Shown: positions 1 through 64,000 of the stretch, one piece after another
How positions within the stretch are numbered: the stretch's first letter is position 1
How the letters are laid out: the number at the start of each line of letters is the position of its first letter
Assembly: GCA_934157235.1 (NCBI GenBank)
Contig: CAKPHH010000001.1
Coordinates: forward strand, 131,330-195,329
Length of the DNA: 64,000 bases
Reading direction: 5' to 3'
Origin: an uncultured Bacilli bacterium
GTDB taxonomy: Bacteria; Bacillota_I; Bacilli_A; RF39; UBA660
The notes under the pieces: model-generated
What the model was told of the DNA's origin: nothing
The model's database searches: none
What the model saw: the letters and a program-made list of their open reading frames with translations, nothing else
Made by a program: the position numbers and the translations under genes

Positions 1-2
1 AT

Positions 3-266
3 TTATCTGGAGATATTCATCTTCAACACATGGAAAATAGAAAAAAAGAATATTTAAAAGTTAAATGGACTAGAGACGTTTGGGATGAAGAGTTAACTGT
101 TTATCAAAGCAAATCCATCACAACACCAGCTCAAGTAAGAGAATCTTTAAAAGATGTAAACATTACTCCAGAAAATGCCAATCTAATCGCTCCTATCTTA
201 ACTGAGTATGAAGAAGATAAAAAACATGATTTTAAAATTTATATGAAGAAAAATTGGAACAAGTAA
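3..266 (+). CDS. 3' end of a hypothetical protein; the ORF is open to the window edge, so its 5' part lies upstream
   Basis: Reading frame open from position 3 to a TAA at 264-266. No recognisable motif. Confidence 0.45.
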   Translation, partial: LSGDIHLQHMENRKKEYLKVKWTRDVWDEELTVYQSKSITTPAQVRESLKDVNITPENANLIAPILTEYEEDKKHDFKIYMKKNWNK

Positions 267-360
267 TTGTTCCTTTTTTAATATCAACACAAATGCTTTT
301 TTGTAGTTGTAAAAAAACAATAAATAATGTAAAATACAATTATAGGGTAGGTGTTTAGAG

Positions 361-2301
361 ATGACATATGAATTTGAATTACCATTAGTATCACTAGTAT
401 TTGTCTTAATACTAGCCATTGTTTATTTTTCCAAGAAAAAAGTAAATTTACTTGAAAATAAGATGTACGAAAAAATACTAATTTGTTCTTTAGTAGAAAT
501 AATTATTAATACTATAATTCATTTTATATGTGCCTTTAACTCCTTTGAAGTTATTCAAAGTAAATATTATCTTCTCTTTGACTTTCTAAATAAAATTTTA
601 TCAACTATGTTTGTCATGATTTTTATGTCCTTGTTATGTTACACCATAATTATAACTTATGATAAAGCCAAAAATAATGCCGCAAAACTCTTAAAAGCAT
701 CGTATATCCTTGAAATATTATTCTTTGTTGGCACATTATTTACCCATATAAATTTAGTTAACATGAGTAGTGTTATAAATGTAAATGGTCCAACTATTAT
801 TCTTGGCTACACTGTAGTAGCCATTCTCTTACTAGCTTCTTTAGTGGTAACTTTAATAAATATCAAAAGAATTGATAAGCGTCATATCGCCATATTTGGC
901 ATAATCATTGTTTTAGGAATAATTTTTGCCTTAACATTATTATTCCCAGGTATGATTATCTATGATTTAGCCCCAGCTCTATTATGCTACATCATGTACT
1001 TCACTATAGAAAATCCAGATATTAAAATGATTGCTGAGTTAAACCTAGCAAAAGACCAGGCTGAAAAAGCTAATCATGCTAAGAGTGACTTTTTATCTAG
1101 TATGTCCCATGAAATTAGAACACCTTTAAATGCCATCGTTGGTCTATCAGAAGATATGGTTGAAAGAGGAAATTGTCCTAAAGAGATGGAAGAGGATTTA
1201 AATGATATCTTAGAAGCATCAAGAACCCTTCTAGAAATAGTTGGTAATATTATGGATATCAATAAAATTGAAAGTGACAAACTAAAAATAATCGAAACAA
1301 CTTACAACTATAAAAAAGAAGCTGAAATTCTTGCTAAAATAAATGCCACTAGAATAGGTGATAGACCAATAGAACTAAAAGTATCTATTGCTGAAGACAT
1401 CCCCGAGCAATTAATTGGCGATAGAATCCATGTCAAACAAATAATTAATAACTTATTATCAAATGCTATTAAATATACTAATGAAGGAACCGTTGAGTTT
1501 ACTTCCAAATGTATTAATAAAGATGATGAAACTATTTTAATAATTAGTGTTAAAGACACTGGTAGAGGTATTAAAAAAGAAGATATTTCTAAATTATTCA
1601 CAAAATTTGAACGACTTGATATTGAAAAAAGTTCTACTACTGAAGGAACAGGACTAGGTCTAGCAATCACTAAGAAAATTGTTGAAATGATGAATGGTAA
1701 GATCAATGTCCAAAGTAGTTATGGAAAAGGTTCAATCTTTATAGTTCAACTTCCTCAAAAAATAGATCGTACTAAAATGAAAAATGACTATATTGAAACA
1801 CTTTCCAAAGATACAACTTATAATGATTATAGTGATAAAAAAGTTCTAATTGTCGATGATAATAAATTAAATATCAAAGTAGCTAGAAGAGCCCTAGAAC
1901 CATTCAAAGTTCAAATAGAAGCTCTTGAAAATGGTCAAGATTGTATTAATAAAATAAATCTAGGCAAAAAATATGATCTTATCTTAATGGACATTCAAAT
2001 GCCTATTATGTCTGGAGAAACAGCCCTAAAAGAATTAAAAAAACTTCCTGATTTTAAAACCCCAGTCATTGCTTTAACAGCTGATGTAATTTATGGAAGT
2101 GAAGAAAAATATCTAGAACAGGGATTTGCTGATTATATTCCTAAACCATTTAGTAAAGATCAAATAAAAGCTAAATTAGACAAAATCTTTAAAAACGCTC
2201 CTTCTATAAGTGAAGAAGAAACTCCAACATATGATCCCAACATCGATCGTTTTAAAGATGTCGAAGCTATAGTTATTGAAAAAGATGAAACGAAGGAATG
2301 A
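361..2301 (+). CDS. Membrane-bound hybrid sensor histidine kinase (multi-TM N-terminus, HisKA, HATPase_c, C-terminal receiver domain)
   Basis: About six N-terminal hydrophobic helices. H-box [14 protein letters not shown]-box NAIKYT. G-boxes DTGRGI and GTGLGLAI. Receiver motifs [21 protein letters not shown]. Confidence 0.85.
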
Positions 2302-2337
2302 TTATATCATTCCTTTTAACTTAAAAGAGGTGAAAAT

Positions 2338-2697
2338 ATGAATGATTTAATAAATTCTAAACTAGACTCCCTAGAAAAATCTAAATTTAGAGGTTCATTT
2401 CACTTGAATAATAATATGAAGCAATATGTAAAAGATAAAGGTTATCCCAAGATTGAACAAGATGCCTATGATTTAATTACCAAACGATTAAAAGTGCTTC
2501 TCCCAAATGATGGTAAACAAACTCCTATGCGAGCTAATTCTCATCCAGTCTTTATTGCTGAACATGCAACAGGTACTTGCTGTCGTAGTTGCCTTGAAAA
2601 AATTCACCATATTAAAAAGGCTAAAATTCTAAACGATCAAGAAATAGCTTACATCGTCAAAGTTATAATGACCTGGATTCATCGTGAAGTAGATTAA
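2338..2697 (+). CDS. DUF4186-like small protein (conserved HATGTCCRSCLEK motif)
   Basis: The Cys-rich motif HPVFIAEHATGTCCRSCLEKIHHI resembles the DUF4186 signature. Good RBS AAGAGGTGA. Confidence 0.55.
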   Translation: MNDLINSKLDSLEKSKFRGSFHLNNNMKQYVKDKGYPKIEQDAYDLITKRLKVLLPNDGKQTPMRANSHPVFIAEHATGTCCRSCLEKIHHIKKAKILNDQEIAYIVKVIMTWIHREVD

Positions 2698-2844
2698 GAA
2701 AAGTGCAAAAGACAATTAAAAAAGCATAACGTTTACAAAGCATTAAGAATGACTAGTATCATTCTTTTCTTTTGTTCTAAAAAGTTGCTTTTTTTCCTAA
2801 AATAAAAAAAATATGTTATACTTTTAATAGGAGGGTAATGTTTA

Positions 2845-4218
2845 ATGAAAATAAAAGAAAATATAAATGAAAACATTTTTAGAGGTTATGACATTAGAGG
2901 TATTTATCCTACAGAATTAGATGAAGATACTGTCTATACTGTTGGCCTAGGTTTTGGTAGTTATATCCAAACCATTGGTAAAAATACTTGTGTAATTGGA
3001 CATGATAATCGTTTGTCAGGAGAAAGCCTATATAACGCTTTAATTAAAGGTATTACTGAAACCGGTGTAAATATAATTTCTCTTGGTTTATGTACAACTC
3101 CAATGTATTATTATGCTTGTATAAAACTAGGTATTCCATCTGGTGTAATGGTAACTGCTTCCCATAATCCTAAAGATGATAATGGCTTAAAATTTGCTTT
3201 TGATGAAAAAGGAAATTGTAAAGGTCAGGAAATACAAGACTTTCTAGCTTATATCAAAGCCGGTAATTTTAAAACTGGAAATGGTACTGTGACCAATTAT
3301 AGTATTAGAGAAGAATACTTAGATTTGTTCAAAACAAACCTACACTTTGGTTCAAGAAAACTAAAAGTCGTTATTGACCCTGGAAATGGTACAACTAGTA
3401 TTATTGCTAAAGAGTTATATGAAATGTTTCCAATGGAGTTACATGTAATTAATGGTGAAAGTGATGGAACATTCCCAAATCACCATCCTGATCCATGTGT
3501 TGAAGATAACTTAGCACAATTAAAGTCCAAAGTAAAAGAACTAGGTGCTGATGTTGGACTAGGCTTTGATGGTGATGGTGATAGATTAGGTGTTGTTGCT
3601 GAAGATGGAACTTTTATACCTACAGATAAATATATGATTATTATCGTTCGAGATATAATTAATAAGGTTGCTAAGAAAAAATTCCTATATGATGTAAAAT
3701 GTTCTAAATCTTTAAGTGATGAAATAGAACGCTTAGGTGGAGAAGGTTTATGCTATCGTACTGGAAACTCATACACTAAAGCTAAAGTTAGAGAAGATGA
3801 TCTACCATTTGGTGGTGAATTATCTGGACATGTTTACTTTAGAGATAGATGGCCAGGCTTTGATTCAGGCATATATGCGGGCCTTCGTTTATTAGAAATC
3901 TTATCTCATACTGATAAAACTGTAACTGAACTATTAGCAGGCATAAATAATTATTATTCAACAGAAGAATTAAAATTCAAAAGTAGTGATGATAAGAAGT
4001 TTGCTATTATTGATAAAGTAGCTGAATATGCTAAAAGTAAAGATTATAAATTCTTAGACATTGATGGCGTAAAAGTTTTATTTGCTGATGGCTGGGCTCT
4101 AGTAAGAGCTTCCAATACAGGACCTAATATAACCGCTAGATTTGAAGCAAAAACAGAAGACCGTCTAGAAAAATTGCAAAATGAGTTTATCAGCCTAATC
4201 GAAGAATATAATAAATAA
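2845..4218 (+). CDS. Alpha-D-phosphohexomutase (phosphoglucomutase/phosphomannomutase/GlmM family)
   Basis: Active-site Ser loop TASHNPKDDNGLK. Metal-binding FDGDGDR. N-terminal FRGYDIRG and C-terminal sugar-phosphate loop. RBS AGGAGGG. Confidence 0.85.
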   Translation: MKIKENINENIFRGYDIRGIYPTELDEDTVYTVGLGFGSYIQTIGKNTCVIGHDNRLSGESLYNALIKGITETGVNIISLGLCTTPMYYYACIKLGIPSGVMVTASHNPKDDNGLKFAFDEKGNCKGQEIQDFLAYIKAGNFKTGNGTVTNYSIREEYLDLFKTNLHFGSRKLKVVIDPGNGTTSIIAKELYEMFPMELHVINGESDGTFPNHHPDPCVEDNLAQLKSKVKELGADVGLGFDGDGDRLGVVAEDGTFIPTDKYMIIIVRDIINKVAKKKFLYDVKCSKSLSDEIERLGGEGLCYRTGNSYTKAKVREDDLPFGGELSGHVYFRDRWPGFDSGIYAGLRLLEILSHTDKTVTELLAGINNYYSTEELKFKSSDDKKFAIIDKVAEYAKSKDYKFLDIDGVKVLFADGWALVRASNTGPNITARFEAKTEDRLEKLQNEFISLIEEYNK

Positions 4219-4230
4219 TAAAGGAGTATT

Positions 4231-4719
4231 ATGAAAAAATTAGAAATACATTATCATTGTAATAGTGAAAATCCAACGCAAATAACCAGTCGTGCTTTTA
4301 ATGTCGACTCCATTTCTAAGACATCTTATCCAAAAGAGGTACCATATCTAATTGACATATATCAGCCAGTAACATATCTAGATGCCAATCTAGAAGAAAA
4401 ACAAATACCGGTAAAAATAACTTACATGGTAGGGGAAGTCTTAACATCAAGAAAAATAATTCAAACTGCAACATCAAAAATAAGAATGGAAAGAGACTTA
4501 CCAATCGTAAATCGCTATGTTGCACCTGGTAATCATGATACCTTATTTGCCGTTTATAAAACTCCAAAGAAAAAGAGAAGATATATAGAACTATTAACTG
4601 ATAGAATAAAAGTATTTAAAACTCCAGAAGACTTAAAAGAAGGCTTACTAAACTTTGAATTACTATTTTTTGAAGGTGAAAACGTAAAACGAGAAGAACC
4701 AAAAATTTATCAAAAGTAA
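4231..4719 (+). CDS. Tandem-paralog family member 1 (unknown function, cytoplasmic)
   Basis: Begins MKKLEIHYHCNSENP. Central VTYLDAxL...ITYMVGE. C-terminal VFKTPEDLKEGL...FELLFFEG...KIYQK, a pattern shared with the next four ORFs. RBS AAGGAG. Confidence 0.65.
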   Translation: MKKLEIHYHCNSENPTQITSRAFNVDSISKTSYPKEVPYLIDIYQPVTYLDANLEEKQIPVKITYMVGEVLTSRKIIQTATSKIRMERDLPIVNRYVAPGNHDTLFAVYKTPKKKRRYIELLTDRIKVFKTPEDLKEGLLNFELLFFEGENVKREEPKIYQK

Positions 4720-4852
4720 TAAATCTGTCTTAACTATACATAACTAATATTATTAATAGTATTGCTCCAAACACTATATTAAAGCTTTTTAAGTAATACT
4801 TAGTAAAAAAGATAAAAAGGAAAAACTACTAATAAAGTATTAAGGAGATAAA

Positions 4853-5347
4853 ATGGAAAGATTAGATGTAATATATTATTGTGACCCAGACAAACCAAAT
4901 AAGTTTTCTAAACATGTAGGAAACATCAGTAAATTGGAAGAGATTGGTTTTCCAGAAGATGAAACACCTGTTGTAATTGAAATAGTCCATGAGGTTGAGT
5001 ACTTGGATGCCGAGTTAAGACCAAGCCACTTTAAAAATCAAGTTACCTATACAGTTGGAGAAGAGCGAGACTCTAATGAAGTATTTTCTCCTATCTTCCA
5101 ACATAAAGTAGGTGATCCATATGCCTTCCATAGAAGTTGTCAGGATCATACTATGGTTGTATATACAAGCCCATCGGGAGTAAGATATACAAGACCTAAA
5201 AATTCTGATGTGAAAGCATTTAAAACTACAGAGGCTCTAAAAGAAGGTTTCATATTCTATTTAAATGCTTATTTTGAACAAAAAGAAAAATACCAAGAAA
5301 GTATAGCTGAAAGAGTAACTTCAGCCAAAGTCTATCAGAAAAAGTAA
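4853..5347 (+). CDS. Tandem-paralog family member 2
   Basis: MERLDVIYYCDPDKP, VEYLDAEL...VTYTVGEE, VVYTSPSGVRYTRPK...VKAFKTTEALKEGFIFYLNAYF...KVYQKK. RBS AAGGAGA. Confidence 0.65.
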   Translation: MERLDVIYYCDPDKPNKFSKHVGNISKLEEIGFPEDETPVVIEIVHEVEYLDAELRPSHFKNQVTYTVGEERDSNEVFSPIFQHKVGDPYAFHRSCQDHTMVVYTSPSGVRYTRPKNSDVKAFKTTEALKEGFIFYLNAYFEQKEKYQESIAERVTSAKVYQKK

Positions 5348-5357
5348 GGCTCCATAA

Positions 5358-5383
5358 AGAAAAGTGAACACTTTTCTTTTTTT
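5358..5383 (+). terminator. Rho-independent terminator after family member 2
   Basis: Stem GAAAAGTG / CACTTTTC with a 2-nt loop, followed by a T9 run. Confidence 0.6.
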
Positions 5384-5419
5384 TAGTTATTTTTTATAGC
5401 CCAACAAGCCAAGTAAAAT

Positions 5420-5448
5420 TTGCAAAAAAGCCAAAAATGTGATATAAT
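5420..5448 (+). promoter_or_regulatory. Near-consensus sigma-A promoter driving family member 3
   Basis: -35 TTGCAA (5420-5425), 17-nt spacer, -10 TATAAT (5443-5448) with an upstream TG (TGaTATAAT), followed by a GGGGG RBS. Confidence 0.6.
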
Positions 5449-5475
5449 ATGTGCACTATTGAGGGGGAATATAAT

Positions 5476-6072
5476 ATGAAAAAGTTAGATATCTATTATC
5501 ATTGTAAACCAAAAGGTCAAGAAAATGGTTTCTTTAGTGTTGAGGATGTTTTAAGTGCTGATGACATTAAATATCCTAAATTCTTTATACCAGTTCAAAT
5601 AGATGTTGTAAAAACAGAAACTAGAGAAGGTCTAGATGGCGAAGAAATAACTTCTACTTCTACCATGAAATATACAATTGGTAGTCTTGAACAAACAGCT
5701 AAAGTATTAACAGAAATAAAAGAAGATGAAGGTAGAATTGTTAAAACACCATATAGAACAAAAATGTTAACTGACGCTAAAGTACATGCTAGTAATGCTC
5801 TAAAAGAACAAATTTTATCTACCAATCCCGTTCTTTATAAAGATTATTTATATCCACAAGTAGCAGTCTTTAAAACACCAACAGGAGACAAACAAGTTTA
5901 TGCTAAAAGTAGTTCAGTTAAAGTGTTTAGTACACTATCTGCCCTAAAGATGGCTTTTATAGGTGATACAATTGACTACTTAGGTTCCAACAACAAAACA
6001 GAAACTCCTGCTAAAACTTACACAAAAAATACTAAATATAAAGGTCATTTCGACAACAATTCCAATAAATAG
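5476..6072 (+). CDS. Tandem-paralog family member 3 (start moved to the second Met)
   Basis: The ATG at 5449 lies inside the -10 element; the GAGGGGG RBS precedes ATG 5476. MKKLDIYYHCKPKG...VAVFKTPTGDKQVY...KVFSTLSALKMAFIGDTIDYL...KTYTKNTKYKGHF. Confidence 0.65.
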   Translation: MKKLDIYYHCKPKGQENGFFSVEDVLSADDIKYPKFFIPVQIDVVKTETREGLDGEEITSTSTMKYTIGSLEQTAKVLTEIKEDEGRIVKTPYRTKMLTDAKVHASNALKEQILSTNPVLYKDYLYPQVAVFKTPTGDKQVYAKSSSVKVFSTLSALKMAFIGDTIDYLGSNNKTETPAKTYTKNTKYKGHFDNNSNK

Positions 6073-6104
6073 AATTATACTTAATATAAAGAGGAGAATT
6101 TAAA

Positions 6105-6692
6105 ATGAAAAAATTAGATATTTTTTATCACTGTAATCATGAGTGCCCAAGAAGTTGTACTACATTTACCGCTAATGTTGGAAATGTAGATGAAATCGAA
6201 TGGCCAATTGAAAAATTAAAAGGACCAGTTCAAGTAGATGTTGTAAAAAAAGAAGTTGAAGGTGACAGAGTACTTTCTGCAGAAGTAACCACTTATATGA
6301 TTGGTAATATTGCCGAAGCTTCAGAAGTTATAATTAGTCCATTTGGTTATCTTGAGGCTATCCAACAACCATTAAGAGAAAGAAAACTACCAGCAAGCCA
6401 AGAAAAGTACCTAAGTGTTGAATACAAGCCTTATAGAATACCACATCCCTTAAGCTTCTATAAAAGATGTCCCAACAAAAAAATGATAGTTTATCAAACT
6501 CCATCTGGTCAAAAACAAATTTGTCCTAAAACAGAAGATATCAAAGTTTATAAAAATCTATCTGCTATGGCTATAGGCTTCTTAGGTGATGTTATTGATT
6601 ACTTTGCCGAAGCTGAAAAAGAAGAAAGTACCGCTAAAACTTATACAAAAAATGATAAATTTAAAGGTAACTTTCACGTTTTCTTTGAATAA
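6105..6692 (+). CDS. Tandem-paralog family member 4
   Basis: MKKLDIFYHCNHECP...MIVYQTPSGQKQICPK...KVYKNLSAMAIGFLGDVIDYF...KTYTKNDKFKGNF. Closest to member 3. RBS AGAGGAGA. Confidence 0.65.
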   Translation: MKKLDIFYHCNHECPRSCTTFTANVGNVDEIEWPIEKLKGPVQVDVVKKEVEGDRVLSAEVTTYMIGNIAEASEVIISPFGYLEAIQQPLRERKLPASQEKYLSVEYKPYRIPHPLSFYKRCPNKKMIVYQTPSGQKQICPKTEDIKVYKNLSAMAIGFLGDVIDYFAEAEKEESTAKTYTKNDKFKGNFHVFFE

Positions 6693-6747
6693 AACAAGAT
6701 AGTTAAAAGGACATAGATACATAAAAAAAGAAGGGAACAAATCAAAT

Positions 6748-7313
6748 ATGCAACCATTAAATGTAAATATCATTTTTCAAATGAAAGGTGTAAAAGTGGC
6801 TATCTCGATGTCGTAATCCCATCTCTTGATGAAATAATATATCCCAATGCCTATTTTGGCGACTGTCTAACAGATATGATTACTATTACACAAAACGTTA
6901 GTTATTTTGATGTGGAAGGCATCGAGCAGTCTATAAATAAAAAAGTAATACTAATAGTAGGTAAAGAAGAAAAGGCTGTTAAAGTATTAGATAATACAGA
7001 AGATTATTTAGTAGGGCAATCACATCTTGAAAGTGCTATGCCATTATTAAAAGTTAAAGGTAACTCTTTCCTACCAGATCAAGCTGATATAAGCCCATAT
7101 AACTTTGCCCAGAAATGCACTGGTAACCCTAGACAAATGATTGTCTATAAAGAACCAAACTCAAAGAAAAAATACATTTTTCCAAAGACAAAAACTACTA
7201 AGTCTTTTAAAACTCCAGCTGATTTAAAAGATGGATTCTATACTTTTCTAAAGGCTTATTTTGCTAACGATAATACAAAAGGTGAAAAAACAAAAGTATA
7301 TACAAGAAAATAA
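6748..7313 (+). pseudogene. Tandem-paralog family member 5, disrupted by an apparent -1 frameshift near 6763-6766
   Basis: An RBS AGAAGGGAA precedes ATG 6748, which encodes MQPLNV then runs into a stop at 6814-6816. The body frame (open from 6717) reads ...KYHFSNE... and ends ...KVYTRK. Restoring one base gives MQPLNVKYHFSNE, matching the family N-terminus M-x-x-L-[DEN]-[IV]-x-Y-H-[CF]. The ATG 6876 of the listed ORF has no RBS. Confidence 0.5.
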
Positions 7314-7342
7314 ATGTAATAGTATTAACTATAAATAAATAG

Positions 7343-7370
7343 AATATTCCCATTGGGAATATTTTTTCTT
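7343..7370 (+). terminator. Rho-independent terminator closing the paralog array
   Basis: Inverted repeat AATATTCCCA / TGGGAATATT followed by TTTTTTCTT. Confidence 0.55.
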
Positions 7371-7509
7371 TGCAAAAAAACTCTTGTCTAATTTTAAAAC
7401 TTATGATATATTGAAACAGACGTTTAGCGAGAAAATACTATATTTAAATTATAACTACATGAATAAATGTAGTATTTTGGTTTTTAAAGAATAAATTAAG
7501 GAGGTATAT

Positions 7510-9540
7510 ATGGCAATTAGTGAACAAGAATTTAAGACAGAACAGAAAATTTTAAAGAAAGTTCAAAAATTATTAGGTGACACATTATCATCATTAGGAC
7601 AAGAAGTTTATGATGATGAAGAAAACTTAAAAGAATTCAAAAAGATGATGTGGGAAGACTCCACTAGTTTCGATGAAGCAGAAATGCAACAAGTAATGGC
7701 CGCAACAGCTGGAGAAGCAGAACGAGCTCTTCAAAAACAATCCTATTTCAAAAAACTATGTCAAATTAAAAACAAGCCTTACTTTGCATCCATAATTTTT
7801 AAAGATGATGAAGGAAAAATTCATAACATTTATATTTCTCTAACTTATTTGAAAGATGATAATCTAAATAATATTTTATACGACTGGCGTAGTCCTGTCT
7901 GCAGCCTTTTCTACGACTATGAAGTAGGACCATGTTCTTACAAAGCCCCTGGCGGTATATATGAAGGTGAATTAAAACGTAAAAGACAATATAAAATAGA
8001 AAATAACAAACTAGTAGGTGTCTTTGACAATTCCTTAAATATTGATGATGAAGTTTTACAAGAAGTACTTGCGACTGAGTCTAGTGATAAGATGAAAAAT
8101 GTTGTTAATACTATCCAACAAGAACAAAATAAAGTAATAAGAAACTTAGAAGACAATAACTTAATAGTTCAAGGAATAGCTGGTTCTGGTAAAACAACTG
8201 TTGCCCTTCATCGAATTGCTTTCTTATTATATCGTTTAAAAAACTTAACCAGTAATAATATCTTAATTTTCTCTCCAAATAATGTCTTTACAGAATACAT
8301 TTCTGATGTCTTACCATCACTTGGAGAAAGTAATACTCTTCAAACTACTTTTAATGATTATCTATCATACTTTATAACCGAATATAAAAATGTCGAAACC
8401 TTCTCTGACTTTGTCTCAAGATATTATACTTATAGTGAAAAAGATCCAGAATTAGTAAAATATAAGCAAAGTGATGAAATTATTGCTGATCTAGATGCTT
8501 ACTTAAAAGACTATATTGCTAAATGTAAATTTACTGAAGATATCATTGAAAATGAATTTAATGTCGTTCTAAAAGAAGAATTAAATGAAATGTTAACTTA
8601 TAAATATGATCGTTTTCCATTATTTGAAAGAGTAGAAGAAATGTCTAAGAAACTATCTCAACAATTTTATAAAGGTAGTAATAAAAAAGTAAAAACATTT
8701 GGTAAACTACTAAAAGAAGCTTCTAATTTTGAAAAAGATTATAAGAAAATATATGCTGACTTCTGGCGTAGTTCTTTCTGTAAAATGCCGCTTTCTGATA
8801 GTATAATCAATTCCTTTGTCAAGAAAGATATTATTAATTATGAGGATGCCTTACTTTTCTCATACATAAAAGGTATCCTTCAAAGTTTCCCATACGAAGC
8901 AAATATTAAACAAGTAGTAATCGATGAAGCTCAAGATTATAACATGCTTCAATACATAATAATAAGCAAAATATTTAGAAAAGCTGATTTTACTATTTTA
9001 GGAGACATCAATCAAAATATTAATCCATACTATAGTTATAAAACTCTAGAGGATTTAAGTCCTTTATTTAAAGGTGATACAAAGTACTTAGAACTATTAA
9101 AAACCTATCGTTCTTCTCCTGAAATAATTGAATATACAAATAAAATCCTTAATTTAAAACATGTTAACGCTATCCGTAAAGATAATAATAAACCTGTAAT
9201 CTTTAGAAAAAATATCTCTAACTTAAAAGAGTCTCTTCTAACCGACATAAGTACTCTTCAAAGTGAATATAAAAGTACGGCAATTATAACCAAAGATTAC
9301 AAGGAGGCTGAGGAAATATATGACTTATTAAAGAATAATATCAACTTATCTTTAATTGATGCTAATACAAAAAGGTTCCAGAAGAATTTAATTGTTATAC
9401 CAGCCTATATTGCAAAGGGATTAGAGTTCGATAGTGTAATTATCTATAACGATCGTAACAATTCTTATCGCAAAAACGAGAGAAACTTACTATATGTTGC
9501 TTGTACTAGATGTCAACATGAATTATATATTTATAACTAA
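7510..9540 (+). CDS. UvrD/Rep-family (HelD-like) DNA helicase
   Basis: Walker A GIAGSGKTTVALHR. DExx-like VVIDEAQD. Motif VI-like C-terminus (LLYVACTRC). Strong RBS AAGGAGG. Confidence 0.8.
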   Translation: MAISEQEFKTEQKILKKVQKLLGDTLSSLGQEVYDDEENLKEFKKMMWEDSTSFDEAEMQQVMAATAGEAERALQKQSYFKKLCQIKNKPYFASIIFKDDEGKIHNIYISLTYLKDDNLNNILYDWRSPVCSLFYDYEVGPCSYKAPGGIYEGELKRKRQYKIENNKLVGVFDNSLNIDDEVLQEVLATESSDKMKNVVNTIQQEQNKVIRNLEDNNLIVQGIAGSGKTTVALHRIAFLLYRLKNLTSNNILIFSPNNVFTEYISDVLPSLGESNTLQTTFNDYLSYFITEYKNVETFSDFVSRYYTYSEKDPELVKYKQSDEIIADLDAYLKDYIAKCKFTEDIIENEFNVVLKEELNEMLTYKYDRFPLFERVEEMSKKLSQQFYKGSNKKVKTFGKLLKEASNFEKDYKKIYADFWRSSFCKMPLSDSIINSFVKKDIINYEDALLFSYIKGILQSFPYEANIKQVVIDEAQDYNMLQYIIISKIFRKADFTILGDINQNINPYYSYKTLEDLSPLFKGDTKYLELLKTYRSSPEIIEYTNKILNLKHVNAIRKDNNKPVIFRKNISNLKESLLTDISTLQSEYKSTAIITKDYKEAEEIYDLLKNNINLSLIDANTKRFQKNLIVIPAYIAKGLEFDSVIIYNDRNNSYRKNERNLLYVACTRCQHELYIYN

Positions 9541-9551
9541 GATGCTAAGCT

Positions 9552-10853
9552 TTATGCATCTTTTTCTTTTAGATAACTCCATACTTTATATAGTTCATAT
9601 ATTGTTACTACTAAAACATTTATACTAATCGCAATTATTAAGCCATAAATTCCAATCTTTAAATAGGAAAGTATAAATAATAGTCCTATTCTAGTAATCA
9701 TTCCAAGAGTTGTTGCTACCATAGCGTCTTTGCTTTTACCCATCGCATCAAGGGCCGAGGCTAATGGACTTTGTATATATTGCAGTAAACATATAGGAGC
9801 AAGTATTTGCATATAACTAACTCCTTCTGTTGTATGATAGATTATTCTTAAGAAAAACTCTGGAAACAAAACAAAAAGAATTGTTGCTGGTAGACCTATA
9901 GCCAAGGAAAAACTTATTGCTAGTTTTATTTTCTTCCTAACACTATCCTTTCTACCTCTGGTAAACTCTTTAGAAACTACCGGTAAAAGTGCCTGAGAAA
10001 TTGCTAGAGTAAAAAACGATGGTAGTAATATTAAAGGCATAACATATCCTGATAATACTCCATATTCTCTAGCAATATAGCCATTACTATATCCTACACT
10101 AAGTAAGACCAAACTAAGTATAATTGGCTCTAAAAAGTATCCTACACTTCCAATTAATCTTCCCGTAGTATTTGGTATTCCAATAGATAAACATTCTCTT
10201 ACATAGCTTCTGCTTGGCCTTAAATCACTTCTTTTAATAATAGTTCCTTTAGGTAAAAATAAAAATAAAACAACAATCGAAGCTCCTTCACTAATAATAT
10301 TAGAAAGAATGATATAACAAACCGCATATTCTAATCCCTTATCAATAACAAAAGGAATACCTACAATCATTAAAATCAAACGCACAACATCTTCTAATAA
10401 ATTAGAAACAACATGTGGTCCCATTCGCTCTTTGCCAAAAAAATAACTTCTCGAAATACTCGAAATACTAGTAAAAGGAATAACTAAAGCAATAGCTAAA
10501 ATACCATAATAAGTCTTACTATTATTAAGTAAATTATTAGATAGAATAGGGGCGAATAATAAAATAATAACAATAAGAATAATATTTACTAAAAGAACAA
10601 CTGGTAACACCGAAAAAAATAGTTTCTTATTATTCTTAGTATCTTCTGCAATTAACTTTGCTAAAGCAACTGGCATACCTAACTGACTCAGTCCAATAAA
10701 AAGAGAAAAAGTAGGTAAGATTAACATATAAAGACCTAAACCTTCAGTCCCAATAAGTCTACTCATTATTATTTTTATTAACATTCCGAGAATCTTAGTA
10801 AAGAATCCTCCAATTAATAATATTAACGTTGATTTAATAAATTTTTCTTTCAT
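9552..10853 (-). CDS. MOP-superfamily polysaccharide / lipid-linked oligosaccharide flippase (SpoVB/MurJ/Wzx-like)
   Basis: Polytopic, about 12 TM helices, 433 aa. General similarity to polysaccharide-biosynthesis/MviN-like proteins. Confidence 0.7.
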   Translation of the reverse strand: MKEKFIKSTLILLIGGFFTKILGMLIKIIMSRLIGTEGLGLYMLILPTFSLFIGLSQLGMPVALAKLIAEDTKNNKKLFFSVLPVVLLVNIILIVIILLFAPILSNNLLNNSKTYYGILAIALVIPFTSISSISRSYFFGKERMGPHVVSNLLEDVVRLILMIVGIPFVIDKGLEYAVCYIILSNIISEGASIVVLFLFLPKGTIIKRSDLRPSRSYVRECLSIGIPNTTGRLIGSVGYFLEPIILSLVLLSVGYSNGYIAREYGVLSGYVMPLILLPSFFTLAISQALLPVVSKEFTRGRKDSVRKKIKLAISFSLAIGLPATILFVLFPEFFLRIIYHTTEGVSYMQILAPICLLQYIQSPLASALDAMGKSKDAMVATTLGMITRIGLLFILSYLKIGIYGLIIAISINVLVVTIYELYKVWSYLKEKDA

Positions 10854-11045
10854 AGTAAGTTATATGAAAAAGCTAAAAATAAAATAACTCTTAACAATAA
10901 GTTGACAACAAACATTCATGTAAATTATGTAAATCGAACAAACGTGAGAAAACGTAAAAGCTATTGTAAAATTTTTGCAAAAAACAATTCTTATCTTCCC
11001 TTTAAATATTACATGTGATATTCTTTAAATAAGAGGTGGACGTAA

Positions 11046-12110
11046 ATGAACGATTTAATCAAATTATTAACATCGCAAGAAATAATAATAGTTTATATTG
11101 TTGCTGCCGTTGCCTGTTTTCTATACTTTATAATTTACTTAATAGATAAAAGTTATCATAAGAGGAGACAAAAACAAAATACTAGAGAATTAAATCGTCT
11201 AGTTGAAGATATAAATGCTCATATAGCAGAAGAAACAAAAAATTTAGAACCTGTTACAATTGAAGAAGAAAAGAAAGAACCATTCGTTTACGTAGAACCT
11301 GTTTTAGTAAAAGAAGAAGTTCCAGCTATTACTCCAGTAGAACCAACTATTCAGGTTGAACCAATCGTAACTCAAGAAGAAAAAATAGAAGAAGTAAAAG
11401 AAGTAGAAAAAACAGAACCAGTAATAATTGAAAAAACAGAAGAAGAGGAAGTTACTTCAAGTATTGAAGAATTAGTTTTAGATAGTATGGAATCTACTCC
11501 TGAGCCAGAAATAACTTATACCGCAATCGAACCAAATCCAGAACAAGCTCAAGAGGAGTTAAGAAAATTAACTGAAGAGTTAGAAAAGGCTGAAGAAGAA
11601 ACTAGAAATATTGATTTAACTAGTTATGAAGAAGCTCAAGAAAGAGATGCAATCATTAGTTTAGATGAATTACTAAAAAAATCTAAAGAAATGTATGCTA
11701 ATAATGAATTAACTCAATATGAAGATGAAGGTAATGAACCAATCAGTTTAGCTGACTTAGAAGCCAAAATGAAACAAGTGGCAGCTATAGAACCAACACC
11801 AGTTGAGTATCAAGAACCAGTTATGGAAACAATTACTGAACAAGTAGTAGAAACTCCAGTACAACAACAAATGATTTTAGACGACTTCAATACTGTTAAG
11901 GTTGAACCAGAAAAAAGACCAGTTTATCAAGAAACATACAAGTATAAACCATCTCCAATCATTTCTCCAATCTATGGTATTGAAAAGACTACACAACAAA
12001 CAGATCTTGAGTTAGAAAATACTGCTAATTATGAAAAATTAGATGAAGAAATTAAAAAGACAAATGAATTCATCATGTCTTTAAAAGATTTACAAAAACA
12101 TTTAGATTAA
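11046..12110 (+). CDS. N-terminally membrane-anchored, highly acidic (E/P/V/T-rich) protein of unknown function
   Basis: One TM helix (IIIVYIVAAVACFLYFIIYLI), then a low-complexity acidic segment with repeated EP/VEP/TP units and coiled-coil-like stretches. RBS AAGAGGTGGA. Confidence 0.5.
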   Translation: MNDLIKLLTSQEIIIVYIVAAVACFLYFIIYLIDKSYHKRRQKQNTRELNRLVEDINAHIAEETKNLEPVTIEEEKKEPFVYVEPVLVKEEVPAITPVEPTIQVEPIVTQEEKIEEVKEVEKTEPVIIEKTEEEEVTSSIEELVLDSMESTPEPEITYTAIEPNPEQAQEELRKLTEELEKAEEETRNIDLTSYEEAQERDAIISLDELLKKSKEMYANNELTQYEDEGNEPISLADLEAKMKQVAAIEPTPVEYQEPVMETITEQVVETPVQQQMILDDFNTVKVEPEKRPVYQETYKYKPSPIISPIYGIEKTTQQTDLELENTANYEKLDEEIKKTNEFIMSLKDLQKHLD

Positions 12111-12140
12111 CTAGGGTATCCTAGTTTTTTATTTTTTTTC
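12111..12140 (+). terminator. Rho-independent terminator
   Basis: CTAGG-GTAT-CCTAG hairpin followed by a long T run. Confidence 0.6.
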
Positions 12141-12250
12141 GAAAAATTGCCGGAAAAGTTCAAAATATTTAGTATTATATTATTGAGGACATTGAAAAAA
12201 ATACCTGAATATGCTATAATTTGATAACGAGTTGATAGGGGGAATTTTAT

Positions 12251-12925
12251 ATGAAAAAGGCTATTATTTTAACTATTTGTATATTACTATCGGTAACTGC
12301 TTGCACTACCAAGAAAGAAGAAACTGTAGCAAATAAAGATTCTATAGAAACTAAAGAAATAACTCTAGTAACTGAACAAGACACAACAACCATTGCAACT
12401 GATGAAGAAGTTGTCGAGTACATTGAAGATGTTACCAATGAGGTTGAAACATTAACCGAAGAAGAAAGTCTTTCTGAAAAGACTAAGCAATCTTTAAAAA
12501 AGACTTTTATCACCTTAACTGATTTCATCTTTTATGATGGAACAATCAAAGGAAAGACTTTTAAAGAATTAAGCTATGAAGCTCAAACTAAAATTCTTGA
12601 ATTATATGAAAAAATAGATACGAAAATAGAAAGTGTTTTTCCAAATTATAAAGAAGAAATAAAAGATACTTCAACCAAAACTTATAGTAAAGCAAAAGAA
12701 AAAGCTAAAGAATTAAAAGAAAAAATTAAAAGTATTTATATCGAAAGAGTCGGTGAAGATACTTATCAAAAAGAAATGGATATTATCAAAAATACCAAAG
12801 ATAAAGTTGTTGAAAAGACAACTCCGGTTATTTCTGATGTTAAGGATAAAGCCAAAGATACTTATACTAAAACTAAAGATAAATTAGATGAATGGTATAA
12901 AAACTTTAAAGAAAGTAGTGAATAA
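12251..12925 (+). CDS. Lipoprotein, K/E-rich, unknown function
   Basis: Signal peptide with lipobox LSVTAC. Charged low-complexity mature part. RBS GGGGGAA. Confidence 0.6.
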   Translation: MKKAIILTICILLSVTACTTKKEETVANKDSIETKEITLVTEQDTTTIATDEEVVEYIEDVTNEVETLTEEESLSEKTKQSLKKTFITLTDFIFYDGTIKGKTFKELSYEAQTKILELYEKIDTKIESVFPNYKEEIKDTSTKTYSKAKEKAKELKEKIKSIYIERVGEDTYQKEMDIIKNTKDKVVEKTTPVISDVKDKAKDTYTKTKDKLDEWYKNFKESSE

Positions 12926-12926
12926 A

Positions 12927-14198
12927 ATGCGTAGTGTTGGAATTTTAACTTTAGGATGTAAAGTAAATACTTATGAAAGTGAGTATGTTATCAATATTCT
13001 AAAAGAACATAATTATGAAATAAAAAGTTTTGATGATGTATGTGACATCTATATAATAAATACTTGTACAGTCACAAATACTAGTGATATAAAGTCTCGT
13101 AAAATGATTAGGAATGCTATCAAAAAAAATCCTAATGCCTGTGTTGTGGCAATGGGATGTTTTATTGAAGCCAATAAGGATTATCAAATAGAAGGCTTAG
13201 ACATTGTTTTAGGAAATAAAGATAAATCTAAAATCGTTGAATTACTGGATGAGTATTTTGCTAAGAAAGAAAAGATTGTAAAATTATATAATGATCCAAA
13301 AAGTCAATTTGAAGATATGTATATTACTAACTTTCCTGGACGTACTAGAGCCTTTGTCAAGATTCAAGACGGTTGTGAAAACTTTTGCTCTTACTGTATA
13401 ATTCCTTTTGTCCGTGGTAAATGTCGTAGTAAAGATAAAGATAAGGTTATATCCGAAATAAATGACCTAGTAAAAAATGGTTACCAAGAAGTAGTTTTAA
13501 CAGGTATTCATACCGGTAATTATGGAGTAGACTTAGATACAAACTTTGCCATTCTTTTAAAAGAACTTGTTAAAATAGAAGGACTAAAACGTCTACGTAT
13601 TTCCTCAATCGAAATAACCGAATTAACTGATGAAGTACTAGAAGTACTAAAGACAAGTCCTATAATTGTTGATCACCTACATATTCCACTTCAAGCTGGA
13701 AGTGATGAAATTTTAAAGGCTATGAATCGTAAATACAATCTTTCTTATTTCTTTGAAAAAATCAAAAAGATAAGAGAAATAAGACCAAACATTTCTATCA
13801 CGACCGATGTCATAGTAGGTTTTCCAGGCGAGACTACTGAACTATTTGAACAAACTATTAAAACTTGCCGTGACTTAGAATTTGCTAAAATCCATGTTTT
13901 CCCTTATAGTGAAAGACAAGGAACTAAAGCTATGGAACTACCAAATCATATTGAACCGACTGAAAAGAAAAGACGTGCTAGAGAATTATTATTAGTATCA
14001 AAAGAGTTAGAAATAACTTATGCTAATAAATTTTTAAATAAACAAGTTGAAGTCTTAATTGAAGAAGAAAAAGATGGTTACAGTTATGGTCATACTAGTA
14101 ACTACTTACATGTAAAAATAAATAAAAAGCTAAAACATAATACTTTTGTAACTGTAACAATTACTAAAGTAGATTATCCATATTGCTTAGCAAAATAA
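12927..14198 (+). CDS. mtaB: tRNA methylthiotransferase, MiaB-like radical-SAM enzyme (MtaB type)
   Basis: N-terminal MTTase domain (GILTLGCKVN). Radical-SAM CxxxCxxC as CENFCSYC. C-terminal TRAM-like region. Start moved to Met 12927, the typical MiaB-family N-terminus. Confidence 0.85.
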   Translation: MRSVGILTLGCKVNTYESEYVINILKEHNYEIKSFDDVCDIYIINTCTVTNTSDIKSRKMIRNAIKKNPNACVVAMGCFIEANKDYQIEGLDIVLGNKDKSKIVELLDEYFAKKEKIVKLYNDPKSQFEDMYITNFPGRTRAFVKIQDGCENFCSYCIIPFVRGKCRSKDKDKVISEINDLVKNGYQEVVLTGIHTGNYGVDLDTNFAILLKELVKIEGLKRLRISSIEITELTDEVLEVLKTSPIIVDHLHIPLQAGSDEILKAMNRKYNLSYFFEKIKKIREIRPNISITTDVIVGFPGETTELFEQTIKTCRDLEFAKIHVFPYSERQGTKAMELPNHIEPTEKKRRARELLLVSKELEITYANKFLNKQVEVLIEEEKDGYSYGHTSNYLHVKINKKLKHNTFVTVTITKVDYPYCLAK

Positions 14199-14210
14199 AG
14201 GAGAAAAGAT

Positions 14211-16400
14211 ATGTCATACATTAAGGGAAATTATCGTAGAAGTATATATCAAACAAGTCAAGGTTACAACATTGGTCTATTTAAAGTAACTGATACCGAT
14301 GATGAAAAATTAGTAGACTATGTCGATCACATAATTACTTTTACCGGATATTTTCATGAACTTAATGATATGGATACATATCTTTTTTATGGTAAATTAG
14401 TAACTCATCCTAAGTATGGTGAACAATTTCAAGTAGATAGTTATGAACGCTGTAAACCCGAAGAAAAAGATGCTATAGTCGACTTCTTAACCTCTGGATT
14501 ATTCAAAGGAATTGGTGAAAAGAAAGCTAAAGCTATCGTTGATGTCTTAGGAAAAGATACTTTAAAAATAATTTTAGAAAATCCGGACAATCTAATTTTA
14601 ATACCTGGTGTAAATAGAAAAAATATTGATACTCTACACACCAAACTTCAAGAATATGAAGCTAGTTATGAAACAATTTTAACTTTAACTGAATTAGGTT
14701 TTTCTACTAAAGATGCTATGATAGTTTATAATTTTTATAAGAATAAAACTAAAAATATAATAGATACTAATATATATCAAATAATTGAAGATATCTATAA
14801 TATGAATTTTAAAAAAATTGATACCATCGCTTTAAAAAATGGTTTAGCTAAAGATTCTCCAATTCGTGTAGAAGCTACCATCGTCTATATCATGAATGAA
14901 TTAAGTAATACCTATGGTCATAGCTATTATTTTAAAGAAGAACTTTTAACATATTTACCTCGTGTGCTTGGTCAAAATATCACAGAAGAGTTATTCTTAA
15001 CATCCCTTGATAATCTCGAAAAAAATCTCCGAATAGTAAGAAAAGAAGAAAAGTATTACTTAAAAGAAATGTACGAAGCAGAAACCTTAATAACCAAACG
15101 TTTTAGAATGCTATCTCATGAAGAAGATAAAGTTATAAAAGATATTGATTTAAAAATAAAAGAGTTAGAAGAACTCCTTGGAATTACTTATAATGAACAA
15201 CAGTTTCTGGCAATCAAAAATAGTATTTTAAAAAAATTCATTATCATAACTGGTGGTCCAGGTACTGGTAAAACTACTATCATGAAAGGTGTAACTGAAT
15301 TATATCGTACTATTAATAAACTTGGTTATAGTGAGCTTCAAGAAAAAATCGCCCTTCTTGCTCCAACCGGTAGAGCAGCGAAAAGAATGTCTGAATCAAC
15401 GCTCCTTAAAGCATCAACTATTCATCGCTTTTTAAAATGGCAAAAAGAAACAAATAAATTCCAAGTGAATGAGTACAATAAGAGTAGAGTAGAATTTGTC
15501 ATAATTGATGAAGCCAGTATGATTGATACTTATTTAATGGCTAATCTTTTAAAAGGAATTTCTGCTAATTGTAAAATTGTTTTAGTAGGTGATGATCATC
15601 AATTACCATCAGTAGGTCCTGGTCAAGTTTTACATGATTTAATTGAAAGTAATAGTCTTGAAAAAGTCGAGTTAACAGAACTATATCGTCAAGGAAAAGA
15701 CTCAAATATTTTAAGTCTTGCCTATGACATCAGACAAGGAAAAGTAAATGAAAAAATATTTAACATTGGGGAGGATTTAACCTTTATAAAATCAACTCCA
15801 GATCAAGTAATTGATAATATTTTAGAAATTACTGATACCTATAAAGATTTATCTTACAAAGACTTCCAAATCTTATGCCCAATGTATAAAACAATTGCTG
15901 GTATTGATGAAATAAATAAACATGTTCAAAATCGTATCAATAAAAAGTCTAAAAATAAAAAAGAACTTCCCTATGGTGATGTTATTTATCGTGAAGAAGA
16001 TAAAGTCTTACAGTTAACTAATATGCCAGATGAAAATGTTTATAATGGCGACATTGGTATAATTAAAGAAATAAAAACTTCTCCTAAAAAAGAAATTATT
16101 ATTGATTTTGATGGTAATATTGTAAAATACACGCCATCTAATTTTGCTAATTTTCGTCTAGCTTATGCTATTTCGATTCATAAAGCTCAAGGTAGTGAGT
16201 TTGATGTTGTTGTTATTCCAATAGTCAAAAATTTCAATAAAATGCTATATCGTAAATTAATTTATACTGGCATAACTAGAAGTAAGAAAAAATTATATTT
16301 AATAGGTGATCTTGCTTCTCTAAATTATGCCGTATCCAATGATAATGCTGATATTAGAAGAACGACAATTAAAGATTTTCTTATCTCTGGAATAAAGTAA
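14211..16400 (+). CDS. recD2: RecD2-type ATP-dependent 5'-3' DNA helicase
   Basis: N-terminal HhH region. Walker A GGPGTGKTT. Walker B IIDEASMID. C-terminal SH3-like/UvrD_C motifs. 729 aa. Confidence 0.88.
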   Translation: MSYIKGNYRRSIYQTSQGYNIGLFKVTDTDDEKLVDYVDHIITFTGYFHELNDMDTYLFYGKLVTHPKYGEQFQVDSYERCKPEEKDAIVDFLTSGLFKGIGEKKAKAIVDVLGKDTLKIILENPDNLILIPGVNRKNIDTLHTKLQEYEASYETILTLTELGFSTKDAMIVYNFYKNKTKNIIDTNIYQIIEDIYNMNFKKIDTIALKNGLAKDSPIRVEATIVYIMNELSNTYGHSYYFKEELLTYLPRVLGQNITEELFLTSLDNLEKNLRIVRKEEKYYLKEMYEAETLITKRFRMLSHEEDKVIKDIDLKIKELEELLGITYNEQQFLAIKNSILKKFIIITGGPGTGKTTIMKGVTELYRTINKLGYSELQEKIALLAPTGRAAKRMSESTLLKASTIHRFLKWQKETNKFQVNEYNKSRVEFVIIDEASMIDTYLMANLLKGISANCKIVLVGDDHQLPSVGPGQVLHDLIESNSLEKVELTELYRQGKDSNILSLAYDIRQGKVNEKIFNIGEDLTFIKSTPDQVIDNILEITDTYKDLSYKDFQILCPMYKTIAGIDEINKHVQNRINKKSKNKKELPYGDVIYREEDKVLQLTNMPDENVYNGDIGIIKEIKTSPKKEIIIDFDGNIVKYTPSNFANFRLAYAISIHKAQGSEFDVVVIPIVKNFNKMLYRKLIYTGITRSKKKLYLIGDLASLNYAVSNDNADIRRTTIKDFLISGIK

Positions 16401-16434
16401 TAAATATTATCCATACTAAAAATGAGGTGAGAGT

Positions 16435-16596
16435 ATGGAAATGCGAAAAGGTTTAGTAATTTCAGCAATAGTAGGAACTATGGCTGTTGTAGCCTATATG
16501 TATTTAAAAAATAATCCAGTTGTTTTATGTGAAATGAAAGAAATGGCTAAAGATATGGCCAAAAAGACATATGACAAACTTGAAGACCTTGATTAA
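16435..16596 (+). CDS. Small (53 aa) membrane protein, not in the ORF track
   Basis: RBS GAGGTGAGAG 6 nt upstream of an ATG. One hydrophobic helix VISAIVGTMAVVAYMYL. Ends at TAA 16594-16596. Confidence 0.4.
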   Translation: MEMRKGLVISAIVGTMAVVAYMYLKNNPVVLCEMKEMAKDMAKKTYDKLEDLD

Positions 16597-16689
16597 TTGG
16601 AGAAATCCAATTTTTCTTTTGTGATAAAACAGACTTTTTTACAAATTAACTGTTTTATGCTATAAAATCTTATAGAAGGCCAAAATGAT

Positions 16690-16900
16690 GTTTTCGTGTT
16701 AAGAACAACTTGAAGACACTTATCTTAAACATATTGTTTATGGATTGTTAATTCAAAAGGGCGATGAAAAGCCATATGGTGCTGAAGTTTTTTTGACATC
16801 ATTATCTTAGCAATTACTAAAGAAGATTCAAATGGAAACCAAAAAGTTTATGTTTATGACCGTAAAGGTAATAAAACAGAGTTAAAAGATAATTAAAAAG
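16690..16900 (+). pseudogene. Possible decayed gene remnant in a 450-bp ORF-free gap
   Basis: Two adjacent frames read protein-like text (EDTYLKHIVYGLLIQKGDEKPYGAEVFLTSLS* and AITKEDSNGNQKVYVYDRKGNKTELKDN*) separated by a frameshift. No start or RBS. Confidence 0.2.
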
Positions 16901-16911
16901 AAGATGAGATT

Positions 16912-16936
16912 AAGAAGTCTATATCTTCTTTTTTTC
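16912..16936 (+). terminator. Rho-independent terminator
   Basis: AAGAAG-tctatat-CTTCTT hairpin followed by a T7 run. Confidence 0.5.
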
Positions 16937-17102
16937 TTCCTAAATTTAAAAAAATGCTAAAAAAAGCATAAAACACCCTTCGAAATAATGGAAAAAATAA
17001 ATAAAAATCGCCATTTTCCTCGTAAAATAAAGTAAATGAACGTTGAAAAAACTTCACTCTTTAGTTATAATAATAAATAGTGAAAATTATAGGAGTGATA
17101 AA

Positions 17103-19007
17103 ATGGCTTTAAAATACGATGAATCATCAATAAAAATACTAGAAGGATTAGAAGCAGTCAGAAAAAGACCAGGTATGTATATCGGTTCAACTGATAAAAG
17201 AGGACTTCATCATCTAGTTTGGGAAATAGTTGATAACGCTATTGATGAAGCCATTAATGGTTTTGGAGATTACATCAAAGTAACTATTCATAAAGATAAA
17301 TCTGTAAGCGTAGAAGACCATGGTCGTGGTGTACCAACTGGAATGCATGAATCAGGTAAATCAACTCCAGAAGTAATTTATACCGTTCTACATGCCGGTG
17401 GTAAATTTGAAAGCGATGGATACAAAGTATCTGGTGGTCTACATGGTGTTGGTAGTAGTGTCGTTAATGCTTTATCTAAATGGATGGAAGTAACCATTAA
17501 AAGAGATAAAAAAGAATATTATATTCGTTTTGAAAATGGTGGTCATGTTGTTGTTCCTTTAAAAGAAATTGGAACTTCCAATAAAACCGGAACAACAGTA
17601 AGATTTTTACCTGATGATGAAATTTTTACTACTACAAATTTTTCATATACAACAATTTGTGAAAGAATGCAAGAAAGTGCCTTTTTATTAAAAGGTATAA
17701 CTTTAGAAGTAGTTGATGAAGAAGATGAAAGAAGTGCTAAATTTCATTATGATAGAGGTATTGAAGAATTTGTTGAAGAACTAAATAAAGGAAAAACACC
17801 TTTACATAAAGTTTTATCCTTATCTGGAACTAAAGAAAAAATGGAAGTAGATATTGCGATGCAATACACTGATTCTTACAATGAAAATATTGTTAGCTTT
17901 GTAAATAATGTTAAAACTATCGATGGTGGTTCTCACGAAGTGGGTTTTAAAACAGCCCTTACTAAAGTGTTTAATGATTACGCTAAAAACAATGGCTTCG
18001 TTAAAGGTAAAGATAAAGCCTTTGAAGGAAGCGACGTTCGTGAAGGCTTAACAGCTGTAATCAGTTTAAAAATACCAGAAGCTATCCTTCAATTTGAAGG
18101 ACAAACTAAAGGAAAATTAGGAACTCCTCAAGCTAGAGTAGCCGTAGAAAATATCGTAACCGAACAAATAAGAACATTCCTAGAAGAAAATAAATCTATT
18201 GCTACTGAAATCATAAATAAAAGCTTACGCAGTAAAGTAGCAAGAGAAGCTGCTCGTAAAGCTCGTGAAGAAGCACGAAAGGGTACTAAGAAGAATAATA
18301 AAGAACGTTCTTTATCTGGTAAACTTGCACCAGCTCAAAGCAAGGATAAAGAGAAAAAAGAACTATTCTTAGTCGAAGGAGATTCAGCCGGTGGTTCTGC
18401 AAAACAAGGAAGAGACAGACGTTATCAAGCCATCCTTCCATTACGTGGTAAAGTTTTAAATACTGAAAAAACTAAAGAAGATGAAATCTTAAAAAATGAA
18501 GAAATTAATACAATGATTTATACGATAGGTGCCGGTTATGGCTCAAACTTCGATATCAAGGATTGCGAATATTCCAAAGTAATAATCATGTCCGATGCCG
18601 ATGAAGATGGTGGACATATCCAATGCTTATTATTAACCTTCTTCTATCGTTATATGAAACCTTTAATAGAAGATGGTCGTCTATTTGTAGCCCTTCCTCC
18701 ATTATTTAAAATCCAATCTGGTAAAAATGTTGAGTATGCGTATACAATAGATGAAATGAAAGAAAAAAGCAAAGGTAAAAAATGTGAAATTCAAAGATAT
18801 AAAGGTCTTGGTGAAATGAACGCCGATCAACTATGTGAAACAACTATGAAACCAGGCAGTAGAACTTTAATTAGAGTAAATATCGAAGATGCCCAATTAG
18901 CTGAAAAAAGAGTTTCTGTCCTAATGGGTGATGATGTTCCTCCAAGAAAAGAATGGATAGAAGAAAATGTTGAATTCTCCCTAGAAGATGATTATGCAAT
19001 AAATTAA
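17103..19007 (+). CDS. parE: Type IIA topoisomerase B subunit, most likely topoisomerase IV ParE
   Basis: GHKL ATPase, TOPRIM (EGDSAGGS) and PLRGK motifs. Start moved to MALKYDES, preceded by RBS AGGAGTGA. Paired with an A subunit lacking a GyrA box, and not next to dnaA/dnaN/recF. Confidence 0.8.
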   Translation: MALKYDESSIKILEGLEAVRKRPGMYIGSTDKRGLHHLVWEIVDNAIDEAINGFGDYIKVTIHKDKSVSVEDHGRGVPTGMHESGKSTPEVIYTVLHAGGKFESDGYKVSGGLHGVGSSVVNALSKWMEVTIKRDKKEYYIRFENGGHVVVPLKEIGTSNKTGTTVRFLPDDEIFTTTNFSYTTICERMQESAFLLKGITLEVVDEEDERSAKFHYDRGIEEFVEELNKGKTPLHKVLSLSGTKEKMEVDIAMQYTDSYNENIVSFVNNVKTIDGGSHEVGFKTALTKVFNDYAKNNGFVKGKDKAFEGSDVREGLTAVISLKIPEAILQFEGQTKGKLGTPQARVAVENIVTEQIRTFLEENKSIATEIINKSLRSKVAREAARKAREEARKGTKKNNKERSLSGKLAPAQSKDKEKKELFLVEGDSAGGSAKQGRDRRYQAILPLRGKVLNTEKTKEDEILKNEEINTMIYTIGAGYGSNFDIKDCEYSKVIIMSDADEDGGHIQCLLLTFFYRYMKPLIEDGRLFVALPPLFKIQSGKNVEYAYTIDEMKEKSKGKKCEIQRYKGLGEMNADQLCETTMKPGSRTLIRVNIEDAQLAEKRVSVLMGDDVPPRKEWIEENVEFSLEDDYAIN

Positions 19008-19024
19008 AAAAGTAGGTGTAAAAA

Positions 19025-21589
19025 ATGGCAAAAAGTAAAACAGAAGAAGTAATAGAAAAAATATTTGATTATACTCTAGAAGACATAATGGGTGAAAGAT
19101 TTGGAAGTTATTCTAAGTATATCATCCAAGACCGTGCAATTCCTGATGCTAGAGATGGATTAAAACCTGTTCAACGTCGTATTTTATATTCTATGTATAA
19201 AGAGAAAAACACCTACGACCATGGCTATCGTAAAAGTGCCAAAACTGTTGGAGATGTAATTGGTAACTACCATCCTCATGGAGATAGTTCAATCTACGAC
19301 GCTATGGTTAGAATGAGTCAACCTTGGAAGACAAGACTACCATATATAGATATGCATGGTAACAATGGATCAATCGATGGTGATTCTCCCGCTGCTTATC
19401 GTTATACTGAAGCAAGACTTTCAAAGATAAGTAATGAAATGGTAAAAGACATCGATAAAAATACTGTTGAGTTTGCACCAAACTTCGATGACACCACAGT
19501 AGAGCCAACTGTCTTACCAGCTAAGTTCCCAGCTTTACTTGTCTATGGCGCCCAAGGTATATCAGCTGGTTATGCCACTAATATTCCTCCACACAACTTA
19601 GGGGAAGTAATAGATGCTACTATTTATCGTATCGATCATCCAGAATGTAGTCTAGAAGATTTAATGCAATACGTAAAAGGTCCGGATTTTCCAACCGGTG
19701 CTATAGTTGAGGGTATTGAAGGAATCAAAGAAGCCTACACAACTGGTAGAGGTAAAATAAATATTAAAAGTAAATATACTTTTGAAGAAGAAAAAGGAAA
19801 ACTATCCCTAGTTATAACTGAAATTCCTTTTGAAACTAATAAAGCTCTTTTAGTTAAAAAGATCGATGATATTAGAATTGATAAGAAAATAGATGGTATC
19901 GTTGAAGTAAGAGATGAGTCAGCTGCCGATATCAGAATTGTTATTGATTTAAAGAAAACAGCTAATAAAGACTTAATTGTAAACTACTTATTAAAAAATA
20001 CCGATATGCAAATAAGTTATAACTTCAATATGGTCTCAATCGTTAATAGAAGACCAAAACTACTAGGACTAGCAGCTTCTCTTGATGCCTTTATTGCTCA
20101 TCAACGAGATGTTGTAAAAAGAAGAACTGAGTTCGACCTTGCTCACGCTAAAGCTCGTTATCATATCGTTGAAGGTTTAATTAAATGCATTTCTATTCTT
20201 GATGAAGTAATTAAAGTAATTAGAGCTTCTAAAAATAAACAAGATGCTAAAGATAACTTAGTTAAAGAGTTTGAATTTACTCCAGAACAAGCTGAAGCTA
20301 TCGTTGTCTTACAATTATATCGCCTAACTAATACCGATGTAGTTGCCCTAGAAAATGAAAAAGCTGCTTTAGAAAAAATAATTTCTGGTCTAACTTCTAT
20401 TCTTGGTAGTGAAGCTGTTTTAAAATCTGTTATGAAAAAAGACTTACGTGATGTAAGAGACAATTATGAAACACCTAGAATAACAGAAATAAAAGATGAA
20501 ATAACTGAAATTAAAATAGATACAACAGCTATGATACCAAAAGAAGATGTTGTTGTTTTAGTAACTAAAGATGGTTACATTAAGCGTACTTCTTTCCGTA
20601 GTTATACTGCCTCTAATCCAGATGATATCACAATAAAAGAAAATGACTACATTATTGGAATGTATGAAATGAATACCACCGATACTTTATTATTATTTAC
20701 AAGTATGGGTAATTATCTTCACATTCCAATTCATATAATTCCAGATTTAAAATGGAAAGACATGCCAAAACATGTAAGTAATTTAATAGAAATGGCCTCT
20801 GGCGAAAGTATTGTTTCTGCTATACCAGCTTATAATTTTGAAACCGAGAAGAATATTGTCATTGCTACCCATGATGGTATGATTAAGCGTTCCAAGTTAA
20901 AAGAGTTCAAACTTCTTCGTTACTCTAAAGAAACAAGCTGTATGAAACTAAAAGATAACGATTATGTCATTGCCGCTTTCACTGAAGAAAAGCCATGTCT
21001 ATTCCTAACAACGGACTCTGGCTATGGACTAAGTTTCAAAATGGAAGAGGTACCTGTTGTTGGTGTTAAAGCATCTGGTGTCAAAGCCATAAAATTAAAA
21101 GATGACAATTTAGTATCTGCAAATCAATACAGTGAGAATGAAGATGAATTTATAGCTATTATTACAGATAAAGGTACGGGAAAACGTGTCCGACTAAACG
21201 AATTCGAATTATCAACCAGAACTAGACGAGGTCTCTTAGTAATAAGAGAAGTAAAGACTAATCCATATAAAGTCCTAAAAACATTTATTACAGACTCTAA
21301 AAACTTTATTGGTCTTAAAAACAATGATATAAATATTGTTAAATTAACTGAACTTCCAATAAGTGATCGCCATTCTATTGGCAGTCAATTGACAAAGCAT
21401 AATTTAATTGATGTCTTCCAAGAAGCAACTTTAATAAGAAGTACTAAAGAACAAATTGATTTAATAGCCGACAAAGAAATTACTAAAATTGAAACTGTAG
21501 AAGAAAAGGAAGAAAAGCCTAAAAAAGAAAAGATTTCATTAAAGGAGATAGATGATCGTCTAATGACTATAGATGACTTCTTAAATTAA
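19025..21589 (+). CDS. parC: Type IIA topoisomerase A subunit, most likely topoisomerase IV ParC
   Basis: Active-site region around AAYRYTEARL. Winged-helix and beta-pinwheel C-terminus. No QRRGGKG GyrA-box seen. Lys/Glu-rich C-terminal tail. Confidence 0.8.
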   Translation: MAKSKTEEVIEKIFDYTLEDIMGERFGSYSKYIIQDRAIPDARDGLKPVQRRILYSMYKEKNTYDHGYRKSAKTVGDVIGNYHPHGDSSIYDAMVRMSQPWKTRLPYIDMHGNNGSIDGDSPAAYRYTEARLSKISNEMVKDIDKNTVEFAPNFDDTTVEPTVLPAKFPALLVYGAQGISAGYATNIPPHNLGEVIDATIYRIDHPECSLEDLMQYVKGPDFPTGAIVEGIEGIKEAYTTGRGKINIKSKYTFEEEKGKLSLVITEIPFETNKALLVKKIDDIRIDKKIDGIVEVRDESAADIRIVIDLKKTANKDLIVNYLLKNTDMQISYNFNMVSIVNRRPKLLGLAASLDAFIAHQRDVVKRRTEFDLAHAKARYHIVEGLIKCISILDEVIKVIRASKNKQDAKDNLVKEFEFTPEQAEAIVVLQLYRLTNTDVVALENEKAALEKIISGLTSILGSEAVLKSVMKKDLRDVRDNYETPRITEIKDEITEIKIDTTAMIPKEDVVVLVTKDGYIKRTSFRSYTASNPDDITIKENDYIIGMYEMNTTDTLLLFTSMGNYLHIPIHIIPDLKWKDMPKHVSNLIEMASGESIVSAIPAYNFETEKNIVIATHDGMIKRSKLKEFKLLRYSKETSCMKLKDNDYVIAAFTEEKPCLFLTTDSGYGLSFKMEEVPVVGVKASGVKAIKLKDDNLVSANQYSENEDEFIAIITDKGTGKRVRLNEFELSTRTRRGLLVIREVKTNPYKVLKTFITDSKNFIGLKNNDINIVKLTELPISDRHSIGSQLTKHNLIDVFQEATLIRSTKEQIDLIADKEITKIETVEEKEEKPKKEKISLKEIDDRLMTIDDFLN

Positions 21590-21590
21590 T

Positions 21591-22772
21591 ATGGGACTTA
21601 CTACAGAATATCCAAATTTAAATAAGGCTTTAAACGACTATTGTCAAAAGATGAATGGAACTCAATTTTTAGAAAATGCCTCATACTTTTATTATTTGAC
21701 TAATGGGTTAAATGGTCTCATACGTCAAGAATTTCCTTTTTCAAAATTAAAAGAGCTTGAAGCAAACTCAAGAGAGAATTCTAGAAAATTATCCTTGGAG
21801 GAGTCTCTTCTTCTAGTAACTGAATATCTTGAAGAAAGACTTCCCCAATATAAAGATAGATTTCTCCGAAATCTAAAAGATGGAACTATCAATATCATTG
21901 CAGACAGGGAAGAAGATAAGAACGAAAGGCCTCATGCTGGAAAAGGGCAGAATAGGCACTTATTTGCTAGCATTCCTTTAGAATACACAACAGAGGATCC
22001 AATAAGTATAATTCATGAGTTTCTTCACACTATAAACTGTGTATATGGCAACAGTTTACTTAGAAGATATGTAACGGAGACCATTTCTATCTATTTTGAA
22101 TCAGACCTTTGCCAATTTTTAAAGGAGAAAGGTTTTACTGAAGAAGAACTTATAGTTAATGATATCTATCGTTTGAGAGATTTAGCTAGTTGTACAAATG
22201 GTTTTCTCCAAATAATACCGATATTAGATAGTTTTCGTTTGCTTGGTCCAATTAATAGTGATACTTATGATAACCTAGTAAAATTAAAGATTTTTCCCAG
22301 ATACAGTAAAAAAGAAGATTTCTATGAACAAGTTGCCGAATACGAGAAAAAATTAGCGGACATTGAAGAACGTGCTAAAAAGTTACATATATCTGAAAGA
22401 AAACCCATGACAGATCCACTTACACTGTTTGGCTATATTATTGGCAGTCTTATTTCTTATTATGCCATTGCTGAAGGAACTCCAGAGATTCATCAAAAGA
22501 TGATAAACTTAAATGAAATCGTAAACACAGATATTTTTACTAGTTTAAGAACACATGTAGCGTCTGGTAAGAAAGTAGAGGCTTATTCGTCCCAACTTAG
22601 CCTAACTGAACTAGCTAACATAGATAATCTATCCACTATTGTTGAGTATATTGGCCTAGATATAACTGATGAAGAAAAACTAAAAAATAAACTTCTTCCT
22701 CCTTTGAAGAAGAAACTTCAACAAGTAAAAGACTACAGTAATGGTCAAAAAGATATTACAAAAGAGAAGTAA
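21591..22772 (+). CDS. Hypothetical protein with a gluzincin-like HExxH...E motif; putative zinc metallopeptidase-like
   Basis: IIHEFLHT followed about 18 aa later by ETISIYFE. Starts 2 nt after the parC stop with no RBS of its own, so it is probably translationally coupled. Confidence 0.5.
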   Translation: MGLTTEYPNLNKALNDYCQKMNGTQFLENASYFYYLTNGLNGLIRQEFPFSKLKELEANSRENSRKLSLEESLLLVTEYLEERLPQYKDRFLRNLKDGTINIIADREEDKNERPHAGKGQNRHLFASIPLEYTTEDPISIIHEFLHTINCVYGNSLLRRYVTETISIYFESDLCQFLKEKGFTEEELIVNDIYRLRDLASCTNGFLQIIPILDSFRLLGPINSDTYDNLVKLKIFPRYSKKEDFYEQVAEYEKKLADIEERAKKLHISERKPMTDPLTLFGYIIGSLISYYAIAEGTPEIHQKMINLNEIVNTDIFTSLRTHVASGKKVEAYSSQLSLTELANIDNLSTIVEYIGLDITDEEKLKNKLLPPLKKKLQQVKDYSNGQKDITKEK

Positions 22773-22820
22773 AAAACTTCTTTTTTCTTTGCCTAAACAT
22801 ACAATTATATAGGTGATAAT

Positions 22821-23183
22821 ATGTCGAAAGAAACATTTAAAGCATTTGCTAGGAGTCATCCTGAACTTGCAACATCTGTCATGAAAAATAATGCAACTTG
22901 GCAAAAACTTTATGAACTATATGAAATATATGGTGAAAACAGCCAAGTATGGGATGGCTACTTTTCAAAAACAACATCTCTTTCCGATAAGACAACCGCC
23001 TTTTCTGCCTCTTTCAAAGACTTATTTAATACCGTAAAAAATGTTGATCTAGAATCAGTTCAAAAAGGCGTAAATAATCTTCAAAAAACTATTGGTCTCC
23101 TTCAAGATATCGGTTTTTCAACAACAGCATCCAAAACTCCAACTTATGAACCAAGACCAATCCATAAATACTTCGAGGATTAA
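22821..23183 (+). CDS. YlbD-like (spore-coat-associated) small protein
   Basis: The motif FKAFARSHPELATSVMKNNATWQKLYELYEIYGE resembles B. subtilis YlbD. Sits upstream of rsmD (ylbH), as in Bacillus. Confidence 0.45.
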   Translation: MSKETFKAFARSHPELATSVMKNNATWQKLYELYEIYGENSQVWDGYFSKTTSLSDKTTAFSASFKDLFNTVKNVDLESVQKGVNNLQKTIGLLQDIGFSTTASKTPTYEPRPIHKYFED

Positions 23184-23184
23184 C

Positions 23185-23406
23185 ATGGATTTATACACGA
23201 TTAATTATATAAAAACTAACCCTTTAATATATAATTACTTAAGAGAAAACTCCTCTTGGTATAAATATTTAAATAGATCATCATCCTACTTAAAACCCTT
23301 AGAAGAAGAAATGAAAGAAAAATATAAATTAAGACCACAAGATCGCATAGAAAAAATATCTCAAGGAATAAGTATGGTTTCCAATATTTTAGATGTATTA
23401 AAATAG
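23185..23406 (+). CDS. YlbE-like small protein (73 aa)
   Basis: The ATG at 23185 is 1 nt after the stop of the preceding gene, with GAGGA 6 nt upstream. Aromatic-rich NPLIYNYLRENSSWYKYLNR. Confidence 0.4.
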   Translation: MDLYTINYIKTNPLIYNYLRENSSWYKYLNRSSSYLKPLEEEMKEKYKLRPQDRIEKISQGISMVSNILDVLK

Positions 23407-23428
23407 ATTTTATGTTAAAATATAATAT

Positions 23429-23713
23429 ATGGAAGAGTTAATAGAAAAGTTAGAAAATTTAAAAAATGAATTAAATGATACTGCTGAAGTAGTAAGAGTA
23501 AAGGATTTAAATTTAAAAATTAAAGATGCCCATGAGCTTCAAACTAAACTTTCTGAGTATAAAAGGACAAACTCTGAAAAATTAAAAAAAGAAATATATA
23601 ATGATAATCTATATCAAGAATATAAAGAAGCTGAAACAGATTTAAACATTTTAATAATGCAAATAAACAAATTCTTAAGAAAAGTAAATAGTAAAGGCAA
23701 GTGTGGTTTATGA
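23429..23713 (+). CDS. YlbF/YmcA/YheA (Com_YlbF/UPF0342)-like helical regulatory protein
   Basis: Predicted helical. C-terminal ETDLNILIMQINKFL resembles the family's (N/E)xLNILLQDINKII. The position matches ylbF. Confidence 0.4.
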   Translation: MEELIEKLENLKNELNDTAEVVRVKDLNLKIKDAHELQTKLSEYKRTNSEKLKKEIYNDNLYQEYKEAETDLNILIMQINKFLRKVNSKGKCGL

Positions 23714-24258
23714 AAGTAATATCTGGAATATATAAAGGTAGAAATTTAAAAGGATTTAATATGCCTGGAACAAGGCCAACAATGGATAGGGTAAAAGAAA
23801 GTCTCTTTGCTTGCATTCAAAATGATTTAAAAGAAAGCGTTGTCCTTGATTTGTTTTCAGGATCTGCCTCTCTTGCTATCGAAGCTCTTAGTCAAGGCGC
23901 GAAAGAGGCTTATGCTGTTGATAAGAATAAAGAAGCAATTAAGACAATTAATGAAAATATTAAAAATATTGGTGTCAAAAATTGTAAAGTATATCTATCT
24001 AGTTATGACCAAGCCTTACAAAAATTTAAAGCAGAAAATCTTAAATTTGATTTGATTTTTTTAGATCCTCCGTATGAAACAAATTATATTGAAAAAAGCC
24101 TAAAATTAATATTAGAATTAGATTTGTTAAGTACTAATGGTTTAATAGTTTGCGAAAGTAACAGTCTAGATAAAATAATCTTCTCACCAAGCTTAACAAA
24201 TATCAAAGAAAAAAGATATGGCGATAAATGGGTGGTTATCCTTAAAAAAGTATGCTAA
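23710..24258 (+). CDS. rsmD: 16S rRNA (guanine966-N2)-methyltransferase RsmD
   Basis: GRNLKG, DLFSGSASLAIEALSQGA (SAM-binding), FLDPPYE catalytic motif. Start moved to MKVISGIYKGR. Confidence 0.8.
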   Translation: MKVISGIYKGRNLKGFNMPGTRPTMDRVKESLFACIQNDLKESVVLDLFSGSASLAIEALSQGAKEAYAVDKNKEAIKTINENIKNIGVKNCKVYLSSYDQALQKFKAENLKFDLIFLDPPYETNYIEKSLKLILELDLLSTNGLIVCESNSLDKIIFSPSLTNIKEKRYGDKWVVILKKVC

Positions 24259-24285
24259 AATATAAATAGAATAAAAGAATAAATA

Positions 24286-26343
24286 ATGGTGATGCTAATG
24301 AATAAGTGTAAATTGAATAATCGAGGGTTTGCAATTTCTTCTGTATTATATTCCTTATTAATAATGGTCTTTTTAGTAGTAACATTAATGATGGGAATAA
24401 TGGCATCTAACAGAAGAAGTACCCATAAATTAGTTGATACAATTGAAGAAGAATTAAATCGATATGGTCTTTCTTCAACCGAATTAGGCTATAAAGATAA
24501 TGGTGGGAACCTAGAAGCTCAAGAGTATGTAGCTTTACAATCAGGCTGGTACAAAATAGAACTATGGGGTGCTGCAGGGGGCTCTACTAATTCAAAAATC
24601 GGAAATAAAGTTCGAAATGGTGGCAGAGGCTCTTATACATCTGGTCTTATTTATCTAAATAAAGATGATAAATTATATTTCTATATTGGTGGTACAACGA
24701 CTACTAATAAAGGCGGTGCCAATGGCGGCGGCGATGGTGGAACGGAAACTGGCATGGGCGGCGGCGGAGCTACTGATGTTCGCTATGGTACTGAATTAGA
24801 AACTAGAATAATGATTGCTGCTGGTGGTGGGGGAGCCGACTCTTTAGGAAAAGGATCATCTGGCGGCTCTGGTGGAATATTAAGCGGTAATAGTGCTAAT
24901 GTTAATAATACCAGTGATGGTACTTATACCAAAGCTGTATATGGTAAACAAGAAGGCCTAACAAGCCAAACACAAAGTAAAGCTAATGAGGCAACAATAA
25001 AAAAACTTTGTAATGCTGCGACCATGACATCTAATACTACTTTTGATTATAATGCCTGTGGTAGATTAGGTTATGGTGGAAGTGCCTCAGGTGCCAATGG
25101 TGGCGGCGGTGGAGCTGGTTACTTCGGCGGAGGTGCTGGAACTGGTAACAACTCTACATCTGGTTCTGGAGCTGGAGGTTCAAGCTTTATTGTAGGCTAC
25201 TCTGGAATATATATAAAGGGAATTACTGTAGATGAGACTTACTACATACCTGACCCAACAAGAGAAAGTCCATATTATTTCCTTGATGGTATGATATCAG
25301 GTGCAGTTAATAATGACGAAGGTCACGCTAAAATAGAACTTGTTTCCTTATTAGGAGCCGATGAAAAACCTCGTATCAGAAACAACGATTTGAAAGAAGT
25401 ACAATATATTAAAGACTGCACTAAAGGAACAAATGATAACCGAAAGGTTGCTTCTTGGATTGAACTACAAGCTTTAACAAACGGAACCAACGTTGCATTA
25501 AATAAACAATTAACAGTACTTAAAAATAATGCTGATATAACAGCTGACATTCAAGCCTCAACACTTAAAAGAGTGGTGGATGGAAATACATCCTCAGCCG
25601 TTCGCCTTGATGTTAATAAAGATACAAATGATGAAGTATGTGTAATTGTTAATCTTGGCAGCGTATACGAACTAGATGAAATATATGCTTATCACAGATG
25701 GGGTAACACTAGAAGTGCGGCAATATACGGCCATAACTTATCATTATCAACAGATAACAGAAATTGGAAGACAATTAAATCCTATACTGATGATAGTGTT
25801 GAAAGTCCTCCTGAACAGTCATCTGCTTACCGTTACACAGCATGGTCACTTAACCCAAGTGAAAAGATTGCTAAAGGAATTTATTTTATTAAGTCAGCTC
25901 TAGGTGGCGAAGGAAGATTCTTGGTAGCTCAAAACAATAACGACAGTGTCACTGGTGAGACAATGGCCGAACGCCACGTTTCCTTAGGCAAAAATCTTAA
26001 TGGTAATATCAATAAATGGGCCATTAGTGAACTTGATAATGGTTACTACAAAATTGTTGAAGTAGAAGGAAATAATGCCCTTCAAGTAAAAGATAACCTT
26101 GGTCAAGAAAATACTGCTGTAAATACAGCTGACAAACATGGTAAAGATTATGATTGGACACAATGGAAAATAACTCCACTAAAAGATGGAACCTATTATA
26201 TTCAAACCAAAGTTGGAAATAATTTTTATCTTGCCACAACGAAAAACTCCTTCTTTGTTGATTCAGACATAAGAATAACAAAAAAAGGTACTGGAGATAC
26301 CCTTTATACAACTAGATGGAAGCTAGAATTAGCATCATATTAG
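24286..26343 (+). CDS. Surface protein: prepilin-like/TM N-terminus, glycine-rich (Gly_rich-like) domain, F5/8 discoidin-like domain, C-terminal ricin-B (QxW) beta-trefoil lectin domain
   Basis: N-terminus NNRG|FAISSVLYSLLIMVFLVV. GGxGG-rich region at about aa 90-300. NRKVASWIELQ...AYHRWGNTR discoidin-like. C-terminal repeats with TQWKI and TRWKLE motifs. Confidence 0.7.
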   Translation: MVMLMNKCKLNNRGFAISSVLYSLLIMVFLVVTLMMGIMASNRRSTHKLVDTIEEELNRYGLSSTELGYKDNGGNLEAQEYVALQSGWYKIELWGAAGGSTNSKIGNKVRNGGRGSYTSGLIYLNKDDKLYFYIGGTTTTNKGGANGGGDGGTETGMGGGGATDVRYGTELETRIMIAAGGGGADSLGKGSSGGSGGILSGNSANVNNTSDGTYTKAVYGKQEGLTSQTQSKANEATIKKLCNAATMTSNTTFDYNACGRLGYGGSASGANGGGGGAGYFGGGAGTGNNSTSGSGAGGSSFIVGYSGIYIKGITVDETYYIPDPTRESPYYFLDGMISGAVNNDEGHAKIELVSLLGADEKPRIRNNDLKEVQYIKDCTKGTNDNRKVASWIELQALTNGTNVALNKQLTVLKNNADITADIQASTLKRVVDGNTSSAVRLDVNKDTNDEVCVIVNLGSVYELDEIYAYHRWGNTRSAAIYGHNLSLSTDNRNWKTIKSYTDDSVESPPEQSSAYRYTAWSLNPSEKIAKGIYFIKSALGGEGRFLVAQNNNDSVTGETMAERHVSLGKNLNGNINKWAISELDNGYYKIVEVEGNNALQVKDNLGQENTAVNTADKHGKDYDWTQWKITPLKDGTYYIQTKVGNNFYLATTKNSFFVDSDIRITKKGTGDTLYTTRWKLELASY

Positions 26344-26375
26344 AGGCCTCTTTACAGGCCCTCTAATTTTTTTAA
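26341..26375 (+). terminator. Rho-independent terminator
   Basis: AGAGGCC-tctttaca-GGCCCTCT hairpin followed by a T7 run. Confidence 0.5.
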
Positions 26376-26381
26376 AAAATA

Positions 26382-26408
26382 TTAGCACAAGTGGTTGACA
26401 AGTGCTAA
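26382..26408 (+). promoter_or_regulatory. CIRCE operator 1 (HrcA binding site)
   Basis: TTAGCACAA-N9-AAGTGCTAA, against the consensus TTAGCACTC-N9-GAGTGCTAA. The 9-nt spacer contains the -35 TTGACA. Confidence 0.75.
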
Positions 26409-26423
26409 AAAAAGTCATACAAT
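26395..26423 (+). promoter_or_regulatory. Sigma-A promoter of the hrcA-grpE-dnaK operon, embedded in and between the CIRCE elements
   Basis: -35 TTGACA (26395-26400), 17-nt spacer, -10 TACAAT (26418-26423). Confidence 0.55.
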
Positions 26424-26427
26424 ACTA

Positions 26428-26454
26428 TTAGCACTGATAAAGTGATAGTGCTAG
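26428..26454 (+). promoter_or_regulatory. CIRCE operator 2
   Basis: TTAGCACTG-N9-TAGTGCTAG, immediately upstream of the AGGAGG RBS. Confidence 0.8.
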
Positions 26455-26468
26455 GAGGTTGATGAAGA

Positions 26469-27458
26469 GTGTTGACTAAAAGACAGAGTAACGTCTTAAA
26501 GTTAATTGTCGAAAGATATATTAAAGAAGCAAAACCTATTGGGTCAAAAATAATATCTAAAGCCCTAAAATGTTCAAGTGCCACAGTTCGTAATGAAATG
26601 GCCGCACTTGAAAATGCCGGTTACTTAGAAAAAACTCATACTTCATCTGGCAGAGTACCAAGTGAGTTAGGCTATCGCTACTATGTAGATAACTTAATGG
26701 AATTAAAAAAGATGAATGCTGAAGATATGTTAAAGCTTCAAATAGTTTTTAGAAATCAACAATTAGCTTTGTCGGACGTAATTACTAAAAGCTTACAAGT
26801 CATTTCAGATATTACTAACTATACGACAATTGTATTAGGAAGTACATCACATGAAAATCTACTTAAACAAATCGAAGTAGTACCTATAGATGATACTAGT
26901 ATGATTGTGATTATTGTAACTGATAAAGGACATGTAGAACATAAAAGCATTAAGTTGAATGATGTTTCACTTGATGAAATTAAAAAAACAGTCAACTTAA
27001 TCAACAATCTAATAGCCGGAACACCAATTGATGAAGTAAGTGCTAAATTAGAGTATGAAATAAAGCCTATTATTGGAAAGTATGTTAAACAACATGAACA
27101 ATTATATAATGCCTTTTATCATGTATTTAATGATTTTACCAATCAAGAAGTAAATGTCGTAGGAAGACATAAAATATTGGAACAACCTGAATTTAGTACT
27201 AATATTGAAAAGATCAAAAACATATATAATAAGTTAGAAGATAAAGAAGTTCTTCGAAAGATTGAAGAAGATACTGAGAATAATATCAAAGTATATATTG
27301 GTGCTGAAAGTAACATAGATGATGATGTTACAGTTATAAAAACAAGGTTTAAAACACCTACAGAAGAAGGCACAATCGCTATTATTGGTCCAAAGAGAAT
27401 GGAATATGATCAAGTTGTTTCCATGCTAGAATACATGAAGGAAAACATTGAAAGGTAG
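26469..27458 (+). CDS. hrcA: Heat-inducible transcription repressor HrcA (GTG start)
   Basis: N-terminal winged-helix (LTKRQSNVLKLIVERYI...PIGSK). The GTG start is 9 nt after AGGAGG. Directly downstream of CIRCE and upstream of grpE-dnaK. Confidence 0.9.
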   Translation: MLTKRQSNVLKLIVERYIKEAKPIGSKIISKALKCSSATVRNEMAALENAGYLEKTHTSSGRVPSELGYRYYVDNLMELKKMNAEDMLKLQIVFRNQQLALSDVITKSLQVISDITNYTTIVLGSTSHENLLKQIEVVPIDDTSMIVIIVTDKGHVEHKSIKLNDVSLDEIKKTVNLINNLIAGTPIDEVSAKLEYEIKPIIGKYVKQHEQLYNAFYHVFNDFTNQEVNVVGRHKILEQPEFSTNIEKIKNIYNKLEDKEVLRKIEEDTENNIKVYIGAESNIDDDVTVIKTRFKTPTEEGTIAIIGPKRMEYDQVVSMLEYMKENIER

Positions 27459-27464
27459 GAGAGT

Positions 27465-28106
27465 ATGAATAAAGAAAATGAAAATATTGAAGTGTTAAAA
27501 GAAGAACAACCAAGAAAAGATTTAAACAATGGTCCTAATAAACAAACAAAAAATGATCATTGCAAACATCATAATCATGATAAAAAACATCCCGAACATG
27601 GTTGTAACTGTAATAATAAATGTGATAATAAAAAAGAAGAAGAGTTACTTGCTAAAGTAAAAGAATTAGAGGAGTTAAATAATTCTTTAACCGAAAAAGT
27701 AAAATTAGCTCAAGCTGAATTAATAAATTATCGTCGTCGTAAAGATGAAGAAACAGCAAATATGTTAAAGTTTGCTAATCAAAACTTAATTATGGAAATA
27801 CTTCCAATTCTAGACAATTTTGAAAGAGCCATTAAGTTAGATGATAATGATTTAACTGATGAACTATCAAAATTCCTAACTGGATTTAAAATAATGTATG
27901 CCTCCCTAAATGGAGTCTTACAAAAATTCGGAGTAGAGGAAATTTCAAGAGTCGGAGAAATATTTGATCCTACTCAGGAACAAGCTCTAATCACTGATAG
28001 TCTAGCTGATCATCAAGATGAAGAAGTGCTAGAAGTATTACAAAAAGGTTATAAACTAAAAGACAGAGTCATAAGACCTGCCTCAGTAAAAATAAATCAA
28101 TTATAA
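27465..28106 (+). CDS. grpE: Nucleotide exchange factor GrpE
   Basis: Coiled-coil N-terminus. NYRRRKDEE and C-terminal beta domain (GYKLKDRVIRPASVKI). Confidence 0.9.
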   Translation: MNKENENIEVLKEEQPRKDLNNGPNKQTKNDHCKHHNHDKKHPEHGCNCNNKCDNKKEEELLAKVKELEELNNSLTEKVKLAQAELINYRRRKDEETANMLKFANQNLIMEILPILDNFERAIKLDDNDLTDELSKFLTGFKIMYASLNGVLQKFGVEEISRVGEIFDPTQEQALITDSLADHQDEEVLEVLQKGYKLKDRVIRPASVKINQL

Positions 28107-28121
28107 AAGGAGAGATAATAT

Positions 28122-29963
28122 ATGAGTAAAATTATTGGTATCGATTTAGGTACAACAAATTCATGTGCTGCTGTACTAGAAGCAGGAGCACCAAAAGTAA
28201 TTCCAAATCCAGAAGGCTCAAGAACAACTCCATCAGTTGTAGCTTTCAAAAAAGGAGAAAGAATCGTTGGTGAATCAGCAAAGCGTCAAGCTTTGACTAA
28301 CCCAAATACTGTTTCATCAATTAAAAGAAAAATGGGTACTAGTGAAAAGGTAGAACTAGAAGGAAAAAAATATACTCCAGAAGAAATTTCAGCTATGATT
28401 TTATCATACATTAAAGATTATGCTGAAAGTTACTTAGGTGAAAAAGTTACTAAAGCAGTTATTACTGTTCCAGCATACTTCAACGATTCACAACGTCAAG
28501 CTACAAAAAATGCTGGTAAAATTGCTGGCTTAGAAGTAGAAAGAATTATCAATGAACCAACCGCTGCTGCTCTAGCATATGGTCTTGAAAAAGATGAAGG
28601 ACAAACAATCCTAGTATACGACTTAGGTGGTGGTACTTTCGATGTATCTATCCTAGAATTAGGTGATGGTGTATTTGAAGTTAAATCCACAGCTGGTAAC
28701 AACCATTTAGGTGGAGATGACTTTGATGAGCGAATCATTGAATACTTAGTAAAAGAATTTAAGAAAGAAAATGGTGTTGACTTATCAAAAGATAAGATGG
28801 CAATGCAACGTTTAAAAGAAGTTGCTGAAAAAGCTAAGAAAGACTTATCAGGAATGGTATCAACTCAAGTATCTGCACCATTTATTGCTAAAGGTGATGA
28901 CGGAGAACCTCTACACTTAGACATGACTTTAACAAGAGCTAAATTTGAAGACTTAATTTCTGACTTAGTAGAGTCAACTCTAGAACCAGTTAGAAAAGCC
29001 TTAAAAGATGCTCATATGACTAAAAAAGATCTAGATAAAGTAATCTTAGTAGGTGGATCTACTCGTGTACCAATGGTATATGACTTAATTACTAAAGAAT
29101 TAGGAAAAGAACCTTCACGTGAAGTTAACCCTGATGAAGTAGTTGCAATGGGTGCAGCTATTCAAGGTGGTGTTTTAACTGGTGATGTTAATGATATTGT
29201 CTTACTAGATGTTACACCTCTATCATTAGGACTTGAAACTTTAGGTGGAGTTATGACAACTCTAATCCCAAGAAATACAACAATTCCAACTTCTAAGAAA
29301 GAAGTATTCTCAACTGCTGCTGATAATCAACCTGCTGTAGATATTCATATCTTACAAGGTGAGCGTCCAATGGCTGCTGACAATAAGACTTTAGGAAGAT
29401 TCCAATTAGGAAACATTCCTCCAGCACCAAGAGGAGTACCACAAATCGAAGTAACATTTGATATTGATGCTAATGGTATTGTTAATGTAAAGGCAAAAGA
29501 TTTAGGAACCAACAAAGAACAATCAATTACTATTACATCAAGTACAAACTTAACAGAAGAAGAAATTGAAAAGATGCGTAAAGAAGCTGAAGAAAATAAA
29601 GAAGCTGATGAAAAACGTAAAGAAGAAGCTGAAGTTAAAAACGAAGCTGAACAAATGGTATTCCAAACAGAAAAGGCTATCAAAGATTTAGGTGATAAAG
29701 CTGACAAAAAAGAAGTAGAAGAAGCTGAGGACTTAATCAAAGACTTAAAGAAAGCTCTTGAGGGTGGAGATATCGATGAAATTAAGAAAGAAAAAGAAAA
29801 ACTTCAAGAAAAAGCTATGGCTTTAGCAACAAAAGTTTATGAACAAGCTGCAAAAGAGCGTGAACAAGAATCAAATGACGACAAAGAAGACGAAGAAGAA
29901 AAGCCAAAAAAGAAAAACAAAAAAGATGATGATGTAAAAGAAGCAGATATTGAAGAAGAATAA
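28122..29963 (+). CDS. dnaK: Chaperone DnaK (Hsp70)
   Basis: [35 protein letters not shown]. Full-length with an acidic tail. Confidence 0.97.
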
Positions 29964-30033
29964 AAATAGAAAGGAAAAAATAAGAAGTAGTCTTGATTTA
30001 AGTACTACTTCTTATTACTAATTTAAATATAAA

Positions 30034-31830
30034 ATGGAAAAACTATTAGAAAGAAATGAAGTAGAGCAAAAAGATAAATGGGATTTAGAAAGTGTCTATA
30101 AGTCAAACAAAGAATTAAAAATAGATTTTCAAGTAGTACAAGATAATATTGTAAAGTTAGAAGCAATGCAAGAAGAGTTTACAATATCAAGCAAAAAATT
30201 CCTAGCTTTTTTAGAACTATATAATGCTACAACCAGAATACTTGAAAAATTATTTACTTATGCTATTCGTAAAAATGATGAAGACTTGGCAAATAGTACA
30301 TATCAAGAACTATCTGGTAAAGTCCTAAATTTATATCAATCATTTCAAGAGAAAACATCTTTTACAACTCCAGCAATACTAGCTTGTGATAAATCTAAAA
30401 TATTGTCCTATTTTGCTGAAGAGAAATCTTTAGAAAAATATCGTCATAATATTGAAGATATTTTTAGATACAAAGAACATACTTTATCTAAAGAAGAAGA
30501 AAAAATTGTCTCAGCCTATGCTAAAGTAATTGCTAGTAGTAGTGATACAGCATCTTATCTTATGAATGCTGACTTAGAGTTTCCCAAAATTAAAAATTCC
30601 GAAAACAAATTAGTAGAATTAAATTCAAGTAACTATAGTCTGTTTTTAAAAGATAATAATCGAAATGTTAGAAAAAACGCTTTTCTAAAGTACCATGAAG
30701 GTTATGGTAAAGTAAAAAATACTTTAACTTCAACTCTCGCCACAGCCTGTGAAGCTCAAAGTGTCTCTAGTAAATTAAGACACTATAATTCTAGTTTAGA
30801 AGAGAGCCTATATCCTGATGCTGTGCCAACTGAATTATATACTAATCTAATTGAAACTATTCATAAGAATTTACCATCTTTATATGAGTATTATCAAGTA
30901 AAACAAAAATTACTTCATTTAAAAGATTTTCATATTTATGATAGTTATGTTTCTGTTACTAAAGATAATCAAAAAGAGTATAGTTTTGATGAGGGAAAAG
31001 AAATCGTTTTAAATTCTCTTAGTGTTTTAGGTGATGAGTATGAAACTATTTTAAAAACAGCTTTCACGGATGGTTGGATTGATAAATACCCAAATAAAAA
31101 TAAAAAGTCGGGAGCTTATTCATGTGGTGGCTATGACACCAAACCATTTGTCTTGTTAAATTACACAAAGACCTATGATGATGTTTCAACTCTAGCTCAT
31201 GAGTTAGGCCACTCTATGCACACATATTTTTCTAATAAATATAATGATTATGGTAATCATGAATATCCAATCTTCTTAGCTGAGATAGCATCCACTGTTA
31301 ATGAAATGTTATTTTCTCATTACATGGAGGAAAATGCTACAACTAAAGAAGAAAAATTGAATGTCTTGAGTGACAGGCTTGATACATTTAAAGGGACTAT
31401 CTTTAGACAAACAATGTTTGCTGAATTTGAAAAATATATTCATGAATTAACTGACAAAGGTGAGGTATTAACACCAGATCTAATTTGTAACTATTATTAC
31501 GATTTAAATAAATTATATTTTGGGGATGAAGTAGTTCTAGATGAAGAAATTAAATATGAATGCTTAAGAATTCCTCATTTCTATTCTCCATTTTATGTAT
31601 ACAAATATGCAACAGGTTTATCTATAGCTTCCTATATTGCTGAAAATATTATTAATAAAACTCTTGGATTTAGGGAAAAATACATTGAATTTTTAAAGGC
31701 ATCTGGTAGAGATTATCCATTAGAAGTTTTAAAGATAATTGATGTTGATTTAACTGATACCAAAGTATTTGATGAGGCAATGCATGTATTTAGAAAGACT
31801 TTAGATGAATTTATAGAATTAAGTAAGTAA
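30034..31830 (+). CDS. pepF: Oligoendopeptidase F (M3B family)
   Basis: HExxH as AHELGHSMH, with the downstream Glu and C-terminal helical M3 fold. 598 aa. Confidence 0.88.
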   Translation: MEKLLERNEVEQKDKWDLESVYKSNKELKIDFQVVQDNIVKLEAMQEEFTISSKKFLAFLELYNATTRILEKLFTYAIRKNDEDLANSTYQELSGKVLNLYQSFQEKTSFTTPAILACDKSKILSYFAEEKSLEKYRHNIEDIFRYKEHTLSKEEEKIVSAYAKVIASSSDTASYLMNADLEFPKIKNSENKLVELNSSNYSLFLKDNNRNVRKNAFLKYHEGYGKVKNTLTSTLATACEAQSVSSKLRHYNSSLEESLYPDAVPTELYTNLIETIHKNLPSLYEYYQVKQKLLHLKDFHIYDSYVSVTKDNQKEYSFDEGKEIVLNSLSVLGDEYETILKTAFTDGWIDKYPNKNKKSGAYSCGGYDTKPFVLLNYTKTYDDVSTLAHELGHSMHTYFSNKYNDYGNHEYPIFLAEIASTVNEMLFSHYMEENATTKEEKLNVLSDRLDTFKGTIFRQTMFAEFEKYIHELTDKGEVLTPDLICNYYYDLNKLYFGDEVVLDEEIKYECLRIPHFYSPFYVYKYATGLSIASYIAENIINKTLGFREKYIEFLKASGRDYPLEVLKIIDVDLTDTKVFDEAMHVFRKTLDEFIELSK

Positions 31831-31844
31831 AAGAGGTGTAAAAA

Positions 31845-32993
31845 ATGGCTGACAAAAGAGATTATTATGAGGTATTGGGCGTTGACAAAAATGCCAGTAC
31901 TGATGAGATAAAAAGTGCTTTTCGTAAAAAAGCTAAACAATTTCATCCTGATTTAAATAAAGATGATCCTTCAGCAGCTGATAAGTTTAAAGAAGCCCAA
32001 GAGGCTTATGAGGTTTTGTCTGATGAATCAAAACGTAAAATGTATGATCAATATGGTCATGCTGGTGTTAACAATTCTTATGCATCTGGCAATGGTGCTG
32101 GATTTGGTGGCTTTGATGCCTCTGGTTTTGACTTTGGTGATATATTTGATTCCTTCTTTGGTGGCGGAACAAGTGGTTTTGGTGGTTTCTCAAACTTCTC
32201 ATCTTCCGCATCTGGAACTAGAAAAACTCGTGGTAGTGATGTCTTAATGCGTATGAAACTAGATTTTGATGAAGCTATCTTTGGAACAGAAAAGAAATTT
32301 AATTTAGATGTGGTTGAGGAATGTGATGAATGTCATGGTAAAGGTGGCTTTGATCCAGAAACTTGTGAAACCTGTCATGGTACCGGAACTGTTACTAGTC
32401 AAAGACAAACTATTTTAGGTTCTTTCTTATCTAAAGGGCCATGTCCAGATTGCGATGGTAAAGGAAAAATCTATAAACAAAAATGTAGTGAATGTAACGG
32501 AAAAGGAAGAATTAAAAAGAATAAAAAAATTACTATTAATATCCCAGCTGGTGTCCAAACAGGCGATCGTCAAAGAATTTCTGGCAAAGGAAATCCTGGT
32601 ACCAATGGCGGTGAAAATGGTGATTTATACTTAGAATATGTAGTCGAAGAACATGACTACTACACAAGAGATAATGATGATATCTATCTAGAAGTACCAT
32701 TAACTCTAACCGAAGCCATTCTAGGTTGTAAAAAAACAATTCCTACTTTATATGGAAATGTAAAATTAACTGTTGACGCTGGAACCTCATCTGGTGAAAA
32801 ACAAAAAATCAAAGGAAAAGGTGTCAATAACGAATACCGTAGACATAAAGGAGATATGTATGTAATCTTTAAAGTCTACACTCCAAAGAAACTAACTAGA
32901 GAACAAAAATCTTTAATAGAAAAGTTAAAAGATACAGACATGACAACTCGTGAAACAAATGATTTTGACAAGTTTGTCGCTAAAAATGATTAA
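31845..32993 (+). CDS. dnaJ: Chaperone DnaJ (Hsp40, type I)
   Basis: J domain with HPD. G/F-rich linker. Four CxxCxGxG zinc-finger repeats. C-terminal substrate-binding domain. Confidence 0.95.
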
Positions 32994-33019
32994 GTGATTA
33001 CCAATCACTTTTTCTTTTT
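32993..33019 (+). terminator. Rho-independent terminator after dnaJ
   Basis: AGTGATT-acc-AATCACT hairpin followed by TTTTTCTTTTT. Confidence 0.6.
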
Positions 33020-33101
33020 GTATAATTTTGTATTTGTTGCAAAAGCAACACAAAAAAACTGGCTAATATGATACAATAAACTAGTCTAAAGGAGGATTAA
33101 C

Positions 33102-33953
33102 ATGACAAAAGGTGACAAATACACTAAACAAATATTTAGAAAGATATTAAGAGATGGTTGTCTTGATAAAGATCCAAGAGGACATTATGCTGATGGTGCT
33201 AAGGCTCATACTCTAAGCATCAATCATGGTATGTGTACTTATGATTTAACTAAAGGAGAAAGTCCCTTAATAACGCTAAGACCAATAGCTGTAAAATCAA
33301 GTATTGGTGAATTATTATGGATTTATCAAGATGAATCAAATGACCTTAATCTTTTAAGAGATAAATATGGTGTAACTTGGTGGGATGAATGGGACATAGG
33401 AAATAGAACAATCGGAACTGTATATGGTGAAACCGTAAGAAGACATAATTTAGTTAAAAATTTAATTAAAGATATAGAAGAAAATCCTGATGGCAGACGT
33501 CATATAATTAGTCTTTGGCAAGAAGATGACTTTAAAGAGCCTCATGGTCTAAAACCTTGTGCCTTTATGACCGAATGGAATGTTCGTCATGGTAAAGATG
33601 GTGTTGATTATCTAGATATGTGCCTAACTCAACGTTCAAGTGACTTCGCAACAGCTGGTTGTATTAATCAAGTTCAATACTTAGTTTTCCTGCATTTAAT
33701 TGCTAGACATCTTGGTCTAACTCCAGGCCGTTTCACTTGGTTTTATAACAATATTCAAATATATGACCGACATATTAAACAAGTAAAAGAACTATTAAAA
33801 AGAACTCCAGTCGATTGTGAACCTAAAATATGGTTAAACCCAGACAAAAAAAACTTTTATGATTTTACTGTTGATGATATTAAAATAATTGATTATCCAA
33901 GAGCTGAAATAAAAGAAAAAAATCCTCAACTTAAGTTTGAAATAGGTATTTAA
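33102..33953 (+). CDS. thyA: Thymidylate synthase (ThyA)
   Basis: RRHIISLWQ, catalytic Cys in KPCAFMTEW, LTQRSSDF and the folate-binding C-terminus. RBS AAGGAGGA. Confidence 0.92.
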   Translation: MTKGDKYTKQIFRKILRDGCLDKDPRGHYADGAKAHTLSINHGMCTYDLTKGESPLITLRPIAVKSSIGELLWIYQDESNDLNLLRDKYGVTWWDEWDIGNRTIGTVYGETVRRHNLVKNLIKDIEENPDGRRHIISLWQEDDFKEPHGLKPCAFMTEWNVRHGKDGVDYLDMCLTQRSSDFATAGCINQVQYLVFLHLIARHLGLTPGRFTWFYNNIQIYDRHIKQVKELLKRTPVDCEPKIWLNPDKKNFYDFTVDDIKIIDYPRAEIKEKNPQLKFEIGI

Positions 33954-33954
33954 A

Positions 33955-34437
33955 ATGGCTACCATAACTTTAATCGCAGCCATAGGAGACAATAATTGTC
34001 TAGGAAAAGATAATAAATTATTATGGCATATTCCTGAAGATTTAAAATTTTTCAAAGAACATACTATTGGTAAACAAATAATACTAGGAAGAAAAACTTT
34101 AGAATCCCTACCAGGGCTCCTTCCTAAAAGAAAACATTTAGTCTTAACACATCAAAATATAGAAGAAAACGAAAACCTAAAAACATTTTCTAATCTAAAC
34201 GATTTACTAAAGTACCTAGCGCCTTTAGAAGAAGAGGTCATGGTAATTGGTGGAGCTAAAGTCTATGAAGAGTTTTTACCATATGCTCATAAATTAATCT
34301 TAACAGAAATATCAGAAAACGTAGAAGCTGATGCTTATTTTCCAACTATAAAAGAATCCGACTGGGAAAAAGAAATCTTATCAGAACATGAATATAATGG
34401 ACTAAAGTATATTCATGCCATCTATAAAAGAAAATAA
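33955..34437 (+). CDS. folA: Dihydrofolate reductase
   Basis: IAAIGDNNCLGKDNKLLWHIPEDLKFFKEHT, GRKT, VIGGAKVYEEFL. The ATG is 1 nt after the thyA stop. Confidence 0.9.
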   Translation: MATITLIAAIGDNNCLGKDNKLLWHIPEDLKFFKEHTIGKQIILGRKTLESLPGLLPKRKHLVLTHQNIEENENLKTFSNLNDLLKYLAPLEEEVMVIGGAKVYEEFLPYAHKLILTEISENVEADAYFPTIKESDWEKEILSEHEYNGLKYIHAIYKRK

Positions 34438-34450
34438 ATTAAAAATGTAA

Positions 34451-34481
34451 AATATCACTCAAAAAAAGTGATATTTTTTTC
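34451..34481 (+). terminator. Rho-independent terminator after thyA-folA
   Basis: AATATCACT-caaaaaa-AGTGATATT hairpin followed by a T7 run. Confidence 0.65.
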
Positions 34482-34558
34482 TTAAAGTAATTGAGTTTTT
34501 TCTCTAAATAATGTAATATTATAAGAGAATAATGTAAAGAGTAAAGGGTGTGTTAAAT

Positions 34559-36382
34559 ATGACTTTAAGAATGTATGGAAGTATGGCTTTTGCAATTTGT
34601 GCTTTAGTATATTTAAGTTTTTTATTACTTATGTATATAAATAAGAAGAAAGTAGGGGGTATGCAAACTAAAGTATTTTCTGCCTTACTTGCTGCAGCAA
34701 TTTTCCTGTCTCTTAGTGAATGTGGTTACGTTTATGGACTTTCTGTTTTAAAAACAGATCCTAAATTAACTGAAATAACTTGTCGAATTTATACCTTTGG
34801 TATTTTATTAATTATAAATTTATTTATATATTATCTTATAACTATGTTTCAAAAAGGATACGAGAAAGAGAAACAACGTAAGAGAAATTTAATTGCCTTA
34901 GGTCTAGGAGTATTATTAACAGTTATAATTACTTTAATTTCTATATTGCTACCATTAGATTATACCAGTTCAAAATCTGGACTATATAATTTTGCTGGAC
35001 CAGCTACCACAATAGTATACGCTGAAGGATTCCTTTTATTCCTTGCTATATTTATTGTTATGATTATTAAAAGAAAAAAAATACCTAAAAGTCAACAGAG
35101 ACCTATTTATTTCTTTTTATTTATCTTCATTGTCTTTATATCTCCACAATTAATCTTTGATTATGACTTAAACTTAATTTCATTTAACTTTGCTTTCATG
35201 GTTTCAACTTTATACTTTACCCTTGAAAGTCAGGACAATAAGCTAGTTCAAGAACTTCAAGCTCTAAAAGAAGATGCTGAAACAGCCGATAAAGCTAAAA
35301 CAGAATTCTTAATAAATATGTCCCATGAAATTAGATCTCCTATGAGTACAATCTTAGGTTACAGTGAAATTCTTCTAAACGAAGAACCATTAACAGAAAG
35401 TGTTGCTAAAAGAGATACTGAAAACATCTATAATGCCAGTAATGTTTTAATGCAATCTATAAGTACTATACTTGATATTTCAGAATTAGAAAATGATAAA
35501 GAAGTAATTAGAAATGAACAATATAACATTAATAGTCTATTATTTGAAATAGAAGAGACAACCATTTCTAAAATTAAACGTGATATTGAATACAAGACAA
35601 TTTCAAATAACACTATTCCAAAAGAACTAATTGGTGATGTAGAAAAGATTCGTAAAATTCTTAATTACATAATTGATTATTTCTTAGATTCTACACCATC
35701 TGGAAAAATAACTTTATCAGTTAGTTCCAAAACACCAGATGCTGATAAATGTCAAATGTTCTTTACTATCACCAGCAACAATTGCCATATTTCTCAAGAA
35801 AAATTTGATATTGAATTTAATGATTTTGTTAAATTAGATGAAAATTCTGATAATTCTATTGATACTATTGATTTAAAATTAATAATCGCTAAAAAATATA
35901 TTGGCTTATTAAAAGGAAAAGTAGATTTCAACAATGAAAATAATAACTGCGATTGTACAATTCTATTACCACAAGGTATTGAGGAAAATGCTACTATTCC
36001 TCGCCAAACTGTAAGAGAAGAACATCCAGATAACAAAAAGACTGTCTTAATAGCCGATGAAAATAGAGTTAATCACATAATTATAAATAAATTTTTAGAA
36101 AATGATGGTTTTAATATCATGAATTCTTATAGTAAAGAAGATGCAAATAACAAAATTAGATTTGAAAAACTAGATTTAATTTTAATAGATTCGAACTTTT
36201 TAAATGAAGATTTAGAACACATACTTAAAGAAAAAACAGAACCTTGTGCTATTGTTGAAATGAATGAAAATCATGTTCTTAAGACCAAAGAATATGTTAA
36301 TGATATTATTTATAAACCTATAAGCAATGATTCTATCAGAAAAGTAATTAACAGATATATTAATGAAAAGGAAGTGAAATAA
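34559..36382 (+). CDS. Membrane histidine-kinase paralog: intact H-box, degenerate ATP-binding domain and degenerate receiver
   Basis: TM sensor ending [10 protein letters not shown]-box [15 protein letters not shown]. No DxGxG/GxGxG G-boxes in the HATPase-like part. Receiver-like C-terminus reads LIADEN...LILIDSN, missing the acidic pair. Start at ATG 34559, after GGGTG. Confidence 0.75.
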
Positions 36383-38238
36383 TGATTACAGGATTAACAC
36401 TAACTATTGGTAGTTTCTTTTTCATGATTTTGTTACTTATTGTTTATTTTTCACAAAATAAACAAAAAACAATTGAAACTAAATTATATAAATATATGCT
36501 TATTACTATGATGGCTTTAATCGTTACTGAGATTATCTTATGTGCCATAGTATATTACGCTGATAGTGAACAAATTAAAACTATAGCAGCAAGAATTCAC
36601 TGGCTCTCAGCTGTAGCTTGGTTCTACTTATTGTATTTTTACAGTATTGCCTTTCTACGTGACATATCAATCGATTCATTTGGCAAATATATGTTTTATG
36701 ATACTAGAAGCAAGATAATGACTATTTTTACTATAATCGTACTAATGGTATATTTCTTTATTCCATTTTCAAGTTTTGAAAAGATGTCTTATCTTCCAGG
36801 TCCAGCTGCCTACTTCTTAATTACCTATTGTACAATAGTTATGCTATGTATAATTGGCTATACTATTTTCCATGGTAAAGAAATCAATGCCCGTAAGAAA
36901 AAAACTATCTTTTTCCAAGTAATAATTCTAGCCGTTGATATGACTCTTCAATTTATGTTCAAAGATATTGCAATTGAAGCTATTGGTGCTGCTGTTCAAA
37001 TGTTCTACTTATACTTTAACATTGAAAATCCAGACATCAAAAATGTTGCTGAACTAGAAATTATAAAAGCTGATATTGATAAATCAAATAAAACTAAATC
37101 GGACTTCTTATCAAATATATCTAGCGAAATAGTTCATCCAATGAATACAATTATTAATTGTAGTAAATTAATACTGAAAGATGATAACTATACCGAAGAG
37201 AAGGCTAAAGGTTATATCAAAGAAATATCTATTGCCGGTAGTAATCTATTAAACATTATTGATAATGTCCTAGATATATCTGCTCTTGATTCTAACGAAG
37301 AAGTTCTTGATTCTAAAGAATACTCTGTTGTTAATATTGTTAAAGATATAACTGATGTAATCAATACAAAACTAGGTGAAAAACCCGTAGAATTTTTACT
37401 AGAAGTAGATGAACAAATACCAAGTAAATTATCTGGTGATCATAACAAGATATATCAAATTCTCTTGAATCTTTTATCTAATTCTATTGAACATACTGAA
37501 GTTGGTAAAATAAAGCTAACTATTGAAATGGAAAAGAAAGATAATGATAACTGTACTTTAGTAATTCGTGTAAACGATACTGGAACAGGAATGACTAGAG
37601 AAGAGTACGACAAAATAAATAGCATTCTAAATACCAAGGAATCAGATAATTCTAATAATATTGATGAAATAGGTTTAGGTTTATCTACTATAAAGAAATA
37701 CATTACTTTAATGAATGGTAATATAACTTTCCAAAGTGAATATGGAGTAGGTAGTTCTTTCCAAGTTCAAATAGACCAAAAAATAATTAACAATATGCCA
37801 GTAGGCGATGTCAAAAACACTATTAAATCTGATGAGAAAATCACTTACATTGATTGTTCTAGATACACAGTTCTAATAGTAGACGATGATGAATTAAGTT
37901 CTAAAGTAACTGAAAGAATGCTTGAGCCTTATAAATTTAACATCAAGAAAGTATCATCGGGAAGAGAATGTATTTATAATATTAAAGAAGATAATAAATA
38001 TGACTTAATATTTATGGATCATATGATGCAAAGTTTAAATGGTATTGAAACTCTTCACAAAATAAGAAAACTAGATGGTTATACCATTCCTCCAGTAATA
38101 GCTCTAACAGCTAACGCTATCTCTGGTATGCGTGAATTATATTTAAATGAAGGTTTTGATGAATACTTGCCAAAACCAATCAAAACAGCTGAACTTAATA
38201 GCTTAATTAAAAAGTATTTTGGTAAAGACTTACAATAA
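36382..38238 (+). CDS. Membrane hybrid histidine-kinase paralog: H-box His replaced (SSEIVHP), intact HATPase_c and receiver
   Basis: The TAATG overlap with the upstream kinase implies translational coupling. YFNIENPDIK junction. LSNISSEIVHPMNT replaces SHEIRTP. NDTGTGM and GLGLSTIKKY G-boxes. Receiver VLIVDDDE, LIFMDHMMQ, ALTANA, KP. Confidence 0.75.
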   Translation: MITGLTLTIGSFFFMILLLIVYFSQNKQKTIETKLYKYMLITMMALIVTEIILCAIVYYADSEQIKTIAARIHWLSAVAWFYLLYFYSIAFLRDISIDSFGKYMFYDTRSKIMTIFTIIVLMVYFFIPFSSFEKMSYLPGPAAYFLITYCTIVMLCIIGYTIFHGKEINARKKKTIFFQVIILAVDMTLQFMFKDIAIEAIGAAVQMFYLYFNIENPDIKNVAELEIIKADIDKSNKTKSDFLSNISSEIVHPMNTIINCSKLILKDDNYTEEKAKGYIKEISIAGSNLLNIIDNVLDISALDSNEEVLDSKEYSVVNIVKDITDVINTKLGEKPVEFLLEVDEQIPSKLSGDHNKIYQILLNLLSNSIEHTEVGKIKLTIEMEKKDNDNCTLVIRVNDTGTGMTREEYDKINSILNTKESDNSNNIDEIGLGLSTIKKYITLMNGNITFQSEYGVGSSFQVQIDQKIINNMPVGDVKNTIKSDEKITYIDCSRYTVLIVDDDELSSKVTERMLEPYKFNIKKVSSGRECIYNIKEDNKYDLIFMDHMMQSLNGIETLHKIRKLDGYTIPPVIALTANAISGMRELYLNEGFDEYLPKPIKTAELNSLIKKYFGKDLQ

Positions 38239-38272
38239 AAAAGATTTCACGAATAACGTGAAATCTTTTAAT
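38238..38272. terminator. Bidirectional Rho-independent terminator between convergent genes
   Basis: AAAGATTTCACG-aataa-CGTGAAATCTTT perfect hairpin flanked by A and T runs. Confidence 0.65.
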
Positions 38273-38887
38273 TTAGGACTTTTTTCTAAGACATAATTCC
38301 CATAATACTTTAGGATTATCATATCTATCCATATTATTTTCTTCTAAATAGTATACATTAAAATTTTTAAAATAATAGTTGCAGTCTTCTTCATCAAAAT
38401 ATCTTTTATAAATATTTCCATCGAAGAAAAAGTTATGATCGATTTTTTCTAAATTATTTGTAGAAGGAATTCCCTTAGTTGAGTTAACTCTAACTAAAAG
38501 ATAGCCATCTTTCTTTAGTACCCTTAAAATTTCTTTAATGATATACTTTGTCATTTCCTTATCAAAATAGTGTAGACATAAATCCGCAATTATAACATCA
38601 ACAGAATTATCACTAAATGGTAATCCTCCAGTCATATCAAATAACATTGTCTGTAAATCTTTATTTTCTTCCTGGATCATCTTTAATACTTCAGTTGAAA
38701 AGTCTGTTGCGATAACGTCACTAAACCCTTCTGAAATTAAATAATTACTACAGTAAGCTCTTCCACACCCAAGTTCCACAAACTTAAAGTCTTTTCTAAA
38801 TAGTTTAGTATATTTATTTAGCCAATCATCATAAGTTGAAATATACTTCTTATGAATATTATCCCAATATATATTAAAATCACTCAT
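38273..38887 (-). CDS. Class I SAM-dependent methyltransferase
   Basis: Motif I VELGCGRAYCSNYL, motif II ADLCLHYF, motif post-II LKKDGYLLV. Confidence 0.75.
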   Translation of the reverse strand: MSDFNIYWDNIHKKYISTYDDWLNKYTKLFRKDFKFVELGCGRAYCSNYLISEGFSDVIATDFSTEVLKMIQEENKDLQTMLFDMTGGLPFSDNSVDVIIADLCLHYFDKEMTKYIIKEILRVLKKDGYLLVRVNSTKGIPSTNNLEKIDHNFFFDGNIYKRYFDEEDCNYYFKNFNVYYLEENNMDRYDNPKVLWELCLRKKS

Positions 38888-38898
38888 ATTATCTTCAC

Positions 38899-39819
38899 CT
38901 ACATAACCATTGTATGTAAAATTCTATCTGTATTTTTAAAATTAAGTTTAGCAATCTCTTTTAACTTATCTTTTCCATATTTTTCAACAACTTCTTCACC
39001 AATAGTATCAACATCCTTACCAGCTCCTTTTGGTAAAGGAATATGAATACTATCGCATAATTTATCAAACTCTTTTAAGAAAATATATCTACTAATAATT
39101 GAACCAGAGGCAACCGCCAAGTTTTTATCCTCAGCTTTTGTAATAAAAGTAATTCCTCTTTGAACATCGCCTACATCACGTAAATATTCATAATATCTTG
39201 CTTCTCTTGCAAATTCATCAACAATAATATAATCGACACTAGGCCTTTCTTCTTGCATTAATTGATATAAAACTTTATTATGCATAATTGCCTTAATCTT
39301 ATTCATATTAATGTCTTTAGCATACTTTTCATTATATTCTTTATTACTAAGGATAACACTACGATATTTAACTCTTTTTGCAATCTCTGGAGCAATCTTC
39401 AAAATCTTTGAATCATCTATCTTTTTAGAATCTCCAACACCTAAACTCTCTAAAAAAGGAATATCCTCTTTCTTTACGTAAGTAGCTGTAACAACAATTG
39501 GTCCAAAATAATCTCCTGTACCGACTTCATCTGATCCAACTGCGTTAGTATTATAATATTTAGCATCGGCCTTCTTAGCTTCTTCTTGCTTTTCCTTGGT
39601 ATTTTCTAAAGCAACTCCCCACATAGCTGCATCAACATCTGCACTTTTTCCTTGAAACATTACTTTACCAGACTCATACATCGTAATAACTGTATCTTCT
39701 TCCTCTGCTTGAAAAACAACATAAGGAATAATTTTATCTCTTTTCTTGTCTTTGTAATATTCAATCATCTTTTGTTTAATTTCATCATTTACTTTAATAA
39801 CTACGTTCATTGCTTCCAC
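38899..39819 (-). CDS. rnhC: Ribonuclease HIII
   Basis: N-terminal TBP-like domain. Catalytic DEVGTGDYFGPIVV. RNase H2-fold C-terminus. 306 aa. Confidence 0.88.
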   Translation of the reverse strand: MEAMNVVIKVNDEIKQKMIEYYKDKKRDKIIPYVVFQAEEEDTVITMYESGKVMFQGKSADVDAAMWGVALENTKEKQEEAKKADAKYYNTNAVGSDEVGTGDYFGPIVVTATYVKKEDIPFLESLGVGDSKKIDDSKILKIAPEIAKRVKYRSVILSNKEYNEKYAKDINMNKIKAIMHNKVLYQLMQEERPSVDYIIVDEFAREARYYEYLRDVGDVQRGITFITKAEDKNLAVASGSIISRYIFLKEFDKLCDSIHIPLPKGAGKDVDTIGEEVVEKYGKDKLKEIAKLNFKNTDRILHTMVM

Positions 39820-39884
39820 CTCTAAATTTATTATAGCATAATTATTAAAAATAGTTTATAATTAAGAATAGGAGAGTGATATAA

Positions 39885-40601
39885 ATGAATATATTTGACA
39901 TAGCTATAGTCTTATTTATTGCTATGTTTGCGATAGTTGGAGCTAAACATGGCCTAATTAAAGGGGTAGTATCTTTAGTTGGTATTATCCTAGTTTTCTT
40001 GATAGCTTTTTATTTAAAAGATCCATTTGGAAACTTTTTATGTAAATATCTTCCATTCTTTAACTTTACTGGTGAATTAGAAGGATTAGTATCTATAAAC
40101 ATCTTAATTTATCAATTAATAGCCTTCACCATTATAATAGCTGTATTACTATCAATATATGGATTACTAACAAGTATATCTGGTCTAATTCAAAAACTAG
40201 TAAACGCTACTATAATTTTAAAACTTCCATCAGCTATCGGTGGCTTTATAGTAGGTATTTTAGAAGGATATTTATTTGCCTTTTTAATTCTATTATTCTT
40301 GGTTTTACCATTTCAAAACTTTAAAATGTATACGGAAAGTTCTCTAGTAAACGCTATTGTCTATAAAACACCAATCTTATCAGATAGTAGTAGTAACGTT
40401 ACAAATTCCATTAAAGATATTTATACAGTATCTGATAAAGTAATAAATAAAAAAATAAGTACTAATCAAGCTAATCTAGAAATAATTGATATTATGATTA
40501 AATATGATATTACAACAGCTCATACTGTAGAACAATTAGTAATCCTAGACAAACTAAATGGTATTAAAGGCATAGATACAATTATTAATAAGTATAAGTA
40601 G
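39885..40601 (+). CDS. cvpA: CvpA-family membrane protein (colicin V production protein-like; YshB-like)
   Basis: Four TM helices starting MNIFDIAIVLFIAMFAIVGAKHGLIKG. Divergent from rnhC, as in Bacillus. Confidence 0.65.
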   Translation: MNIFDIAIVLFIAMFAIVGAKHGLIKGVVSLVGIILVFLIAFYLKDPFGNFLCKYLPFFNFTGELEGLVSINILIYQLIAFTIIIAVLLSIYGLLTSISGLIQKLVNATIILKLPSAIGGFIVGILEGYLFAFLILLFLVLPFQNFKMYTESSLVNAIVYKTPILSDSSSNVTNSIKDIYTVSDKVINKKISTNQANLEIIDIMIKYDITTAHTVEQLVILDKLNGIKGIDTIINKYK

Positions 40602-40613
40602 AAAGGATAAATT

Positions 40614-40913
40614 ATGATATTTTTAGAAAAAGAAACTGATTTTTTTGAACTAATAAAAAATGATCTTGTATTAGTAGACTTTTATGCTACTTGGTGTGGT
40701 CCATGTCGTATGATAAGTCCTATCATTGATGAAATTTCCAAGGAAAAAGAAGAACTAACTATAATAAAAGTAGATGTCGACAAATTTCCAAATCTTGCTA
40801 GTAAATATGGTATTATGTCAATTCCAACTTTAATGGTTTTTAAGAAAGGTCAAGATGTAAAAACTTCAGTTGGTTACTTAGAAAAGACAGGTATAGAAGA
40901 CTTATTAAAATAA
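40614..40913 (+). CDS. trxA: Thioredoxin
   Basis: WCGPC active site. 99 aa. Confidence 0.9.
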   Translation: MIFLEKETDFFELIKNDLVLVDFYATWCGPCRMISPIIDEISKEKEELTIIKVDVDKFPNLASKYGIMSIPTLMVFKKGQDVKTSVGYLEKTGIEDLLK

Positions 40914-40922
40914 GTCTTTTTC
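40896..40922 (+). terminator. Rho-independent terminator overlapping the trxA stop
   Basis: GAAGACTTA-ttaaaa-TAAGTCTTT hairpin followed by a T run. Confidence 0.6.
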
Positions 40923-41019
40923 TATGTAAAAAATCGTTAAAAATCAGAAAAAAACTTGTTATAAAACTAATAAATTGCTATACTAAAAGAGTCTGATGAC
41001 ATAGGAGGGAATATAGAAT

Positions 41020-43641
41020 ATGAAATATGTATATATGTTTACTGAAGGAAGTAAAGATATGCGTAATCTCTTAGGTGGTAAAGGTGCTAACTTAGCAGAA
41101 ATGACTAATATAGGCTTACCAGTTCCAAGAGGTTTTACAGTAACTACAGAGGCTTGTATAAAATACTACGAAGATGGTGAAAAGCTAAATTCCTCAATCA
41201 TAGAAGAAATTGAATCTAAAATAAAAGAACTAGAAGAGATAACAGGTAAAACAATGGGCAATGTTAAAAATCCATTATTAGTATCTGTAAGATCTGGTGC
41301 TAGAGCAAGTATGCCTGGTATGATGGATACAGTTTTAAATCTAGGATTAAACGATGCTGTTGCTGAAGGATTTAGTGAAGTAACAAATAACCCAAGATTC
41401 GTTTACGATTCTTATCGTCGTTTTATTCAAATGTTTGCTGATGTTGTTATGGGCTTCCCAAAATCATCATTTGAAAGACTTTTCGATAAAATTAAAGAAG
41501 AAAAGAATGTTGAATTCGATACAGAATTAACTGCTGATGATTTAAAAGAAGTAATTGAAATCTACAAAGGAGAATATAGGAAACATGCTAATGCTGATTT
41601 CCCACAAGATCCAAAAGAACAACTAATAGAAGCTATAAAAGCTGTATTTAGAAGTTGGAATAATGATAGAGCAATTACATACCGTCGTTTAAATGACATT
41701 CCTAGTGAATGGGGAACTGCTGTAAACGTTCAAGAAATGGTTTATGGTAATAAAGGTGAAACATCAGGAACAGGTGTTGCCTTCACAAGAAACCCAGCAA
41801 CTGGAGAAAATAAATTATATGGTGAATACTTAATGAATGCTCAAGGTGAAGACGTTGTAGCAGGAATTCGTACACCAAAAAGTATTGAAACATTAAAAGA
41901 AGTAATGCCAGAATGTTATGAAGAATTTAAGAAAATTTGTAAGATTCTAGAAGATCATTATCGTGACATGCAAGATATGGAATTTACTATTGAAGATGGT
42001 AAACTATTCATGTTACAAACTAGAAATGGTAAAAGAACTGCAAAGGCCGCTTTGAAAATTGCTGTTGACTTAGTAAATGAAGGTATGATTTCTAAAGAAG
42101 AAGCCTTATTAAAGATTGAGCCAAAACAATTAGATCAATTGCTACATCCTAACTTCGATGATGCTAGTCTAAAAGCTGCTAAAGTAATTGCTACTGGACT
42201 TGCTGCATCTCCTGGTGCTGCAACTGGTAAATTATGCTTTACTGCTGAAGATGTAATTAAAATGCATGAAGCCGGAGAAAAAGATCTTATCTTAGCAAGA
42301 CTTGAAACTTCGCCAGAAGATATCGAAGGTATGAACCTAGCTCATGGTATCTTAACTGTTCGTGGAGGTATGACTTCACACGCTGCCGTTGTAGCTCGTG
42401 GTATGGGTACTTGCTGCGTATCAGGCTGTGGTGATATCATCGTTGATGAAGAAAATAAAACTTTAAAATTAAAAGATGGTACAACATTCAAAGAAGGAGA
42501 CTATATCAGTCTTGATGGATCAACTGGTAATGTTTACGGAGAACAAATTAAAACAGTTGAACCAGAAATTTCAGGTAACTTTGAAACAATCATGGAATGG
42601 GCTGATGCCACTCGTAAATTAAAAATCAGAACAAATGCTGATACTCCAAGAGATGCTCTTCAAGCTAGAAAGTTCGGAGCTGAAGGAATTGGTCTATGCC
42701 GTACTGAGCATATGTTCTTTGAAGAAGAAAGAATCTTTAACTTCCGCCGTATGATTACCGCAACAACTGTGGAAGCACGTGAAGAAGCTCTAGAAAAAAT
42801 TCTTCCATATCAAAGAGATGACTTTGAAGGCTTATTTAGAGCTATGGACGGTTATACAGTAACAATTCGTTTCTTAGACCCACCTCTACATGAATTCTTA
42901 CCACATACAGATGAAGAAATTAAACCTTTAGCAGAAAGTCTAGGTATGACTTTTGAAGCTCTAAAGAATAGAGTTGAATCATTAAAAGAATTCAATCCGA
43001 TGATGGGACATCGTGGTTGCCGTCTAGCAATTACTTATCCAGAAATTGCTAAGATGCAAACAAGAGCTGTAATTGAAGCAGCAATTAATGTTCAGAATGA
43101 AGGAAAGACAGTTATTCCTGAAATCATGATTCCACTAGTTGGAACTGTAAAAGAATTAAAATATGTTAAAAATATTGTTGTAGAAACAGCAAAAGAAATT
43201 ATTAAGGAAAAAGGTGCTGACTTAAAATATGAGGTTGGTACTATGATTGAAATTCCAAGAGCTGCTCTAACAGCTGATGAAATAGCAGAAGAAGCTGAAT
43301 TCTTCAGTTTTGGTACAAATGACTTAACTCAAATGACATTTGGTTTCTCAAGAGATGATGCTACTAAATTCTTAGGAGATTATTACAAGAAGAAAATTCT
43401 TGAACAAGATCCATTCGCAACAATCGATCAAACTGGTGTTGGTAAATTAGTTGCTATGGCTGCTGAACTAGGTCGTAAAACTAGACCAAATATTCACTTA
43501 GGAATCTGTGGTGAACATGGTGGAGATCCAAAGAGTATTGATTTCTGTCATAGAGTAGGACTTGATTATGTATCTTGTTCACCATTCCGTGTACCAGTAG
43601 CAAGATTAGCTGCTGCTCAAGCTGCAATCAATAATAAATAA
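41020..43641 (+). CDS. ppdK: Pyruvate, phosphate dikinase
   Basis: 873 aa. Phospho-His domain GGMTSHAAVVARGMG. PEP-utilising C-terminus (CGEHGGDP). Upstream promoter TTGTTA-17-TATACT. Confidence 0.95.
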   Translation: MKYVYMFTEGSKDMRNLLGGKGANLAEMTNIGLPVPRGFTVTTEACIKYYEDGEKLNSSIIEEIESKIKELEEITGKTMGNVKNPLLVSVRSGARASMPGMMDTVLNLGLNDAVAEGFSEVTNNPRFVYDSYRRFIQMFADVVMGFPKSSFERLFDKIKEEKNVEFDTELTADDLKEVIEIYKGEYRKHANADFPQDPKEQLIEAIKAVFRSWNNDRAITYRRLNDIPSEWGTAVNVQEMVYGNKGETSGTGVAFTRNPATGENKLYGEYLMNAQGEDVVAGIRTPKSIETLKEVMPECYEEFKKICKILEDHYRDMQDMEFTIEDGKLFMLQTRNGKRTAKAALKIAVDLVNEGMISKEEALLKIEPKQLDQLLHPNFDDASLKAAKVIATGLAASPGAATGKLCFTAEDVIKMHEAGEKDLILARLETSPEDIEGMNLAHGILTVRGGMTSHAAVVARGMGTCCVSGCGDIIVDEENKTLKLKDGTTFKEGDYISLDGSTGNVYGEQIKTVEPEISGNFETIMEWADATRKLKIRTNADTPRDALQARKFGAEGIGLCRTEHMFFEEERIFNFRRMITATTVEAREEALEKILPYQRDDFEGLFRAMDGYTVTIRFLDPPLHEFLPHTDEEIKPLAESLGMTFEALKNRVESLKEFNPMMGHRGCRLAITYPEIAKMQTRAVIEAAINVQNEGKTVIPEIMIPLVGTVKELKYVKNIVVETAKEIIKEKGADLKYEVGTMIEIPRAALTADEIAEEAEFFSFGTNDLTQMTFGFSRDDATKFLGDYYKKKILEQDPFATIDQTGVGKLVAMAAELGRKTRPNIHLGICGEHGGDPKSIDFCHRVGLDYVSCSPFRVPVARLAAAQAAINNK

Positions 43642-43665
43642 TAGTTTAATAAAAATACAGAATAA

Positions 43666-43694
43666 CTCTATCAAATGATAGAGTTTTCTTTTTT
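43666..43694 (+). terminator. Rho-independent terminator after ppdK
   Basis: CTCTAT-caaatg-ATAGAG hairpin followed by TTTTCTTTTTT. Confidence 0.55.
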
Positions 43695-43820
43695 ATCAAT
43701 ATAAGTATATGTATACAAAACTTCTAGAGAGTATCTGTAAACAATAATGTCAAGCCTAGTTTAGGTCACTATGTTTTTACCAAAAAAGATGTTATACTAT
43801 AGTATGAAAGGATGATAAAA

Positions 43821-44327
43821 ATGAGTAGAGAAAATGATGTAATAAAAGATAAAGCGCATTATGATAGAATCTATGGTGGAGACAATCGTAGAGAAACAGA
43901 ACAAATATGGGAAAGAGAAAGAGCAGCAGCTAGAGTAAGAGATGAAAGAGATGAGTACGAAAGAAGAACAAGGGAGACTCAAAGAGAACATTCAGATCTA
44001 CTTAGAGGAATGTCGCCGGACGATCGAAGAAGATATGATGAAATGAGAAGAAGAGAAGAATTCTATAGAGGAATGGATTCGGAAAAAAGAGTATCAGCTT
44101 TAGGACGTGAAAGAGAAATTATTGATTATCAAAATCAGATGCAACAAAGACAAGATGCAAAAGCAAAAGAAAAAGCTGCTAGAGAATTGGCTTTCAAAAA
44201 AGCAAAAATGCGTTATAACTCTCTAAACCCACTAGTTAAAGTTTTCTCAAAAAATCCAGACAAAATAGATTATGGATCAATGAGTGCCGATAGAATTGAC
44301 TCTCTATATGGAGGTAAGAAAAGATGA
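43821..44327 (+). CDS. Highly charged R/E/D-rich protein of unknown function
   Basis: Start at MSRENDV after GAAAGGA. Runs of RE/RR/ER dipeptides (ERERAAARVRDERDEYERRTRETQREH). Locally GC-richer codons. Confidence 0.5.
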   Translation: MSRENDVIKDKAHYDRIYGGDNRRETEQIWERERAAARVRDERDEYERRTRETQREHSDLLRGMSPDDRRRYDEMRRREEFYRGMDSEKRVSALGREREIIDYQNQMQQRQDAKAKEKAARELAFKKAKMRYNSLNPLVKVFSKNPDKIDYGSMSADRIDSLYGGKKR

Positions 44328-44608
44328 TGGATGAACTTAACATCGCATTCAATGATTATATTGATGCCTACAAAGATTTAGATATAGCCGAAAAAAGAAA
44401 AGAAATGATAAATAATATTAAAGAAATGATTGCTATGATCGAACAAACGGCTACTGATGAAGGAATCGTATTAAACTACCTAAGAAGTAGAGAAATACTA
44501 GATTTAGACGAAGGTCGAGAAAGTGAAGACGATTACTTAGAAGCTCTACTTGTATACGTTGAAAACTTTAAAAATATCTTAGGACAATATCTAGATAAAA
44601 GAAAATAA
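44324..44608 (+). CDS. Small acidic protein (94 aa), translationally coupled to the preceding gene
   Basis: The start overlaps the upstream stop (GATGATGG). Acidic, helical. Confidence 0.5.
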   Translation: MMDELNIAFNDYIDAYKDLDIAEKRKEMINNIKEMIAMIEQTATDEGIVLNYLRSREILDLDEGRESEDDYLEALLVYVENFKNILGQYLDKRK

Positions 44609-44974
44609 ACTTACAAAAATTAATTTTAAACAAGTAAAAATAACTCAGGAGGTTAAAAATCTTGAGTTTTTAATTACTTTAAAAAGTATAAAAACAAACT
44701 TCTATTAAAAATAGCAAAAAAAACAAAAACACACAGTTGAGTATATGAATATATAAAAAACATAGTTTTATTTCAACTATATGTTTCAACATTCGAACAA
44801 AATGAAAGTAATAAGTCTTCCACTAAAAAGAAAAGTATGATACTATATAAAGAGAATGAAAATATAAAAGTCAAAGCAAAGTAAGAATATCAAAAACAAA
44901 AATAAATAAAACTTGTCAAGCTCATATAATCAACAGATATTGTAATAATGCCAAAAACTCGGAGGTAAGCAGTT

Positions 44975-47900
44975 ATGAAAGAAATTAATGCCATAGTAAA
45001 AAGGTTAAAATATCCAGTTGCTACAATTGTACTAGTAACTGCCTGTTATATCTGTTTAACTGCCAAGGAAACTTTTAGTGCGGATACAAAAAATTATACT
45101 AGGGATGAATTGCAAAAAATGGTCGTATCTGCTGCTATTAGCTACTACTACAACAATTACTATTCTGATTATGAAGAATATTTATTGGATTCAGATATTG
45201 TATATCCCTATATTGGGGGAAAAAACGATGTATCATCTGAAAATAAAAACAAATGCATTTTAGATTATCAAAATAAAACTGGATGTGTTTCGGCCGATAA
45301 TTACTACCCACTAATATCAACAACTTTTTACAGAAATCTAAAAATAACTCCAGAAGAAGTAAGCCGTTCTAATATGTATAACACTGATTGCACGGGTTTT
45401 ACTTATTTAGTATATAATAATGTCTTAGGTTATGATTTGTCAGAATTTTATGCAATGGCAACTTCTGCAAACGTTGTTAGAATTAATTCCAATGGTACAC
45501 CAGAAAAAACAAAAGCTGTAACATCAAAGAAGGATTATTTTGATACTGCTAATAAGTTTGGTAGGGCATGGAACAGCACTGGTAATTTAGGAAGGATCGC
45601 CAATTGTTTAGCAACTAACGCCGGAAACAGAAATGCCTGCATTTTTAGTGATGTCTTATCTTCTAATGATATGAAAAAATATGCTGCAGGTGGTACCAAC
45701 TTTAAAGAGGGTGTAATTTATACAGATCCAGATAATAAATCAGAGCTTATTTTTAATTATAATTTTACAAATCTTGACTACCAAAAAGAAACTAACTATA
45801 CAGCCTATAAAGTTGAGTGGGAGAAAATAGAAAAATATTTTAAAGCTGATAGCAGTGATTTTATAATGCAAGCAGGAGATATGTTACGACTTGCTTATAG
45901 ATCAAATGGGCATGTCATGGTTTACGTCGGTAAGGTTTTCAACTCAAATGACACCGGTCTTATTCACTCTACAGGAACAGATGGTAATAGCGATGATTTT
46001 GGTGTTAGATATGAGTCAAACATATATAATTATTTAAATGATAAAATGTCATACTTAAAGAATAATGGAGACAAAAATAGAATAATAAGTATATCGGTAT
46101 TTAGACCTATCAATAAATATTGTGATAAAACAATATGTACCAAAGAAAATATTGCTTCTAATATTACTCCTAATGATAAAGCACGAGTGACTTTTTCAGG
46201 CACTAGAGTTGAACAATACATTGCTAAAGATGGTAGAGGTATCAGTTCTTATAACTCTGTTGATATTGGTGATACTATCACTTATGGCCTAAGTCTAGAG
46301 GATAAAAGAAAATATGGTTATTGTTCAAATAGTTCAAAAGCAAAAAAAGACTGTGCTTGTACAGAAGAAAATCCAAATTGTGGATTAAAATGGGTTGAAA
46401 CTGGCAATTCCTATGATGAAGGACCATCAGGCAAGAAAAAATACACAATAAAATTCACTTCGCCAAAAGGAACAACATTAAAAGAATGTCCCAAAGCATT
46501 TAGCAAAACCACTAATTCAGACAATAGTGTATCATGTGTATATACTGGAACTGGTTGGAATTACCCACAGTTTAATGTTAATATTGATAGTTCAGCTCCT
46601 AGTAAAATAGAGCCAGGAAAATTTGAAGTTACATACAATGGTAGTACTTTAGAACTAAAAACAATTGAATTGAATGTTAATCGAACTATAAATTTTAATG
46701 ATATTAGTAATCTAAATGAAAAGATAAATGAATTCAAAAATAAAAATTACACTTATAGCACTAGCAACCAAATTAGTGATAAAAATAGTATGAACAAAGT
46801 AACCACATTTTCATCATTAGACTTCATTAAATATATTTATTGGAAAAACTTTAAAATTGATTTGACTAATTTAACAGGACAGAAAATTGTTGATTCTTTA
46901 TTTTATTCGTATTCCAAATCTTCTACTCAGAAATATAACACTAAAAATTACACATACAAATATAGTGCCTTTTTCAAGAAGAATGGAACTGATGATGCTA
47001 TCAGTAAAATGCTAGTAGATGGAATGTATGGCGGTAAAAAGCTAATCGGTAATGAAGATGGAAAAAGAATTAAGTATATCCACCATAGATACTTTGAAAT
47101 TGGTGATATTATTGTAGTATCAGATAAAATTAATGATAATTTTTCTCACAGTGGAGTTGGGAATTCTTTAAACTTCAGTTTAACTACAATAAATCCAAAT
47201 ACTGATTTTAAATATTATATGGTTACTGATTTTGATAAGAATGGTTACCCAACATTAATTAATTTCAGTGAAAATGGTGTTGAGTCTTGTGATAAAACTA
47301 TTAAAACATTTAGTGGCGAAGGAAATTATCTCATGAACAATGGTAAGAATTATTTGTGTAATTATAGGGTAATAAAACACTTATTATATTCATCAAACTT
47401 ATTTGCAGTACTTAGACCAAGTAAAGTATATAATGATGCTGAGTATGAAGTAGTTCTACATTATGATCAAAAACCAACAACAGAAGAAACTCCAAGAACA
47501 AACTTGAAATATAATACTAAATATCCAGTGCCAACAATATCTAAAACAGGATACGAGTTTGATGGATGGTACACTGAACTTTCTGTCAATGACAAAGGCG
47601 AGTATGTGTACAATAAAAAAGCAACTAAAGTTAATTTACACACCGATCATGAAGTATGGGCAAAGTTTTCTCCTATTGAATATAATCTTACCATCAAACC
47701 TAACGGTGGTACTTTCTCTGGTGCTACCTCTGTAAAAGTTGCCTATAAAAAAGAATATACTCTTCCAACTATTACTAGAGAAGGCTATACTTTCGTTAAA
47801 TGGCAAGTATCAGGTAAAGACAGTAGTATAAATGGAAACACACTAACAATGGGGAACGAAGATGCAACAGCAACGGCAGTTTGGAAAGAAAATGATCATC

Positions 47901-48313
47901 TAATATTTGATAGTTCTCTATCAGTAGACAAAAATAATAAGATAATCTATCACATTAAAGCGAGCTCTTTAATGAGTGACATATTAAATAAGACTTCCAC
48001 AAATGGCACAGTCGTTTTATATGATAACAAAAACAATATTATTAAAGAAAATCATCTAGTAGCAACCGGTTACATTATGTCATTTAAATTTGTAAGCCAA
48101 ACTATTAATTATAAAGTTGCTGTAAAAGGAGATGTAACAGGGGATGGTTATGTTAAAGTTAATGATGTTATGAAGATTGCTAACTATTTACTGGAAAATA
48201 AAGGATTAACTGGTGAGTACCTTATAGCTGCAGATATAAATAGTGATAATAAAGTAAAAATGAATGACTTGATGAAGTTAGCAACTACTATGATAAATGG
48301 AGGAAATTTATGA
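44975..48313 (+). CDS. Secreted multidomain protein: signal peptide, NlpC/P60-like papain-fold domain, a second Cys-to-Ser degenerate copy, two Listeria-Bacteroides (Flg_new-like) repeats, C-terminal type-I dockerin
   Basis: Signal peptide MKEINAIVKRLKYPVATIVLVTACYICLTA. NTDCTGFTYLVY plus GHVMVYVGK...IHSTG form a Cys/His/His triad. Later copy FSSLDFIKYIY...GDIIVV...SHSGV has Ser for Cys. GYEFDGWYTE and GYTFVKWQVSG repeats. C-terminus GDVTGDGYVKVNDVMKIANYLLE and ADINSDNKVKMNDLMKLATTMI are two dockerin Ca-binding repeats. Confidence 0.75.
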   Translation: MKEINAIVKRLKYPVATIVLVTACYICLTAKETFSADTKNYTRDELQKMVVSAAISYYYNNYYSDYEEYLLDSDIVYPYIGGKNDVSSENKNKCILDYQNKTGCVSADNYYPLISTTFYRNLKITPEEVSRSNMYNTDCTGFTYLVYNNVLGYDLSEFYAMATSANVVRINSNGTPEKTKAVTSKKDYFDTANKFGRAWNSTGNLGRIANCLATNAGNRNACIFSDVLSSNDMKKYAAGGTNFKEGVIYTDPDNKSELIFNYNFTNLDYQKETNYTAYKVEWEKIEKYFKADSSDFIMQAGDMLRLAYRSNGHVMVYVGKVFNSNDTGLIHSTGTDGNSDDFGVRYESNIYNYLNDKMSYLKNNGDKNRIISISVFRPINKYCDKTICTKENIASNITPNDKARVTFSGTRVEQYIAKDGRGISSYNSVDIGDTITYGLSLEDKRKYGYCSNSSKAKKDCACTEENPNCGLKWVETGNSYDEGPSGKKKYTIKFTSPKGTTLKECPKAFSKTTNSDNSVSCVYTGTGWNYPQFNVNIDSSAPSKIEPGKFEVTYNGSTLELKTIELNVNRTINFNDISNLNEKINEFKNKNYTYSTSNQISDKNSMNKVTTFSSLDFIKYIYWKNFKIDLTNLTGQKIVDSLFYSYSKSSTQKYNTKNYTYKYSAFFKKNGTDDAISKMLVDGMYGGKKLIGNEDGKRIKYIHHRYFEIGDIIVVSDKINDNFSHSGVGNSLNFSLTTINPNTDFKYYMVTDFDKNGYPTLINFSENGVESCDKTIKTFSGEGNYLMNNGKNYLCNYRVIKHLLYSSNLFAVLRPSKVYNDAEYEVVLHYDQKPTTEETPRTNLKYNTKYPVPTISKTGYEFDGWYTELSVNDKGEYVYNKKATKVNLHTDHEVWAKFSPIEYNLTIKPNGGTFSGATSVKVAYKKEYTLPTITREGYTFVKWQVSGKDSSINGNTLTMGNEDATATAVWKENDHLIFDSSLSVDKNNKIIYHIKASSLMSDILNKTSTNGTVVLYDNKNNIIKENHLVATGYIMSFKFVSQTINYKVAVKGDVTGDGYVKVNDVMKIANYLLENKGLTGEYLIAADINSDNKVKMNDLMKLATTMINGGNL

Positions 48314-49737
48314 AAAAATTATTTTTTGTCTTTTTACTTGTCCTTTCTATAATATTTTTACCAAGTGTAAATGCTAGTAGTATTGATACAAGTATAAATT
48401 GTCCGTCTACTGTTTATGTTGGCGATGGTATTAGTTGTACTATATATGGTATTGCTAGTGATGTTTACTTATCTGGAATAAAGGCTAATTATGAAATAGC
48501 TAATGCATCATATACATCATTTTCTGTTGGTAGTGACTGGGTTGCTTATGCATCTAATAATAATGGTTTTGTTATTGGAAATACTTCTGGAGGAAAAACA
48601 GGAAGAGTAGTTTTAGGAGTTCTAAAAGTACAACCGACAGTTGGTGTTTCAGGAAGAGTTACAGTTGGTATAAAAACGGTAAATGCATCTGATGTTTCAT
48701 ATAATGATTATGATTTAGCAGCTAGAAGTAGTGTTGTAACAATTGTAGAAAGACCAAAACCGCCTACACCTACACCAACTCCAACTCCAACTCCATCTAC
48801 ACCTACACCCACACCAACCCCATCTACACCTACGACTCCCCAAAATCCACAGCAACCAGAAGAACAAGAGGATGTTTATCTCGATAGTCTAGAAGTTGTT
48901 GAATCTAAATTGGATTTCAAGAAGGATGTTTATGAATATTTAGTAGAAGTTAATGAAAACGTAAGAGAAATAACTATTAAAGCTACTTCTAAATTTAATA
49001 TAGAAGGTACTGGCAAATTTAAATTAAATAGTACTACTAATAAATTTTTAGTAAAAGTTAAAGGAAAGAAGAAAACTAAAACTTATACAATACGAATAAA
49101 TAAAGTAAGTAATAAAGTTAAAAATAATAAAGAAGAAATAGAAAAAGCATTAACTAAATATGATACAGTTATTGTAGATTTAGATAATAAGAAAGATGAC
49201 TTGAAAGCTTATAAAGAAGTTCTTGACAAAGTAAAAGAAACTAAAAAGAAAATTATATATAATATTTATGATAATAATAAGCTGCTATATACTTATACTT
49301 TTAATGGTAATAAAGTAGATTATGTATTAGACAATATAGATTTAAGTATTAGTTTTACAACAAATAAAAATATAGATAATCTTGAAAATAATAAAATTAT
49401 ATTAGATATGAAGTATAAAAGTTATTTTCCAAAAGGAACTGAACTAAAAATATATGATACTAAGAAGTTAAAAAATAAAAGTATAAAACTATTTAAAATT
49501 AACGAAGAAAATGGTTTAGAATTAATAAAGAATAATATAAATACCAAGGATAATGATGTAACTCTAATATTAGAAAAGGGAGATTTATACGTGATTGGTA
49601 GTGAAAAGAGTACTATTTTAGGATATGAAAAGATGGTTATTGTTCAAGCTATTCTGATAATTATTATTTTATTAGCACTAATATATTTTATGATAAAGTG
49701 TTCGCATTTAAGAAAAGATGATAGTGAAATTAGTTAA
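48310..49737 (+). CDS. C-terminally membrane-anchored surface protein: signal peptide, cohesin-like beta-sandwich, Pro/Thr linker, cadherin-like beta-sandwich, C-terminal TM
   Basis: ATGA overlap with the upstream gene. Signal peptide LSIIFLPSVNASS. Cohesin-like N-domain VYVGDGISCTIYGIASDVYLSGIKANYEIANASYTSFSVGS...RVVLGVLKVQP. Linker PKPPTPTPTPTPTPSTPTPTPTPSTPTTP. LDSLEVVESKLDFKKDVYEYLVEV...KTYTIRINK cadherin-like. TM IVQAILIIIILLALIYFMI near the C-terminus. Confidence 0.7.
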   Translation: MKKLFFVFLLVLSIIFLPSVNASSIDTSINCPSTVYVGDGISCTIYGIASDVYLSGIKANYEIANASYTSFSVGSDWVAYASNNNGFVIGNTSGGKTGRVVLGVLKVQPTVGVSGRVTVGIKTVNASDVSYNDYDLAARSSVVTIVERPKPPTPTPTPTPTPSTPTPTPTPSTPTTPQNPQQPEEQEDVYLDSLEVVESKLDFKKDVYEYLVEVNENVREITIKATSKFNIEGTGKFKLNSTTNKFLVKVKGKKKTKTYTIRINKVSNKVKNNKEEIEKALTKYDTVIVDLDNKKDDLKAYKEVLDKVKETKKKIIYNIYDNNKLLYTYTFNGNKVDYVLDNIDLSISFTTNKNIDNLENNKIILDMKYKSYFPKGTELKIYDTKKLKNKSIKLFKINEENGLELIKNNINTKDNDVTLILEKGDLYVIGSEKSTILGYEKMVIVQAILIIIILLALIYFMIKCSHLRKDDSEIS

Positions 49738-50331
49738 TTTTTTCATATAGTAACTTTTTTAAGTTTAAAGGTAAAATATATTGAGTTTGATAAGTACAAC
49801 AAGTATTGAGTAAAAATAAAGGGTCTTTGTCAAATAGTATTGGTGAAGAACTTTGATAAAATATAAGAGGGAGACATAAGTCATCCTTTTATTATAGTTC
49901 AATTATATCAAAAAATTATTGTTTTATTGTAACAGAAGATTGCCAAGAAAAACATATATTTAAAAATTGCCAACTGGAATTTTATGATGGGGTTGTTGGT
50001 ATAATCTGTGATCGATATAACAATATTGATAAGTATGAGGTATATTTAATTAAAAGCACTGGTTCAATCACATGTCCACTTCTATATAATAAAACAACGT
50101 AAAATTTAGTATTTAAATTGTGAGGATAATGTGACATAGTAATCATAGCGATAAGTCCTATCTTATAAAAATGTTTTTTGGATAATTACATTTTACTAGA
50201 CTTATTGCTTTTTTTATATAAAAAGTCTCACATCAATTATAACTCTACAATTTTTACACTAACACAAAAATACAAATCTTTTCACAACAAGAAAAATTTG
50301 TTATAATTATCTAGAAATAGAAGGTGAAATA

Positions 50332-51228
50332 ATGAAAGCAATTTGTGTAGGTCATTCAACATTTGATACAACTCTTCCAATGACTGCATATCCAATCGAA
50401 AACGATAAATATCGTATTCCATATCATGTTGAATGTGGCGGTGGATCTGGTCCTAATGGTGCCTATGTTTTAGCTAAATGGGGAATTGATACAACTATAA
50501 TTTCTGCTCTTGGTAATGATTATCAAGCAGATAGAATAATTGAAGAATTTAAAAGTGTAGGTGCTAACACCAATTATCTTCAGAAACTACCAACTAATAA
50601 AACTTCCTGCAGCTATATCTTTGCTAATATGGAAAATGGTAGTAGAACAATCGTAACATCAAAAGCATCTCCAATAAGAAAACTAGACATAAAAGAACAA
50701 CTTCAAGCTGATGTAATTTTAATAGATGGAGAACATCCAGAAACAGCCAAGAAAATTATTTTAGAAAATCCATCTGCAATAAGTGTTTTTGATGCCAGTA
50801 GAATTAATGATGATAATTTGGAACTAGGTAAAATGGTTACTTATCTAGTTTGTTCTCATGAGTTTGCTGAAAAATTTGCCGGTATTAAAATTGATTATGA
50901 AAAGATCAATACTATCGAAGCCTGTTACAAAAAGTTAAAAGAGTATTTTAAGACAAATGTAATTATTACTCTGGAGTCATATGGTAGCTATACAGAAATA
51001 TCCGGAGAAGGTCAAATAATTCCTAGTATTAAAGTAAAAGCTTTAGATTCAACTGGTGCTGGAGATATTTTTCATGGTTCCTTTGCATACTTTATCAGTC
51101 ATGGCTATTCTTTATTAGAATCAATTCATTATGCATCAATTACCGGAGCTTTATCAGCAACTAAAATAGGAGCCAGATATTCCGTACCAGAATTGAAAGA
51201 GGTTTTAGAATATGACACTCTTATCTAA
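50332..51228 (+). CDS. PfkB/ribokinase-family carbohydrate kinase
   Basis: N-terminal GG dipeptide region. C-terminal DSTGAGDIFHGSF signature. Extended -10 TGtTATAAT about 25 nt upstream. Confidence 0.8.
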   Translation: MKAICVGHSTFDTTLPMTAYPIENDKYRIPYHVECGGGSGPNGAYVLAKWGIDTTIISALGNDYQADRIIEEFKSVGANTNYLQKLPTNKTSCSYIFANMENGSRTIVTSKASPIRKLDIKEQLQADVILIDGEHPETAKKIILENPSAISVFDASRINDDNLELGKMVTYLVCSHEFAEKFAGIKIDYEKINTIEACYKKLKEYFKTNVIITLESYGSYTEISGEGQIIPSIKVKALDSTGAGDIFHGSFAYFISHGYSLLESIHYASITGALSATKIGARYSVPELKEVLEYDTLI

Positions 51229-51472
51229 TTATTTACCCCAAATAGATTTACATGGTCTAGACAGGGATTATGCTAGAATTTTAATAAATGAGTTTATCGA
51301 AGATAACTATAAACTACATAATTATAAAGTCTTAATAATTCATGGTAATGGAAGCGGGATATTGAAAAAGACAACTCAAGAAACATTACGTCAAAACAGG
51401 CTAGTTGAATCATACAAAATAGACAATTTTAACACCGGTACAACTATCGTTGAAATAAGAACAAAAAATTGA
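51212..51472 (+). CDS. Smr-domain (small MutS-related) protein
   Basis: IDLHGL...ARILINEFIED...VLIIHGNGSGILK matches the Smr signature. 17-nt overlap with the kinase gene. Confidence 0.7.
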   Translation: MTLLSNYLPQIDLHGLDRDYARILINEFIEDNYKLHNYKVLIIHGNGSGILKKTTQETLRQNRLVESYKIDNFNTGTTIVEIRTKN

Positions 51473-51530
51473 CAAAAAGGGCTTTATATGATAGAATACT
51501 AAGGCATATAGAGACAGGGGGATTGAATAT

Positions 51531-53159
51531 ATGTATACGGAAGAATATGAAGCGAAAGGATTTCCATTTAAGAATTTTTTATTAAAATTAATTTTAATAA
51601 TTATTTTTGTGTTCCTATTAGCTTGGTTATTACCTAAATTTATTACACCAGCAATTAATAATAGTCTCAAAGATAATAATGGAAACAGTAGTGAGATAAA
51701 CGCTTTAACATCACAAATATTTAATGATAATCTAGAAAAAATGAAGCAAGCAGCAATCTCATATTACACAGATGAAAGATTGCCACAAAAAAATGGTGAA
51801 TACAAGCAAATGACTTTAAGTGAAATGATAGGCTTAAAATTAATTACACCATTAATCGATAAGAATAATAAAGCTGTAGATGTTGAGGCTAGTTATGTAA
51901 AAATAACTAAAGACGCTAACGAATATATCTTAAAAGTAAATATTAAAGACAGTGAAAAAGAAGATTATATTTTAGTACATTTAGGTTGCTACACATACTG
52001 TAAAACAAGCATTTGTGAAAAGAAAGATGATACAATCTACATCAAGAATACTCCAGTAACACCAGATACACCAGTAGTAAAAAAATACTATTGTAAAATA
52101 GTTAATGGTAGTTATTATGGCAAAGGTGGAAGTATTGTTGATAAAAACACTTACGAAAAAGAATGTATTACCAAACCGGTAGAAAAACATTATTGTGCTA
52201 TTGTAAATGATAAGTATTATGGTAAAGCAGGAACTGTTGTTAATAAGGAAACTTATGAAAAAGAATGTACTACAACACCAGAAAAACATTACTGTGAAAT
52301 AGTTAATGGAAAATACTATGACAAAGAAGGTAATGAAGTAAGCAAAGAAAAATATGAAGATAGTTGTGTAGAAAAAGAGTACTTATACGAGTATGCTAAA
52401 ACAACAAATGCTACGTTTAGTAGTTGGACAAAATGGGCAAACTGGCAAGAAACAAGTTGCCAAACTAAAGCTATTACTTGTGCTGCTACTGATATTAACT
52501 GTTTAAAAGAACAAAAATTATATAGCCGTAAAGAAAAAATTGGTACGCATGAACAAGAATACTTAAAAGAGCGTAGTGTTCAAATTAAAGCTTCTTCATA
52601 TAATGAAAAAGTATGTATTGGTTACACTTATGTAATCATTAACAAAGTAACATATGCTGTATCAAAAACGTATACAAATGTAAGCACTATAACATCATCA
52701 ACACAAGGTTCAGTAGCAGGATGGAATTATGAGGGTAGAGGATCATATGCTAATCCTCCAAGAGATACTGAGAATACACATTATGAATTTGTAGGTGCAG
52801 ATTATAGTTATTGTACTGATACATGTACAACATTACCAAATTACTATTATGACAAGTATACATACACTGGTAGCATGACAAAAGTATCATCAACTAAAGA
52901 AGCTCCAGTAAATTCTTCAACATCAGTAGTAGCAACTTGTAATAGTTATACTACTAATGAAGTAACTGTATACAGAACTATTACTAAAAATGAAATAGCA
53001 ACAAGACCAGAACCATTATATGGAACTGTATGCTATGCAAGTACAAGAACAAGAACTCTAACATCTAGTGGAAAAACCAAAAAGAGATGGAGTTTCTATA
53101 ACGATACAAGTTTATTAAATGATAATTGGTACTATACTGGTGCCAAAAAGTTAAAATAA
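51531..53159 (+). CDS. Type-II membrane, Cys-rich repeat protein (unknown function)
   Basis: N-terminal TM FLLKLILIIIFVFLLAWLL. Three tandem ~33-aa repeats (K)[HY]YC[KAE]IVN[GD][SK]YY[GD]K[GAE]G...KE.YE[KD][ES]C, each with two Cys. Additional Cys pairs and a T/S-rich C-terminus. Confidence 0.6.
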   Translation: MYTEEYEAKGFPFKNFLLKLILIIIFVFLLAWLLPKFITPAINNSLKDNNGNSSEINALTSQIFNDNLEKMKQAAISYYTDERLPQKNGEYKQMTLSEMIGLKLITPLIDKNNKAVDVEASYVKITKDANEYILKVNIKDSEKEDYILVHLGCYTYCKTSICEKKDDTIYIKNTPVTPDTPVVKKYYCKIVNGSYYGKGGSIVDKNTYEKECITKPVEKHYCAIVNDKYYGKAGTVVNKETYEKECTTTPEKHYCEIVNGKYYDKEGNEVSKEKYEDSCVEKEYLYEYAKTTNATFSSWTKWANWQETSCQTKAITCAATDINCLKEQKLYSRKEKIGTHEQEYLKERSVQIKASSYNEKVCIGYTYVIINKVTYAVSKTYTNVSTITSSTQGSVAGWNYEGRGSYANPPRDTENTHYEFVGADYSYCTDTCTTLPNYYYDKYTYTGSMTKVSSTKEAPVNSSTSVVATCNSYTTNEVTVYRTITKNEIATRPEPLYGTVCYASTRTRTLTSSGKTKKRWSFYNDTSLLNDNWYYTGAKKLK

Positions 53160-53172
53160 GGGGGAGTTTTAA

Positions 53173-55440
53173 ATGAATAAGGAGATAAAAAATATAGTAT
53201 TTTACACTTTTGAAAGTGAAACTGGTCCTAGAACTCAAACATGTATTTTCTACATGGATGGTTCTGTAAAAAATACTAACGAAGAAGAAGGAAGAGAACT
53301 TCAAGAAGCACTAAAGAAAGGTGAAATCACTCCAAGAGATCCTTCCAAAGTACATGTTTATAAAATGACAGGTGAAATTCTAGAAAGAGACTTTGACCTA
53401 CTTAAAGGAAGAGGCGAAGACATTGAATTTGCCGATGTGCCTTCAAAGAAAACTAAGAAAGCCAAAAAAAGCTTCACAGAAACATTAAAAACAATAACAG
53501 GTATAAATTTAATAAAAAAACTTAATGATAAAAGAAAAGCTAAAAAGGCTGCCAAAGAAGCTGCAAAATTAGATGATGAAGTTGAAGTTGAAGACGAGAT
53601 AGAAGAAGAAAAAAGCAAAAAGAGCTTTATTGAAGTCCTAAAGACAATTACAGGTGTAAACTTAGCTAATAAAATTAAAGCTAAATATAAAGCTAAGAAA
53701 AAAAATTATGAAGAAAAGAAAGCTAGTAAGCCAAAGAAAGAAGAAGGTAAATTCAAGAAATTCTTCAAAAAAACATTCATTGGTAAAATAGCTAGACAAG
53801 TTGCTGCTCTAGCAACTGCTGCTGTAATCCTATTTGTACCAGGCTGTTCAAGCAAAACTCAAAGTAATGCAGATAAAGAACCAACCGCCATCAACGATAC
53901 TGTAGAAATGGGAACTGATGACTTATTAAAAGAAACACTAAGTTTTGCTGGAATGTTAAAATTATCCAAAAGTGAAACTCAAAAAGACTTTATGTTTAAT
54001 ATTAGTCAAGCTTTAAGTACTTATAATATAACTTTTGCTAAAGCTTATGTTGAACAAGGAAAAGACATAAAAGCTGCCTTAACTTGGGATGAAGCTGTAG
54101 CTATGGCTATTGTTTATAATAATTACTCTAAAGAAGAACTAATTGAGATATTTAATGGTGCTGATTTAGATGTAGAGGCTTTAAAAGATGCCTACAAAAC
54201 AGCAAACTTACAATTAATGGGTGCTCATGTAATCGAAACAGAAGCAAATCCAGTAGATATGTCTCAATTACTAGGAAGCAAAGAAGCAAAAGCCTTCTAT
54301 AAAAAATATCATGATATGTTCCTTGCTTGTAAAAAAGCTACTGGAACTGATCAAATAAATAAAGTAAATGCTTTTTACCAAGAATTATATAAAGACTTCC
54401 CAATTACCGAGAAAGTTAGGGAAGAGGGGATTGCACATAGTGATTCTAGAAAGAGCGTTGAATCTTATAAATTTTCAGTTATACCAATGGTAAGTGCTTC
54501 AGAAATGTTATTCCAAAACTTAAAAACTGATAAAACACTTCAAGATAAAGCAATTGCCTATCTAAATGATGTTGGTGTATGTAATCGTGCTAACGATTTA
54601 ATTGAAAGAGCCGCAACAATCAACTTAATGACAAAGAGTGAAGATGATTGTATAGACTATGAGTTATTAAAAAATGCTAAGATTAGTGAGTTAAAAGAAG
54701 CAAAGGCGTATGGTATAAGCGATGAAGAACGTGATTTAAGTAAGTTAGATAGTTTCAAAAAAACCCTAAATGCTAATTCTAAGTTCACTGCTAAAACTAC
54801 AACTAAAACTACAACTGAAACAGTAACAGAATATAGAACAGAAACAACAAGAGAAACAACAGGCGATAGAGATCAAGCTGTAAAAGCTGCCGGTGCTGAT
54901 AAAGTAGACGCTGCTGAAAGAGAAGCAGATAAAGCAGTTAAAAAAGAAAACGAAGCAGCTCGTAAAGATGCCGAGAAAAAAGCTGATGAAGAAGCTAAAC
55001 GCCAACAAGAAAAATCTGATGCTGAAAAGAAAGTCTTAGAAAACGACATAGCTCAAAAAGATAAGGATTTACAAGATAAAATCGACAAAGCAAACGAAGA
55101 TATTAATAATGATCAATCAGTAAGTGAAAAAGATTTTGGCGACCATGACGTTGATTTTGATAACGATCATTCAGACAAAGATGGTAAGTTAAATGATTCT
55201 GTTAAGGATATTACAACAGATCCATCTGGTGATATGACAAATCAACCATTACCAGATCCAAATGCTGATGATGAATATGTATCTACACCAAGTAAAAAAG
55301 CAACAGATCAAACAATCTATGAGTATGAAGAACCATACACTATGACAAATGAAGAAAAAGCTGCTGCTATAGTAGAACAAATGGCAAATGAAACAACATA
55401 TGGTGTTGATAGAGCAAAAACATATACATATCATAAATAA
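53173..55440 (+). CDS. Bitopic membrane protein with an N-terminal repeat region and a long extracellular coiled-coil/charged C-terminus
   Basis: Two N-terminal ~55-aa repeats (KKSFTETLKTITGINLIKKLN... / KKSFIEVLKTITGVNLANKIK...). Internal hydrophobic segment IARQVAALATAAVILFVPGCSS (TM or lipobox-like). Thr-rich KTTTKTTTETVTEYRTETTRETT and K/E/D coiled coil. Confidence 0.6.
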   Translation: MNKEIKNIVFYTFESETGPRTQTCIFYMDGSVKNTNEEEGRELQEALKKGEITPRDPSKVHVYKMTGEILERDFDLLKGRGEDIEFADVPSKKTKKAKKSFTETLKTITGINLIKKLNDKRKAKKAAKEAAKLDDEVEVEDEIEEEKSKKSFIEVLKTITGVNLANKIKAKYKAKKKNYEEKKASKPKKEEGKFKKFFKKTFIGKIARQVAALATAAVILFVPGCSSKTQSNADKEPTAINDTVEMGTDDLLKETLSFAGMLKLSKSETQKDFMFNISQALSTYNITFAKAYVEQGKDIKAALTWDEAVAMAIVYNNYSKEELIEIFNGADLDVEALKDAYKTANLQLMGAHVIETEANPVDMSQLLGSKEAKAFYKKYHDMFLACKKATGTDQINKVNAFYQELYKDFPITEKVREEGIAHSDSRKSVESYKFSVIPMVSASEMLFQNLKTDKTLQDKAIAYLNDVGVCNRANDLIERAATINLMTKSEDDCIDYELLKNAKISELKEAKAYGISDEERDLSKLDSFKKTLNANSKFTAKTTTKTTTETVTEYRTETTRETTGDRDQAVKAAGADKVDAAEREADKAVKKENEAARKDAEKKADEEAKRQQEKSDAEKKVLENDIAQKDKDLQDKIDKANEDINNDQSVSEKDFGDHDVDFDNDHSDKDGKLNDSVKDITTDPSGDMTNQPLPDPNADDEYVSTPSKKATDQTIYEYEEPYTMTNEEKAAAIVEQMANETTYGVDRAKTYTYHK

Positions 55441-55468
55441 AAAAGAGACTTTCAATAAAGTCTCTTTT
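55441..55468. terminator. Bidirectional Rho-independent terminator between convergent genes
   Basis: AAAGAGACTTT-caat-AAAGTCTCTTT perfect palindrome. Confidence 0.65.
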
Positions 55469-55473
55469 ACTTG

Positions 55474-56109
55474 TTATTTACTTTTTACAATATTTCTCTT
55501 TTCAATCTTATAATTTTCTATTTGACAATTATCACTCATACATGAATCACAAGTCGTTAAAGTAAAACTTTTCAAATCTTTAGAAATATCAAAATCTAAA
55601 GCAGACTCATTTATTTTTAATTTTTTACCATCACTAGTCATTATCATAATTTTACTTGAGTTGCATTGCTTTGCGACAAATGAATTAAAGATATAAACAT
55701 TGTTAGATTGAATAATTTCAAAATAAGCAGCAGCGTTCTTTGAATAAATATTATCATTATCTATTGTTAAAACCTTTTTATCTTTTAGATAAATATTCGC
55801 TTTATATTTATATATAACACCATCATCACTATTTTCTTGTTCCTTACTAACAAATTCAATCTTTAAATCCTTATTAAAGTTATAAGATTCTTGTTCATCT
55901 GTTAAATACAACTTTCTCGTAAATTTAATAGAGACATCTGGAGAAAAATTTATTTTATTTTCTTCTTTATTAGTATAGTTTAACCAGACTCCATATAGTA
56001 AAAGAATTGTCAAAGCAATAAGTGCTAAACTATGTTTATTAATAAAACTCTTCTTATTAACAATTTCTTTTTTCTTGTTATTATATTTCTTCACCAAAAT
56101 TCCTCCCAC
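55474..56109 (-). CDS. N-terminally membrane-anchored hypothetical protein
   Basis: TM ALIALTILLLYGVWL, then a soluble domain with Cys pairs near the C-terminus (CNSS...CDSCMSDNC). Confidence 0.55.
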   Translation of the reverse strand: MGGILVKKYNNKKKEIVNKKSFINKHSLALIALTILLLYGVWLNYTNKEENKINFSPDVSIKFTRKLYLTDEQESYNFNKDLKIEFVSKEQENSDDGVIYKYKANIYLKDKKVLTIDNDNIYSKNAAAYFEIIQSNNVYIFNSFVAKQCNSSKIMIMTSDGKKLKINESALDFDISKDLKSFTLTTCDSCMSDNCQIENYKIEKRNIVKSK

Positions 56110-56237
56110 TAATATTAAAGTTTATAATAATTATATTTACCAAAAGTATACCATAATTAAGTATTCAAGTCAAGCTAATTAAATTTATACAATGGTGTCT
56201 ACGTAGAAAACATATATTCGCTTTTTTTAAGTTTAAT

Positions 56238-56266
56238 TTGACAAAATAAGACTTTTGTGTTATAAT
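56238..56266 (+). promoter_or_regulatory. Consensus sigma-A promoter with extended -10
   Basis: TTGACA, 17-nt spacer, TGtTATAAT. The -10/discriminator TGTGTTATAATATGTGTACT nearly repeats the one at 5437-5456 (TGTGATATAATATGTGCACT). Confidence 0.6.
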
Positions 56267-56336
56267 ATGTGTACTTTGAAGGTGAGAGACCCGAAGTATA
56301 CAAAATTAAAATTTATATAGGGTGGGGTTGAGTATA

Positions 56337-56756
56337 ATGAATAATGCGTATATTTTCGAGTATTTGGATGAAAATGATTTTCGTAAAAAGGAAAGATCAG
56401 TTAGAAAGTATAACATGTTAGCTTATAAGAAATTAACTTTTAATTATTATCCAGAATTACGTAAAGGTAACTTTTTAGGTAAAGAGATTAATAAGAATGA
56501 AAAGAATAATACAATAAGCTATGAATTGAAATTACCTACTGATGAATTATTTGTTAAAGTACATGGTGAAATTACATTACACTATACTGTATATACAGAA
56601 AAGAAAATAATCCTTTTAACAAACATTACACCAGAAGGAATTTTAGATGAAGGACACAGAGCTGAATTATCAACATATAAAGGTGTTATGATTTCAAAAA
56701 CTAATCCAGAGAAAGATATGTTCAAAATTAATTTAATTAATATGTTAGGAAAATAG
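56337..56756 (+). CDS. Hypothetical 140-aa cytoplasmic protein
   Basis: ATG 56337 about 11 nt after GGTGGGG. No recognised motif. Beta-rich C-terminal half (ITLHYTVYTEKKIILLTNI). Confidence 0.5.
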   Translation: MNNAYIFEYLDENDFRKKERSVRKYNMLAYKKLTFNYYPELRKGNFLGKEINKNEKNNTISYELKLPTDELFVKVHGEITLHYTVYTEKKIILLTNITPEGILDEGHRAELSTYKGVMISKTNPEKDMFKINLINMLGK

Positions 56757-56777
56757 GATAATTTATCCTATTTTTTT
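56754..56777 (+). terminator. Rho-independent terminator
   Basis: TAGGATA-att-TATCCTA hairpin followed by a T7 run. Confidence 0.5.
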
Positions 56778-56827
56778 ATATTTTCTCTTGCAACAATTCT
56801 AAATATATGCTATTATTAAATAGCAAT

Positions 56828-56904
56828 GGACCCTTAGCTCAGTTGGTTAGAGCATCCGGCTCATAACCGGGCGGTCACAGGTTCGAGTCCTGTAGGGTCC
56901 ACCA
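56828..56904 (+). tRNA. tRNA-Met (anticodon CAT; could alternatively be a lysidine-modified tRNA-Ile2), with encoded CCA
   Basis: Acceptor stem GGACCCT/AGGGTCC. Anticodon loop cuCAUaa. T-loop GGTTCGAGTCC. 3' ACCA. Confidence 0.9.
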
Positions 56905-56917
56905 TTTATATTTTGAT

Positions 56918-57002
56918 GCGGGTATGGCGGAATTGGCAGACGCGCTAGACTTAGGATCTAGTGCCGCAAGGCTTGCAGGTTCAACTCCTGTTACCCGCAC
57001 CA
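56918..57002 (+). tRNA. tRNA-Leu (anticodon TAG), long variable arm, encoded CCA
   Basis: Acceptor stem GCGGGTA/TACCCGC. Anticodon stem CTAGA/TCTAG with loop cuUAGga. Extra arm GTGCCGCAAGGCTTGC. GGTTCAACTCC T-loop. Confidence 0.9.
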
Positions 57003-57039
57003 TTATTGTATAATAGGTTCACTCGAACTTTTTATAGAT

Positions 57040-57068
57040 AATCAGTCCAGACGGCTGATTTTTTTGTT
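57040..57068 (+). terminator. Probable terminator after the tRNA pair
   Basis: ATCAG...CTGAT hairpin (AATCAGTCCAGACGGCTGATT) followed by TTTTTTGTTT. Confidence 0.45.
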
Positions 57069-57151
57069 TATTATTCAAAGCAATTCGCCATAATTGTTAT
57101 AGTAAAATAATAGATCATATGATAGAATATAAAGCAAAAAAGGAGAATTAT

Positions 57152-58378
57152 ATGAGCGTTTTAGAAAGATTTTTAAAATATATATCAATAGACACAACAT
57201 CATTTGAAGATGCGGAGGAACATGTTACTAAAGGACAATTTATCCTAGCAAAATTATTAGAAAAAGAGTTACAAGACTTAAAGCTAGACTTTGTTCATTA
57301 TGATAAAAAACATTGTTACGTATATGGAATTCTAAAAGGAGATTCTTCTCTTCCTAAAATAGGATTTGTATCCCACTTAGATACTTCTAGTGCCGTTCCT
57401 GGCAATGATATTAAGCCAAACATAATAAAAAACTATGATGGAAAGTCTAGAAAATTAAATGAAAATATCCTACTATCTAGTGAAGATTTTCCAGACTTAA
57501 AAAATCATCAAGGTAAAACTCTAGTCACAACAGATGGAACGACCTTACTAGGAGCAGATGACAAAGCTGGAATTGCCGAAATTATGACTATGTTAGAGTA
57601 TTTTTCTACCCATGATAAAAAGCATGGTGATATTTATATTTGTTTTACACCAAATGAAGAAATTGGTATTGGCGTTGAACATTTAAACTATGAGCTTTTT
57701 AATCCAGATTTTGCTTATACAGTAGATGGTAGTGACTTGGGTGAATTTTCTTATGAAAACTTTAATGCCGCTTCAGCAGTGATAAACATAAAAGGAGTTT
57801 CTACTCATACCGGTTACGCGAAAGACAAAATGGTTAATGCCCTTGTTCTTGCTAACTTAATTAATGCTGGTCTACCAGCCGAAAGACCAGAAAATACTGA
57901 AGGAAAAGAAGGCTTCTTTCATCTTGAAAAGCTAAATGGAACAGTTACCGAAGCCACCATGAAATATATTATCAGAGACTTCGATAAAGATAACTTTCAG
58001 CACAGAAAAGAAATATTACAAAAAATAGTCGAAAGACTAAATGAAGAATATAACAATCCAATTACTTTAACCATACAAGACACTTATCGTAATATGTTTG
58101 AAGTAATTGAAAAAGAAAGTTCCTTAATAACTAGAACCTTAGATTCTATTAAAAGTCTAGATATAGAGCCAAATGTACTTCCCATAAGAGGTGGAACAGA
58201 TGGAACTGATATAAGTTATGCTGGCATTCCTTGTCCTAATCTAGGTGCAGGTGGCCATAATTTCCATAGTGTCTATGAATATGTTGCGGTAGAGGACATG
58301 GAAAAAACTAGCGAAATACTAGTAGCGTTAGTTCAAAATTTTGCCAAAGAAGATACCAATAAAACTCTAAAAAAATAA
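57152..58378 (+). CDS. pepT: Peptidase T (tripeptide aminopeptidase, M20B)
   Basis: Start MSVLERFLKYISIDT, 7 nt after AGGAGA. M20 metal ligands (HLDT, GADDKAG, NEEIG, GGHNFHS). 408 aa. Confidence 0.88.
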   Translation: MSVLERFLKYISIDTTSFEDAEEHVTKGQFILAKLLEKELQDLKLDFVHYDKKHCYVYGILKGDSSLPKIGFVSHLDTSSAVPGNDIKPNIIKNYDGKSRKLNENILLSSEDFPDLKNHQGKTLVTTDGTTLLGADDKAGIAEIMTMLEYFSTHDKKHGDIYICFTPNEEIGIGVEHLNYELFNPDFAYTVDGSDLGEFSYENFNAASAVINIKGVSTHTGYAKDKMVNALVLANLINAGLPAERPENTEGKEGFFHLEKLNGTVTEATMKYIIRDFDKDNFQHRKEILQKIVERLNEEYNNPITLTIQDTYRNMFEVIEKESSLITRTLDSIKSLDIEPNVLPIRGGTDGTDISYAGIPCPNLGAGGHNFHSVYEYVAVEDMEKTSEILVALVQNFAKEDTNKTLKK

Positions 58379-58394
58379 AACAGTAGGTGACTTT

Positions 58395-59402
58395 ATGCAT
58401 GAATATTTACAAGTTTTTATTGATGAAGAATACCCAGAATTTATCGATAAATATCTAAATACTAAAACCCTTAATCGACTACGTTCAGTTACTCAATTTT
58501 GTGGTAGTGACTATACAAATCTTTATAGTCCTAGATTTTTATATACTCGTTTTGATCATAGTCTAGTCGTTGCTCATATGACTTGGCATTTTACTCACGA
58601 TAAAAAAGAAACCATTGCGGCACTTTTACATGATATTGGAACTCCTTGCTTTGCCCATTGTATAGACTATGTCTTTGGCGACTATATGCAACAAGAAAGT
58701 TCTGAAAGAAGTATAGCAACAGTCGTTCAAGAAGATCAAGAATTACAATCCTATTTAAAAATGGATGGTATCGCTAGCACTGATTTAGAAGAGACCAAAC
58801 AATATCCTATTCTTGAAAATAAGTCTCCAAAGCTCTGCACAGATCGTCTTGATGGTGTTCTTCATACTTGCTATATTTGGTTACATACTCATCCTTTAAA
58901 CGAAATAAGTGAAGTATATTCTGATTTAATAGTATTAGAAAATGAAGACAGTCAAAAAGAAATAGGTTTTAAAACGAAAGACAAGGCTGAAAAATTTACT
59001 TCTATGGTTGAAATTTATGCAAAAGAACTCCAAGGAAACACCGACAAATTTGTAATGCAATATATTTCAGAAGCGGTTAAAAGATTACTTTCCCTAGGAC
59101 TTATTGAAAAAGAAGACCTCTATACTAAAAAAGAATCCCAAATAGTTGACCTTTTAGCTTTAAACATTCCCTCTTGGGAATCGTTTACTAACGCAACTAA
59201 TATCGAAAGAACAACAACTGCTCCTGACAACTTCTATATTTCTTTCGATACCAAGAAGAGAAATACCATCCCATTAGTAAAAACAGACCAAGAACCAAAA
59301 AGAATAGATACTATCATTCCTACAGTCCAAGACACCTACCTAAAAATAGCAACCTATAAAGACACTAAATATGCCTACGTTAAGTCCATAAAAACTATTT
59401 AA
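58395..59402 (+). CDS. HD-domain phosphohydrolase-family protein
   Basis: H...HD motif (FDHSLVVAHMT...LLHDIGTPCFAH) and a downstream D (CTDRLDG). Confidence 0.7.
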   Translation: MHEYLQVFIDEEYPEFIDKYLNTKTLNRLRSVTQFCGSDYTNLYSPRFLYTRFDHSLVVAHMTWHFTHDKKETIAALLHDIGTPCFAHCIDYVFGDYMQQESSERSIATVVQEDQELQSYLKMDGIASTDLEETKQYPILENKSPKLCTDRLDGVLHTCYIWLHTHPLNEISEVYSDLIVLENEDSQKEIGFKTKDKAEKFTSMVEIYAKELQGNTDKFVMQYISEAVKRLLSLGLIEKEDLYTKKESQIVDLLALNIPSWESFTNATNIERTTTAPDNFYISFDTKKRNTIPLVKTDQEPKRIDTIIPTVQDTYLKIATYKDTKYAYVKSIKTI

Positions 59403-59411
59403 TAAATGTAA

Positions 59412-59447
59412 AAATAGAAGAAACTAAACTTCTATTTTTTCTTTTTC
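59412..59447 (+). terminator. Rho-independent terminator
   Basis: AAATAGAAG-aaactaaa-CTTCTATTT hairpin followed by TTTTCTTTTTC. Confidence 0.6.
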
Positions 59448-59487
59448 AAAATATCGTGTTATAATATATAAAGATAGGAGAAAACGT

Positions 59488-60393
59488 ATGAAGAAAAACA
59501 AAAAGAAAAGTATCTTAATTTTAATTATCTTAGTTATTGCTTATCTTTGTAATACTCTTACCTTAGAAGAAAAAACGCCCCCAAAAAAAGAATCACAAGA
59601 GCGTAAAACAGAAGATGTAATCAATTCTAAAGAATTATTAAACGTTTATTTTTTAGATGTTGGTCAAGCTGATTCAATTTTACTTGAAAACGATCATCAT
59701 TATATGTTAATTGATGCTGGTAACAATGAAGATGGTGCCAAACTAGTAACTTATTTTAAGAACCTAGGAATTACTAAATTTGACTATGTAATTGGAACGC
59801 ATGCCCATGAAGATCATATTGGTGGTATGGATGATATAATTAAAAATTTTGAGATTGGCACTTTTTATATGCCCGATGTCATCACTACAACAAAGACTTT
59901 CGAAGATGTCCTAGATGCCTTAGAACAAGAACAAATTGCTTTTGAAACACCCAAAGTAGCTCAGACATTTAATTTTAATAACACCTCTGTCACAACACTA
60001 TCAGTAACAGATAATGAAAAAGATTTGAATAATACCTCAATTGTCTTAAAAGTAAAATATAAAAATACCAGTTTCTTATTTACTGGTGATATGGAATCAA
60101 AAATAGAAAGTCAAATTTTAACCCAAAATATAAAAAGCGATGTCTTAAAAGTAGGACATCATGGATCTAGATATTCAACTTCTAAAGCTTTCTTAGAAAA
60201 AGTTAGCCCAACATATGCTGTTATTTCCGTTGGAAAAAACAATACCTATAATCATCCGAATGAAGAAACTCTAGAACGTCTCCAAGCAAAAAAAATTAAA
60301 GTTTATCGAACAGACCAAAATGGAACAATAATCGCTAGTTCCAATGGTACAATAATAACATTCAGTACCATAAATACCGATACGAATGGATAG
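59488..60393 (+). CDS. Secreted/anchored MBL-fold metallo-hydrolase (ComEC C-terminal-domain-like)
   Basis: N-terminal TM or signal peptide. HxHxDH as THAHEDHIGG, plus downstream His/Asp ligands (VGHHGS). Confidence 0.8.
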   Translation: MKKNKKKSILILIILVIAYLCNTLTLEEKTPPKKESQERKTEDVINSKELLNVYFLDVGQADSILLENDHHYMLIDAGNNEDGAKLVTYFKNLGITKFDYVIGTHAHEDHIGGMDDIIKNFEIGTFYMPDVITTTKTFEDVLDALEQEQIAFETPKVAQTFNFNNTSVTTLSVTDNEKDLNNTSIVLKVKYKNTSFLFTGDMESKIESQILTQNIKSDVLKVGHHGSRYSTSKAFLEKVSPTYAVISVGKNNTYNHPNEETLERLQAKKIKVYRTDQNGTIIASSNGTIITFSTINTDTNG

Positions 60394-60402
60394 GTGATAA
60401 CA

Positions 60403-60633
60403 ATGAAATATGCAATTGATAAAATAGAAGATGACATCATTGTTTTAGAAAACTTAGACACAAAGGAACTTAAAGAAGTATCATCCTCACAAATATTAGG
60501 AGAACCTCACGAAGGTGCTATTGTTCTTGAACAAGAAGAAAATTACATCATTTCCGAAACAGAAGAAACTAAAAGACGTCAAATGTTAAAGGAAAAATTA
60601 GAAAGACTAAAGAATCTAAAAAAATCCCAATAA
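60403..60633 (+). CDS. DUF3006-like small protein, the usual partner of ComEC-like MBL hydrolases
   Basis: ATG 60403, 7 nt after AGGTGA. MKYAIDKIEDDIIVLENLDTKE matches the DUF3006 N-terminus (the 'E-x-x-x-AVLE' style). Confidence 0.55.
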   Translation: MKYAIDKIEDDIIVLENLDTKELKEVSSSQILGEPHEGAIVLEQEENYIISETEETKRRQMLKEKLERLKNLKKSQ

Positions 60634-60695
60634 AGACTTTATTGAAAAAGAAAATTTAGTATGGTAAAATACGAATATAATAGGAGGAAAATAAT

Positions 60696-61217
60696 ATGAT
60701 GAAAAAGTTGAAAAACCCTATCAATGTTTTATTACTTTTTATAATCGCTATTTTAGCTCAGTTTATAATACTTCCTCCTTTTCTTAGAATTGTTATAGCT
60801 GATGTAAATTTATCAAATAAAAAAGATCCAACTACCAAAATAAATAAAGATATAGAAGTCTTAGTATGTACTAAATTTGATTTACCAACATCAACTCTCA
60901 TAACCAGTAGAACAAGTTATAAATATACTGAACCAAATCAACTAACCATAACTTATGAAAAAATTGAGTCTAATGCCAATCTAACTAGTGAAAAAACTTC
61001 ATCCTCTTCCACCACAAATGAAGAATTAGACTTTTTCTCCTCAATAGATGGTGTTGAAATAACCAAACAAAAAAATAAAACTATTATCTTAATACCAGAC
61101 TATGTAGTAGAATTAAATGAAGCTAACGAGACTCTTCTTGAATATTTTAATAATATAGAAACCCAGCAAAAGTTCTATGAAGAAAAAAGTTACAAATGTG
61201 AAAAGGCTAAGAATTAG
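60696..61217 (+). CDS. Hypothetical protein with an N-terminal TM/signal segment
   Basis: RBS AGGAGGAAAA. Hydrophobic PINVLLLFIIAILAQFIILPPFL. S/T-rich middle. Confidence 0.5.
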   Translation: MMKKLKNPINVLLLFIIAILAQFIILPPFLRIVIADVNLSNKKDPTTKINKDIEVLVCTKFDLPTSTLITSRTSYKYTEPNQLTITYEKIESNANLTSEKTSSSSTTNEELDFFSSIDGVEITKQKNKTIILIPDYVVELNEANETLLEYFNNIETQQKFYEEKSYKCEKAKN

Positions 61218-61611
61218 TCTTTTTTAAGTGTTCTTTTATATCACCAGATGGATGATAAACATTTCTAGGTTTAATCTTTAAAACCTCCTTTATATAATCA
61301 CTATTTTCAATATCTGTAACTAAAAATTTAACTTTATTATAATATAGTTTTTTCTTTGTCTTATCTTGAACTCTTTCTATTGCTTTTTCTAAATCTGAAC
61401 TTTCTCCTTCATAATACTTAAACTCATAATCAATTCCCATATCACTTCTAACTGGTATAACCTCCTTCATGTAAACTATATAAGAATGATTCTTATATTC
61501 AACTCCAACACCTTGAATAATCGCTAAATCATTTAATTCATGATACTCTGGTATTTTTATAATAAAACCAAACATAATGATTAAAACAACAAGTACAATA
61601 ATCTTTTTCAT
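61207..61611 (-). CDS. Short (134 aa) protein resembling only the N-terminal region of Ger(x)C germination lipoproteins
   Basis: Signal peptide-like N-terminus. NDLAIIQGVGVEY resembles the GerAC N-domain motif E(L/I)N(E/D)LAIV.G.G(I/V)D. Start overlaps the upstream GerAA stop. Confidence 0.45.
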   Translation of the reverse strand: MKKIIVLVVLIIMFGFIIKIPEYHELNDLAIIQGVGVEYKNHSYIVYMKEVIPVRSDMGIDYEFKYYEGESSDLEKAIERVQDKTKKKLYYNKVKFLVTDIENSDYIKEVLKIKPRNVYHPSGDIKEHLKKTNS

Positions 61612-63014
61612 TTATATCTTCCCCTCACAATATTCTTAGTCAAGAAAGAATTTCTCTTCTTTACACTTTCTTCCCTTTTTATAAAAGAATCATTTATCTC
61701 ATTCTTATCAAACGGAATAAAAGGTGCTAAGTAAGGTATCCCAAATACTTTCAAAGTAAGTAGTTTATAAATCATATAAACAGTTCCAATTATTACTCCA
61801 TATATTCCAAGCAATGTTCCTAAAAGTAAAAGTATTATTTTATATATTCTTAAAGCATTTACTAATTCAATTGATGAGAAAACAAGTCCAGCAATGGAAG
61901 AAATCGCTACAACTATAATCATAATAGGGGAAACTATTCCGGCACTAACAGCAGCATCTCCTAAAATTAATCCTCCAAGTATGGAAATAGAAGATCCAGA
62001 TGTATTAGACATTCTAATATCAGATTCTTTAAGTATTTCAAAACAAACAATCATAAATAGTGCTTCAATATAAGCCGGAAAAGGAACAAAAGTTCTTCCT
62101 GCTTTAAGCATCAGTAATAAATCAAGTGGCACTATATCATAATTCCTAGTCGTAACCGCAATATAACAAGCTGGTGTAAATATTGCTATTAAAAAGGCCA
62201 AAACACGTATAATTCTAATAAATGTTGTATTAAAGGATTTTTGATAATAATCATCTGTCGTATGAAAAAAATCTATAAAAAAACTAGGTAAAATTAAAGC
62301 GTAAGGACTCATATCAACAAGTACCACAACTTTTCCCTCTAACAATGCCATTGCACTTTTATCTGGTCTTTCACTCATCATAATAGTAGGAAAGAAACTC
62401 TTTTGTCCCTCTAAAGTTATTTTCAAATAACTAGAATCAATTATCCCATCAATATCAATTCTTTGCAGTACCTCATAAATTCTCTTAACTATTTTCTTAT
62501 TTACAATATCATCTACATATAAGATCCCAACTTTAGTCTTACTTATAACTCCAATATCTAAATTCTTAACTTTCAAGTCACAAGTCTTAATTCTTCTTCT
62601 AATTAATCCTAAATTAGTATTATAATTTTCTGAAAAACTATCTTTTGGTCCCGATAAAGATAATTCACTCTGAATATTATTAATACCTCTATCTAATTTA
62701 GCCTTAACTTCAACTGCATATATCTTCTTATCAAATATAATTAAAAATCCATTATTTACAAAATCATATACCTGATTTTTTTTAATTTTATAAATATTAA
62801 CAGTAGGTAAATAATCTTCTAATCTTTTAAAATTACTCTTCTTCAAATTAAGTAAACTCTTAAGTACAAAGTTATCTATACTAGAACTATCTGTAAGAAC
62901 TTCATTGTAAAATAACGTTATTGTCTTACTATCAATACATATATCTTTAATTTTATAATCACTCGAAGTCCCAACTTTTAATTTAATATTTTTAATTATA
63001 CTCATAGAAATCAC
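61608..63014 (-). CDS. GerA-family spore germination protein A subunit (GerAA/GerKA-like)
   Basis: LGLIRRRI, MSERPDKSAMALLEGKVVVLVDMSPYALILP, and 4-5 C-terminal TM helices. 468 aa. Confidence 0.85.
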   Translation of the reverse strand: MISMSIIKNIKLKVGTSSDYKIKDICIDSKTITLFYNEVLTDSSSIDNFVLKSLLNLKKSNFKRLEDYLPTVNIYKIKKNQVYDFVNNGFLIIFDKKIYAVEVKAKLDRGINNIQSELSLSGPKDSFSENYNTNLGLIRRRIKTCDLKVKNLDIGVISKTKVGILYVDDIVNKKIVKRIYEVLQRIDIDGIIDSSYLKITLEGQKSFFPTIMMSERPDKSAMALLEGKVVVLVDMSPYALILPSFFIDFFHTTDDYYQKSFNTTFIRIIRVLAFLIAIFTPACYIAVTTRNYDIVPLDLLLMLKAGRTFVPFPAYIEALFMIVCFEILKESDIRMSNTSGSSISILGGLILGDAAVSAGIVSPIMIIVVAISSIAGLVFSSIELVNALRIYKIILLLLGTLLGIYGVIIGTVYMIYKLLTLKVFGIPYLAPFIPFDKNEINDSFIKREESVKKRNSFLTKNIVRGRYK

Positions 63015-63082
63015 CGTTACTATTATGGATTTTTATTTTAAAAATTATGTATAGTTTGCTATAATATAAATAGAGGTATGTT

Positions 63083-64000
63083 ATGAATGTAAAAATAGAA
63101 AAACTAGATCATTTTGGTCGTGGCATTACAAATATTAATAATAAAATATGTTTTGTCGAAAATGCTCTTCCTAATGAAATTGTCACTATTGAAATTTTTA
63201 AGGAAACAAAAAAGTATTATTTAGCAAAAACAATTGATTTTATTGAAAAGTCTCCATATCGTATCATTGAAAAATGTCCTTTTTATAATGAATGTAATGG
63301 TTGTAATTTAGAACATTTATCTTTTTCTAAAGAAAATGAATTTAAAAGAAGAAAGATTCAAGAATTATTAGTAAAATTTGCTAAAATAAATCCAACTATT
63401 GTCAAGAAAACAAACTTCTCTGATGAATATAATTACCGAAATAAAGTAACTTTGCATGGTAAGAATAATATTTTTGGTTACTACAAAAAAAATTCCCATG
63501 ATTTATTAAAAATAGATAAATGTCTTCTTTTAGATAAGAAAATAAATGAAATTATAAAACTACTCCAAAGAGAAGAAAACGAAATTGTGGAACTATTAAT
63601 TAGAACAAATAATGATTCTAGTAAAATAATGCTTAAGATAACAGGAACAATAAAAGATATTGAACTTTTACAAGAAAAAGTAGATGTTTTAATCATAAAT
63701 GATAAATGTCTAACTAAAGAAAATAAAATAATTACTACTATTTGTACTAAGAAATATTATTTATCTATTGATTCTTTCTTTCAGGTAAATAAAACTTTAA
63801 CTGAAAAGTTATATGATAAGGTAAAAGAACAAGTAGAAAAAGTAAGGCCCAATAAACTCCTTGATTTATATTGTGGAACTGGTAGTATTGGTATTTATGT
63901 AGGAGAATTTGCTAAAGAAATAATTGGCGTAGATTATTCTAATTCTAATATTGAAGATGCCAATGAAAATAAAAAATTAAATAATTTAAAAAACATTACT
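63083..64000 (+). CDS. 23S rRNA (uracil-C5)-methyltransferase RlmD/RumA family, 5' part; continues beyond the window
   Basis: TRAM domain (VENALPNEIVTIEIFKETKKYYLAK). Fe-S Cys cluster CPFYNECNGCNLEH. Methyltransferase motif DLYCGTGSIG at the window end. Confidence 0.85.
   Translation, partial: MNVKIEKLDHFGRGITNINNKICFVENALPNEIVTIEIFKETKKYYLAKTIDFIEKSPYRIIEKCPFYNECNGCNLEHLSFSKENEFKRRKIQELLVKFAKINPTIVKKTNFSDEYNYRNKVTLHGKNNIFGYYKKNSHDLLKIDKCLLLDKKINEIIKLLQREENEIVELLIRTNNDSSKIMLKITGTIKDIELLQEKVDVLIINDKCLTKENKIITTICTKKYYLSIDSFFQVNKTLTEKLYDKVKEQVEKVRPNKLLDLYCGTGSIGIYVGEFAKEIIGVDYSNSNIEDANENKKLNNLKNIT

Follow-up and report, generated by a model that had tools for sequence, protein, structure and literature searches.

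A putative Glu5-less modular pilin-like adhesin with an ALK/LTK-type glycine-rich domain and two lectin-type domains in uncultured human-gut Bacilli

Pilin-type subunits that carry grafted adhesive modules are known from S. sanguinis, whose modular pilins include PilB with a vWA module and PilC with Ig-like and lectin modules (PMC8179133; PMC9934059). In the lectin-bearing PilC the pilin moiety is unusually short. PilA of the same species has a degenerate class III signal without Glu5 that escapes prediction tools, yet the study counts PilA among the pilins and takes the prepilin peptidase to process it (PMC9934059). Glu5 is dispensable in GspK-type subunits as well as in S. sanguinis PilA, and the absence of Glu5 puts a subunit at the filament's top end (PMC9934059). 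The architectures listed in Dataset S1 of Raynaud et al. 2021 include IPR012902-PF12810, IPR012902-IPR000421 and IPR012902-IPR000772, and the datasets of that study also hold one fusion of PF12810 with PilY1 (PMC8179133). The initial annotation of the protein described here (hereafter the target) had met no earlier description of its architecture. The combination of a pilin with PF12810 had in fact been listed in that Dataset S1 (PMC8179133); what does differ from the S. sanguinis modular pilins is the Glu5-less variant with three modules. The target thus varies the established modular pilin design in an unusual way and does not amount to a new kind of system.

With PilB and PilC of S. sanguinis the target shares a pilin-type N-terminal helix bearing grafted adhesive modules, lectins among them, for what would be display at a pilus tip. 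PilB and PilC carry canonical class III signals, recognised by IPR012902 and with Glu5 in place, keep the pilin fold and are encoded by genes of the pil operon. The target lacks Glu5, fails the pilin HMMs, has no pilin head and carries three modules; its gene stands by itself between rsmD and hrcA. The missing Glu5 is a feature the target has in common with minor pseudopilins of the GspK type and with S. sanguinis PilA. PilA, however, is a small pilin that carries no effector modules, and in GspK an α-domain is inserted, whereas the target would be a Glu5-less subunit that itself carries lectin effectors, and the module NNKGFA[IV]S[TS]xLY is found in neither GspK nor PilA.

The archaeal bindosome consists of Sulfolobus sugar-binding proteins whose class III signal peptides are processed by PibD. 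These are, like the target, large binding proteins with a pilin-type N-terminus that are not classical pilins, but the system is archaeal and has its own Bas assembly genes. In animals, the glycine-rich domain (GRD) of ALK/LTK binds ALKAL cytokines within a kinase receptor. The GRD of the target belongs to the same Pfam family, PF12810, and by Foldseek has the same fold as the animal TG domain (7nx1, 7lrz, 7ls0, 7nwz), but here it follows a pilin-like helix and precedes lectin domains.

The window, a stretch of 64,000 nucleotides, comes from an uncultured human-gut Bacilli lineage that is kin to 'Mycoplasma sp. CAG:877'. The target ORF, 24286..26343 on the forward strand (685 aa), is present in it with the translation that had been quoted for it. 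The features of the locus are as follows.

24253..24261, + strand: extended -10-like motif TGCTAAAAT, overlapping the rsmD stop codon; candidate own promoter
24288..24293, + strand: Shine-Dalgarno-like GGTGAT, 4 nt 5' of ATG 24298
24298..24327, + strand: putative class-III-like leader MNKCKLNNRG, ending at the invariant Gly(-1)
24328..24465, + strand: pilin-α1-like helix, with the amphipathic part SNRRSTHKLVDTIEEELNRY after the hydrophobic part (AF2, conservation, hhalign)
24475..25350, + strand: ALK/LTK-type TG/glycine-rich domain (PF12810, AF2, Foldseek)
25399..25845, + strand: discoidin/F5-8 type C/CBM32-like β-sandwich (sub-cut-off Pfam scores, homologues, profile, model)
25873..26340, + strand: ricin-B-type β-trefoil lectin domain (PF14200, Foldseek, profile)
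26345..26370, + strand: intrinsic-terminator-like hairpin GGCCTCTTTACAGGCC with a T run, parting the target gene from the hrcA operon

The true start is probably ATG 24298 and not 24286, giving a protein of 681 aa that begins with the leader MNKCKLNNRG, because the conserved GGTGAT falls within the ORF as first drawn, 5' of ATG 24298. In about 20 related loci, a purine-rich, Shine-Dalgarno-like GGTGAT, GGTGGT or GAGG precedes the start of MK(K)LNNKGF. The distance from rsmD, given earlier as 28 nt, has to be corrected to 27 nt for the first ATG and 39 nt for the likely start. The sequence TATG[A/C]TAAAAT lies upstream at similar spacing in most aligned related loci, and the motif at 24253..24261 is possibly the gene's own promoter; it escaped a simple promoter scan on account of a poor -35 element. 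Downstream, a separate promoter with CIRCE-like repeats serves hrcA; given that promoter and the terminator hairpin, co-transcription of the target with hrcA was rejected.

The leader is short and positively charged, ends in Gly(-1) and is followed by hydrophobic FAISSVLYSLLIMVFLVVTLMMGIMA. The glycine at -1, the phenylalanine at +1, the hydrophobic helix and the absence of glutamate from +5 are each as initially described, with the hydrophobic stretch amounting to 26 residues counted from Phe(+1). In a set of 100 diverse family members, Gly(-1) and Phe(+1) are the sole invariant columns and the two Asn residues of the leader are at least 90% conserved. Judged from the alignment, the Gly(-1)/Phe(+1) pattern is far beyond chance, since only these two positions are invariant at a mean column identity of 14%. 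The N-terminal module (about 55 residues) occurs in 338 protein clusters (50% identity) and is N-terminal in every one of them, and the leader NNKGF is shared with canonical Glu5 pilins of related MAGs. Glu is absent from position +5 in every inspected member, this position being Ser or Thr in 146 of 146.

Standard pilin models do not recognise this module. The full target protein has no match to N_methyl (PF07963) or TIGR02532 at E<=1, its 58-residue N-terminal fragment has none even at E<=10, and none of the 100 family members matches the pilin N-terminal methylation HMMs at E<=0.01, whereas canonical control pilins match the same HMMs at E=1e-6 to 4e-8. The sole NCBIfam matches of the 58-residue N-terminus are nevertheless to pilin models, NF007660 (E=0.019) and ComGE (E=0.03), both sub-threshold, and hhalign places the N-module against canonical pilin N-termini with a probability of 91%. 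The AF2 model has one continuous helix over residues 13-58 (46 residues; pLDDT along the helix 41-79) and no globular α-β pilin domain or separate head: about 20 residues lie between the helix and the GRD, with low pLDDT at the junction, as against the 120-270 residues that separate helix and GRD in canonical GRD-pilins. Mean identity among homologues is 80% over the 52 residues of the N-module compared with 32-47% for the ectodomains. A near-frozen N-module joined to a fast-changing ectodomain is what would be expected of an exposed adhesin on a conserved assembly interface.

These properties bear on the idea that the target is an ordinary Sec-secreted lectin, in which signal peptidase I would cleave a long signal peptide near GIMA|SNRR to release a soluble GRD-lectin. 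Residues at the candidate -1 position are often A, S or G and those at -3 often I, L or M, and β-trefoil and HA33-like proteins are frequently secreted. However, the hydrophobic stretch, at 26 residues, would make a long h-region, some members have Q, F or N at the candidate -1 position, and the invariant G-F pair stands where hydrophobicity begins, a place free of constraint in Sec signals. Moreover, the sequence NRxNTxxLVxxIExELNRY after the putative cut is strongly conserved and forms one predicted helix with the hydrophobic part; such a continuous conserved helix past the cut fits a pilin α1 and not a mature N-terminus. Secretion as a soluble protein is therefore regarded as very improbable.

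Beyond the helix, the claim of a glycine-rich domain of ALK type is borne out by both sequence and fold. PF12810 (ALK_LTK_GRD) matches residues 82-352 at E=8.3e-35 (121.4 bits against a gathering cut-off of 24.5), the alignment spanning model positions 3-242 of 243. A family profile searched against the PDB also matches ALK (E=3e-4). Pure disorder, which had been named as one outcome that would refute the initial annotation, is not what the model gives: the region is predicted at a pLDDT of about 90, and Foldseek matches it to LTK/ALK structures 7nx1, 7lrz, 7ls0 and 7nwz, all with probability 1.00 (LTK TG 7nx1 at E=2.7e-9).

The middle domain, proposed to be discoidin-like, is the most variable part of the protein with a mean identity of 32%. 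F5_F8_type_C and NedA-like models match its residues 428-503 at E~1e-5, slightly under their gathering scores (PF22633 26.7 against a cut-off of 27.8; PF00754 25.6 against 28.2). The assignment is backed by weak precomputed PF00754/PF22633 matches in target homologues, by a family-profile match to PDB 4lks (E=0.005) and by the β-sandwich of the AF2 model. Of the profiles suggested for checking, PF00754 is thus the one that stays just below its threshold, and PF12810 and PF14200 exceed theirs.

For the C-terminal domain, PF14200 (RicinB_lectin_2) matches residues 577-652 at E=2.3e-8 (35 bits against a gathering cut-off of 25.6), Foldseek finds ThreeFoil 3pg0 (TM 0.83) and the GalNAc lectins 9kl2 and 5xg5, and the family profile matches ThreeFoil at E=2e-10. 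This supports the ricin-B trefoil as annotated, but not the QxW motifs attributed to it, which are degenerate in the target (NKW, TQW and TRW, with the W residues conserved) where the family consensus is QKW/TQW/QRW. Taken together, the models support an ectodomain made of the GRD and two lectin-type domains, which is predicted to bind glycans.

What such binding would be for admits another answer, namely that the ectodomain, displayed by the same N-module, is not an adhesin for host or partner cells but serves nutritional glycan capture as in the bindosome, or acts against competing cells like the B-subunit of a toxin or bacteriocin. Gut lineages with such small genomes probably rely on nutrients from outside, some family members match the CDtoxinA, Botulinum_HA-17 and Ricin_B models, and the structure search matches HA33 and a mosquitocidal holotoxin. 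These toxin-model matches all reflect the common β-trefoil lectin fold, however, no catalytic or toxic domain was detected in the target protein, and no transporter or toxin partner genes adjoin it. A role other than adhesion is accordingly considered improbable.

The GRD offers a further line of comparison, as it also occurs on canonical pilins of related gut Bacilli. Proteins combining N_methyl with a GRD were found in seven loci; the N-termini of the canonical GRD-pilins read KGFT[LV][IV]E and match PF07963. In Ca. Pelethosoma merdigallinarum (DVKJ01000015), a GRD-pilin of 548 aa with an N_methyl, an Ig and a GRD part is encoded within a cluster of T2SSF, Peptidase_A24, T2SSE and pilin genes. 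A second locus has a GRD gene in the same PilC-PilD-PilB-pilin cluster, a third has the same pilus gene order up to the contig end, and in a fourth a T2SSE (PilB) gene and a pilin gene adjoin the GRD match. These canonical GRD-pilins resemble the target in their GRD (33-49% identity over the core), in their leaders, which are NNKGF or KKGF, and in their hosts, which are small-genome gut Bacilli; one of them also has an F5/8C-like domain. They differ from it in matching PF07963, in having a pilin or Ig-like moiety ahead of the GRD and, in several cases, in adjoining pilus genes, as in the first two clusters above and in Mycoplasmatota SUG259, where other pilin genes accompany the GRD-pilin (432 aa). 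In relatives that bear pilus genes the GRD-pilin gene adjoins ylbJ-ylbL, and it is a possible ancestor of the solitary gene. Domain composition and gene neighbourhood thus support the GRD as a pilus-associated module in other gut Bacilli. A literature search on pili in RF39/RFN20 and on PF12810 in bacteria gave no useful result.

Whether the lineage of the target has pilus machinery was approached through two contigs with 99.3-99.4% nucleotide identity to window positions 1-12297, which reach 9.6 kb further upstream. Both carry genes for T2SSF/PilC and Peptidase_A24 (PilD), 6.8-9.2 kb upstream of window position 1 and hence about 31 kb upstream of the target gene. The catalytic motifs of the Peptidase_A24 are intact; a prepilin peptidase, on whose absence the initial annotation would have given up the pilin reading, is thus present on near-identical DNA. 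One scaffold holds PilC, PilD and a target homologue, 30.7 kb apart, and for five PilC homologues the largest source contig has the same size as that of target homologues. PilD and PilC are 40% and 46% identical to their counterparts in the Pelethosoma cluster, and between lineages of the clade whose target proteins are about 50% identical they reach 85% and 74%, respectively.

The suggested check for com/pil genes was answered in part. PilC and PilD were found, but no T2SSE ATPase and no canonical major pilin occur in the window and its flanks of about 16 kb, together about 80 kb, which is less than 10% of a genome that we take to be roughly 1 Mb. A PilB profile built from four PilBs of related MAGs had, among its best 120 matches, none tied to the contigs of target homologues; each of these 120 shares 64% identity or more with the query lineages, and the search is uninformative on absence. 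Scans of about 40 ORFs in the window with a pilin N-terminus pattern and Pfam gave no pilus genes, the translations of the unannotated ORFs at 11046, 12251, 21591, 58395 and 60696 are without pilus-related features, and a downstream extension by about 6.4 kb via a Lactamase_B gene added none. The ORF 51531-53159, with KGFPFKNF and a TM segment, was considered as a second pilin-like protein and rejected, as its BLASTP match to a pilin reaches only E=0.058 and a PDB search gave no pilins. The target gene itself stands alone in a housekeeping slot with no neighbouring pilins, and an arrangement like a minor-pilin operon, with several genes of the module per locus, is ruled out by the presence of exactly one per locus.

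This setting counts for the main rival to a modular pilin, a tentative alternative that we take seriously without expecting it to be right: a pilin-derived membrane anchor, which would descend from a pilin but not enter a filament. The protein would be bitopic (N-in/C-out), with or without trimming by PilD, and its helix and GRD stalk would display the lectins on the cell surface. The protein has lost Glu5 and the globular pilin domain, and the pilin HMMs, N_methyl and TIGR02532, find no match; the gene is alone and about 31 kb from pilC-pilD, as it is far from pilus genes in every locus of the clade; and the roughly 80 kb hold neither ATPase nor canonical major pilin. All of this counts for an anchor and against a pilin. 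Relatives with a canonical pilin N-terminus, moreover, keep their GRD gene in or beside the pilus cluster, so that separation accompanies degeneration. An anchor nevertheless leaves unexplained the invariant G/F, the near-invariant cytoplasmic NNK and the gap in conservation between N-module and ectodomains. The retention of well-conserved PilC and PilD in the clade also speaks against it.

The explanation considered best, although we would put it no higher than evenly balanced between right and wrong, is that the target is a modular pilin-like adhesin without Glu5, processed by PilD and displayed at a pilus tip. It is favoured by the conserved leader NNKG, which a plain membrane anchor would not seem to require, by the apparent carriage of the GRD by pilus-cluster pilins elsewhere, and by the presence of PilC and an intact PilD in this genome. 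The N-terminal helix would put the protein into the membrane, and the prepilin peptidase, seen here with its active site, would cleave behind the invariant Gly and so remove the short basic leader. The α1-like helix could then dock in a type IV filament, and we propose that, because Glu5 is absent, the subunit would sit at the very tip like GspK-type subunits and S. sanguinis PilA. The rigid GRD may serve as a stalk or scaffold holding out the modelled discoidin/CBM32-like domain and β-trefoil for putative glycan binding. The earlier suggestion of a pilus-tip or membrane-tethered adhesin holds up to this extent: all four of its domain parts stand, and neither of the two findings named as contrary to it, a missing prepilin peptidase with ordinary secretion or a disordered glycine-rich region, was made.

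A further-reaching idea, which we think unlikely, is that NNKGFA[IV]S[TS]xLY marks a separate, hitherto unrecognised subclass of class III signals, and that PilD with a minimal PilC-PilD pair displays large headless lectins, each being either a Glu5-less tip subunit sufficient in itself or displayed independently of a filament in the manner of the bindosome. If this were true, the family of the animal ALK/LTK GRD would have its main and older role as a bacterial pilus-displayed module.

Several hundred protein clusters of uncultured gut Bacilli begin with the N-module. As the pilin HMMs tested miss it, surveys of pilins and modular pilins under-count such proteins. The ALK/LTK GRD gains a bacterial home on canonical pilins, on this N-module and, in a published dataset, on PilY1. 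The target, a fast-evolving putative lectin adhesin in a fixed chromosomal slot, is a candidate colonisation factor. The hosts are small-genome bacteria of human-gut (Hadza) metagenomes, so far uncultured. Expression of the target's lectin domains and their testing on glycan arrays would need no culture of the host.

The open reading frame at 24286..26343(+) was found as described, with a translation that agrees with the sequence quoted in the initial annotation. Most of the domains proposed there hold: Pfam recognises the glycine-rich domain (GRD) as ALK_LTK_GRD (PF12810; residues 82-352, E=8.3e-35) with the entire model covered, and the ricin-type trefoil as RicinB_lectin_2 (PF14200; residues 577-652, E=2.3e-8). 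A discoidin-like domain is probably present as well, but its matches to F5_F8_type_C and NedA-like models (residues 428-503, E~1e-5) lie slightly under the gathering scores. None of the NCBIfam models covers the protein. Structure prediction by AlphaFold2 from 35 homologues gave a model (pTM 0.76, mean pLDDT 78.9) with the following parts, numbered by residue in the 685-residue product of this forward-strand gene:

13-58, single unbroken helix
~64-355, glycine-rich domain, confident fold (pLDDT about 90)
372-520, beta-sandwich
530-685, beta-trefoil

Foldseek ranks the TG domain of LTK (7nx1, E=2.7e-9) first in the PDB, with numerous ALK GRD structures next, and beta-trefoil lectins are matched with target-normalised TM-scores of about 0.8. 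A family profile matches ThreeFoil (2e-10), a CBM13 (1e-5), ALK (3e-4) and, for the middle domain, PDB 4lks (5e-3), a CBM32-type module. As the AlphaFold2 confidence is joined by structure matches to LTK and ALK and a profile match to ALK, the glycine-rich region, checked for disorder, is a folded domain and not disordered. The domain architecture and the folds of the protein are thereby shown.

The unusual part of the protein is its N-terminal module of about 55 residues (N-module). Among 35 full-length homologues, mean identity is 80% in N-module residues 9-60, compared with 47% in the GRD, 42% in the trefoil and 32% in the discoidin-like domain. When 1.84 billion representative proteins were searched with the first 58 residues, 338 clusters were retrieved at E<=0.001, with the module at the extreme N-terminus in all 150 of the matches listed. 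The consensus is MKKLNNKGFA[IV]S[TS]xLYGL...SxNRxNTxxLVxxIExELNRY, and a Glu at +5 was never seen among the members inspected. Across 100 diverse members (14% mean column identity) only G and F are invariant; they correspond to -1 and +1 of a prepilin cleavage site. The module is missed by Pfam N_methyl and by TIGR02532 even at E<=10, while canonical controls score well; the sole matches of the N-terminal fragment among 18,950 NCBIfam models are pilin models (NF007660, E=0.019; ComGE, E=0.03). Aligned by hhalign with 23 canonical pilin N-termini of related loci, the module reaches a probability of 91%, and canonical pilins of relatives with GRD pilins have the leader NNKGF in common with it. 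The N-module is thus shown to be conserved and pilin-like, and its G-F junction to be invariant. Its partners in the 100 members are mostly the ricin-type trefoil (67) and the GRD (62), also F5/8C-like domains and occasionally ChW repeats or DUF6273. At one of the related loci compared (labelled L), L065, an N-module protein with DUF6273 (10007-11530) lies immediately upstream of hrcA, in the slot of the window gene, and in L025 and L062 the module also heads proteins with other C-terminal regions. Passenger domains in the slot upstream of hrcA thus seem to be exchangeable, while the N-module in front of them is fixed.

Precedents for such an N-terminus exist. In PilA of S. sanguinis the class III signal is degenerate, lacks Glu5 and is missed by prediction tools, and PilA is treated there as a pilin that prepilin peptidase processes; GspK-type subunits, also without Glu5, cap filaments; and S. 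sanguinis PilC joins a short pilin moiety to Ig-like and lectin modules (PMC9934059). The window protein would unite these features, as a Glu5-less pilin-like subunit which itself bears the effector modules at the filament tip, a reading to which we give an even chance. Prepilin peptidase would cut the leader after the Gly, the protein would be incorporated into the filament at its tip, and the ectodomain would bind glycans. It is improbable that the same displayed ectodomain serves a role other than adhesion, and export as an ordinary Sec-secreted lectin is highly improbable.

No pilus genes lie inside the window. Two contigs from Hadza human-gut metagenomes (314 kb and 428 kb), reached through the window's first gene, which match window positions 1-12297 at 99.3-99.4% and reach 9.64 kb further upstream, encode a T2SSF/PilC protein (537 aa) and a Peptidase_A24 (254 aa) with a CxxC...CxxC region and both catalytic Asp motifs, SDLTYLIIPD and GGGDIK. 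The genome thus has the prepilin peptidase in question, an intact PilD, and also a PilC. The peptidase gene ends about 6.8 kb before window position 1, about 31 kb upstream of the window gene. The pair recurs in the clade, with tgt and yqfQ along one flank and dnaB along the opposite one; L090 (PilC, PilD) and L081 (P0007, a homologue of the window protein) are one scaffold, 30.7 kb apart, and five PilC homologues have the same longest-contig sizes as homologues of the window protein (457337, 134315, 298964, 289098, 97133). In L086 (405-2802), where it lies 6.8-9.2 kb ahead of window position 1, the pair is isolated between these flanking genes, as it is across the clade; no ATPase or pilin gene adjoins it, which for a pilus locus is unusual.

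Neither a T2SSE ATPase nor a canonical pilin was found in the ~80 kb examined, and a PilB profile search did not extend as far as this lineage. The missing ATPase, the solitary gene and the loss of both Glu5 and the pilin head fit a membrane anchor derived from a pilin and no longer entering filaments. This possibility, which we rate as serious but less likely than the tip subunit, leaves unexplained why PilC and PilD are retained and why, in a protein that evolves fast, conservation is highest in the cytoplasmic leader and at the G-F junction.

The filament-subunit reading can be set beside relatives in which the GRD is carried by canonical pilins. A genome scan found GRD proteins with the textbook pilin N-terminus KGFTLIELL, and Pfam assigns N_methyl and GRD together in L017 (also F5/8C-like), L028, L029, L044, L061, L068 and L072. 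In L045 (Ca. Pelethosoma merdigallinarum) an N_methyl+Ig+GRD pilin lies within a Pfam-confirmed cluster of T2SSF, Peptidase_A24, T2SSE and pilin genes, to whose PilC and PilD the Hadza proteins are 46% and 40% identical. L052 has all five components, L054 keeps the order with pilin-type N-terminus and GRD match reaching the contig end, and in L020 T2SSE and a pilin adjoin the GRD match. This shows that the GRD is used on canonical pilins, some of them encoded within pilus clusters. The GRD match is followed by ylbJ and/or ylbL in L017, L020, L041, L045, L052, L076 and L077; as ylbJ, ylbL and rsmD (ylbH) form one ylb neighbourhood in B. subtilis, gene order hints that the solitary gene and the GRD-pilin genes may be positional relatives. 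In L028 (Mycoplasmatota MAG JALERC010000043) the window gene's position immediately upstream of hrcA is taken by a tandem array of three canonical pilin genes, nearly identical to one another (1-2009), and genes for a small pilin and for a pilin-GRD protein (8619-10339) lie downstream of dnaJ.

The initial annotation knew of no description of the architecture, which is in part already on record. Modular pilins are known, as are pilins with lectin domains, and proteins of the pilin-GRD type are catalogued: the datasets of Raynaud et al. 2021 list, without discussion, IPR012902-PF12810 (two proteins), IPR012902-PF12810x3, IPR012902-IPR000421 and IPR012902-IPR000772 (one each) and one PF12810-PilY1 fusion (PMC8179133). 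Four points are new. A divergent N-module, missed by the pilin HMMs tested here, is widespread among uncultured Bacilli of the gut; it is fused directly to GRD, discoidin-like domain and trefoil, with no pilin head; the locus is fixed, solitary and fast-evolving; and the ALK-type GRD emerges as a module that recurs in association with pili.

The locus (window G+C about 30%) lies among housekeeping genes, with parE/parC-like topoisomerase genes, ylbD, ylbF and rsmD upstream and hrcA-grpE-dnaK-pepF downstream. The order rsmD, window gene, hrcA is kept clade-wide, while identity of the window protein falls to 45-52% as against 92-96% for HrcA and 87-95% for ParC. In about 20 related loci examined, a purine-rich SD-like motif precedes the ATG of MK(K)LNNKGF (GGTGAT at 24288-24293 in the window), so that the start is most likely at 24298 with the leader MNKCKLNNRG. 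A putative TG-extended -10-like motif overlaps the rsmD stop codon. Membership of the hrcA operon is ruled out by a terminator-like hairpin with a T run directly past the stop codon and, beyond it, a separate hrcA promoter (26385-26450; TTGACA, 17 nt, TACAAT) with two flanking CIRCE-like inverted repeats (TTAGCAC...GTGCTAA).

The nearest genomes are uncultured gut 'Bacilli bacterium' MAGs and 'Mycoplasma sp. CAG:877'. Despite the latter name, GerA and GerAC-like germination genes (61207-63014, minus strand) and a YlbD coat-protein homologue (22821-23183, plus strand) suggest, by homology, a spore former.

The product of 51531-53159 (542 aa, membrane-anchored) begins with AKGFPFKNF and a TM segment, carries three KHYCxIVNxKYYGK...YEKEC repeats and has no Pfam match; a check of it as a possible pilin gave no support. 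Five tandem paralogous ORFs at 4231-7313 (162, 164, 207, 195 and 145 aa; no Pfam match) resemble each other at the N-terminus (MKKLDIYYHC) and in a C-terminal motif, and their copy number varies in near-identical strains, with L086 lacking 6127-7358 and L087 complete. At 44975-49737, a 1112-aa protein with Listeria-Bacteroides repeats and a C-terminal dockerin is followed by an overlapping gene whose 475-aa product combines a signal peptide with a Pro/Thr-rich linker and, at its C-terminus, a TM segment, and the two may form a cohesin-dockerin-like surface pair.

What the first reader, a model, noticed from the sequence alone, without database searches (positions are those of the whole stretch)
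34559..38238. Adjacent, translationally coupled histidine-kinase paralogs with complementary inactivating substitutions
Three membrane hybrid kinases (361-2301, 34559-36382, 36382-38238) share a multi-TM sensor region ending in a conserved [FY]-[TF]-[IL]-E-N-P-D-I-K junction. The first is fully canonical. In the adjacent pair, kinase 2 keeps the phospho-acceptor H-box (MSHEIRSP) but has no recognisable G1/G2 ATP-lid glycine motifs, and its receiver-like tail lacks the acidic pocket (LIADEN, LILIDSN). Kinase 3 keeps N/G1/G2 boxes (NDTGTGM, GLGLST) and a canonical receiver (VLIVDDDE, LIFMDHMMQ, ALTANA, KP), but its H-box reads SSEIVHP with Ser at the His position. The genes overlap by TAATG. This looks like an obligate heteromeric kinase: kinase 3 would supply ATPase and receiver, and kinase 2 the phosphorylatable His, in trans. 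Alternatively it is a pseudokinase/kinase regulatory pair. No cognate DNA-binding response regulator or Hpt protein lies in the window.
Basis: partly seen in the sequence, partly recalled or inferred. Interest (0 to 1): 0.65.

Follow-up and report, generated by a model that had tools for sequence, protein, structure and literature searches.

The report
Two half-kinases that complete each other
Two overlapping genes in an uncultured gut bacterium encode sister membrane sensor kinases: one keeps only the phosphorylatable histidine and the other keeps only the ATP-binding core and receiver, and because this split recurs across a whole family of such gene pairs they probably work as one two-protein kinase, although no experiment has tested this.

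Summary
K2 (34559-36382) keeps a perfect H-box, has no N/G1/G2 ATP motifs, and has a sub-threshold receiver. K3 (36382-38238) has Ser248 at the His column but keeps the N-box Asn, G1 DxGxG and a canonical receiver. The genes overlap by TAATG.

- K3 has His252 one helical turn downstream. It is invariant in 38 orthologues.
- K2's receiver still has Asp500/Glu501/Asp544.
- K3's ATP lid is partly degenerate, and the N-box Lys is Glu.
- The pair is one case of an old "up-dn" tandem family.

In that family, up-type genes always keep His and almost always lack G1/G2. Of 71 full-length relatives, 26 lack His, against a 0.9% background, yet all 26 keep G1. All 13 His-less loci I examined have a His-bearing, ATP-motif-less partner immediately upstream. 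All domains are under purifying selection. Relatives link the pair to an Hpt protein and a REC-HD regulator.

Best reading (about 0.5): a natural split kinase in which the K3 catalytic domain phosphorylates K2 His256 in trans, then the phosphoryl group passes to K3 Asp546 and on to an unlinked Hpt.

Rivals: a RetS-like phosphatase/sink pair, or a shifted acceptor His252.

It is a new variant of the known split-kinase and pseudokinase themes. It has not been tested biochemically.

The parts
34559..36382 (+). K2, the 'up-type' hybrid-kinase paralogue (607 aa): 6-7 TM sensor, canonical DHp with His256, CA-like pseudo-domain without ATP motifs, and a pseudo-receiver.
   Evidence: ORF. Pfam gives HisKA 48.1 bits, no HATPase_c hit, and REC 26.8 bits, below the cut-off. 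AF2 model has pLDDT 75 with all domains folded. About 115 orthologues keep the same pattern. dN/dS is 0.03-0.19 per domain in most comparisons.
34559..35203 (+). K2 membrane sensor module (about 6-7 TM helices with short loops and a conserved GP loop motif).
   Evidence: Hydropathy. AF2 helices 3-199. Similar to the K3 TM region at 20% identity over about 200 aa, E=3e-4. No Pfam family matches.
35318..35341 (+). K2 H-box MSHEIRSP. The phospho-acceptor His256 codon is at 35324-35326. The following ILGYSE keeps the Gly at His+11.
   Evidence: Alignments. MSHEIR[ST]PMSTI is invariant in nearly all of the K2-clade sequences.
35663..35881 (+). K2 degenerate ATP-site region: N-box equivalent [11 protein letters not shown] (35663-35695), G1 equivalent SNNCHI (35774-35791), and G2 equivalent TIDLKL (35864-35881).
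   Evidence: No HATPase_c hit. The region is still conserved ([14 protein letters not shown]; mean identity 0.59-0.65) while the interdomain linker is at 0.25.
36041..36358 (+). K2 pseudo-receiver. Asp500/Glu501, Asp544 and Lys586 are kept. The Thr/Ser is lost (VEMNEN) and alpha4 is missing in the model.
   Evidence: The phospho-site Asp is replaced in some orthologues (P0123 has Glu, P0236 has Ser).
36370..36384 (+). Coupling junction: GGAAGTG ribosome-binding site inside the K2 3' end, then a TAATG stop/start overlap.
   Evidence: ATGA or TAATG overlaps occur at the same junction in L001, L004, L007, L009, L012, L013 and L014, and also in L096 and L098.
36382..38238 (+). K3, the 'dn-type' hybrid-kinase paralogue (618 aa): TM sensor, His-less DHp, CA domain with N-box Asn and G1 intact, and a canonical receiver.
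   Evidence: ORF. Pfam gives HisKA 31.5, HATPase_c 69.5 and REC 77.9 bits. 38 orthologues. AF2 model pLDDT 69.
37117..37140 (+). K3 variant H-box ISSEIVHP. Ser248 (37123-37125) sits in the His column. His252 (37135-37137) sits at +4, in place of the phosphatase Thr/Asn. The downstream IINCSK has lost the Gly at His+11.
   Evidence: S[SN]EI[VI]HPMN is found in 38 of 38 orthologues.
37468..37683 (+). K3 ATP-binding motifs: N-box NLLSNSIEHT (Asn367 kept, Lys to Glu370), G1 DTGTGM (37576-37593), no F-box, and G2 EIGLGL (37666-37683).
   Evidence: N367, D399, T400, G401 and G403 are invariant in the K3 clade, while the lid has mean identity 0.41 and dN/dS up to 0.53.
37867..38217 (+). K3 receiver domain with the full active-site set (Asp501/502/503, Asp546, Thr576, Lys598).
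   Evidence: Pfam REC 77.9 bits. It is the most conserved domain of the K3 clade, with mean identity 0.83 and dN/dS 0.03-0.06. All five helices are present in the model.
38239..38269 (.). Hairpin terminator directly after K3 (13-bp stem). It closes the two-gene unit and also serves the convergent methyltransferase gene.
361..2301 (+). K1, a stand-alone and fully canonical dn-like paralogue (H-box, N, G1, F, G2 and receiver all intact). It is a possible alternative phosphoryl source in the rival models.
   Evidence: There is no partner gene upstream.

Best explanation
K2 and K3 are the two subunits of a naturally split (heteromeric) hybrid histidine kinase.

They are translated from one coupled two-gene unit and both insert into the membrane through related 6-7 TM sensor modules. 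They associate through their DHp helices. This association is inferred and has not been shown.

Proposed phosphoryl path (every step is inferred):
1. The K3 catalytic domain still has the Mg-binding Asn367 and the adenine-binding G1 motif. It binds ATP and phosphorylates His256 of K2 in trans. K3 itself has no acceptor at the canonical position (Ser248), and K2 cannot bind ATP.
2. The phosphoryl group passes from K2 His256 to Asp546 of the canonical K3 receiver.
3. From there it passes to a separately encoded Hpt protein and a response regulator. By analogy with relatives, that regulator is a REC-HD(GYP-like) protein.

K2's CA-like and receiver-like domains survive as non-catalytic structural or regulatory modules.

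Shown directly: the residue patterns, their conservation, the co-inheritance of the two genes, and purifying selection on every domain.

Inferred: the physical heteromer, the trans-phosphorylation, the His256-to-Asp546 transfer, and the downstream partners.
For: 1. The defects in the window pair are reciprocal.

2. The pair is conserved and syntenic, with stop/start overlap, at 61-72% K3 identity.

3. The reciprocity holds across the family.
- Up-type proteins keep an invariant MSHEIRTP H-box but lack DxGxG and GxGxG in 8 of 9 representative clusters and in all loci read except L097_B.
- Their HATPase_c scores decay 47, 39, 23, then none.
- Of 71 full-length representatives, 26 lack His, against a 0.9% background for HisKA (PMC12632262); binomial p=2.6e-34.
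- These 26 keep the G1 Asp and GxG in 26/26, the N-box Asn in 24/26, and the receiver D/T/K in 25-26/26. Fisher p=3.8e-7 against the up-type.
- ATP motifs that persist in proteins with no acceptor His imply another substrate.

4. All 13 His-less dn loci examined have a His-bearing up gene lacking ATP motifs immediately upstream: the window, L001, L004, L007, L009 (two pairs), L012, L013, L014, L095, L096, L097 and L098.

5. His-less dn proteins have also lost the conserved Gly at His+11 in the receiver-contact stretch of alpha1 (5/26 against 33/36). K2 keeps it. K2's is therefore the only canonical phosphotransfer helix in the pair.

6. dN/dS is well below 1 for every domain, including K2's pseudo-domains.

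7. The relay context is visible in relatives: an Hpt and a REC-HD_5 gene next to the pair in L010/L011, and an Hpt fused to dn in L094.

8. There is a chemical precedent. EnvZ and BarA mutants (G2* plus His-to-Ala) complement in trans in vitro (PMC4734776). BarA is K3's best NCBIfam match. CheA3/CheA4 is a natural split kinase (PMC3591291).
Against: - No physical or biochemical evidence exists, and no multimer model could be run.
- In this window's lineage the K3 nucleotide site is not fully canonical. The N-box Lys is Glu370, the F-box is lost, the first G2 Gly is lost, and the lid evolves fast (identity 0.41, dN/dS up to 0.53). Sister lineages have even poorer G2 boxes (SSNFGL, GFNLIS). Kinase activity may therefore be weak or lost.
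- Trans-phosphorylation requires a trans-type DHp bundle. ArcB and EvgS are cis-type and do not complement. The handedness here is unknown.
- The invariant His252 in K3 is unexplained by this model.
- No Hpt or response regulator was found in the window, or on the K3-clade contigs that could be matched.
- K2 resembles RetS, which is an inhibitor and phosphatase rather than a substrate.
Confidence: 0.5

Rival explanations
1. Regulatory phosphatase/sink pair with no kinase activity of its own. K2 acts like RetS. It has a His and an HExx(T/S) transmitter-phosphatase motif but cannot autophosphorylate. It dephosphorylates, or takes phosphoryl groups from, the K3 receiver. The K3 receiver in turn is loaded by reverse transfer from an Hpt, or by another complete kinase such as K1. 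The K3 nucleotide pocket would serve only as a cofactor or regulatory site.
For: - K2's best solved-structure matches include RetS (6DK7/6DK8) and the 7N0E chains. The aligned CA regions are degenerate in the same way.
- RetS is His-positive with a degenerate HATPase. It acts on GacS by siphoning, by transmitter phosphatase activity (Thr428) and by blocking autophosphorylation (PMC5992135).
- K2-clade orthologues carry the HExxT motif.
- K3's ATP lid and N-box Lys are degenerate in this lineage.
- A complete paralogue, K1, exists in the same window.
Against: - It does not explain why G1 DxGxG (26/26) and the N-box Asn (24/26) are kept in every His-less dn lineage, while the same motifs decayed in up-type proteins and in the true pseudokinase PsmA.
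- RetS's target GacS is a complete kinase; K3 is not.
- The tight one-to-one co-inheritance and translational coupling suit a stoichiometric complex better than a modulator.
Confidence: 0.25
2. K3 is an autonomous kinase that uses His252, one helical turn below the canonical site, as a shifted phospho-acceptor. K2 would then be an accessory pseudokinase.
For: - His252 is invariant in 38 of 38 K3-clade orthologues within the fixed motif S[SN]EI[VI]HPMN.
- One unrelated His-less representative (P0379) also has His at +4.
- A similar idea was floated, without test, for the His-less Caulobacter hybrid kinase CCNA_03265 (PMC10760086).
Against: - Other His-less dn lineages have T/S/V/K and other residues at +4 (His in only 1 of 26), yet they keep the same partner arrangement. 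The +4 His is therefore not what lets His-less dn proteins persist.
- His252 is followed by Pro, not by the acidic residue that assists autophosphorylation.
- The alpha1 receiver-contact stretch of K3 has diverged, including loss of the Gly at His+11.
- The model does not explain why K2 keeps a perfect H-box.
Confidence: 0.1
3. Phosphorylation-independent pseudoenzyme pair. Both proteins have been repurposed as membrane scaffolds or sensors, as in PsmA or DivL, and signal through protein-protein contacts only.
For: - Each protein lacks something essential for canonical autophosphorylation.
- Pseudo-histidine kinases with scaffold roles are known (PMC12963549; PMC12632262).
Against: - The residues that matter only for phosphoryl chemistry are the best conserved. 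These are the K2 H-box (invariant in nearly all K2-clade sequences) and the K3 receiver DDD/D/T/K, with the receiver being the most conserved domain at 0.83 identity.
- In PsmA the His column and the ATP motifs both drift, and the receiver Asp is dispensable.
Confidence: 0.1
4. Decaying duplicates: one or both genes are on the way to becoming pseudogenes, and the complementary pattern is coincidental.
For: Loss of catalytic motifs in both genes.
Against: - The reading frames are intact.
- dN/dS is 0.03-0.19 for most domains over saturated dS.
- The same pattern holds in dozens of species-level clusters down to about 30-45% identity.
- K2's pseudo-domains are much better conserved than its interdomain linker (0.57-0.59 against 0.25).
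Confidence: 0.02

Closest known systems
Split (bipartite) histidine kinase CheA3/CheA4 of Rhodobacter sphaeroides, and the 'split kinase' concept (Amin, Porter & Soyer 2013, PMC3591291)
   Same: The ATP-binding/catalytic function and the phosphorylatable His sit on two different polypeptides that must act together. In that system neither protein autophosphorylates alone. The same paper predicted that HisKA proteins lacking HATPase but carrying HE/DxxN/T (1.7% of HisKA proteins) could be split bifunctional kinases. The K2 clade fits that description.
   Different: CheA is a class II kinase with a separate P1 His domain, and there the split arose by domain loss. Here both partners are full-length membrane HisKA-type hybrid kinase paralogues. 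They keep every domain fold, and the split arose by complementary point degeneration. The acceptor His lies in the dimerisation helix itself, so a DHp heterodimer (or a higher oligomer) is required. This pair is untested.
Laboratory intermolecular complementation of EnvZ or BarA mutants (G2-box mutant plus His-to-Ala mutant; Yang & Inouye 1991; PMC4734776)
   Same: The genotype combination is exactly the same: one subunit without the acceptor His and one without ATP binding. The heterodimer autophosphorylates in trans and, for BarA, passes the phosphoryl group on to the receiver Asp.
   Different: Those are engineered alleles of one gene forming mixed dimers. Here the two states are fixed in separate genes that are co-transcribed and have co-evolved. 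ArcB and EvgS do not complement because they are cis-type, so the outcome depends on bundle geometry that is not known here.
RetS-GacS of Pseudomonas aeruginosa (PMC5992135)
   Same: K2 resembles RetS. It is a membrane hybrid kinase with a His and an HExxT-type motif, a degenerate HATPase domain and an atypical receiver. It is among the nearest solved-structure matches. RetS works through direct contact with another hybrid kinase.
   Different: GacS is a complete kinase and RetS inhibits it. K3 lacks the acceptor His, so the relation is complementary rather than antagonistic on the face of the sequence. RetS and GacS are not adjacent, overlapping paralogues.
His-less pseudo-histidine kinases DivL (Tyr for His) and PsmA (variable residue)
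   Same: K3 and its relatives lack the H-box His. The replacing residue varies between lineages (Y, N, S, Q, D, K, E, F, T, I), much as in PsmA orthologues.
   Different: In PsmA the ATP-binding motifs have also decayed and the receiver Asp is dispensable. The K3-type proteins keep G1, the N-box Asn and a canonical receiver in essentially every lineage. They are also always paired with a His-bearing partner.
EspA/EspC hybrid kinases of Myxococcus xanthus (Schramm et al. 2012; cited in PMC8175716)
   Same: Two hybrid histidine kinases act as one signalling unit, with inter-protein phosphorylation between them. My recollection is that EspC does not autophosphorylate and that its receiver is phosphorylated by EspA. 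I could not read that paper.
   Different: As I recall, EspA is a complete kinase, so there is no reciprocal loss. The genes are not a tandem overlapping pair of the same sensor family.

Membership tests
Canonical HisKA-type hybrid sensor histidine kinase (autophosphorylating) | Phospho-acceptor His in the H-box of the DHp domain | tested here: not met
   K2 meets it (His256 in MSHEIRSP). K3 does not (Ser248). Profile and PDB alignments agree. The pair as separate proteins therefore fails.
Canonical HisKA-type hybrid sensor histidine kinase (autophosphorylating) | N, G1 and G2 ATP-binding boxes in the CA domain | tested here: not met
   K2 has no N-box Asn, no DxGxG, no GxGxG and no Pfam HATPase_c hit. 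K3 has the Asn and G1 intact, G2 partial (EIGLGL), no F-box, and N-box Lys changed to Glu.
Canonical HisKA-type hybrid sensor histidine kinase (autophosphorylating) | Receiver domain with the DD / D / T / K active-site set | tested here: inconclusive
   K3 has the full set and scores 77.9 bits. K2 keeps D-E, D and K but has no Thr/Ser, scores 26.8 bits against a 30.2 cut-off, and lacks alpha4 in the AF2 model.
Split / bipartite histidine kinase (CheA3-CheA4 type concept) | Phospho-acceptor and ATP-binding functions on different polypeptides | tested here: met
   Met at the level of sequence motifs only, in the window pair and across the family.
Split / bipartite histidine kinase (CheA3-CheA4 type concept) | The two genes are co-encoded and co-inherited | tested here: met
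   The genes overlap in the window. All 13 His-less dn loci have an up-type gene immediately upstream, and the His-positive pairs sampled are tandem as well.
Split / bipartite histidine kinase (CheA3-CheA4 type concept) | Neither protein autophosphorylates alone, and the mixture does | not testable with these tools
   This needs purified proteins and labelled ATP.
Split / bipartite histidine kinase (CheA3-CheA4 type concept) | The two proteins form a physical complex | not testable with these tools
   Only single-chain structure prediction was available. No multimer model or interaction data could be obtained.
RetS-like transmitter (His-positive, kinase-dead modulator of a partner kinase) | His plus an HExxT/N phosphatase motif together with a degenerate HATPase domain | tested here: met
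   K2 has HEIRSP, and its orthologues have HEIRTP. The CA domain is degenerate. RetS chains are among the best PDB matches.
RetS-like transmitter (His-positive, kinase-dead modulator of a partner kinase) | The partner is a complete, autophosphorylating kinase that is down-regulated | tested here: not met
   The partner K3 has no acceptor His at the canonical position. Whether K1 is a target was not testable.
Pseudo-receiver (PsR) domains (Bourret et al. 2025, PMC12632262) | Detected as a receiver but lacking key catalytic residues | tested here: inconclusive
   K2's tail keeps the phospho-site Asp544 and Lys586. It lacks the Thr/Ser. Across orthologues it also lacks the second acidic residue (D-S or D-N), and in two orthologues the Asp itself. 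It is borderline by Pfam.
His-less pseudo-histidine kinases (DivL / PsmA type) | H-box His replaced, with no phosphoryl chemistry required (ATP motifs and receiver Asp dispensable or decayed) | tested here: not met
   The His is replaced in K3. However, G1, the N-box Asn and the receiver set are conserved in 24-26 of 26 His-less lineages, unlike PsmA. Whether they are dispensable was not testable.

The most novel reading that the evidence does not exclude
A whole family of membrane hybrid histidine kinases in uncultured low-GC gut Bacilli works as obligate two-gene heteromers, and evolution has fixed the textbook 'His-minus plus ATP-minus' complementation. The upstream subunit is the dedicated phospho-acceptor and donor: it always keeps His and almost always lacks an ATP site. 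The downstream subunit is the dedicated ATP-binding and receiver module: about a third of lineages have no His at all. The K2/K3 pair in this window is the most advanced stage of that division of labour, because the upstream receiver has also become a pseudo-domain. If so, this would be the first natural class I (HisKA) kinase whose DHp dimer is an obligate heterodimer.
Probability: 0.45. Interest if true: 0.78.

Novelty: new variant of a known kind. Interest (0 to 1): 0.66.

Why it matters
Histidine kinases are taught as homodimers. Paralogues are thought to evolve so that they avoid heterodimerising.

A natural, conserved pair in which neither protein can autophosphorylate by the canonical route would show three things:
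- DHp heterodimers can be the functional unit of a kinase.
- Split kinases, so far demonstrated only for CheA-type kinases, also exist among ordinary HisKA sensors.
- There is a readable evolutionary series, from two complete paralogues, to a partner without ATP binding, to a partner without His, to loss of the first partner's receiver. This would be a case of subfunctionalisation locking two genes together.

It also bears on annotation. These proteins are currently labelled "response regulator", "hybrid sensory kinase" or "HisKA domain-containing protein". His-less or ATPase-less kinases are usually written off as pseudokinases. Checking the neighbouring gene could reclassify many of them.

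Two sensor modules feeding one catalytic unit would make a two-input integrator. Modelling of split kinases predicts switch-like behaviour (PMC3591291).

Tried and rejected
- **Promoter scan of 34300-38400.** It found 28 sites against 28.7 expected in shuffles, which is uninformative in 30% GC DNA. Only the terminator after K3 was usable.
- **Genome-contig scan with the K3-clade alignment.** One of the two patterns used (IFMDHMM) is common to many kinases, so 78 of the 80 loci were unrelated Lachnospiraceae and other kinases. Only L012, L013 and L014 were useful.
- **Bootstrap tree with Biopython.** It timed out, so I redid it with my own distance code. The tree does not resolve how many times His was lost. 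The K3 clade plus L009_B has 96% support, adding L009_A gives 64%, and L014 is basal at 55%. I therefore dropped the claim of several independent losses.
- **Search for an Hpt or regulator belonging to the K3-clade genome.** tblastn, Pfam and family HMMs found nothing in the window. An Hpt homologue search matched contigs of the His-positive clade (identical longest-contig values), but none of the K3/K2-clade contigs among the 120 hits shown. The question is unresolved.
- **Pseudogene decay.** Considered and rejected on dN/dS and domain conservation.
- **K2 receiver as acid-less.**
- **Fold searches of the AF2 models.** Not run, because the sequence-level PDB matches were already unambiguous.
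- **Schramm et al. 2012 (EspA/EspC).** The paper could not be read.
- **One Pfam call failed** because of a frame error and was repeated.

Full report
**What is in the window.** The three ORFs exist as described: K1 at 361-2301 (646 aa), K2 at 34559-36382 (607 aa; an in-frame GTG at 34550 is an alternative start) and K3 at 36382-38238 (618 aa). The K2 stop codon TAA (36380-36382) shares its last base with the K3 ATG. A GGAAGTG ribosome-binding site lies 5 nt upstream, inside K2. A 13-bp hairpin terminator follows K3 at 38239-38269. K2 and K3 therefore form a coupled two-gene unit between folA and a convergent methyltransferase gene. The DNA is 29.9% G+C. Public records that hold the identical or orthologous proteins call the organism "Tenericutes/Mycoplasmatota bacterium", "Mycoplasma sp. 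CAG:877" or "Bacilli bacterium", and they give the proteins only generic names.

**Checking the residues.**

| Protein | HisKA (bits) | HATPase_c (bits) | REC (bits) |
|---|---|---|---|
| K1 | 54.2 | 100.3 | 80.2 |
| K2 | 48.1 | no hit, even at E<=1 | 26.8 (cut-off 30.2) |
| K3 | 31.5 | 69.5 | 77.9 |

(All.)

- K2 has MSHEIRSP with His256. Its N-box equivalent reads IIDYFLDST, its G1 reads SNNCHI and its G2 reads TIDLKL.
- K3 has ISSEIVHP. Profile alignments and alignments to solved structures both place Ser248 in the His column. K3 keeps N-box Asn367, G1 DTGTGM and the receiver set VDDD / Asp546 / Thr576 / Lys598.

1. K2's receiver-like tail still has Asp500-Glu501, Asp544 and Lys586. It lacks the Thr/Ser. 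In an AF2 model (pLDDT 75) it also lacks helix alpha4.
2. K2's junction reads ESQDNK, not ENPDIK.
3. K3's nucleotide site is only partly canonical. There is no F-box, G2 is EIGLGL, and the N-box Lys (Asn+3) is Glu370.
4. K3 carries His252 four residues after the His column, where HisKA kinases have the Thr/Asn needed for phosphatase activity.

No Hpt or free-standing receiver lies in the window. The three N-terminal 6-7 TM modules are distantly homologous.

**Orthologues.**
- All 38 K3 orthologues (61-100% identity) carry S[SN]EI[VI]HPMN. The canonical His is never present and the +4 His is always present. More distant homologues (50% identity or less) mostly carry SHEIR[ST]PMN.
- In about 115 K2 orthologues (48-100% identity), MSHEIR[ST]PMSTI is invariant or nearly so. 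No DxGxG or GxGxG ever appears. The receiver-like domain keeps D, K and usually the phospho-site Asp, which is Glu or Ser in two orthologues.
- The pair stays adjacent, with an overlapping stop and start, in the same dnaJ-thyA-folA ... rnhB-cvpA-trx-ppdK context at 64-72% K3 identity. In more distant K3-clade relatives it sits in a different context.

**Selection.** Within the K3 clade the receiver is the best-conserved domain (mean pairwise identity 0.83), followed by the DHp (0.78). The ATP lid is the worst (0.41). Within the K2 clade the DHp is the best (0.78). The CA-like domain (0.59) and receiver-like domain (0.57) match the TM region (0.59) and stand far above the interdomain linker (0.25). 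dN/dS is well below 1 for every domain, although dS is saturated. K2's CA-like domain gives 0.03-0.14. K3's lid reaches 0.53 in the comparison of the window with L004. Neither gene is decaying, and K2's pseudo-domains are maintained.

**The family context is the main new result.** Every homologue of K3 whose neighbourhood I read is directly preceded by a K2-like gene.
- "Up-type" proteins have the junction YFTIESQD.K, an invariant H-box, and G1/G2 reading NTGHAM/TLG[LV] or SNNCxI/DLKL.
- "Dn-type" proteins have the junction ENPD, with N and G1 intact and a canonical receiver.

The loci form a series:
1. Both members are complete (second pair in L097).
2. Up has lost G1/G2 while dn is His-positive (L010/L011, L093, L094). 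L092 is the same except that its dn has Gln at the His column.
3. Dn has also lost His (L014, L095, L096, L009_A).
4. Up has in addition a degenerate or missing receiver (window, L001, L004, L007, L012, L013, L098, L009_B). L097_up has no receiver at all.

HATPase_c scores fall in step:

| Partner | Locus: HATPase_c bits |
|---|---|
| up | L010 47.4; L014 46.4; L007 39.2; L001 23.1; K2 none |
| dn | L010 93.9; L007 91.2; L014 90.4; L001 70.8; K3 69.5; L009_B 67.0; L004 61.1 |

In L010/L011 the pair follows a 122-aa Hpt gene and a REC-HD_5 gene. In L094 the dn protein carries a C-terminal Hpt (Pfam 22.8 bits; 39% identical to the L010 Hpt). In relatives, therefore, the relay runs from the dn receiver to an Hpt and then to a REC-HD regulator.

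**A census.** An exhaustive HMMER search of 50%-identity cluster representatives returned 150 best hits. Of the 71 full-length ones (560-700 aa) with a residue at the His column, 26 lack His: Y x7, N x3, S x3, Q x3, D x3, K x2, E x2, and F, T and I once each. The published background for HisKA domains is 0.9% (722 of 76,471; PMC12632262). The binomial p value is 2.6e-34.

| Feature | His-less dn (n=26) | His-positive dn/other (n=36) | up-type (n=9) |
|---|---|---|---|
| H-box His | 0/26 | 36/36 | 9/9 |
| G1 Asp | 26/26 | 36/36 | 1/9 |
| G1 GxG | 26/26 | 35/36 | 1/9 |
| N-box Asn | 24/26 | 36/36 | 9/9 |
| Last two G2 glycines | 23/26 | 35/36 | 1/9 |
| Receiver D / T / K | 25-26/26 | 35-36/36 | 9/9 |
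| Gly at His+11 | 5/26 | 33/36 | 9/9 |

 The G1 contrast between His-less dn and up-type gives Fisher p=3.8e-7. The Gly at His+11 lies in the stretch of alpha1 that contacts receivers. Its contrast between His-less and His-positive dn gives p=4.9e-9.

All 13 His-less dn loci examined, including four chosen from the census for having Tyr, Glu, Phe or Asp at the His column, have a His-bearing up gene without ATP motifs immediately upstream. A neighbour-joining tree does not resolve how many times His was lost. What is clear is that the His-less state has persisted down to about 30-45% identity and always alongside that partner.

**Interpretation.** ATP-binding residues that stay invariant in proteins with no acceptor His point to a division of labour. 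So does an acceptor His that stays invariant in proteins with no ATP site, when the two are always encoded side by side. The dn catalytic domain phosphorylates the up His in trans, and the phosphoryl group then moves to the dn receiver and on to an Hpt.

The chemistry has precedent. EnvZ and BarA mutants lacking G2, mixed with mutants lacking His, complement in vitro, and for BarA the phosphoryl group reaches the receiver Asp. ArcB and EvgS do not complement because they autophosphorylate in cis (PMC4734776). BarA is K3's best NCBIfam match. A natural split kinase is known for CheA3/CheA4, and split HisKA kinases were predicted from domain counts (PMC3591291). I found no description of complementary tandem hybrid-kinase paralogues in the literature available to me, but that library is incomplete.

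**Reasons for caution.**
- Nothing here shows that K2 and K3 bind each other, or that K3 is catalytically active.
- In this window's lineage, Glu370 replaces the N-box Lys, the F-box is gone, and the lid evolves quickly. Sister lineages have even poorer G2 boxes.
- K2 looks like RetS, which has a His, an HExxT motif and a dead HATPase. RetS is an inhibitor and phosphatase of GacS (PMC5992135; PDB matches). The pair could therefore be a phosphatase/sink module fed by another kinase such as the complete paralogue K1.
- His252 is invariant in the K3 clade and could be a shifted acceptor. It is absent from 25 of 26 other His-less lineages and is followed by Pro rather than an acidic residue, so I rank this rival low but do not exclude it.
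- A purely scaffold role, as for PsmA (PMC12963549), fits poorly, because the residues conserved best are those that matter only for phosphoryl transfer.

**Verdict.** It is a new variant of the known split-kinase and pseudo-kinase themes rather than a new kind of system. It merits a simple biochemical test: the mixed-protein phosphorylation assay with K2 H256A, K3 H252A, K3 D399A and K3 D546A.

Noticed in passing
L010:2110-4107 and L011:2110-4107: In His-positive relatives the kinase pair is preceded by a 122-aa Hpt gene and a 536-aa REC + HD_5 (HD-GYP-like) gene. This suggests that the family's output is a phosphodiesterase-type regulator rather than a DNA-binding one. Many Hpt homologues share contigs with this clade of dn proteins.
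   Followed up: partly
L094:8001-11195 (P0118; also P0105-P0120, 900-1064 aa): The downstream kinase is extended by a long, acidic, imperfectly repeated linker (units like EEKVEEKAEVATEPEVKEETKVEEKPAEP) that ends in an Hpt domain. This makes it an unorthodox HK-REC-Hpt kinase.
   Followed up: partly
L097:3506-11033: Two kinase pairs stand in a row. In the first, the upstream gene is only 487 aa and has no receiver at all, and its partner has Phe at the His column. In the second pair both members look fully canonical. L009 likewise holds two pairs, separated by an amidase fragment and followed by a serine recombinase gene.
   Followed up: partly
window 37615-37683 (K3 ATP lid), compared with L004: The K3 lid region evolves much faster than the rest of the protein (dN/dS 0.53 against 0.09 overall). 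Across orthologues its degeneration goes together with replacement of the N-box Lys by Glu or Asp. Orthologues with a canonical lid keep the Lys.
   Followed up: partly
P0379 (representative search hit): A distant His-less relative has Tyr at the His column and also has a His at +4 (ISYYLVHPANTI). It is the only one of 26 His-less representatives to share that feature with K3.
   Followed up: no
window 4231-7313 (+): Five consecutive small ORFs (145-207 aa) downstream of the glmM-like gene have no Pfam match at E<=0.01. ORFs at 12251-12925, 43812-44608, 55474-56109(-), 56322-56756 and 60696-61217 also have no match.
   Followed up: no
window 22821-23183 (+), 61207-61611 (-); also L096:1912-3015: Spore-related genes are present in an organism that public records label Tenericutes or Mycoplasma sp. 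CAG:877: a YlbD coat-like protein, a GerAC N-terminal domain, and GerA in a relative's locus. The lineage looks like a spore-forming low-GC Bacillota rather than a mollicute.
   Followed up: no
window 38273-38887 (-): The SAM-methyltransferase gene convergent on K3 is present here and in L004-L006. It is absent from the otherwise syntenic L001-L003 and L012, where rnhB follows the pair directly.
   Followed up: no
window 2338-2697 (+): A DUF4186 protein (135 bits) lies immediately downstream of the stand-alone canonical kinase K1.
   Followed up: no

What the first reader, a model, noticed from the sequence alone, without database searches (positions are those of the whole stretch)
44975..49737. 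Two-gene, translationally coupled dockerin/cohesin-like surface module with a tandem active and degenerate NlpC/P60 enzyme pair
The 1112-aa secreted protein ends in a clear type-I dockerin: two 12-residue Ca-binding loops, DVTGDGYVKVND and DINSDNKVKMND, each followed by a hydrophobic helix. The gene immediately downstream overlaps it by ATGA. It encodes a protein with a signal peptide, a ~125-aa beta-sandwich with cohesin-like sequence features (VYVGDGISCTIYGIASDVYLSGIKANYEIANASYTSF...GRVVLGVLKVQP), a Pro/Thr linker, a cadherin-like beta-sandwich and a C-terminal TM anchor. This is the architecture expected for a self-contained anchoring pair: a cell-bound cohesin that docks its operon partner. 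The docked protein carries an NlpC/P60-like papain-fold domain with an intact Cys/His/His arrangement (DCTGF, GHVMVYVGK, IHSTG). It also carries a second copy in which the nucleophile is Ser (FSSLDF), a candidate pseudoenzyme or substrate-binding module, plus Listeria-Bacteroides repeats. A dockerin on a peptidoglycan-hydrolase-like or transglutaminase-like enzyme, rather than a glycoside hydrolase, is atypical, as is a cohesin-dockerin pairing outside cellulolytic clostridia. The unit may be a surface-displayed cell-wall remodelling or adhesion device.
Basis: partly seen in the sequence, partly recalled or inferred. Interest (0 to 1): 0.72.

Follow-up and report, generated by a model that had tools for sequence, protein, structure and literature searches.

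The report
Enzyme docked to its membrane anchor
Two overlapping genes in an uncultured gut Bacilli bacterium encode a secreted cell-wall-hydrolase-like enzyme ending in a dockerin plug and a membrane protein whose outer domain has the matching cohesin socket fold, and the same plug-and-socket gene pair recurs in related bacteria with different enzymes attached.

Summary
Direct binding was not tested.

- **Genes.** P1 (44975-48313, 1112 aa) and P2 (48310-49737, 475 aa) overlap by ATGA. A GGAGG ribosome-binding site lies inside the last dockerin codons.
- **P2.** The N-domain has no Pfam cohesin hit. Its AlphaFold model (pLDDT 97.6) matches solved cohesins best (2vo8, E 1.4e-8, TM 0.81).
- **Comparative evidence.** All 11 loci examined that carry this signal-peptide/cohesin-like anchor have a dockerin-ending gene immediately upstream. 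The cargo varies: NlpC/P60, papain C1 peptidase, LRR protein. One relative lacks both modules and fuses the enzyme directly to cadherin-like domains and a TM helix. Another pairs a divergent dockerin with a divergent cohesin.

It is a non-cellulosomal, membrane-anchored display cassette and a new variant of a known kind.

The parts
44975..48313 (+). P1: secreted 1112-aa cargo protein. Order of modules: signal peptide, NlpC/P60-like D1, beta-rich middle region, degenerate NlpC/P60 D2, two InlB B-repeats, X-like module, dockerin.
   Evidence: ORF; Pfam; family alignment
44975..45079 (+). P1 signal peptide or signal anchor (aa 1-35, hydrophobic core VATIVLVTACYICLTA)
   Evidence: read from the translation; inference
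45080..46159 (+). D1: NlpC/P60-like papain-fold domain (aa 36-395). Catalytic candidates are Cys139 (45389-45391), His313 (45911-45913) and His331 (45965-45967). About 170 aa are inserted between the Cys helix and the His strand.
   Evidence: PF00877 20.7 bits in this protein, below the 23-bit cut-off; 16 of 19 homologues hit PF00877, best E 5.2e-6; C139/H313/H331 nearly invariant
46160..46687 (+). Cys-containing, beta-rich middle region (aa 396-571), no family assigned
   Evidence: no Pfam or PDB hit; conserved in the family
46688..47470 (+). D2: degenerate NlpC/P60-fold domain (aa 572-832). Ser614 sits where the nucleophile Cys would be.
47477..47893 (+). Two Listeria-Bacteroides (InlB B-repeat / Flg_new) repeats (aa ~835-973)
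   Evidence: PF09479 E 2.9e-11, PF18998 E 1.5e-8; InlB PDB hits E 5e-7
47897..48109 (+). X-like module preceding the dockerin (aa ~975-1045; 'FDSSLSVDKNNKIIYHI...'). It is shared with other dockerin-bearing proteins of this system.
   Evidence: the last ~110-180 aa are the only part of P1 alignable to the C1-peptidase cargos; the same motif occurs in cohesin-X-dockerin proteins
48110..48310 (+). Dockerin (aa 1046-1112) with two internally symmetric repeats, ...GYVKVNDVMKIANYL... and ...NKVKMNDLMKLATTM...
   Evidence: PF00404 34.6 bits against a 22.9 cut-off; PDB dockerin hits; family HMM 95.5 bits
48299..48313 (+). Translational-coupling junction: GGAGG (48299-48303) inside the dockerin's ...NGGNL codons, a 6-nt spacer, then ATGA (48310-48313)
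   Evidence: sequence; the same junction occurs in 9 of 11 related pairs
48310..49737 (+). P2: 475-aa type I membrane anchor. Order of modules: signal peptide, cohesin-fold domain, Pro/Thr linker, cadherin-like domain, unassigned region, TM helix, short basic tail.
   Evidence: ORF; family
48376..48753 (+). Cohesin-fold N-domain (aa 23-148) with an invariant Cys31/Cys43 pair and a GF.xGN motif
   Evidence: AF2 pLDDT 97.6; Foldseek top hits are cohesins 2vo8, 2xdh, 2jh2, 2w1n, 6kgc_A; weak profile hits to cohesin chains and PF00963 in 6 of 54 relatives; 182 cluster representatives
48754..48867 (+). Pro/Thr-rich linker (aa 149-186)
   Evidence: read from the translation
48868..49101 (+). Cadherin-like beta-sandwich (aa ~187-264)
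   Evidence: PF12733 E 0.038 here; 15 of 16 family members match, best E 7e-19
49102..49632 (+). Conserved membrane-proximal region of unknown fold (aa 265-441)
   Evidence: aligned across the family, no Pfam hit
49633..49695 (+). C-terminal transmembrane helix (aa 442-462, MVIVQAILIIIILLALIYFMI), followed by KCSHLRK...
   Evidence: read from the translation; 8 of the 11 anchors show a hydrophobic stretch near the C-terminus

Best explanation
This is a two-gene surface-display cassette built on a non-cellulosomal cohesin-dockerin pair.

Both proteins are exported by Sec. P2 stays in the membrane through its C-terminal helix. Its cohesin-fold domain is held away from the cell on a Pro/Thr linker, a cadherin-like domain and a further conserved region. 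P1 is released, and its C-terminal X-module plus dockerin plugs, Ca2+-dependently, into the P2 cohesin. P1 is thereby tethered non-covalently to the producing cell.

The ATGA overlap, with the downstream Shine-Dalgarno embedded in the dockerin's last codons, couples synthesis of cargo and anchor.

The tethered cargo has one NlpC/P60 cysteine amidase/peptidase domain that looks catalytically competent (Cys139-His313-His331). It also has a catalytically dead NlpC/P60 copy and two InlB-type repeats, which probably hold or select the substrate. The most likely substrate is peptidoglycan stem peptides or a related gamma-glutamyl/peptide linkage at or near the cell surface.

Shown here: gene structure, domain identities or folds, and conservation of the pairing. 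Inferred: physical binding, topology, and substrate.
For: - Gene overlap and Shine-Dalgarno site.
- Dockerin above the Pfam cut-off.
- P2 N-domain model has pLDDT 97.6. Its best PDB matches are cohesins, including one solved in complex with a dockerin: 2vo8 at E 1.4e-8 and TM 0.81, and 6kgc_A.
- The family profile weakly hits cohesin chains at E 0.013-0.25. Six of 54 relatives hit PF00963.
- In the 64-kb window there is exactly one dockerin and one cohesin-like domain.
- In all 11 loci examined that encode this anchor type, including four whose cohesin domains are only 30-35% identical, the gene immediately upstream ends in a dockerin. Nine of these pairs share the ATGA overlap.
- The cargo differs between loci (NlpC/P60; papain C1 peptidase with GLUG or lectin-like domains; LRR protein). 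The X-dockerin tail stays 48-55% identical in the three C1-peptidase/GLUG cargos compared.
- P0076 (L004) has neither dockerin nor downstream anchor. It fuses the same enzyme directly to three cadherin-like domains and a TM helix.
- In L021 a divergent dockerin is flanked by a correspondingly divergent cohesin-like domain (hhalign 94%, E 2.4e-8, but no hit with the type-A HMM).
- The same N-domain occurs fused to X-dockerin tails and in tandem copies, as in scaffoldins.
Against: - No binding was measured or modelled.
- PF00963 does not hit P2 itself. PDB sequence searches with P2 alone or with its close family find no cohesin.
- Foldseek also lists non-cohesin beta-sandwiches (CLIPPER, YcnI) at E 1e-5 to 1e-4.
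- A dockerin-bearing P1 relative (L005) has no cohesin gene within 8 kb, so pairing is not obligatorily in cis.
- D1's Pfam score is below the curated cut-off for this protein, and its fold was not modelled.
- The D2 model is of only moderate confidence (pLDDT 71.7), and Foldseek found no significant hit for it.
- The substrate is unknown, and it was not established whether the host has a peptidoglycan wall.
Confidence: 0.75

Rival explanations
1. P2 is a general cohesin hub rather than the private partner of P1. Several dockerin proteins encoded elsewhere in the genome compete for the single P2 cohesin, including cohesin-X-dockerin adaptors. P1's dockerin may also bind other cohesins. The operon link reflects only co-expression of one client.
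For: P0077 (L005) carries the dockerin with no cohesin gene within 8 kb. Proteins combining this cohesin-like domain with X-dockerin tails exist, as do tandem-cohesin proteins, sometimes in gene arrays (L020). L011 and L021 carry extra cohesin-bearing genes next to the pair.
Against: Only one dockerin and one cohesin-like domain occur in the 64-kb window. Strict adjacency in 11 of 11 loci and translational coupling in 9 of 11 point to a 1:1 relationship. Dockerin and cohesin types co-vary locally. The rest of this genome could not be surveyed.
Confidence: 0.25
2. The P2 N-domain is a cohesin-shaped beta-sandwich adhesin that binds a host or dietary ligand, not a dockerin. P1's dockerin is a Ca-binding stabilising or wall-binding tail. 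The two proteins are merely co-transcribed surface factors.
For: There is no Pfam cohesin hit for P2. Non-cohesin sandwiches are among the Foldseek hits. No interface has been modelled.
Against: Cohesins dominate the top structural hits. Adjacency persists across 11 loci while the cargo changes but the dockerin is retained. The fusion relative drops dockerin and cohesin together. Divergent dockerin and divergent cohesin change together. The domain co-occurs with dockerins within single proteins.
Confidence: 0.1
3. P1 is not a peptidoglycan hydrolase. D1 acts on another substrate as a protease, acyltransferase or transglutaminase-like enzyme targeting host or dietary proteins. This would parallel the papain C1 peptidases that occupy the cargo position in sister cassettes.
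For: Sister cassettes carry C1 peptidases with lectin-like or GLUG domains. D1 has an atypical ~170-aa insertion between Cys and His and scores below the NlpC/P60 cut-off. The family profile hits no NlpC/P60 chain in the PDB by sequence. The NlpC/P60 superfamily is known to include non-peptidoglycan enzymes (general knowledge).
Against: The best Pfam relationship for 16 of 19 homologues is NlpC/P60. D2's nearest structures are murein endopeptidases MepS, CwlO, LytE and Acd24020.
Confidence: 0.3

Closest known systems
Clostridium perfringens non-cellulosomal cohesin-dockerin toxin complexes (cohesins of GH33 NanJ and GH84C; PDB 2vo8, 2jh2, 2w1n, 2o4e)
   Same: These are the closest structural matches to the P2 N-domain. 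They are single cohesins used outside cellulose degradation to join secreted enzymes in a gut Firmicute.
   Different: There the cohesins sit inside glycoside hydrolases and link enzymes to each other. Here a single cohesin sits on a dedicated TM-anchored protein, the cargo is a cysteine hydrolase, and the two genes are translationally coupled. Sequence identity is only 11-14%.
Minimal two-gene cohesin/dockerin system ClcC/ClcD of Cellulosilyticum lentocellum (PMC13487519)
   Same: Adjacent genes encode one single-cohesin protein and one single-dockerin enzyme, shown experimentally to form a complex.
   Different: ClcC targets the enzyme to cellulose through a CBM3, and the enzyme is a GH5 cellulase. 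Here the cohesin protein is a membrane anchor with cadherin-like domains, the cargo is NlpC/P60 or a C1 peptidase, and the cohesin is not recognised by Pfam.
Cell-anchoring scaffoldins of cellulosomes, amylosomes and mucinolysomes (for example the sortase-anchored cSca5 of Limousia, PMC12997984; SLH-anchored type II cohesins of C. thermocellum, from general knowledge)
   Same: A cell-bound cohesin captures a dockerin, often one preceded by an X module, to hold secreted proteins on the surface. Dockerin-bearing peptidases are reported in mucinolysomes.
   Different: Anchoring here is by a C-terminal TM helix, not LPXTG/sortase or SLH. There is no multi-cohesin scaffoldin and no glycoside hydrolase, so the definition of a cellulosome-like complex is not met. 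The relationship is one cargo to one anchor per operon.
Dockerin-borne papain-like, transglutaminase-like and NlpC/P60-like modules of Ruminococcus flavefaciens (PMC2930009; PDB 4eyz)
   Different: Those proteins are components of a large cellulosome in a fibre degrader. Here the enzyme has a tandem active plus dead NlpC/P60 pair with InlB repeats and its own dedicated anchor gene.
NlpC/P60 murein endopeptidases (MepS/Spr, CwlO, LytE, Acd24020)
   Different: D1 has a ~170-aa insertion and falls below the Pfam cut-off. D2 lacks the nucleophile. Targeting is by dockerin rather than LysM, SH3b or lipobox modules.

Membership tests
Dockerin (Pfam PF00404, type I-like) | Profile match above the curated cut-off | tested here: met
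   34.6 bits against 22.9, residues 1051-1102. The A3 profile hits the XynY dockerin 2ccl_B at E 4.8e-4.
Dockerin (Pfam PF00404, type I-like) | Two ~22-residue repeats, each an EF-hand-like Ca loop (D-x-[DN]-x-D ... D at position 12) followed by a helix | tested here: met
   Loop 2, DINSDNKVKMND, is canonical. Loop 1, DVTGDGYVKVND, has Thr at position 3 (Asn in sister cassettes). The repeats are internally symmetric.
Dockerin (Pfam PF00404, type I-like) | Ca2+-dependent binding to a cohesin | not testable with these tools
ITC or pull-down is needed.
Cohesin (Pfam PF00963) | Sequence-profile membership | tested here: inconclusive
   P2 has no PF00963 hit. Six of 54 relatives hit it, best E 5.2e-4. 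The family profile hits cohesin chains 4uyp_A (0.013), 10uv_A (0.021) and 5n5p_A (0.25).
Cohesin (Pfam PF00963) | Cohesin-type beta-sandwich fold | tested here: met
   The AF2 model has pLDDT 97.6. Foldseek PDB hits: 2vo8 at E 1.4e-8 and TM 0.81, then 2xdh, 2jh2, 2w1n, 6kgc_A and 4fl4. This rests on a predicted model, not an experimental structure.
Cohesin (Pfam PF00963) | Functional and genomic association with dockerins | tested here: met
   In 11 of 11 loci the anchor is immediately downstream of a dockerin-ending gene. The domain is also fused to dockerins in single proteins.
Cohesin (Pfam PF00963) | Binds a dockerin | not testable with these tools
   Inferred only.
NlpC/P60 (PF00877), domain D1 | Profile match above the curated cut-off | tested here: inconclusive
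   20.7 bits against 23 for this protein. 16 of 19 homologues match, best E 5.2e-6. The profile finds no NlpC/P60 chain in the PDB by sequence.
NlpC/P60 (PF00877), domain D1 | Catalytic Cys at a helix N-terminus plus His and a third polar residue (His/Glu/Gln) | tested here: met
   C139 (DCTGF), H313 (GHVMVYVG) and H331 (IHSTG) are nearly invariant in 19 sequences. The helix position of C139 was not modelled.
NlpC/P60 (PF00877), domain D2 | NlpC/P60 fold | tested here: met
NlpC/P60 (PF00877), domain D2 | Catalytic Cys/His residues | tested here: not met
   Ser614 lies at the N-terminus of helix 614-626. That position is Ser, or Ala in P0077/78/80. The candidate His is not conserved. D2 is therefore treated as a pseudoenzyme rather than an active member.
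Cadherin-like beta-sandwich (PF12733) | Profile match | tested here: inconclusive
   E 0.038, 14.9 bits against 24.2 for P2. 15 of 16 aligned family members match, best E 7e-19.
Cellulosome, amylosome or mucinolysome | Scaffoldin with two or more cohesins plus dockerin-bearing glycoside hydrolases | tested here: not met
   The window holds a single cohesin-like domain and a single dockerin, and no GH domain. The definition is as quoted in PMC13487519.

The most novel reading that the evidence does not exclude
The pair is one instance of a previously undescribed, widespread surface-display system of reduced-genome gut Bacilli. The system would be a Pfam-invisible cohesin subfamily with a conserved Cys pair, represented by at least 182 clusters at 50% identity. 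These cohesins are mounted on cadherin-like, TM-anchored stalks. Each is translationally coupled to an interchangeable dockerin-tagged hydrolase, and at least two specificity types (A and B) co-evolve with their dockerins. Cohesin-X-dockerin proteins encoded in tandem arrays could chain into longer assemblies. In lineages reported to have thin or absent walls and, in some orders, no sortase (PMC10868615), the system would stand in for wall-based anchoring. The NlpC/P60 cargo could then serve to harvest muropeptides from other bacteria's peptidoglycan.
Probability: 0.35. Interest if true: 0.72.

Novelty: new variant of a known kind. Interest (0 to 1): 0.55.

Why it matters
Cohesin-dockerin pairs are best known as the glue of cellulosomes. 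Here the same glue appears as a minimal, operon-encoded plug-and-socket that hangs cysteine hydrolases on the membrane of uncultured, small-genome gut Bacilli, a group whose surface biology is essentially unknown.

The cohesin subfamily escapes standard Pfam annotation, so surveys that count cohesins by PF00963 will miss these systems.

The cargo-swapping cassettes offer naturally matched cohesin/dockerin pairs of at least two specificity types, which could be useful as orthogonal protein-assembly parts.

They also point to which secreted enzymes (NlpC/P60, papain C1 peptidases, LRR proteins) these organisms keep at their surface. That bears on how they feed on or interact with host material and neighbouring bacteria.

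Tried and rejected
- **PDB sequence searches with P2.** Direct searches with P2 and with its close-family profile found no cohesin. Only the wider 54-sequence profile gave weak cohesin hits.
- **Complex model.** I built a cohesin-(GGGGS)6-dockerin chimera with paired and unpaired rows (A5 was misaligned, A6 fixed).
- **D1 versus D2 by hhalign.** Only a 12-column GD-hairpin match, probability 0.6%. A duplication cannot be shown from sequence.
- **D2 profile against PDB sequences.** Nothing found.
- **A3 profile against PDB.** It found InlB repeats and dockerins but no NlpC/P60.
- **Promoter/terminator scan.** Counts were no different from shuffles, and no terminator was found between or after the two genes.
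- **Rfam and tRNA scans.** They found only two tRNAs, far downstream.
- **Mobile-element origin, considered and rejected.** The genes lie among gyrBA, hrcA-dnaK-dnaJ, thyA and ppdK.
- **Host wall status.** Could not be determined from the window. There is only a Wzx/MurJ-like flippase.
- **Peer et al. 2009 (PMC3035643).** Not available to read.

Full report
**Observation.**
The window contains two same-strand ORFs exactly as described. P1 runs 44975-48313 (1112 aa) and P2 runs 48310-49737 (475 aa). The P2 ATG (48310-48312) overlaps the P1 TGA (48311-48313). A GGAGG lies 6 nt upstream at 48299-48303, inside the codons for the dockerin's terminal ...NGGNL. The region is ordinary chromosome. Neighbouring genes include gyrB/gyrA, hrcA-dnaK-dnaJ, thyA, ppdK, thioredoxin and RNase HII. 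GC content is about 29-30% throughout. The closest genomic relatives are uncultured Bacilli MAGs from gut samples; the nearest is the human-gut isolate HGM10852 at 84% identity for P1, and more distant ones are labelled 'uncultured Tenericutes'.

**P1 anatomy.**
- Pfam gives a dockerin above its curated cut-off (PF00404, 34.6 against 22.9 bits, residues 1051-1102).
- It gives two Listeria-Bacteroides/InlB B-repeats (E 2.9e-11).
- It gives a sub-threshold NlpC/P60 hit (20.7 against 23 bits).
- A 19-sequence family alignment shows C139 (DCTGF), H313 (GHVMVYVG) and H331 (IHSTG) nearly invariant. Sixteen of the 19 members hit PF00877, best E 5.2e-6. D1 is therefore best read as an NlpC/P60-type cysteine hydrolase with an unusually long (~170 aa) insertion between the Cys helix and the His strand. 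Its fold was not modelled.

**The proposed second copy (D2).**
- Sequence methods could not support it. hhalign of D1 against D2 aligned only a 12-column GD hairpin. A D2 profile found nothing in the PDB.
- An AlphaFold model of residues 572-832 (pLDDT 71.7, pTM 0.76) gave no significant Foldseek hit.
- Ser614 (the second Ser of FSSLDF) sits at the N-terminus of helix 614-626, where the nucleophile Cys belongs. That position is Ser in most homologues and Ala in P0077/78/80, and the candidate His is not conserved.

**P2 anatomy.**
- The sequence shows a signal peptide, a 126-aa N-domain, a Pro/Thr linker (149-186), a cadherin-like domain, a conserved unassigned region, a TM helix (442-462) and a short basic tail.
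- The cadherin-like domain is weak in this protein (E 0.038) but present in 15 of 16 relatives, best E 7e-19.
- Neither Pfam nor PDB sequence searches recognise the N-domain.
- A profile search of 1.84 billion cluster representatives found 182 relatives at E <= 1e-3. In nearly all of them the domain follows directly after the signal peptide or anchor.
- With a 54-sequence alignment (invariant Cys31/Cys43 and Gly86) the AlphaFold model reached pLDDT 97.6.
- Its best PDB matches are cohesins: C. perfringens GH33 cohesin 2vo8 (E 1.4e-8, TM 0.81), Archaeoglobus 2xdh, 2jh2, 2w1n, C. acetobutylicum CohA2 from a cohesin-dockerin complex (6kgc_A), 2o4e and 4fl4.
- The same profile weakly hits cohesin chains by sequence at E 0.013-0.25. 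Six of the 54 relatives hit PF00963.
- The domain is thus a remote, Pfam-invisible cohesin-fold subfamily.

**Is it the partner of P1's dockerin?**
Comparative genomics is nevertheless consistent and points one way.

1. With family HMMs built here, the 64-kb window holds exactly one dockerin and one cohesin-like domain.
2. I examined eleven loci with a signal-peptide/cohesin-like/cadherin-like anchor of this type. They comprise the window, six loci with close or mid-distance relatives of P2, and four distant ones whose cohesin domains are only 30-35% identical. In every one, the gene immediately upstream ends in a dockerin. In nine the genes share the ATGA overlap, preceded in most by a GGAGG in the dockerin tail.
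3. The cargo changes while the tail does not. L009, L011 and L013 carry 1202-1468-aa papain C1-like peptidases with GLUG motifs, whose only similarity to P1 is the last ~110-180 residues (X-like module plus dockerin, 41-55% identity). L016, L018 and L019 carry C1 peptidases, two of them with lectin-like domains. L017 carries an LRR protein.
4. P0076 (L004), a 51%-identical P1 homologue, lacks the dockerin and has no downstream anchor. Its X-like module instead runs straight into three cadherin-like domains and a TM helix. This is a covalent version of the proposed non-covalent assembly.
5. In L021 a 61%-identical P1 homologue has a divergent dockerin (second repeat AIDFDNNNTFDYND). It is flanked by proteins whose N-domains are missed by the type-A HMM but align to it by hhalign at 94% probability, E 2.4e-8. 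Dockerin type and cohesin type thus change together.
6. The cohesin-like domain is also found in ~315-aa proteins fused to the same X-like module and dockerin, and in tandem copies. These are architectures typical of adaptor scaffoldins.

Pairwise dockerin and cohesin identities across the 11 pairs correlate at r = 0.88. Shared phylogeny alone could produce this.

**Mechanism.**
The best-supported model is a surface-display cassette. P2 is a type I membrane protein presenting a single cohesin at the tip of a stalk made of a linker, a cadherin-like domain and an unassigned region. P1 is secreted and captured through its X-dockerin. The two dockerin repeats are nearly symmetric (KVNDVMKIA and KMNDLMKLA), as in dual-binding-mode type I dockerins (sequence; the comparison itself is from general knowledge). 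Translational coupling would favour balanced synthesis of the two proteins.

The tethered enzyme combines one probably active NlpC/P60 domain with a dead copy and InlB-type repeats, which plausibly bind substrate. Whether the substrate is the cell's own wall, foreign peptidoglycan or muropeptides, or a non-peptidoglycan target is open.

Related uncultured Bacilli orders are reported to have thin or missing walls, reduced lyt/cwl endopeptidase sets, possible dependence on scavenged muropeptides and, in some orders, no sortase (PMC10868615). The order of this MAG was not determined. L021 has a sortase nearby, so this context is only suggestive.

**Relation to known systems.**
- This is not a cellulosome: there is one cohesin and no glycoside hydrolase (definition in PMC13487519).
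- The concept is not new. Non-cellulosomal cohesins and dockerins are documented (Peer et al. 2009, cited).
- C. perfringens uses them to assemble toxin enzymes (structures; PMC12997984).
- R. flavefaciens attaches dockerins to transglutaminase-like proteins and peptidases (PMC2930009).
- Limousia 'mucinolysomes' include dockerin-peptidases and a sortase-anchored cohesin.
- An adjacent single-cohesin/single-dockerin gene pair was characterised in Cellulosilyticum in 2026.
- Four things appear to be new here: the TM-anchored, cadherin-stalked, Pfam-invisible cohesin subfamily; its strict translationally coupled pairing with interchangeable cysteine-hydrolase cargos; the host group; and the tandem live/dead NlpC/P60 cargo.
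- A full-text search combining dockerin/cohesin with RF39/Tenericutes/Mollicutes/Erysipelotrichales listed no paper on such a system in these lineages among its 12 top-ranked results.

**Verdict.**
I class the system as a new variant of a known kind, of moderate interest (0.55).

Noticed in passing
window 24286-26343 (+): A 685-aa protein with a strong match to the ALK/LTK glycine-rich domain (PF12810, E 8e-35), plus NedA-like galactose-binding and ricin-B lectin domains. This is an unusual secreted-looking architecture in a small-genome Bacilli.
   Followed up: no
window 51531-53159 and 53173-55440 (+): Two large ORFs (542 and 755 aa) just downstream of the pair have no Pfam hit at E <= 1e-5. 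The first has an N-terminal TM segment and three ~28-aa Cys-containing repeats (HYC.IVN.KYYGK.G..V.KE.YEKEC). The second is highly charged, with a central TM segment. Both are conserved in L001.
   Followed up: no
window 43812-44608 (+): Two small overlapping ORFs lie directly upstream of P1: 171 aa, extremely Arg/Glu-rich, and 94 aa. Neither has a Pfam family. Both are conserved in the same position in L001 and L002. Whether they belong to the operon is unknown.
   Followed up: no
window 361-2301, 34550-36382, 36382-38238 (+): Three hybrid histidine kinase/response-regulator proteins (HisKA, HATPase_c and a receiver domain in one chain) in 64 kb, two of them adjacent.
   Followed up: no
L020:1-2575: Three consecutive, overlapping genes each encode a ~315-330-aa protein of the form TM/signal, cohesin-like domain, X-like module, dockerin. 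Such proteins could in principle chain head-to-tail.
   Followed up: partly
L011:6270-7256: A third gene directly after the anchor encodes a 328-aa protein whose C-terminal 120 residues are another cohesin-like domain (HMM E 2.7e-41).
   Followed up: no
L021:3979-10909: A three-gene cluster: SP-cohesin'-cadherin-X-dockerin' (666 aa), a P1 homologue with dockerin' (1089 aa), and SP-cohesin'-cadherin-TM (544 aa). All are of a divergent 'type B' specificity. A SpaA-type pilin and a sortase lie 4-6 kb downstream.
   Followed up: partly
L004:4580-6448 and L014:1122-2417: In two loci, proteins with a prepilin-type N-terminal methylation motif (MKKNGFTLVELLAVISIL... in L004; PF07963 in L014) lie one to three genes upstream of the P1 homologue.
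   Followed up: no
L010:693-1022: Here the gene upstream of the anchor is only 109 aa, just the X-tail plus dockerin (PF00404 37.3 bits). It is nearly identical to the C-terminus of the 1468-aa cargo in L009. This looks like a truncated or disrupted cargo gene, or an assembly artefact.
   Followed up: no
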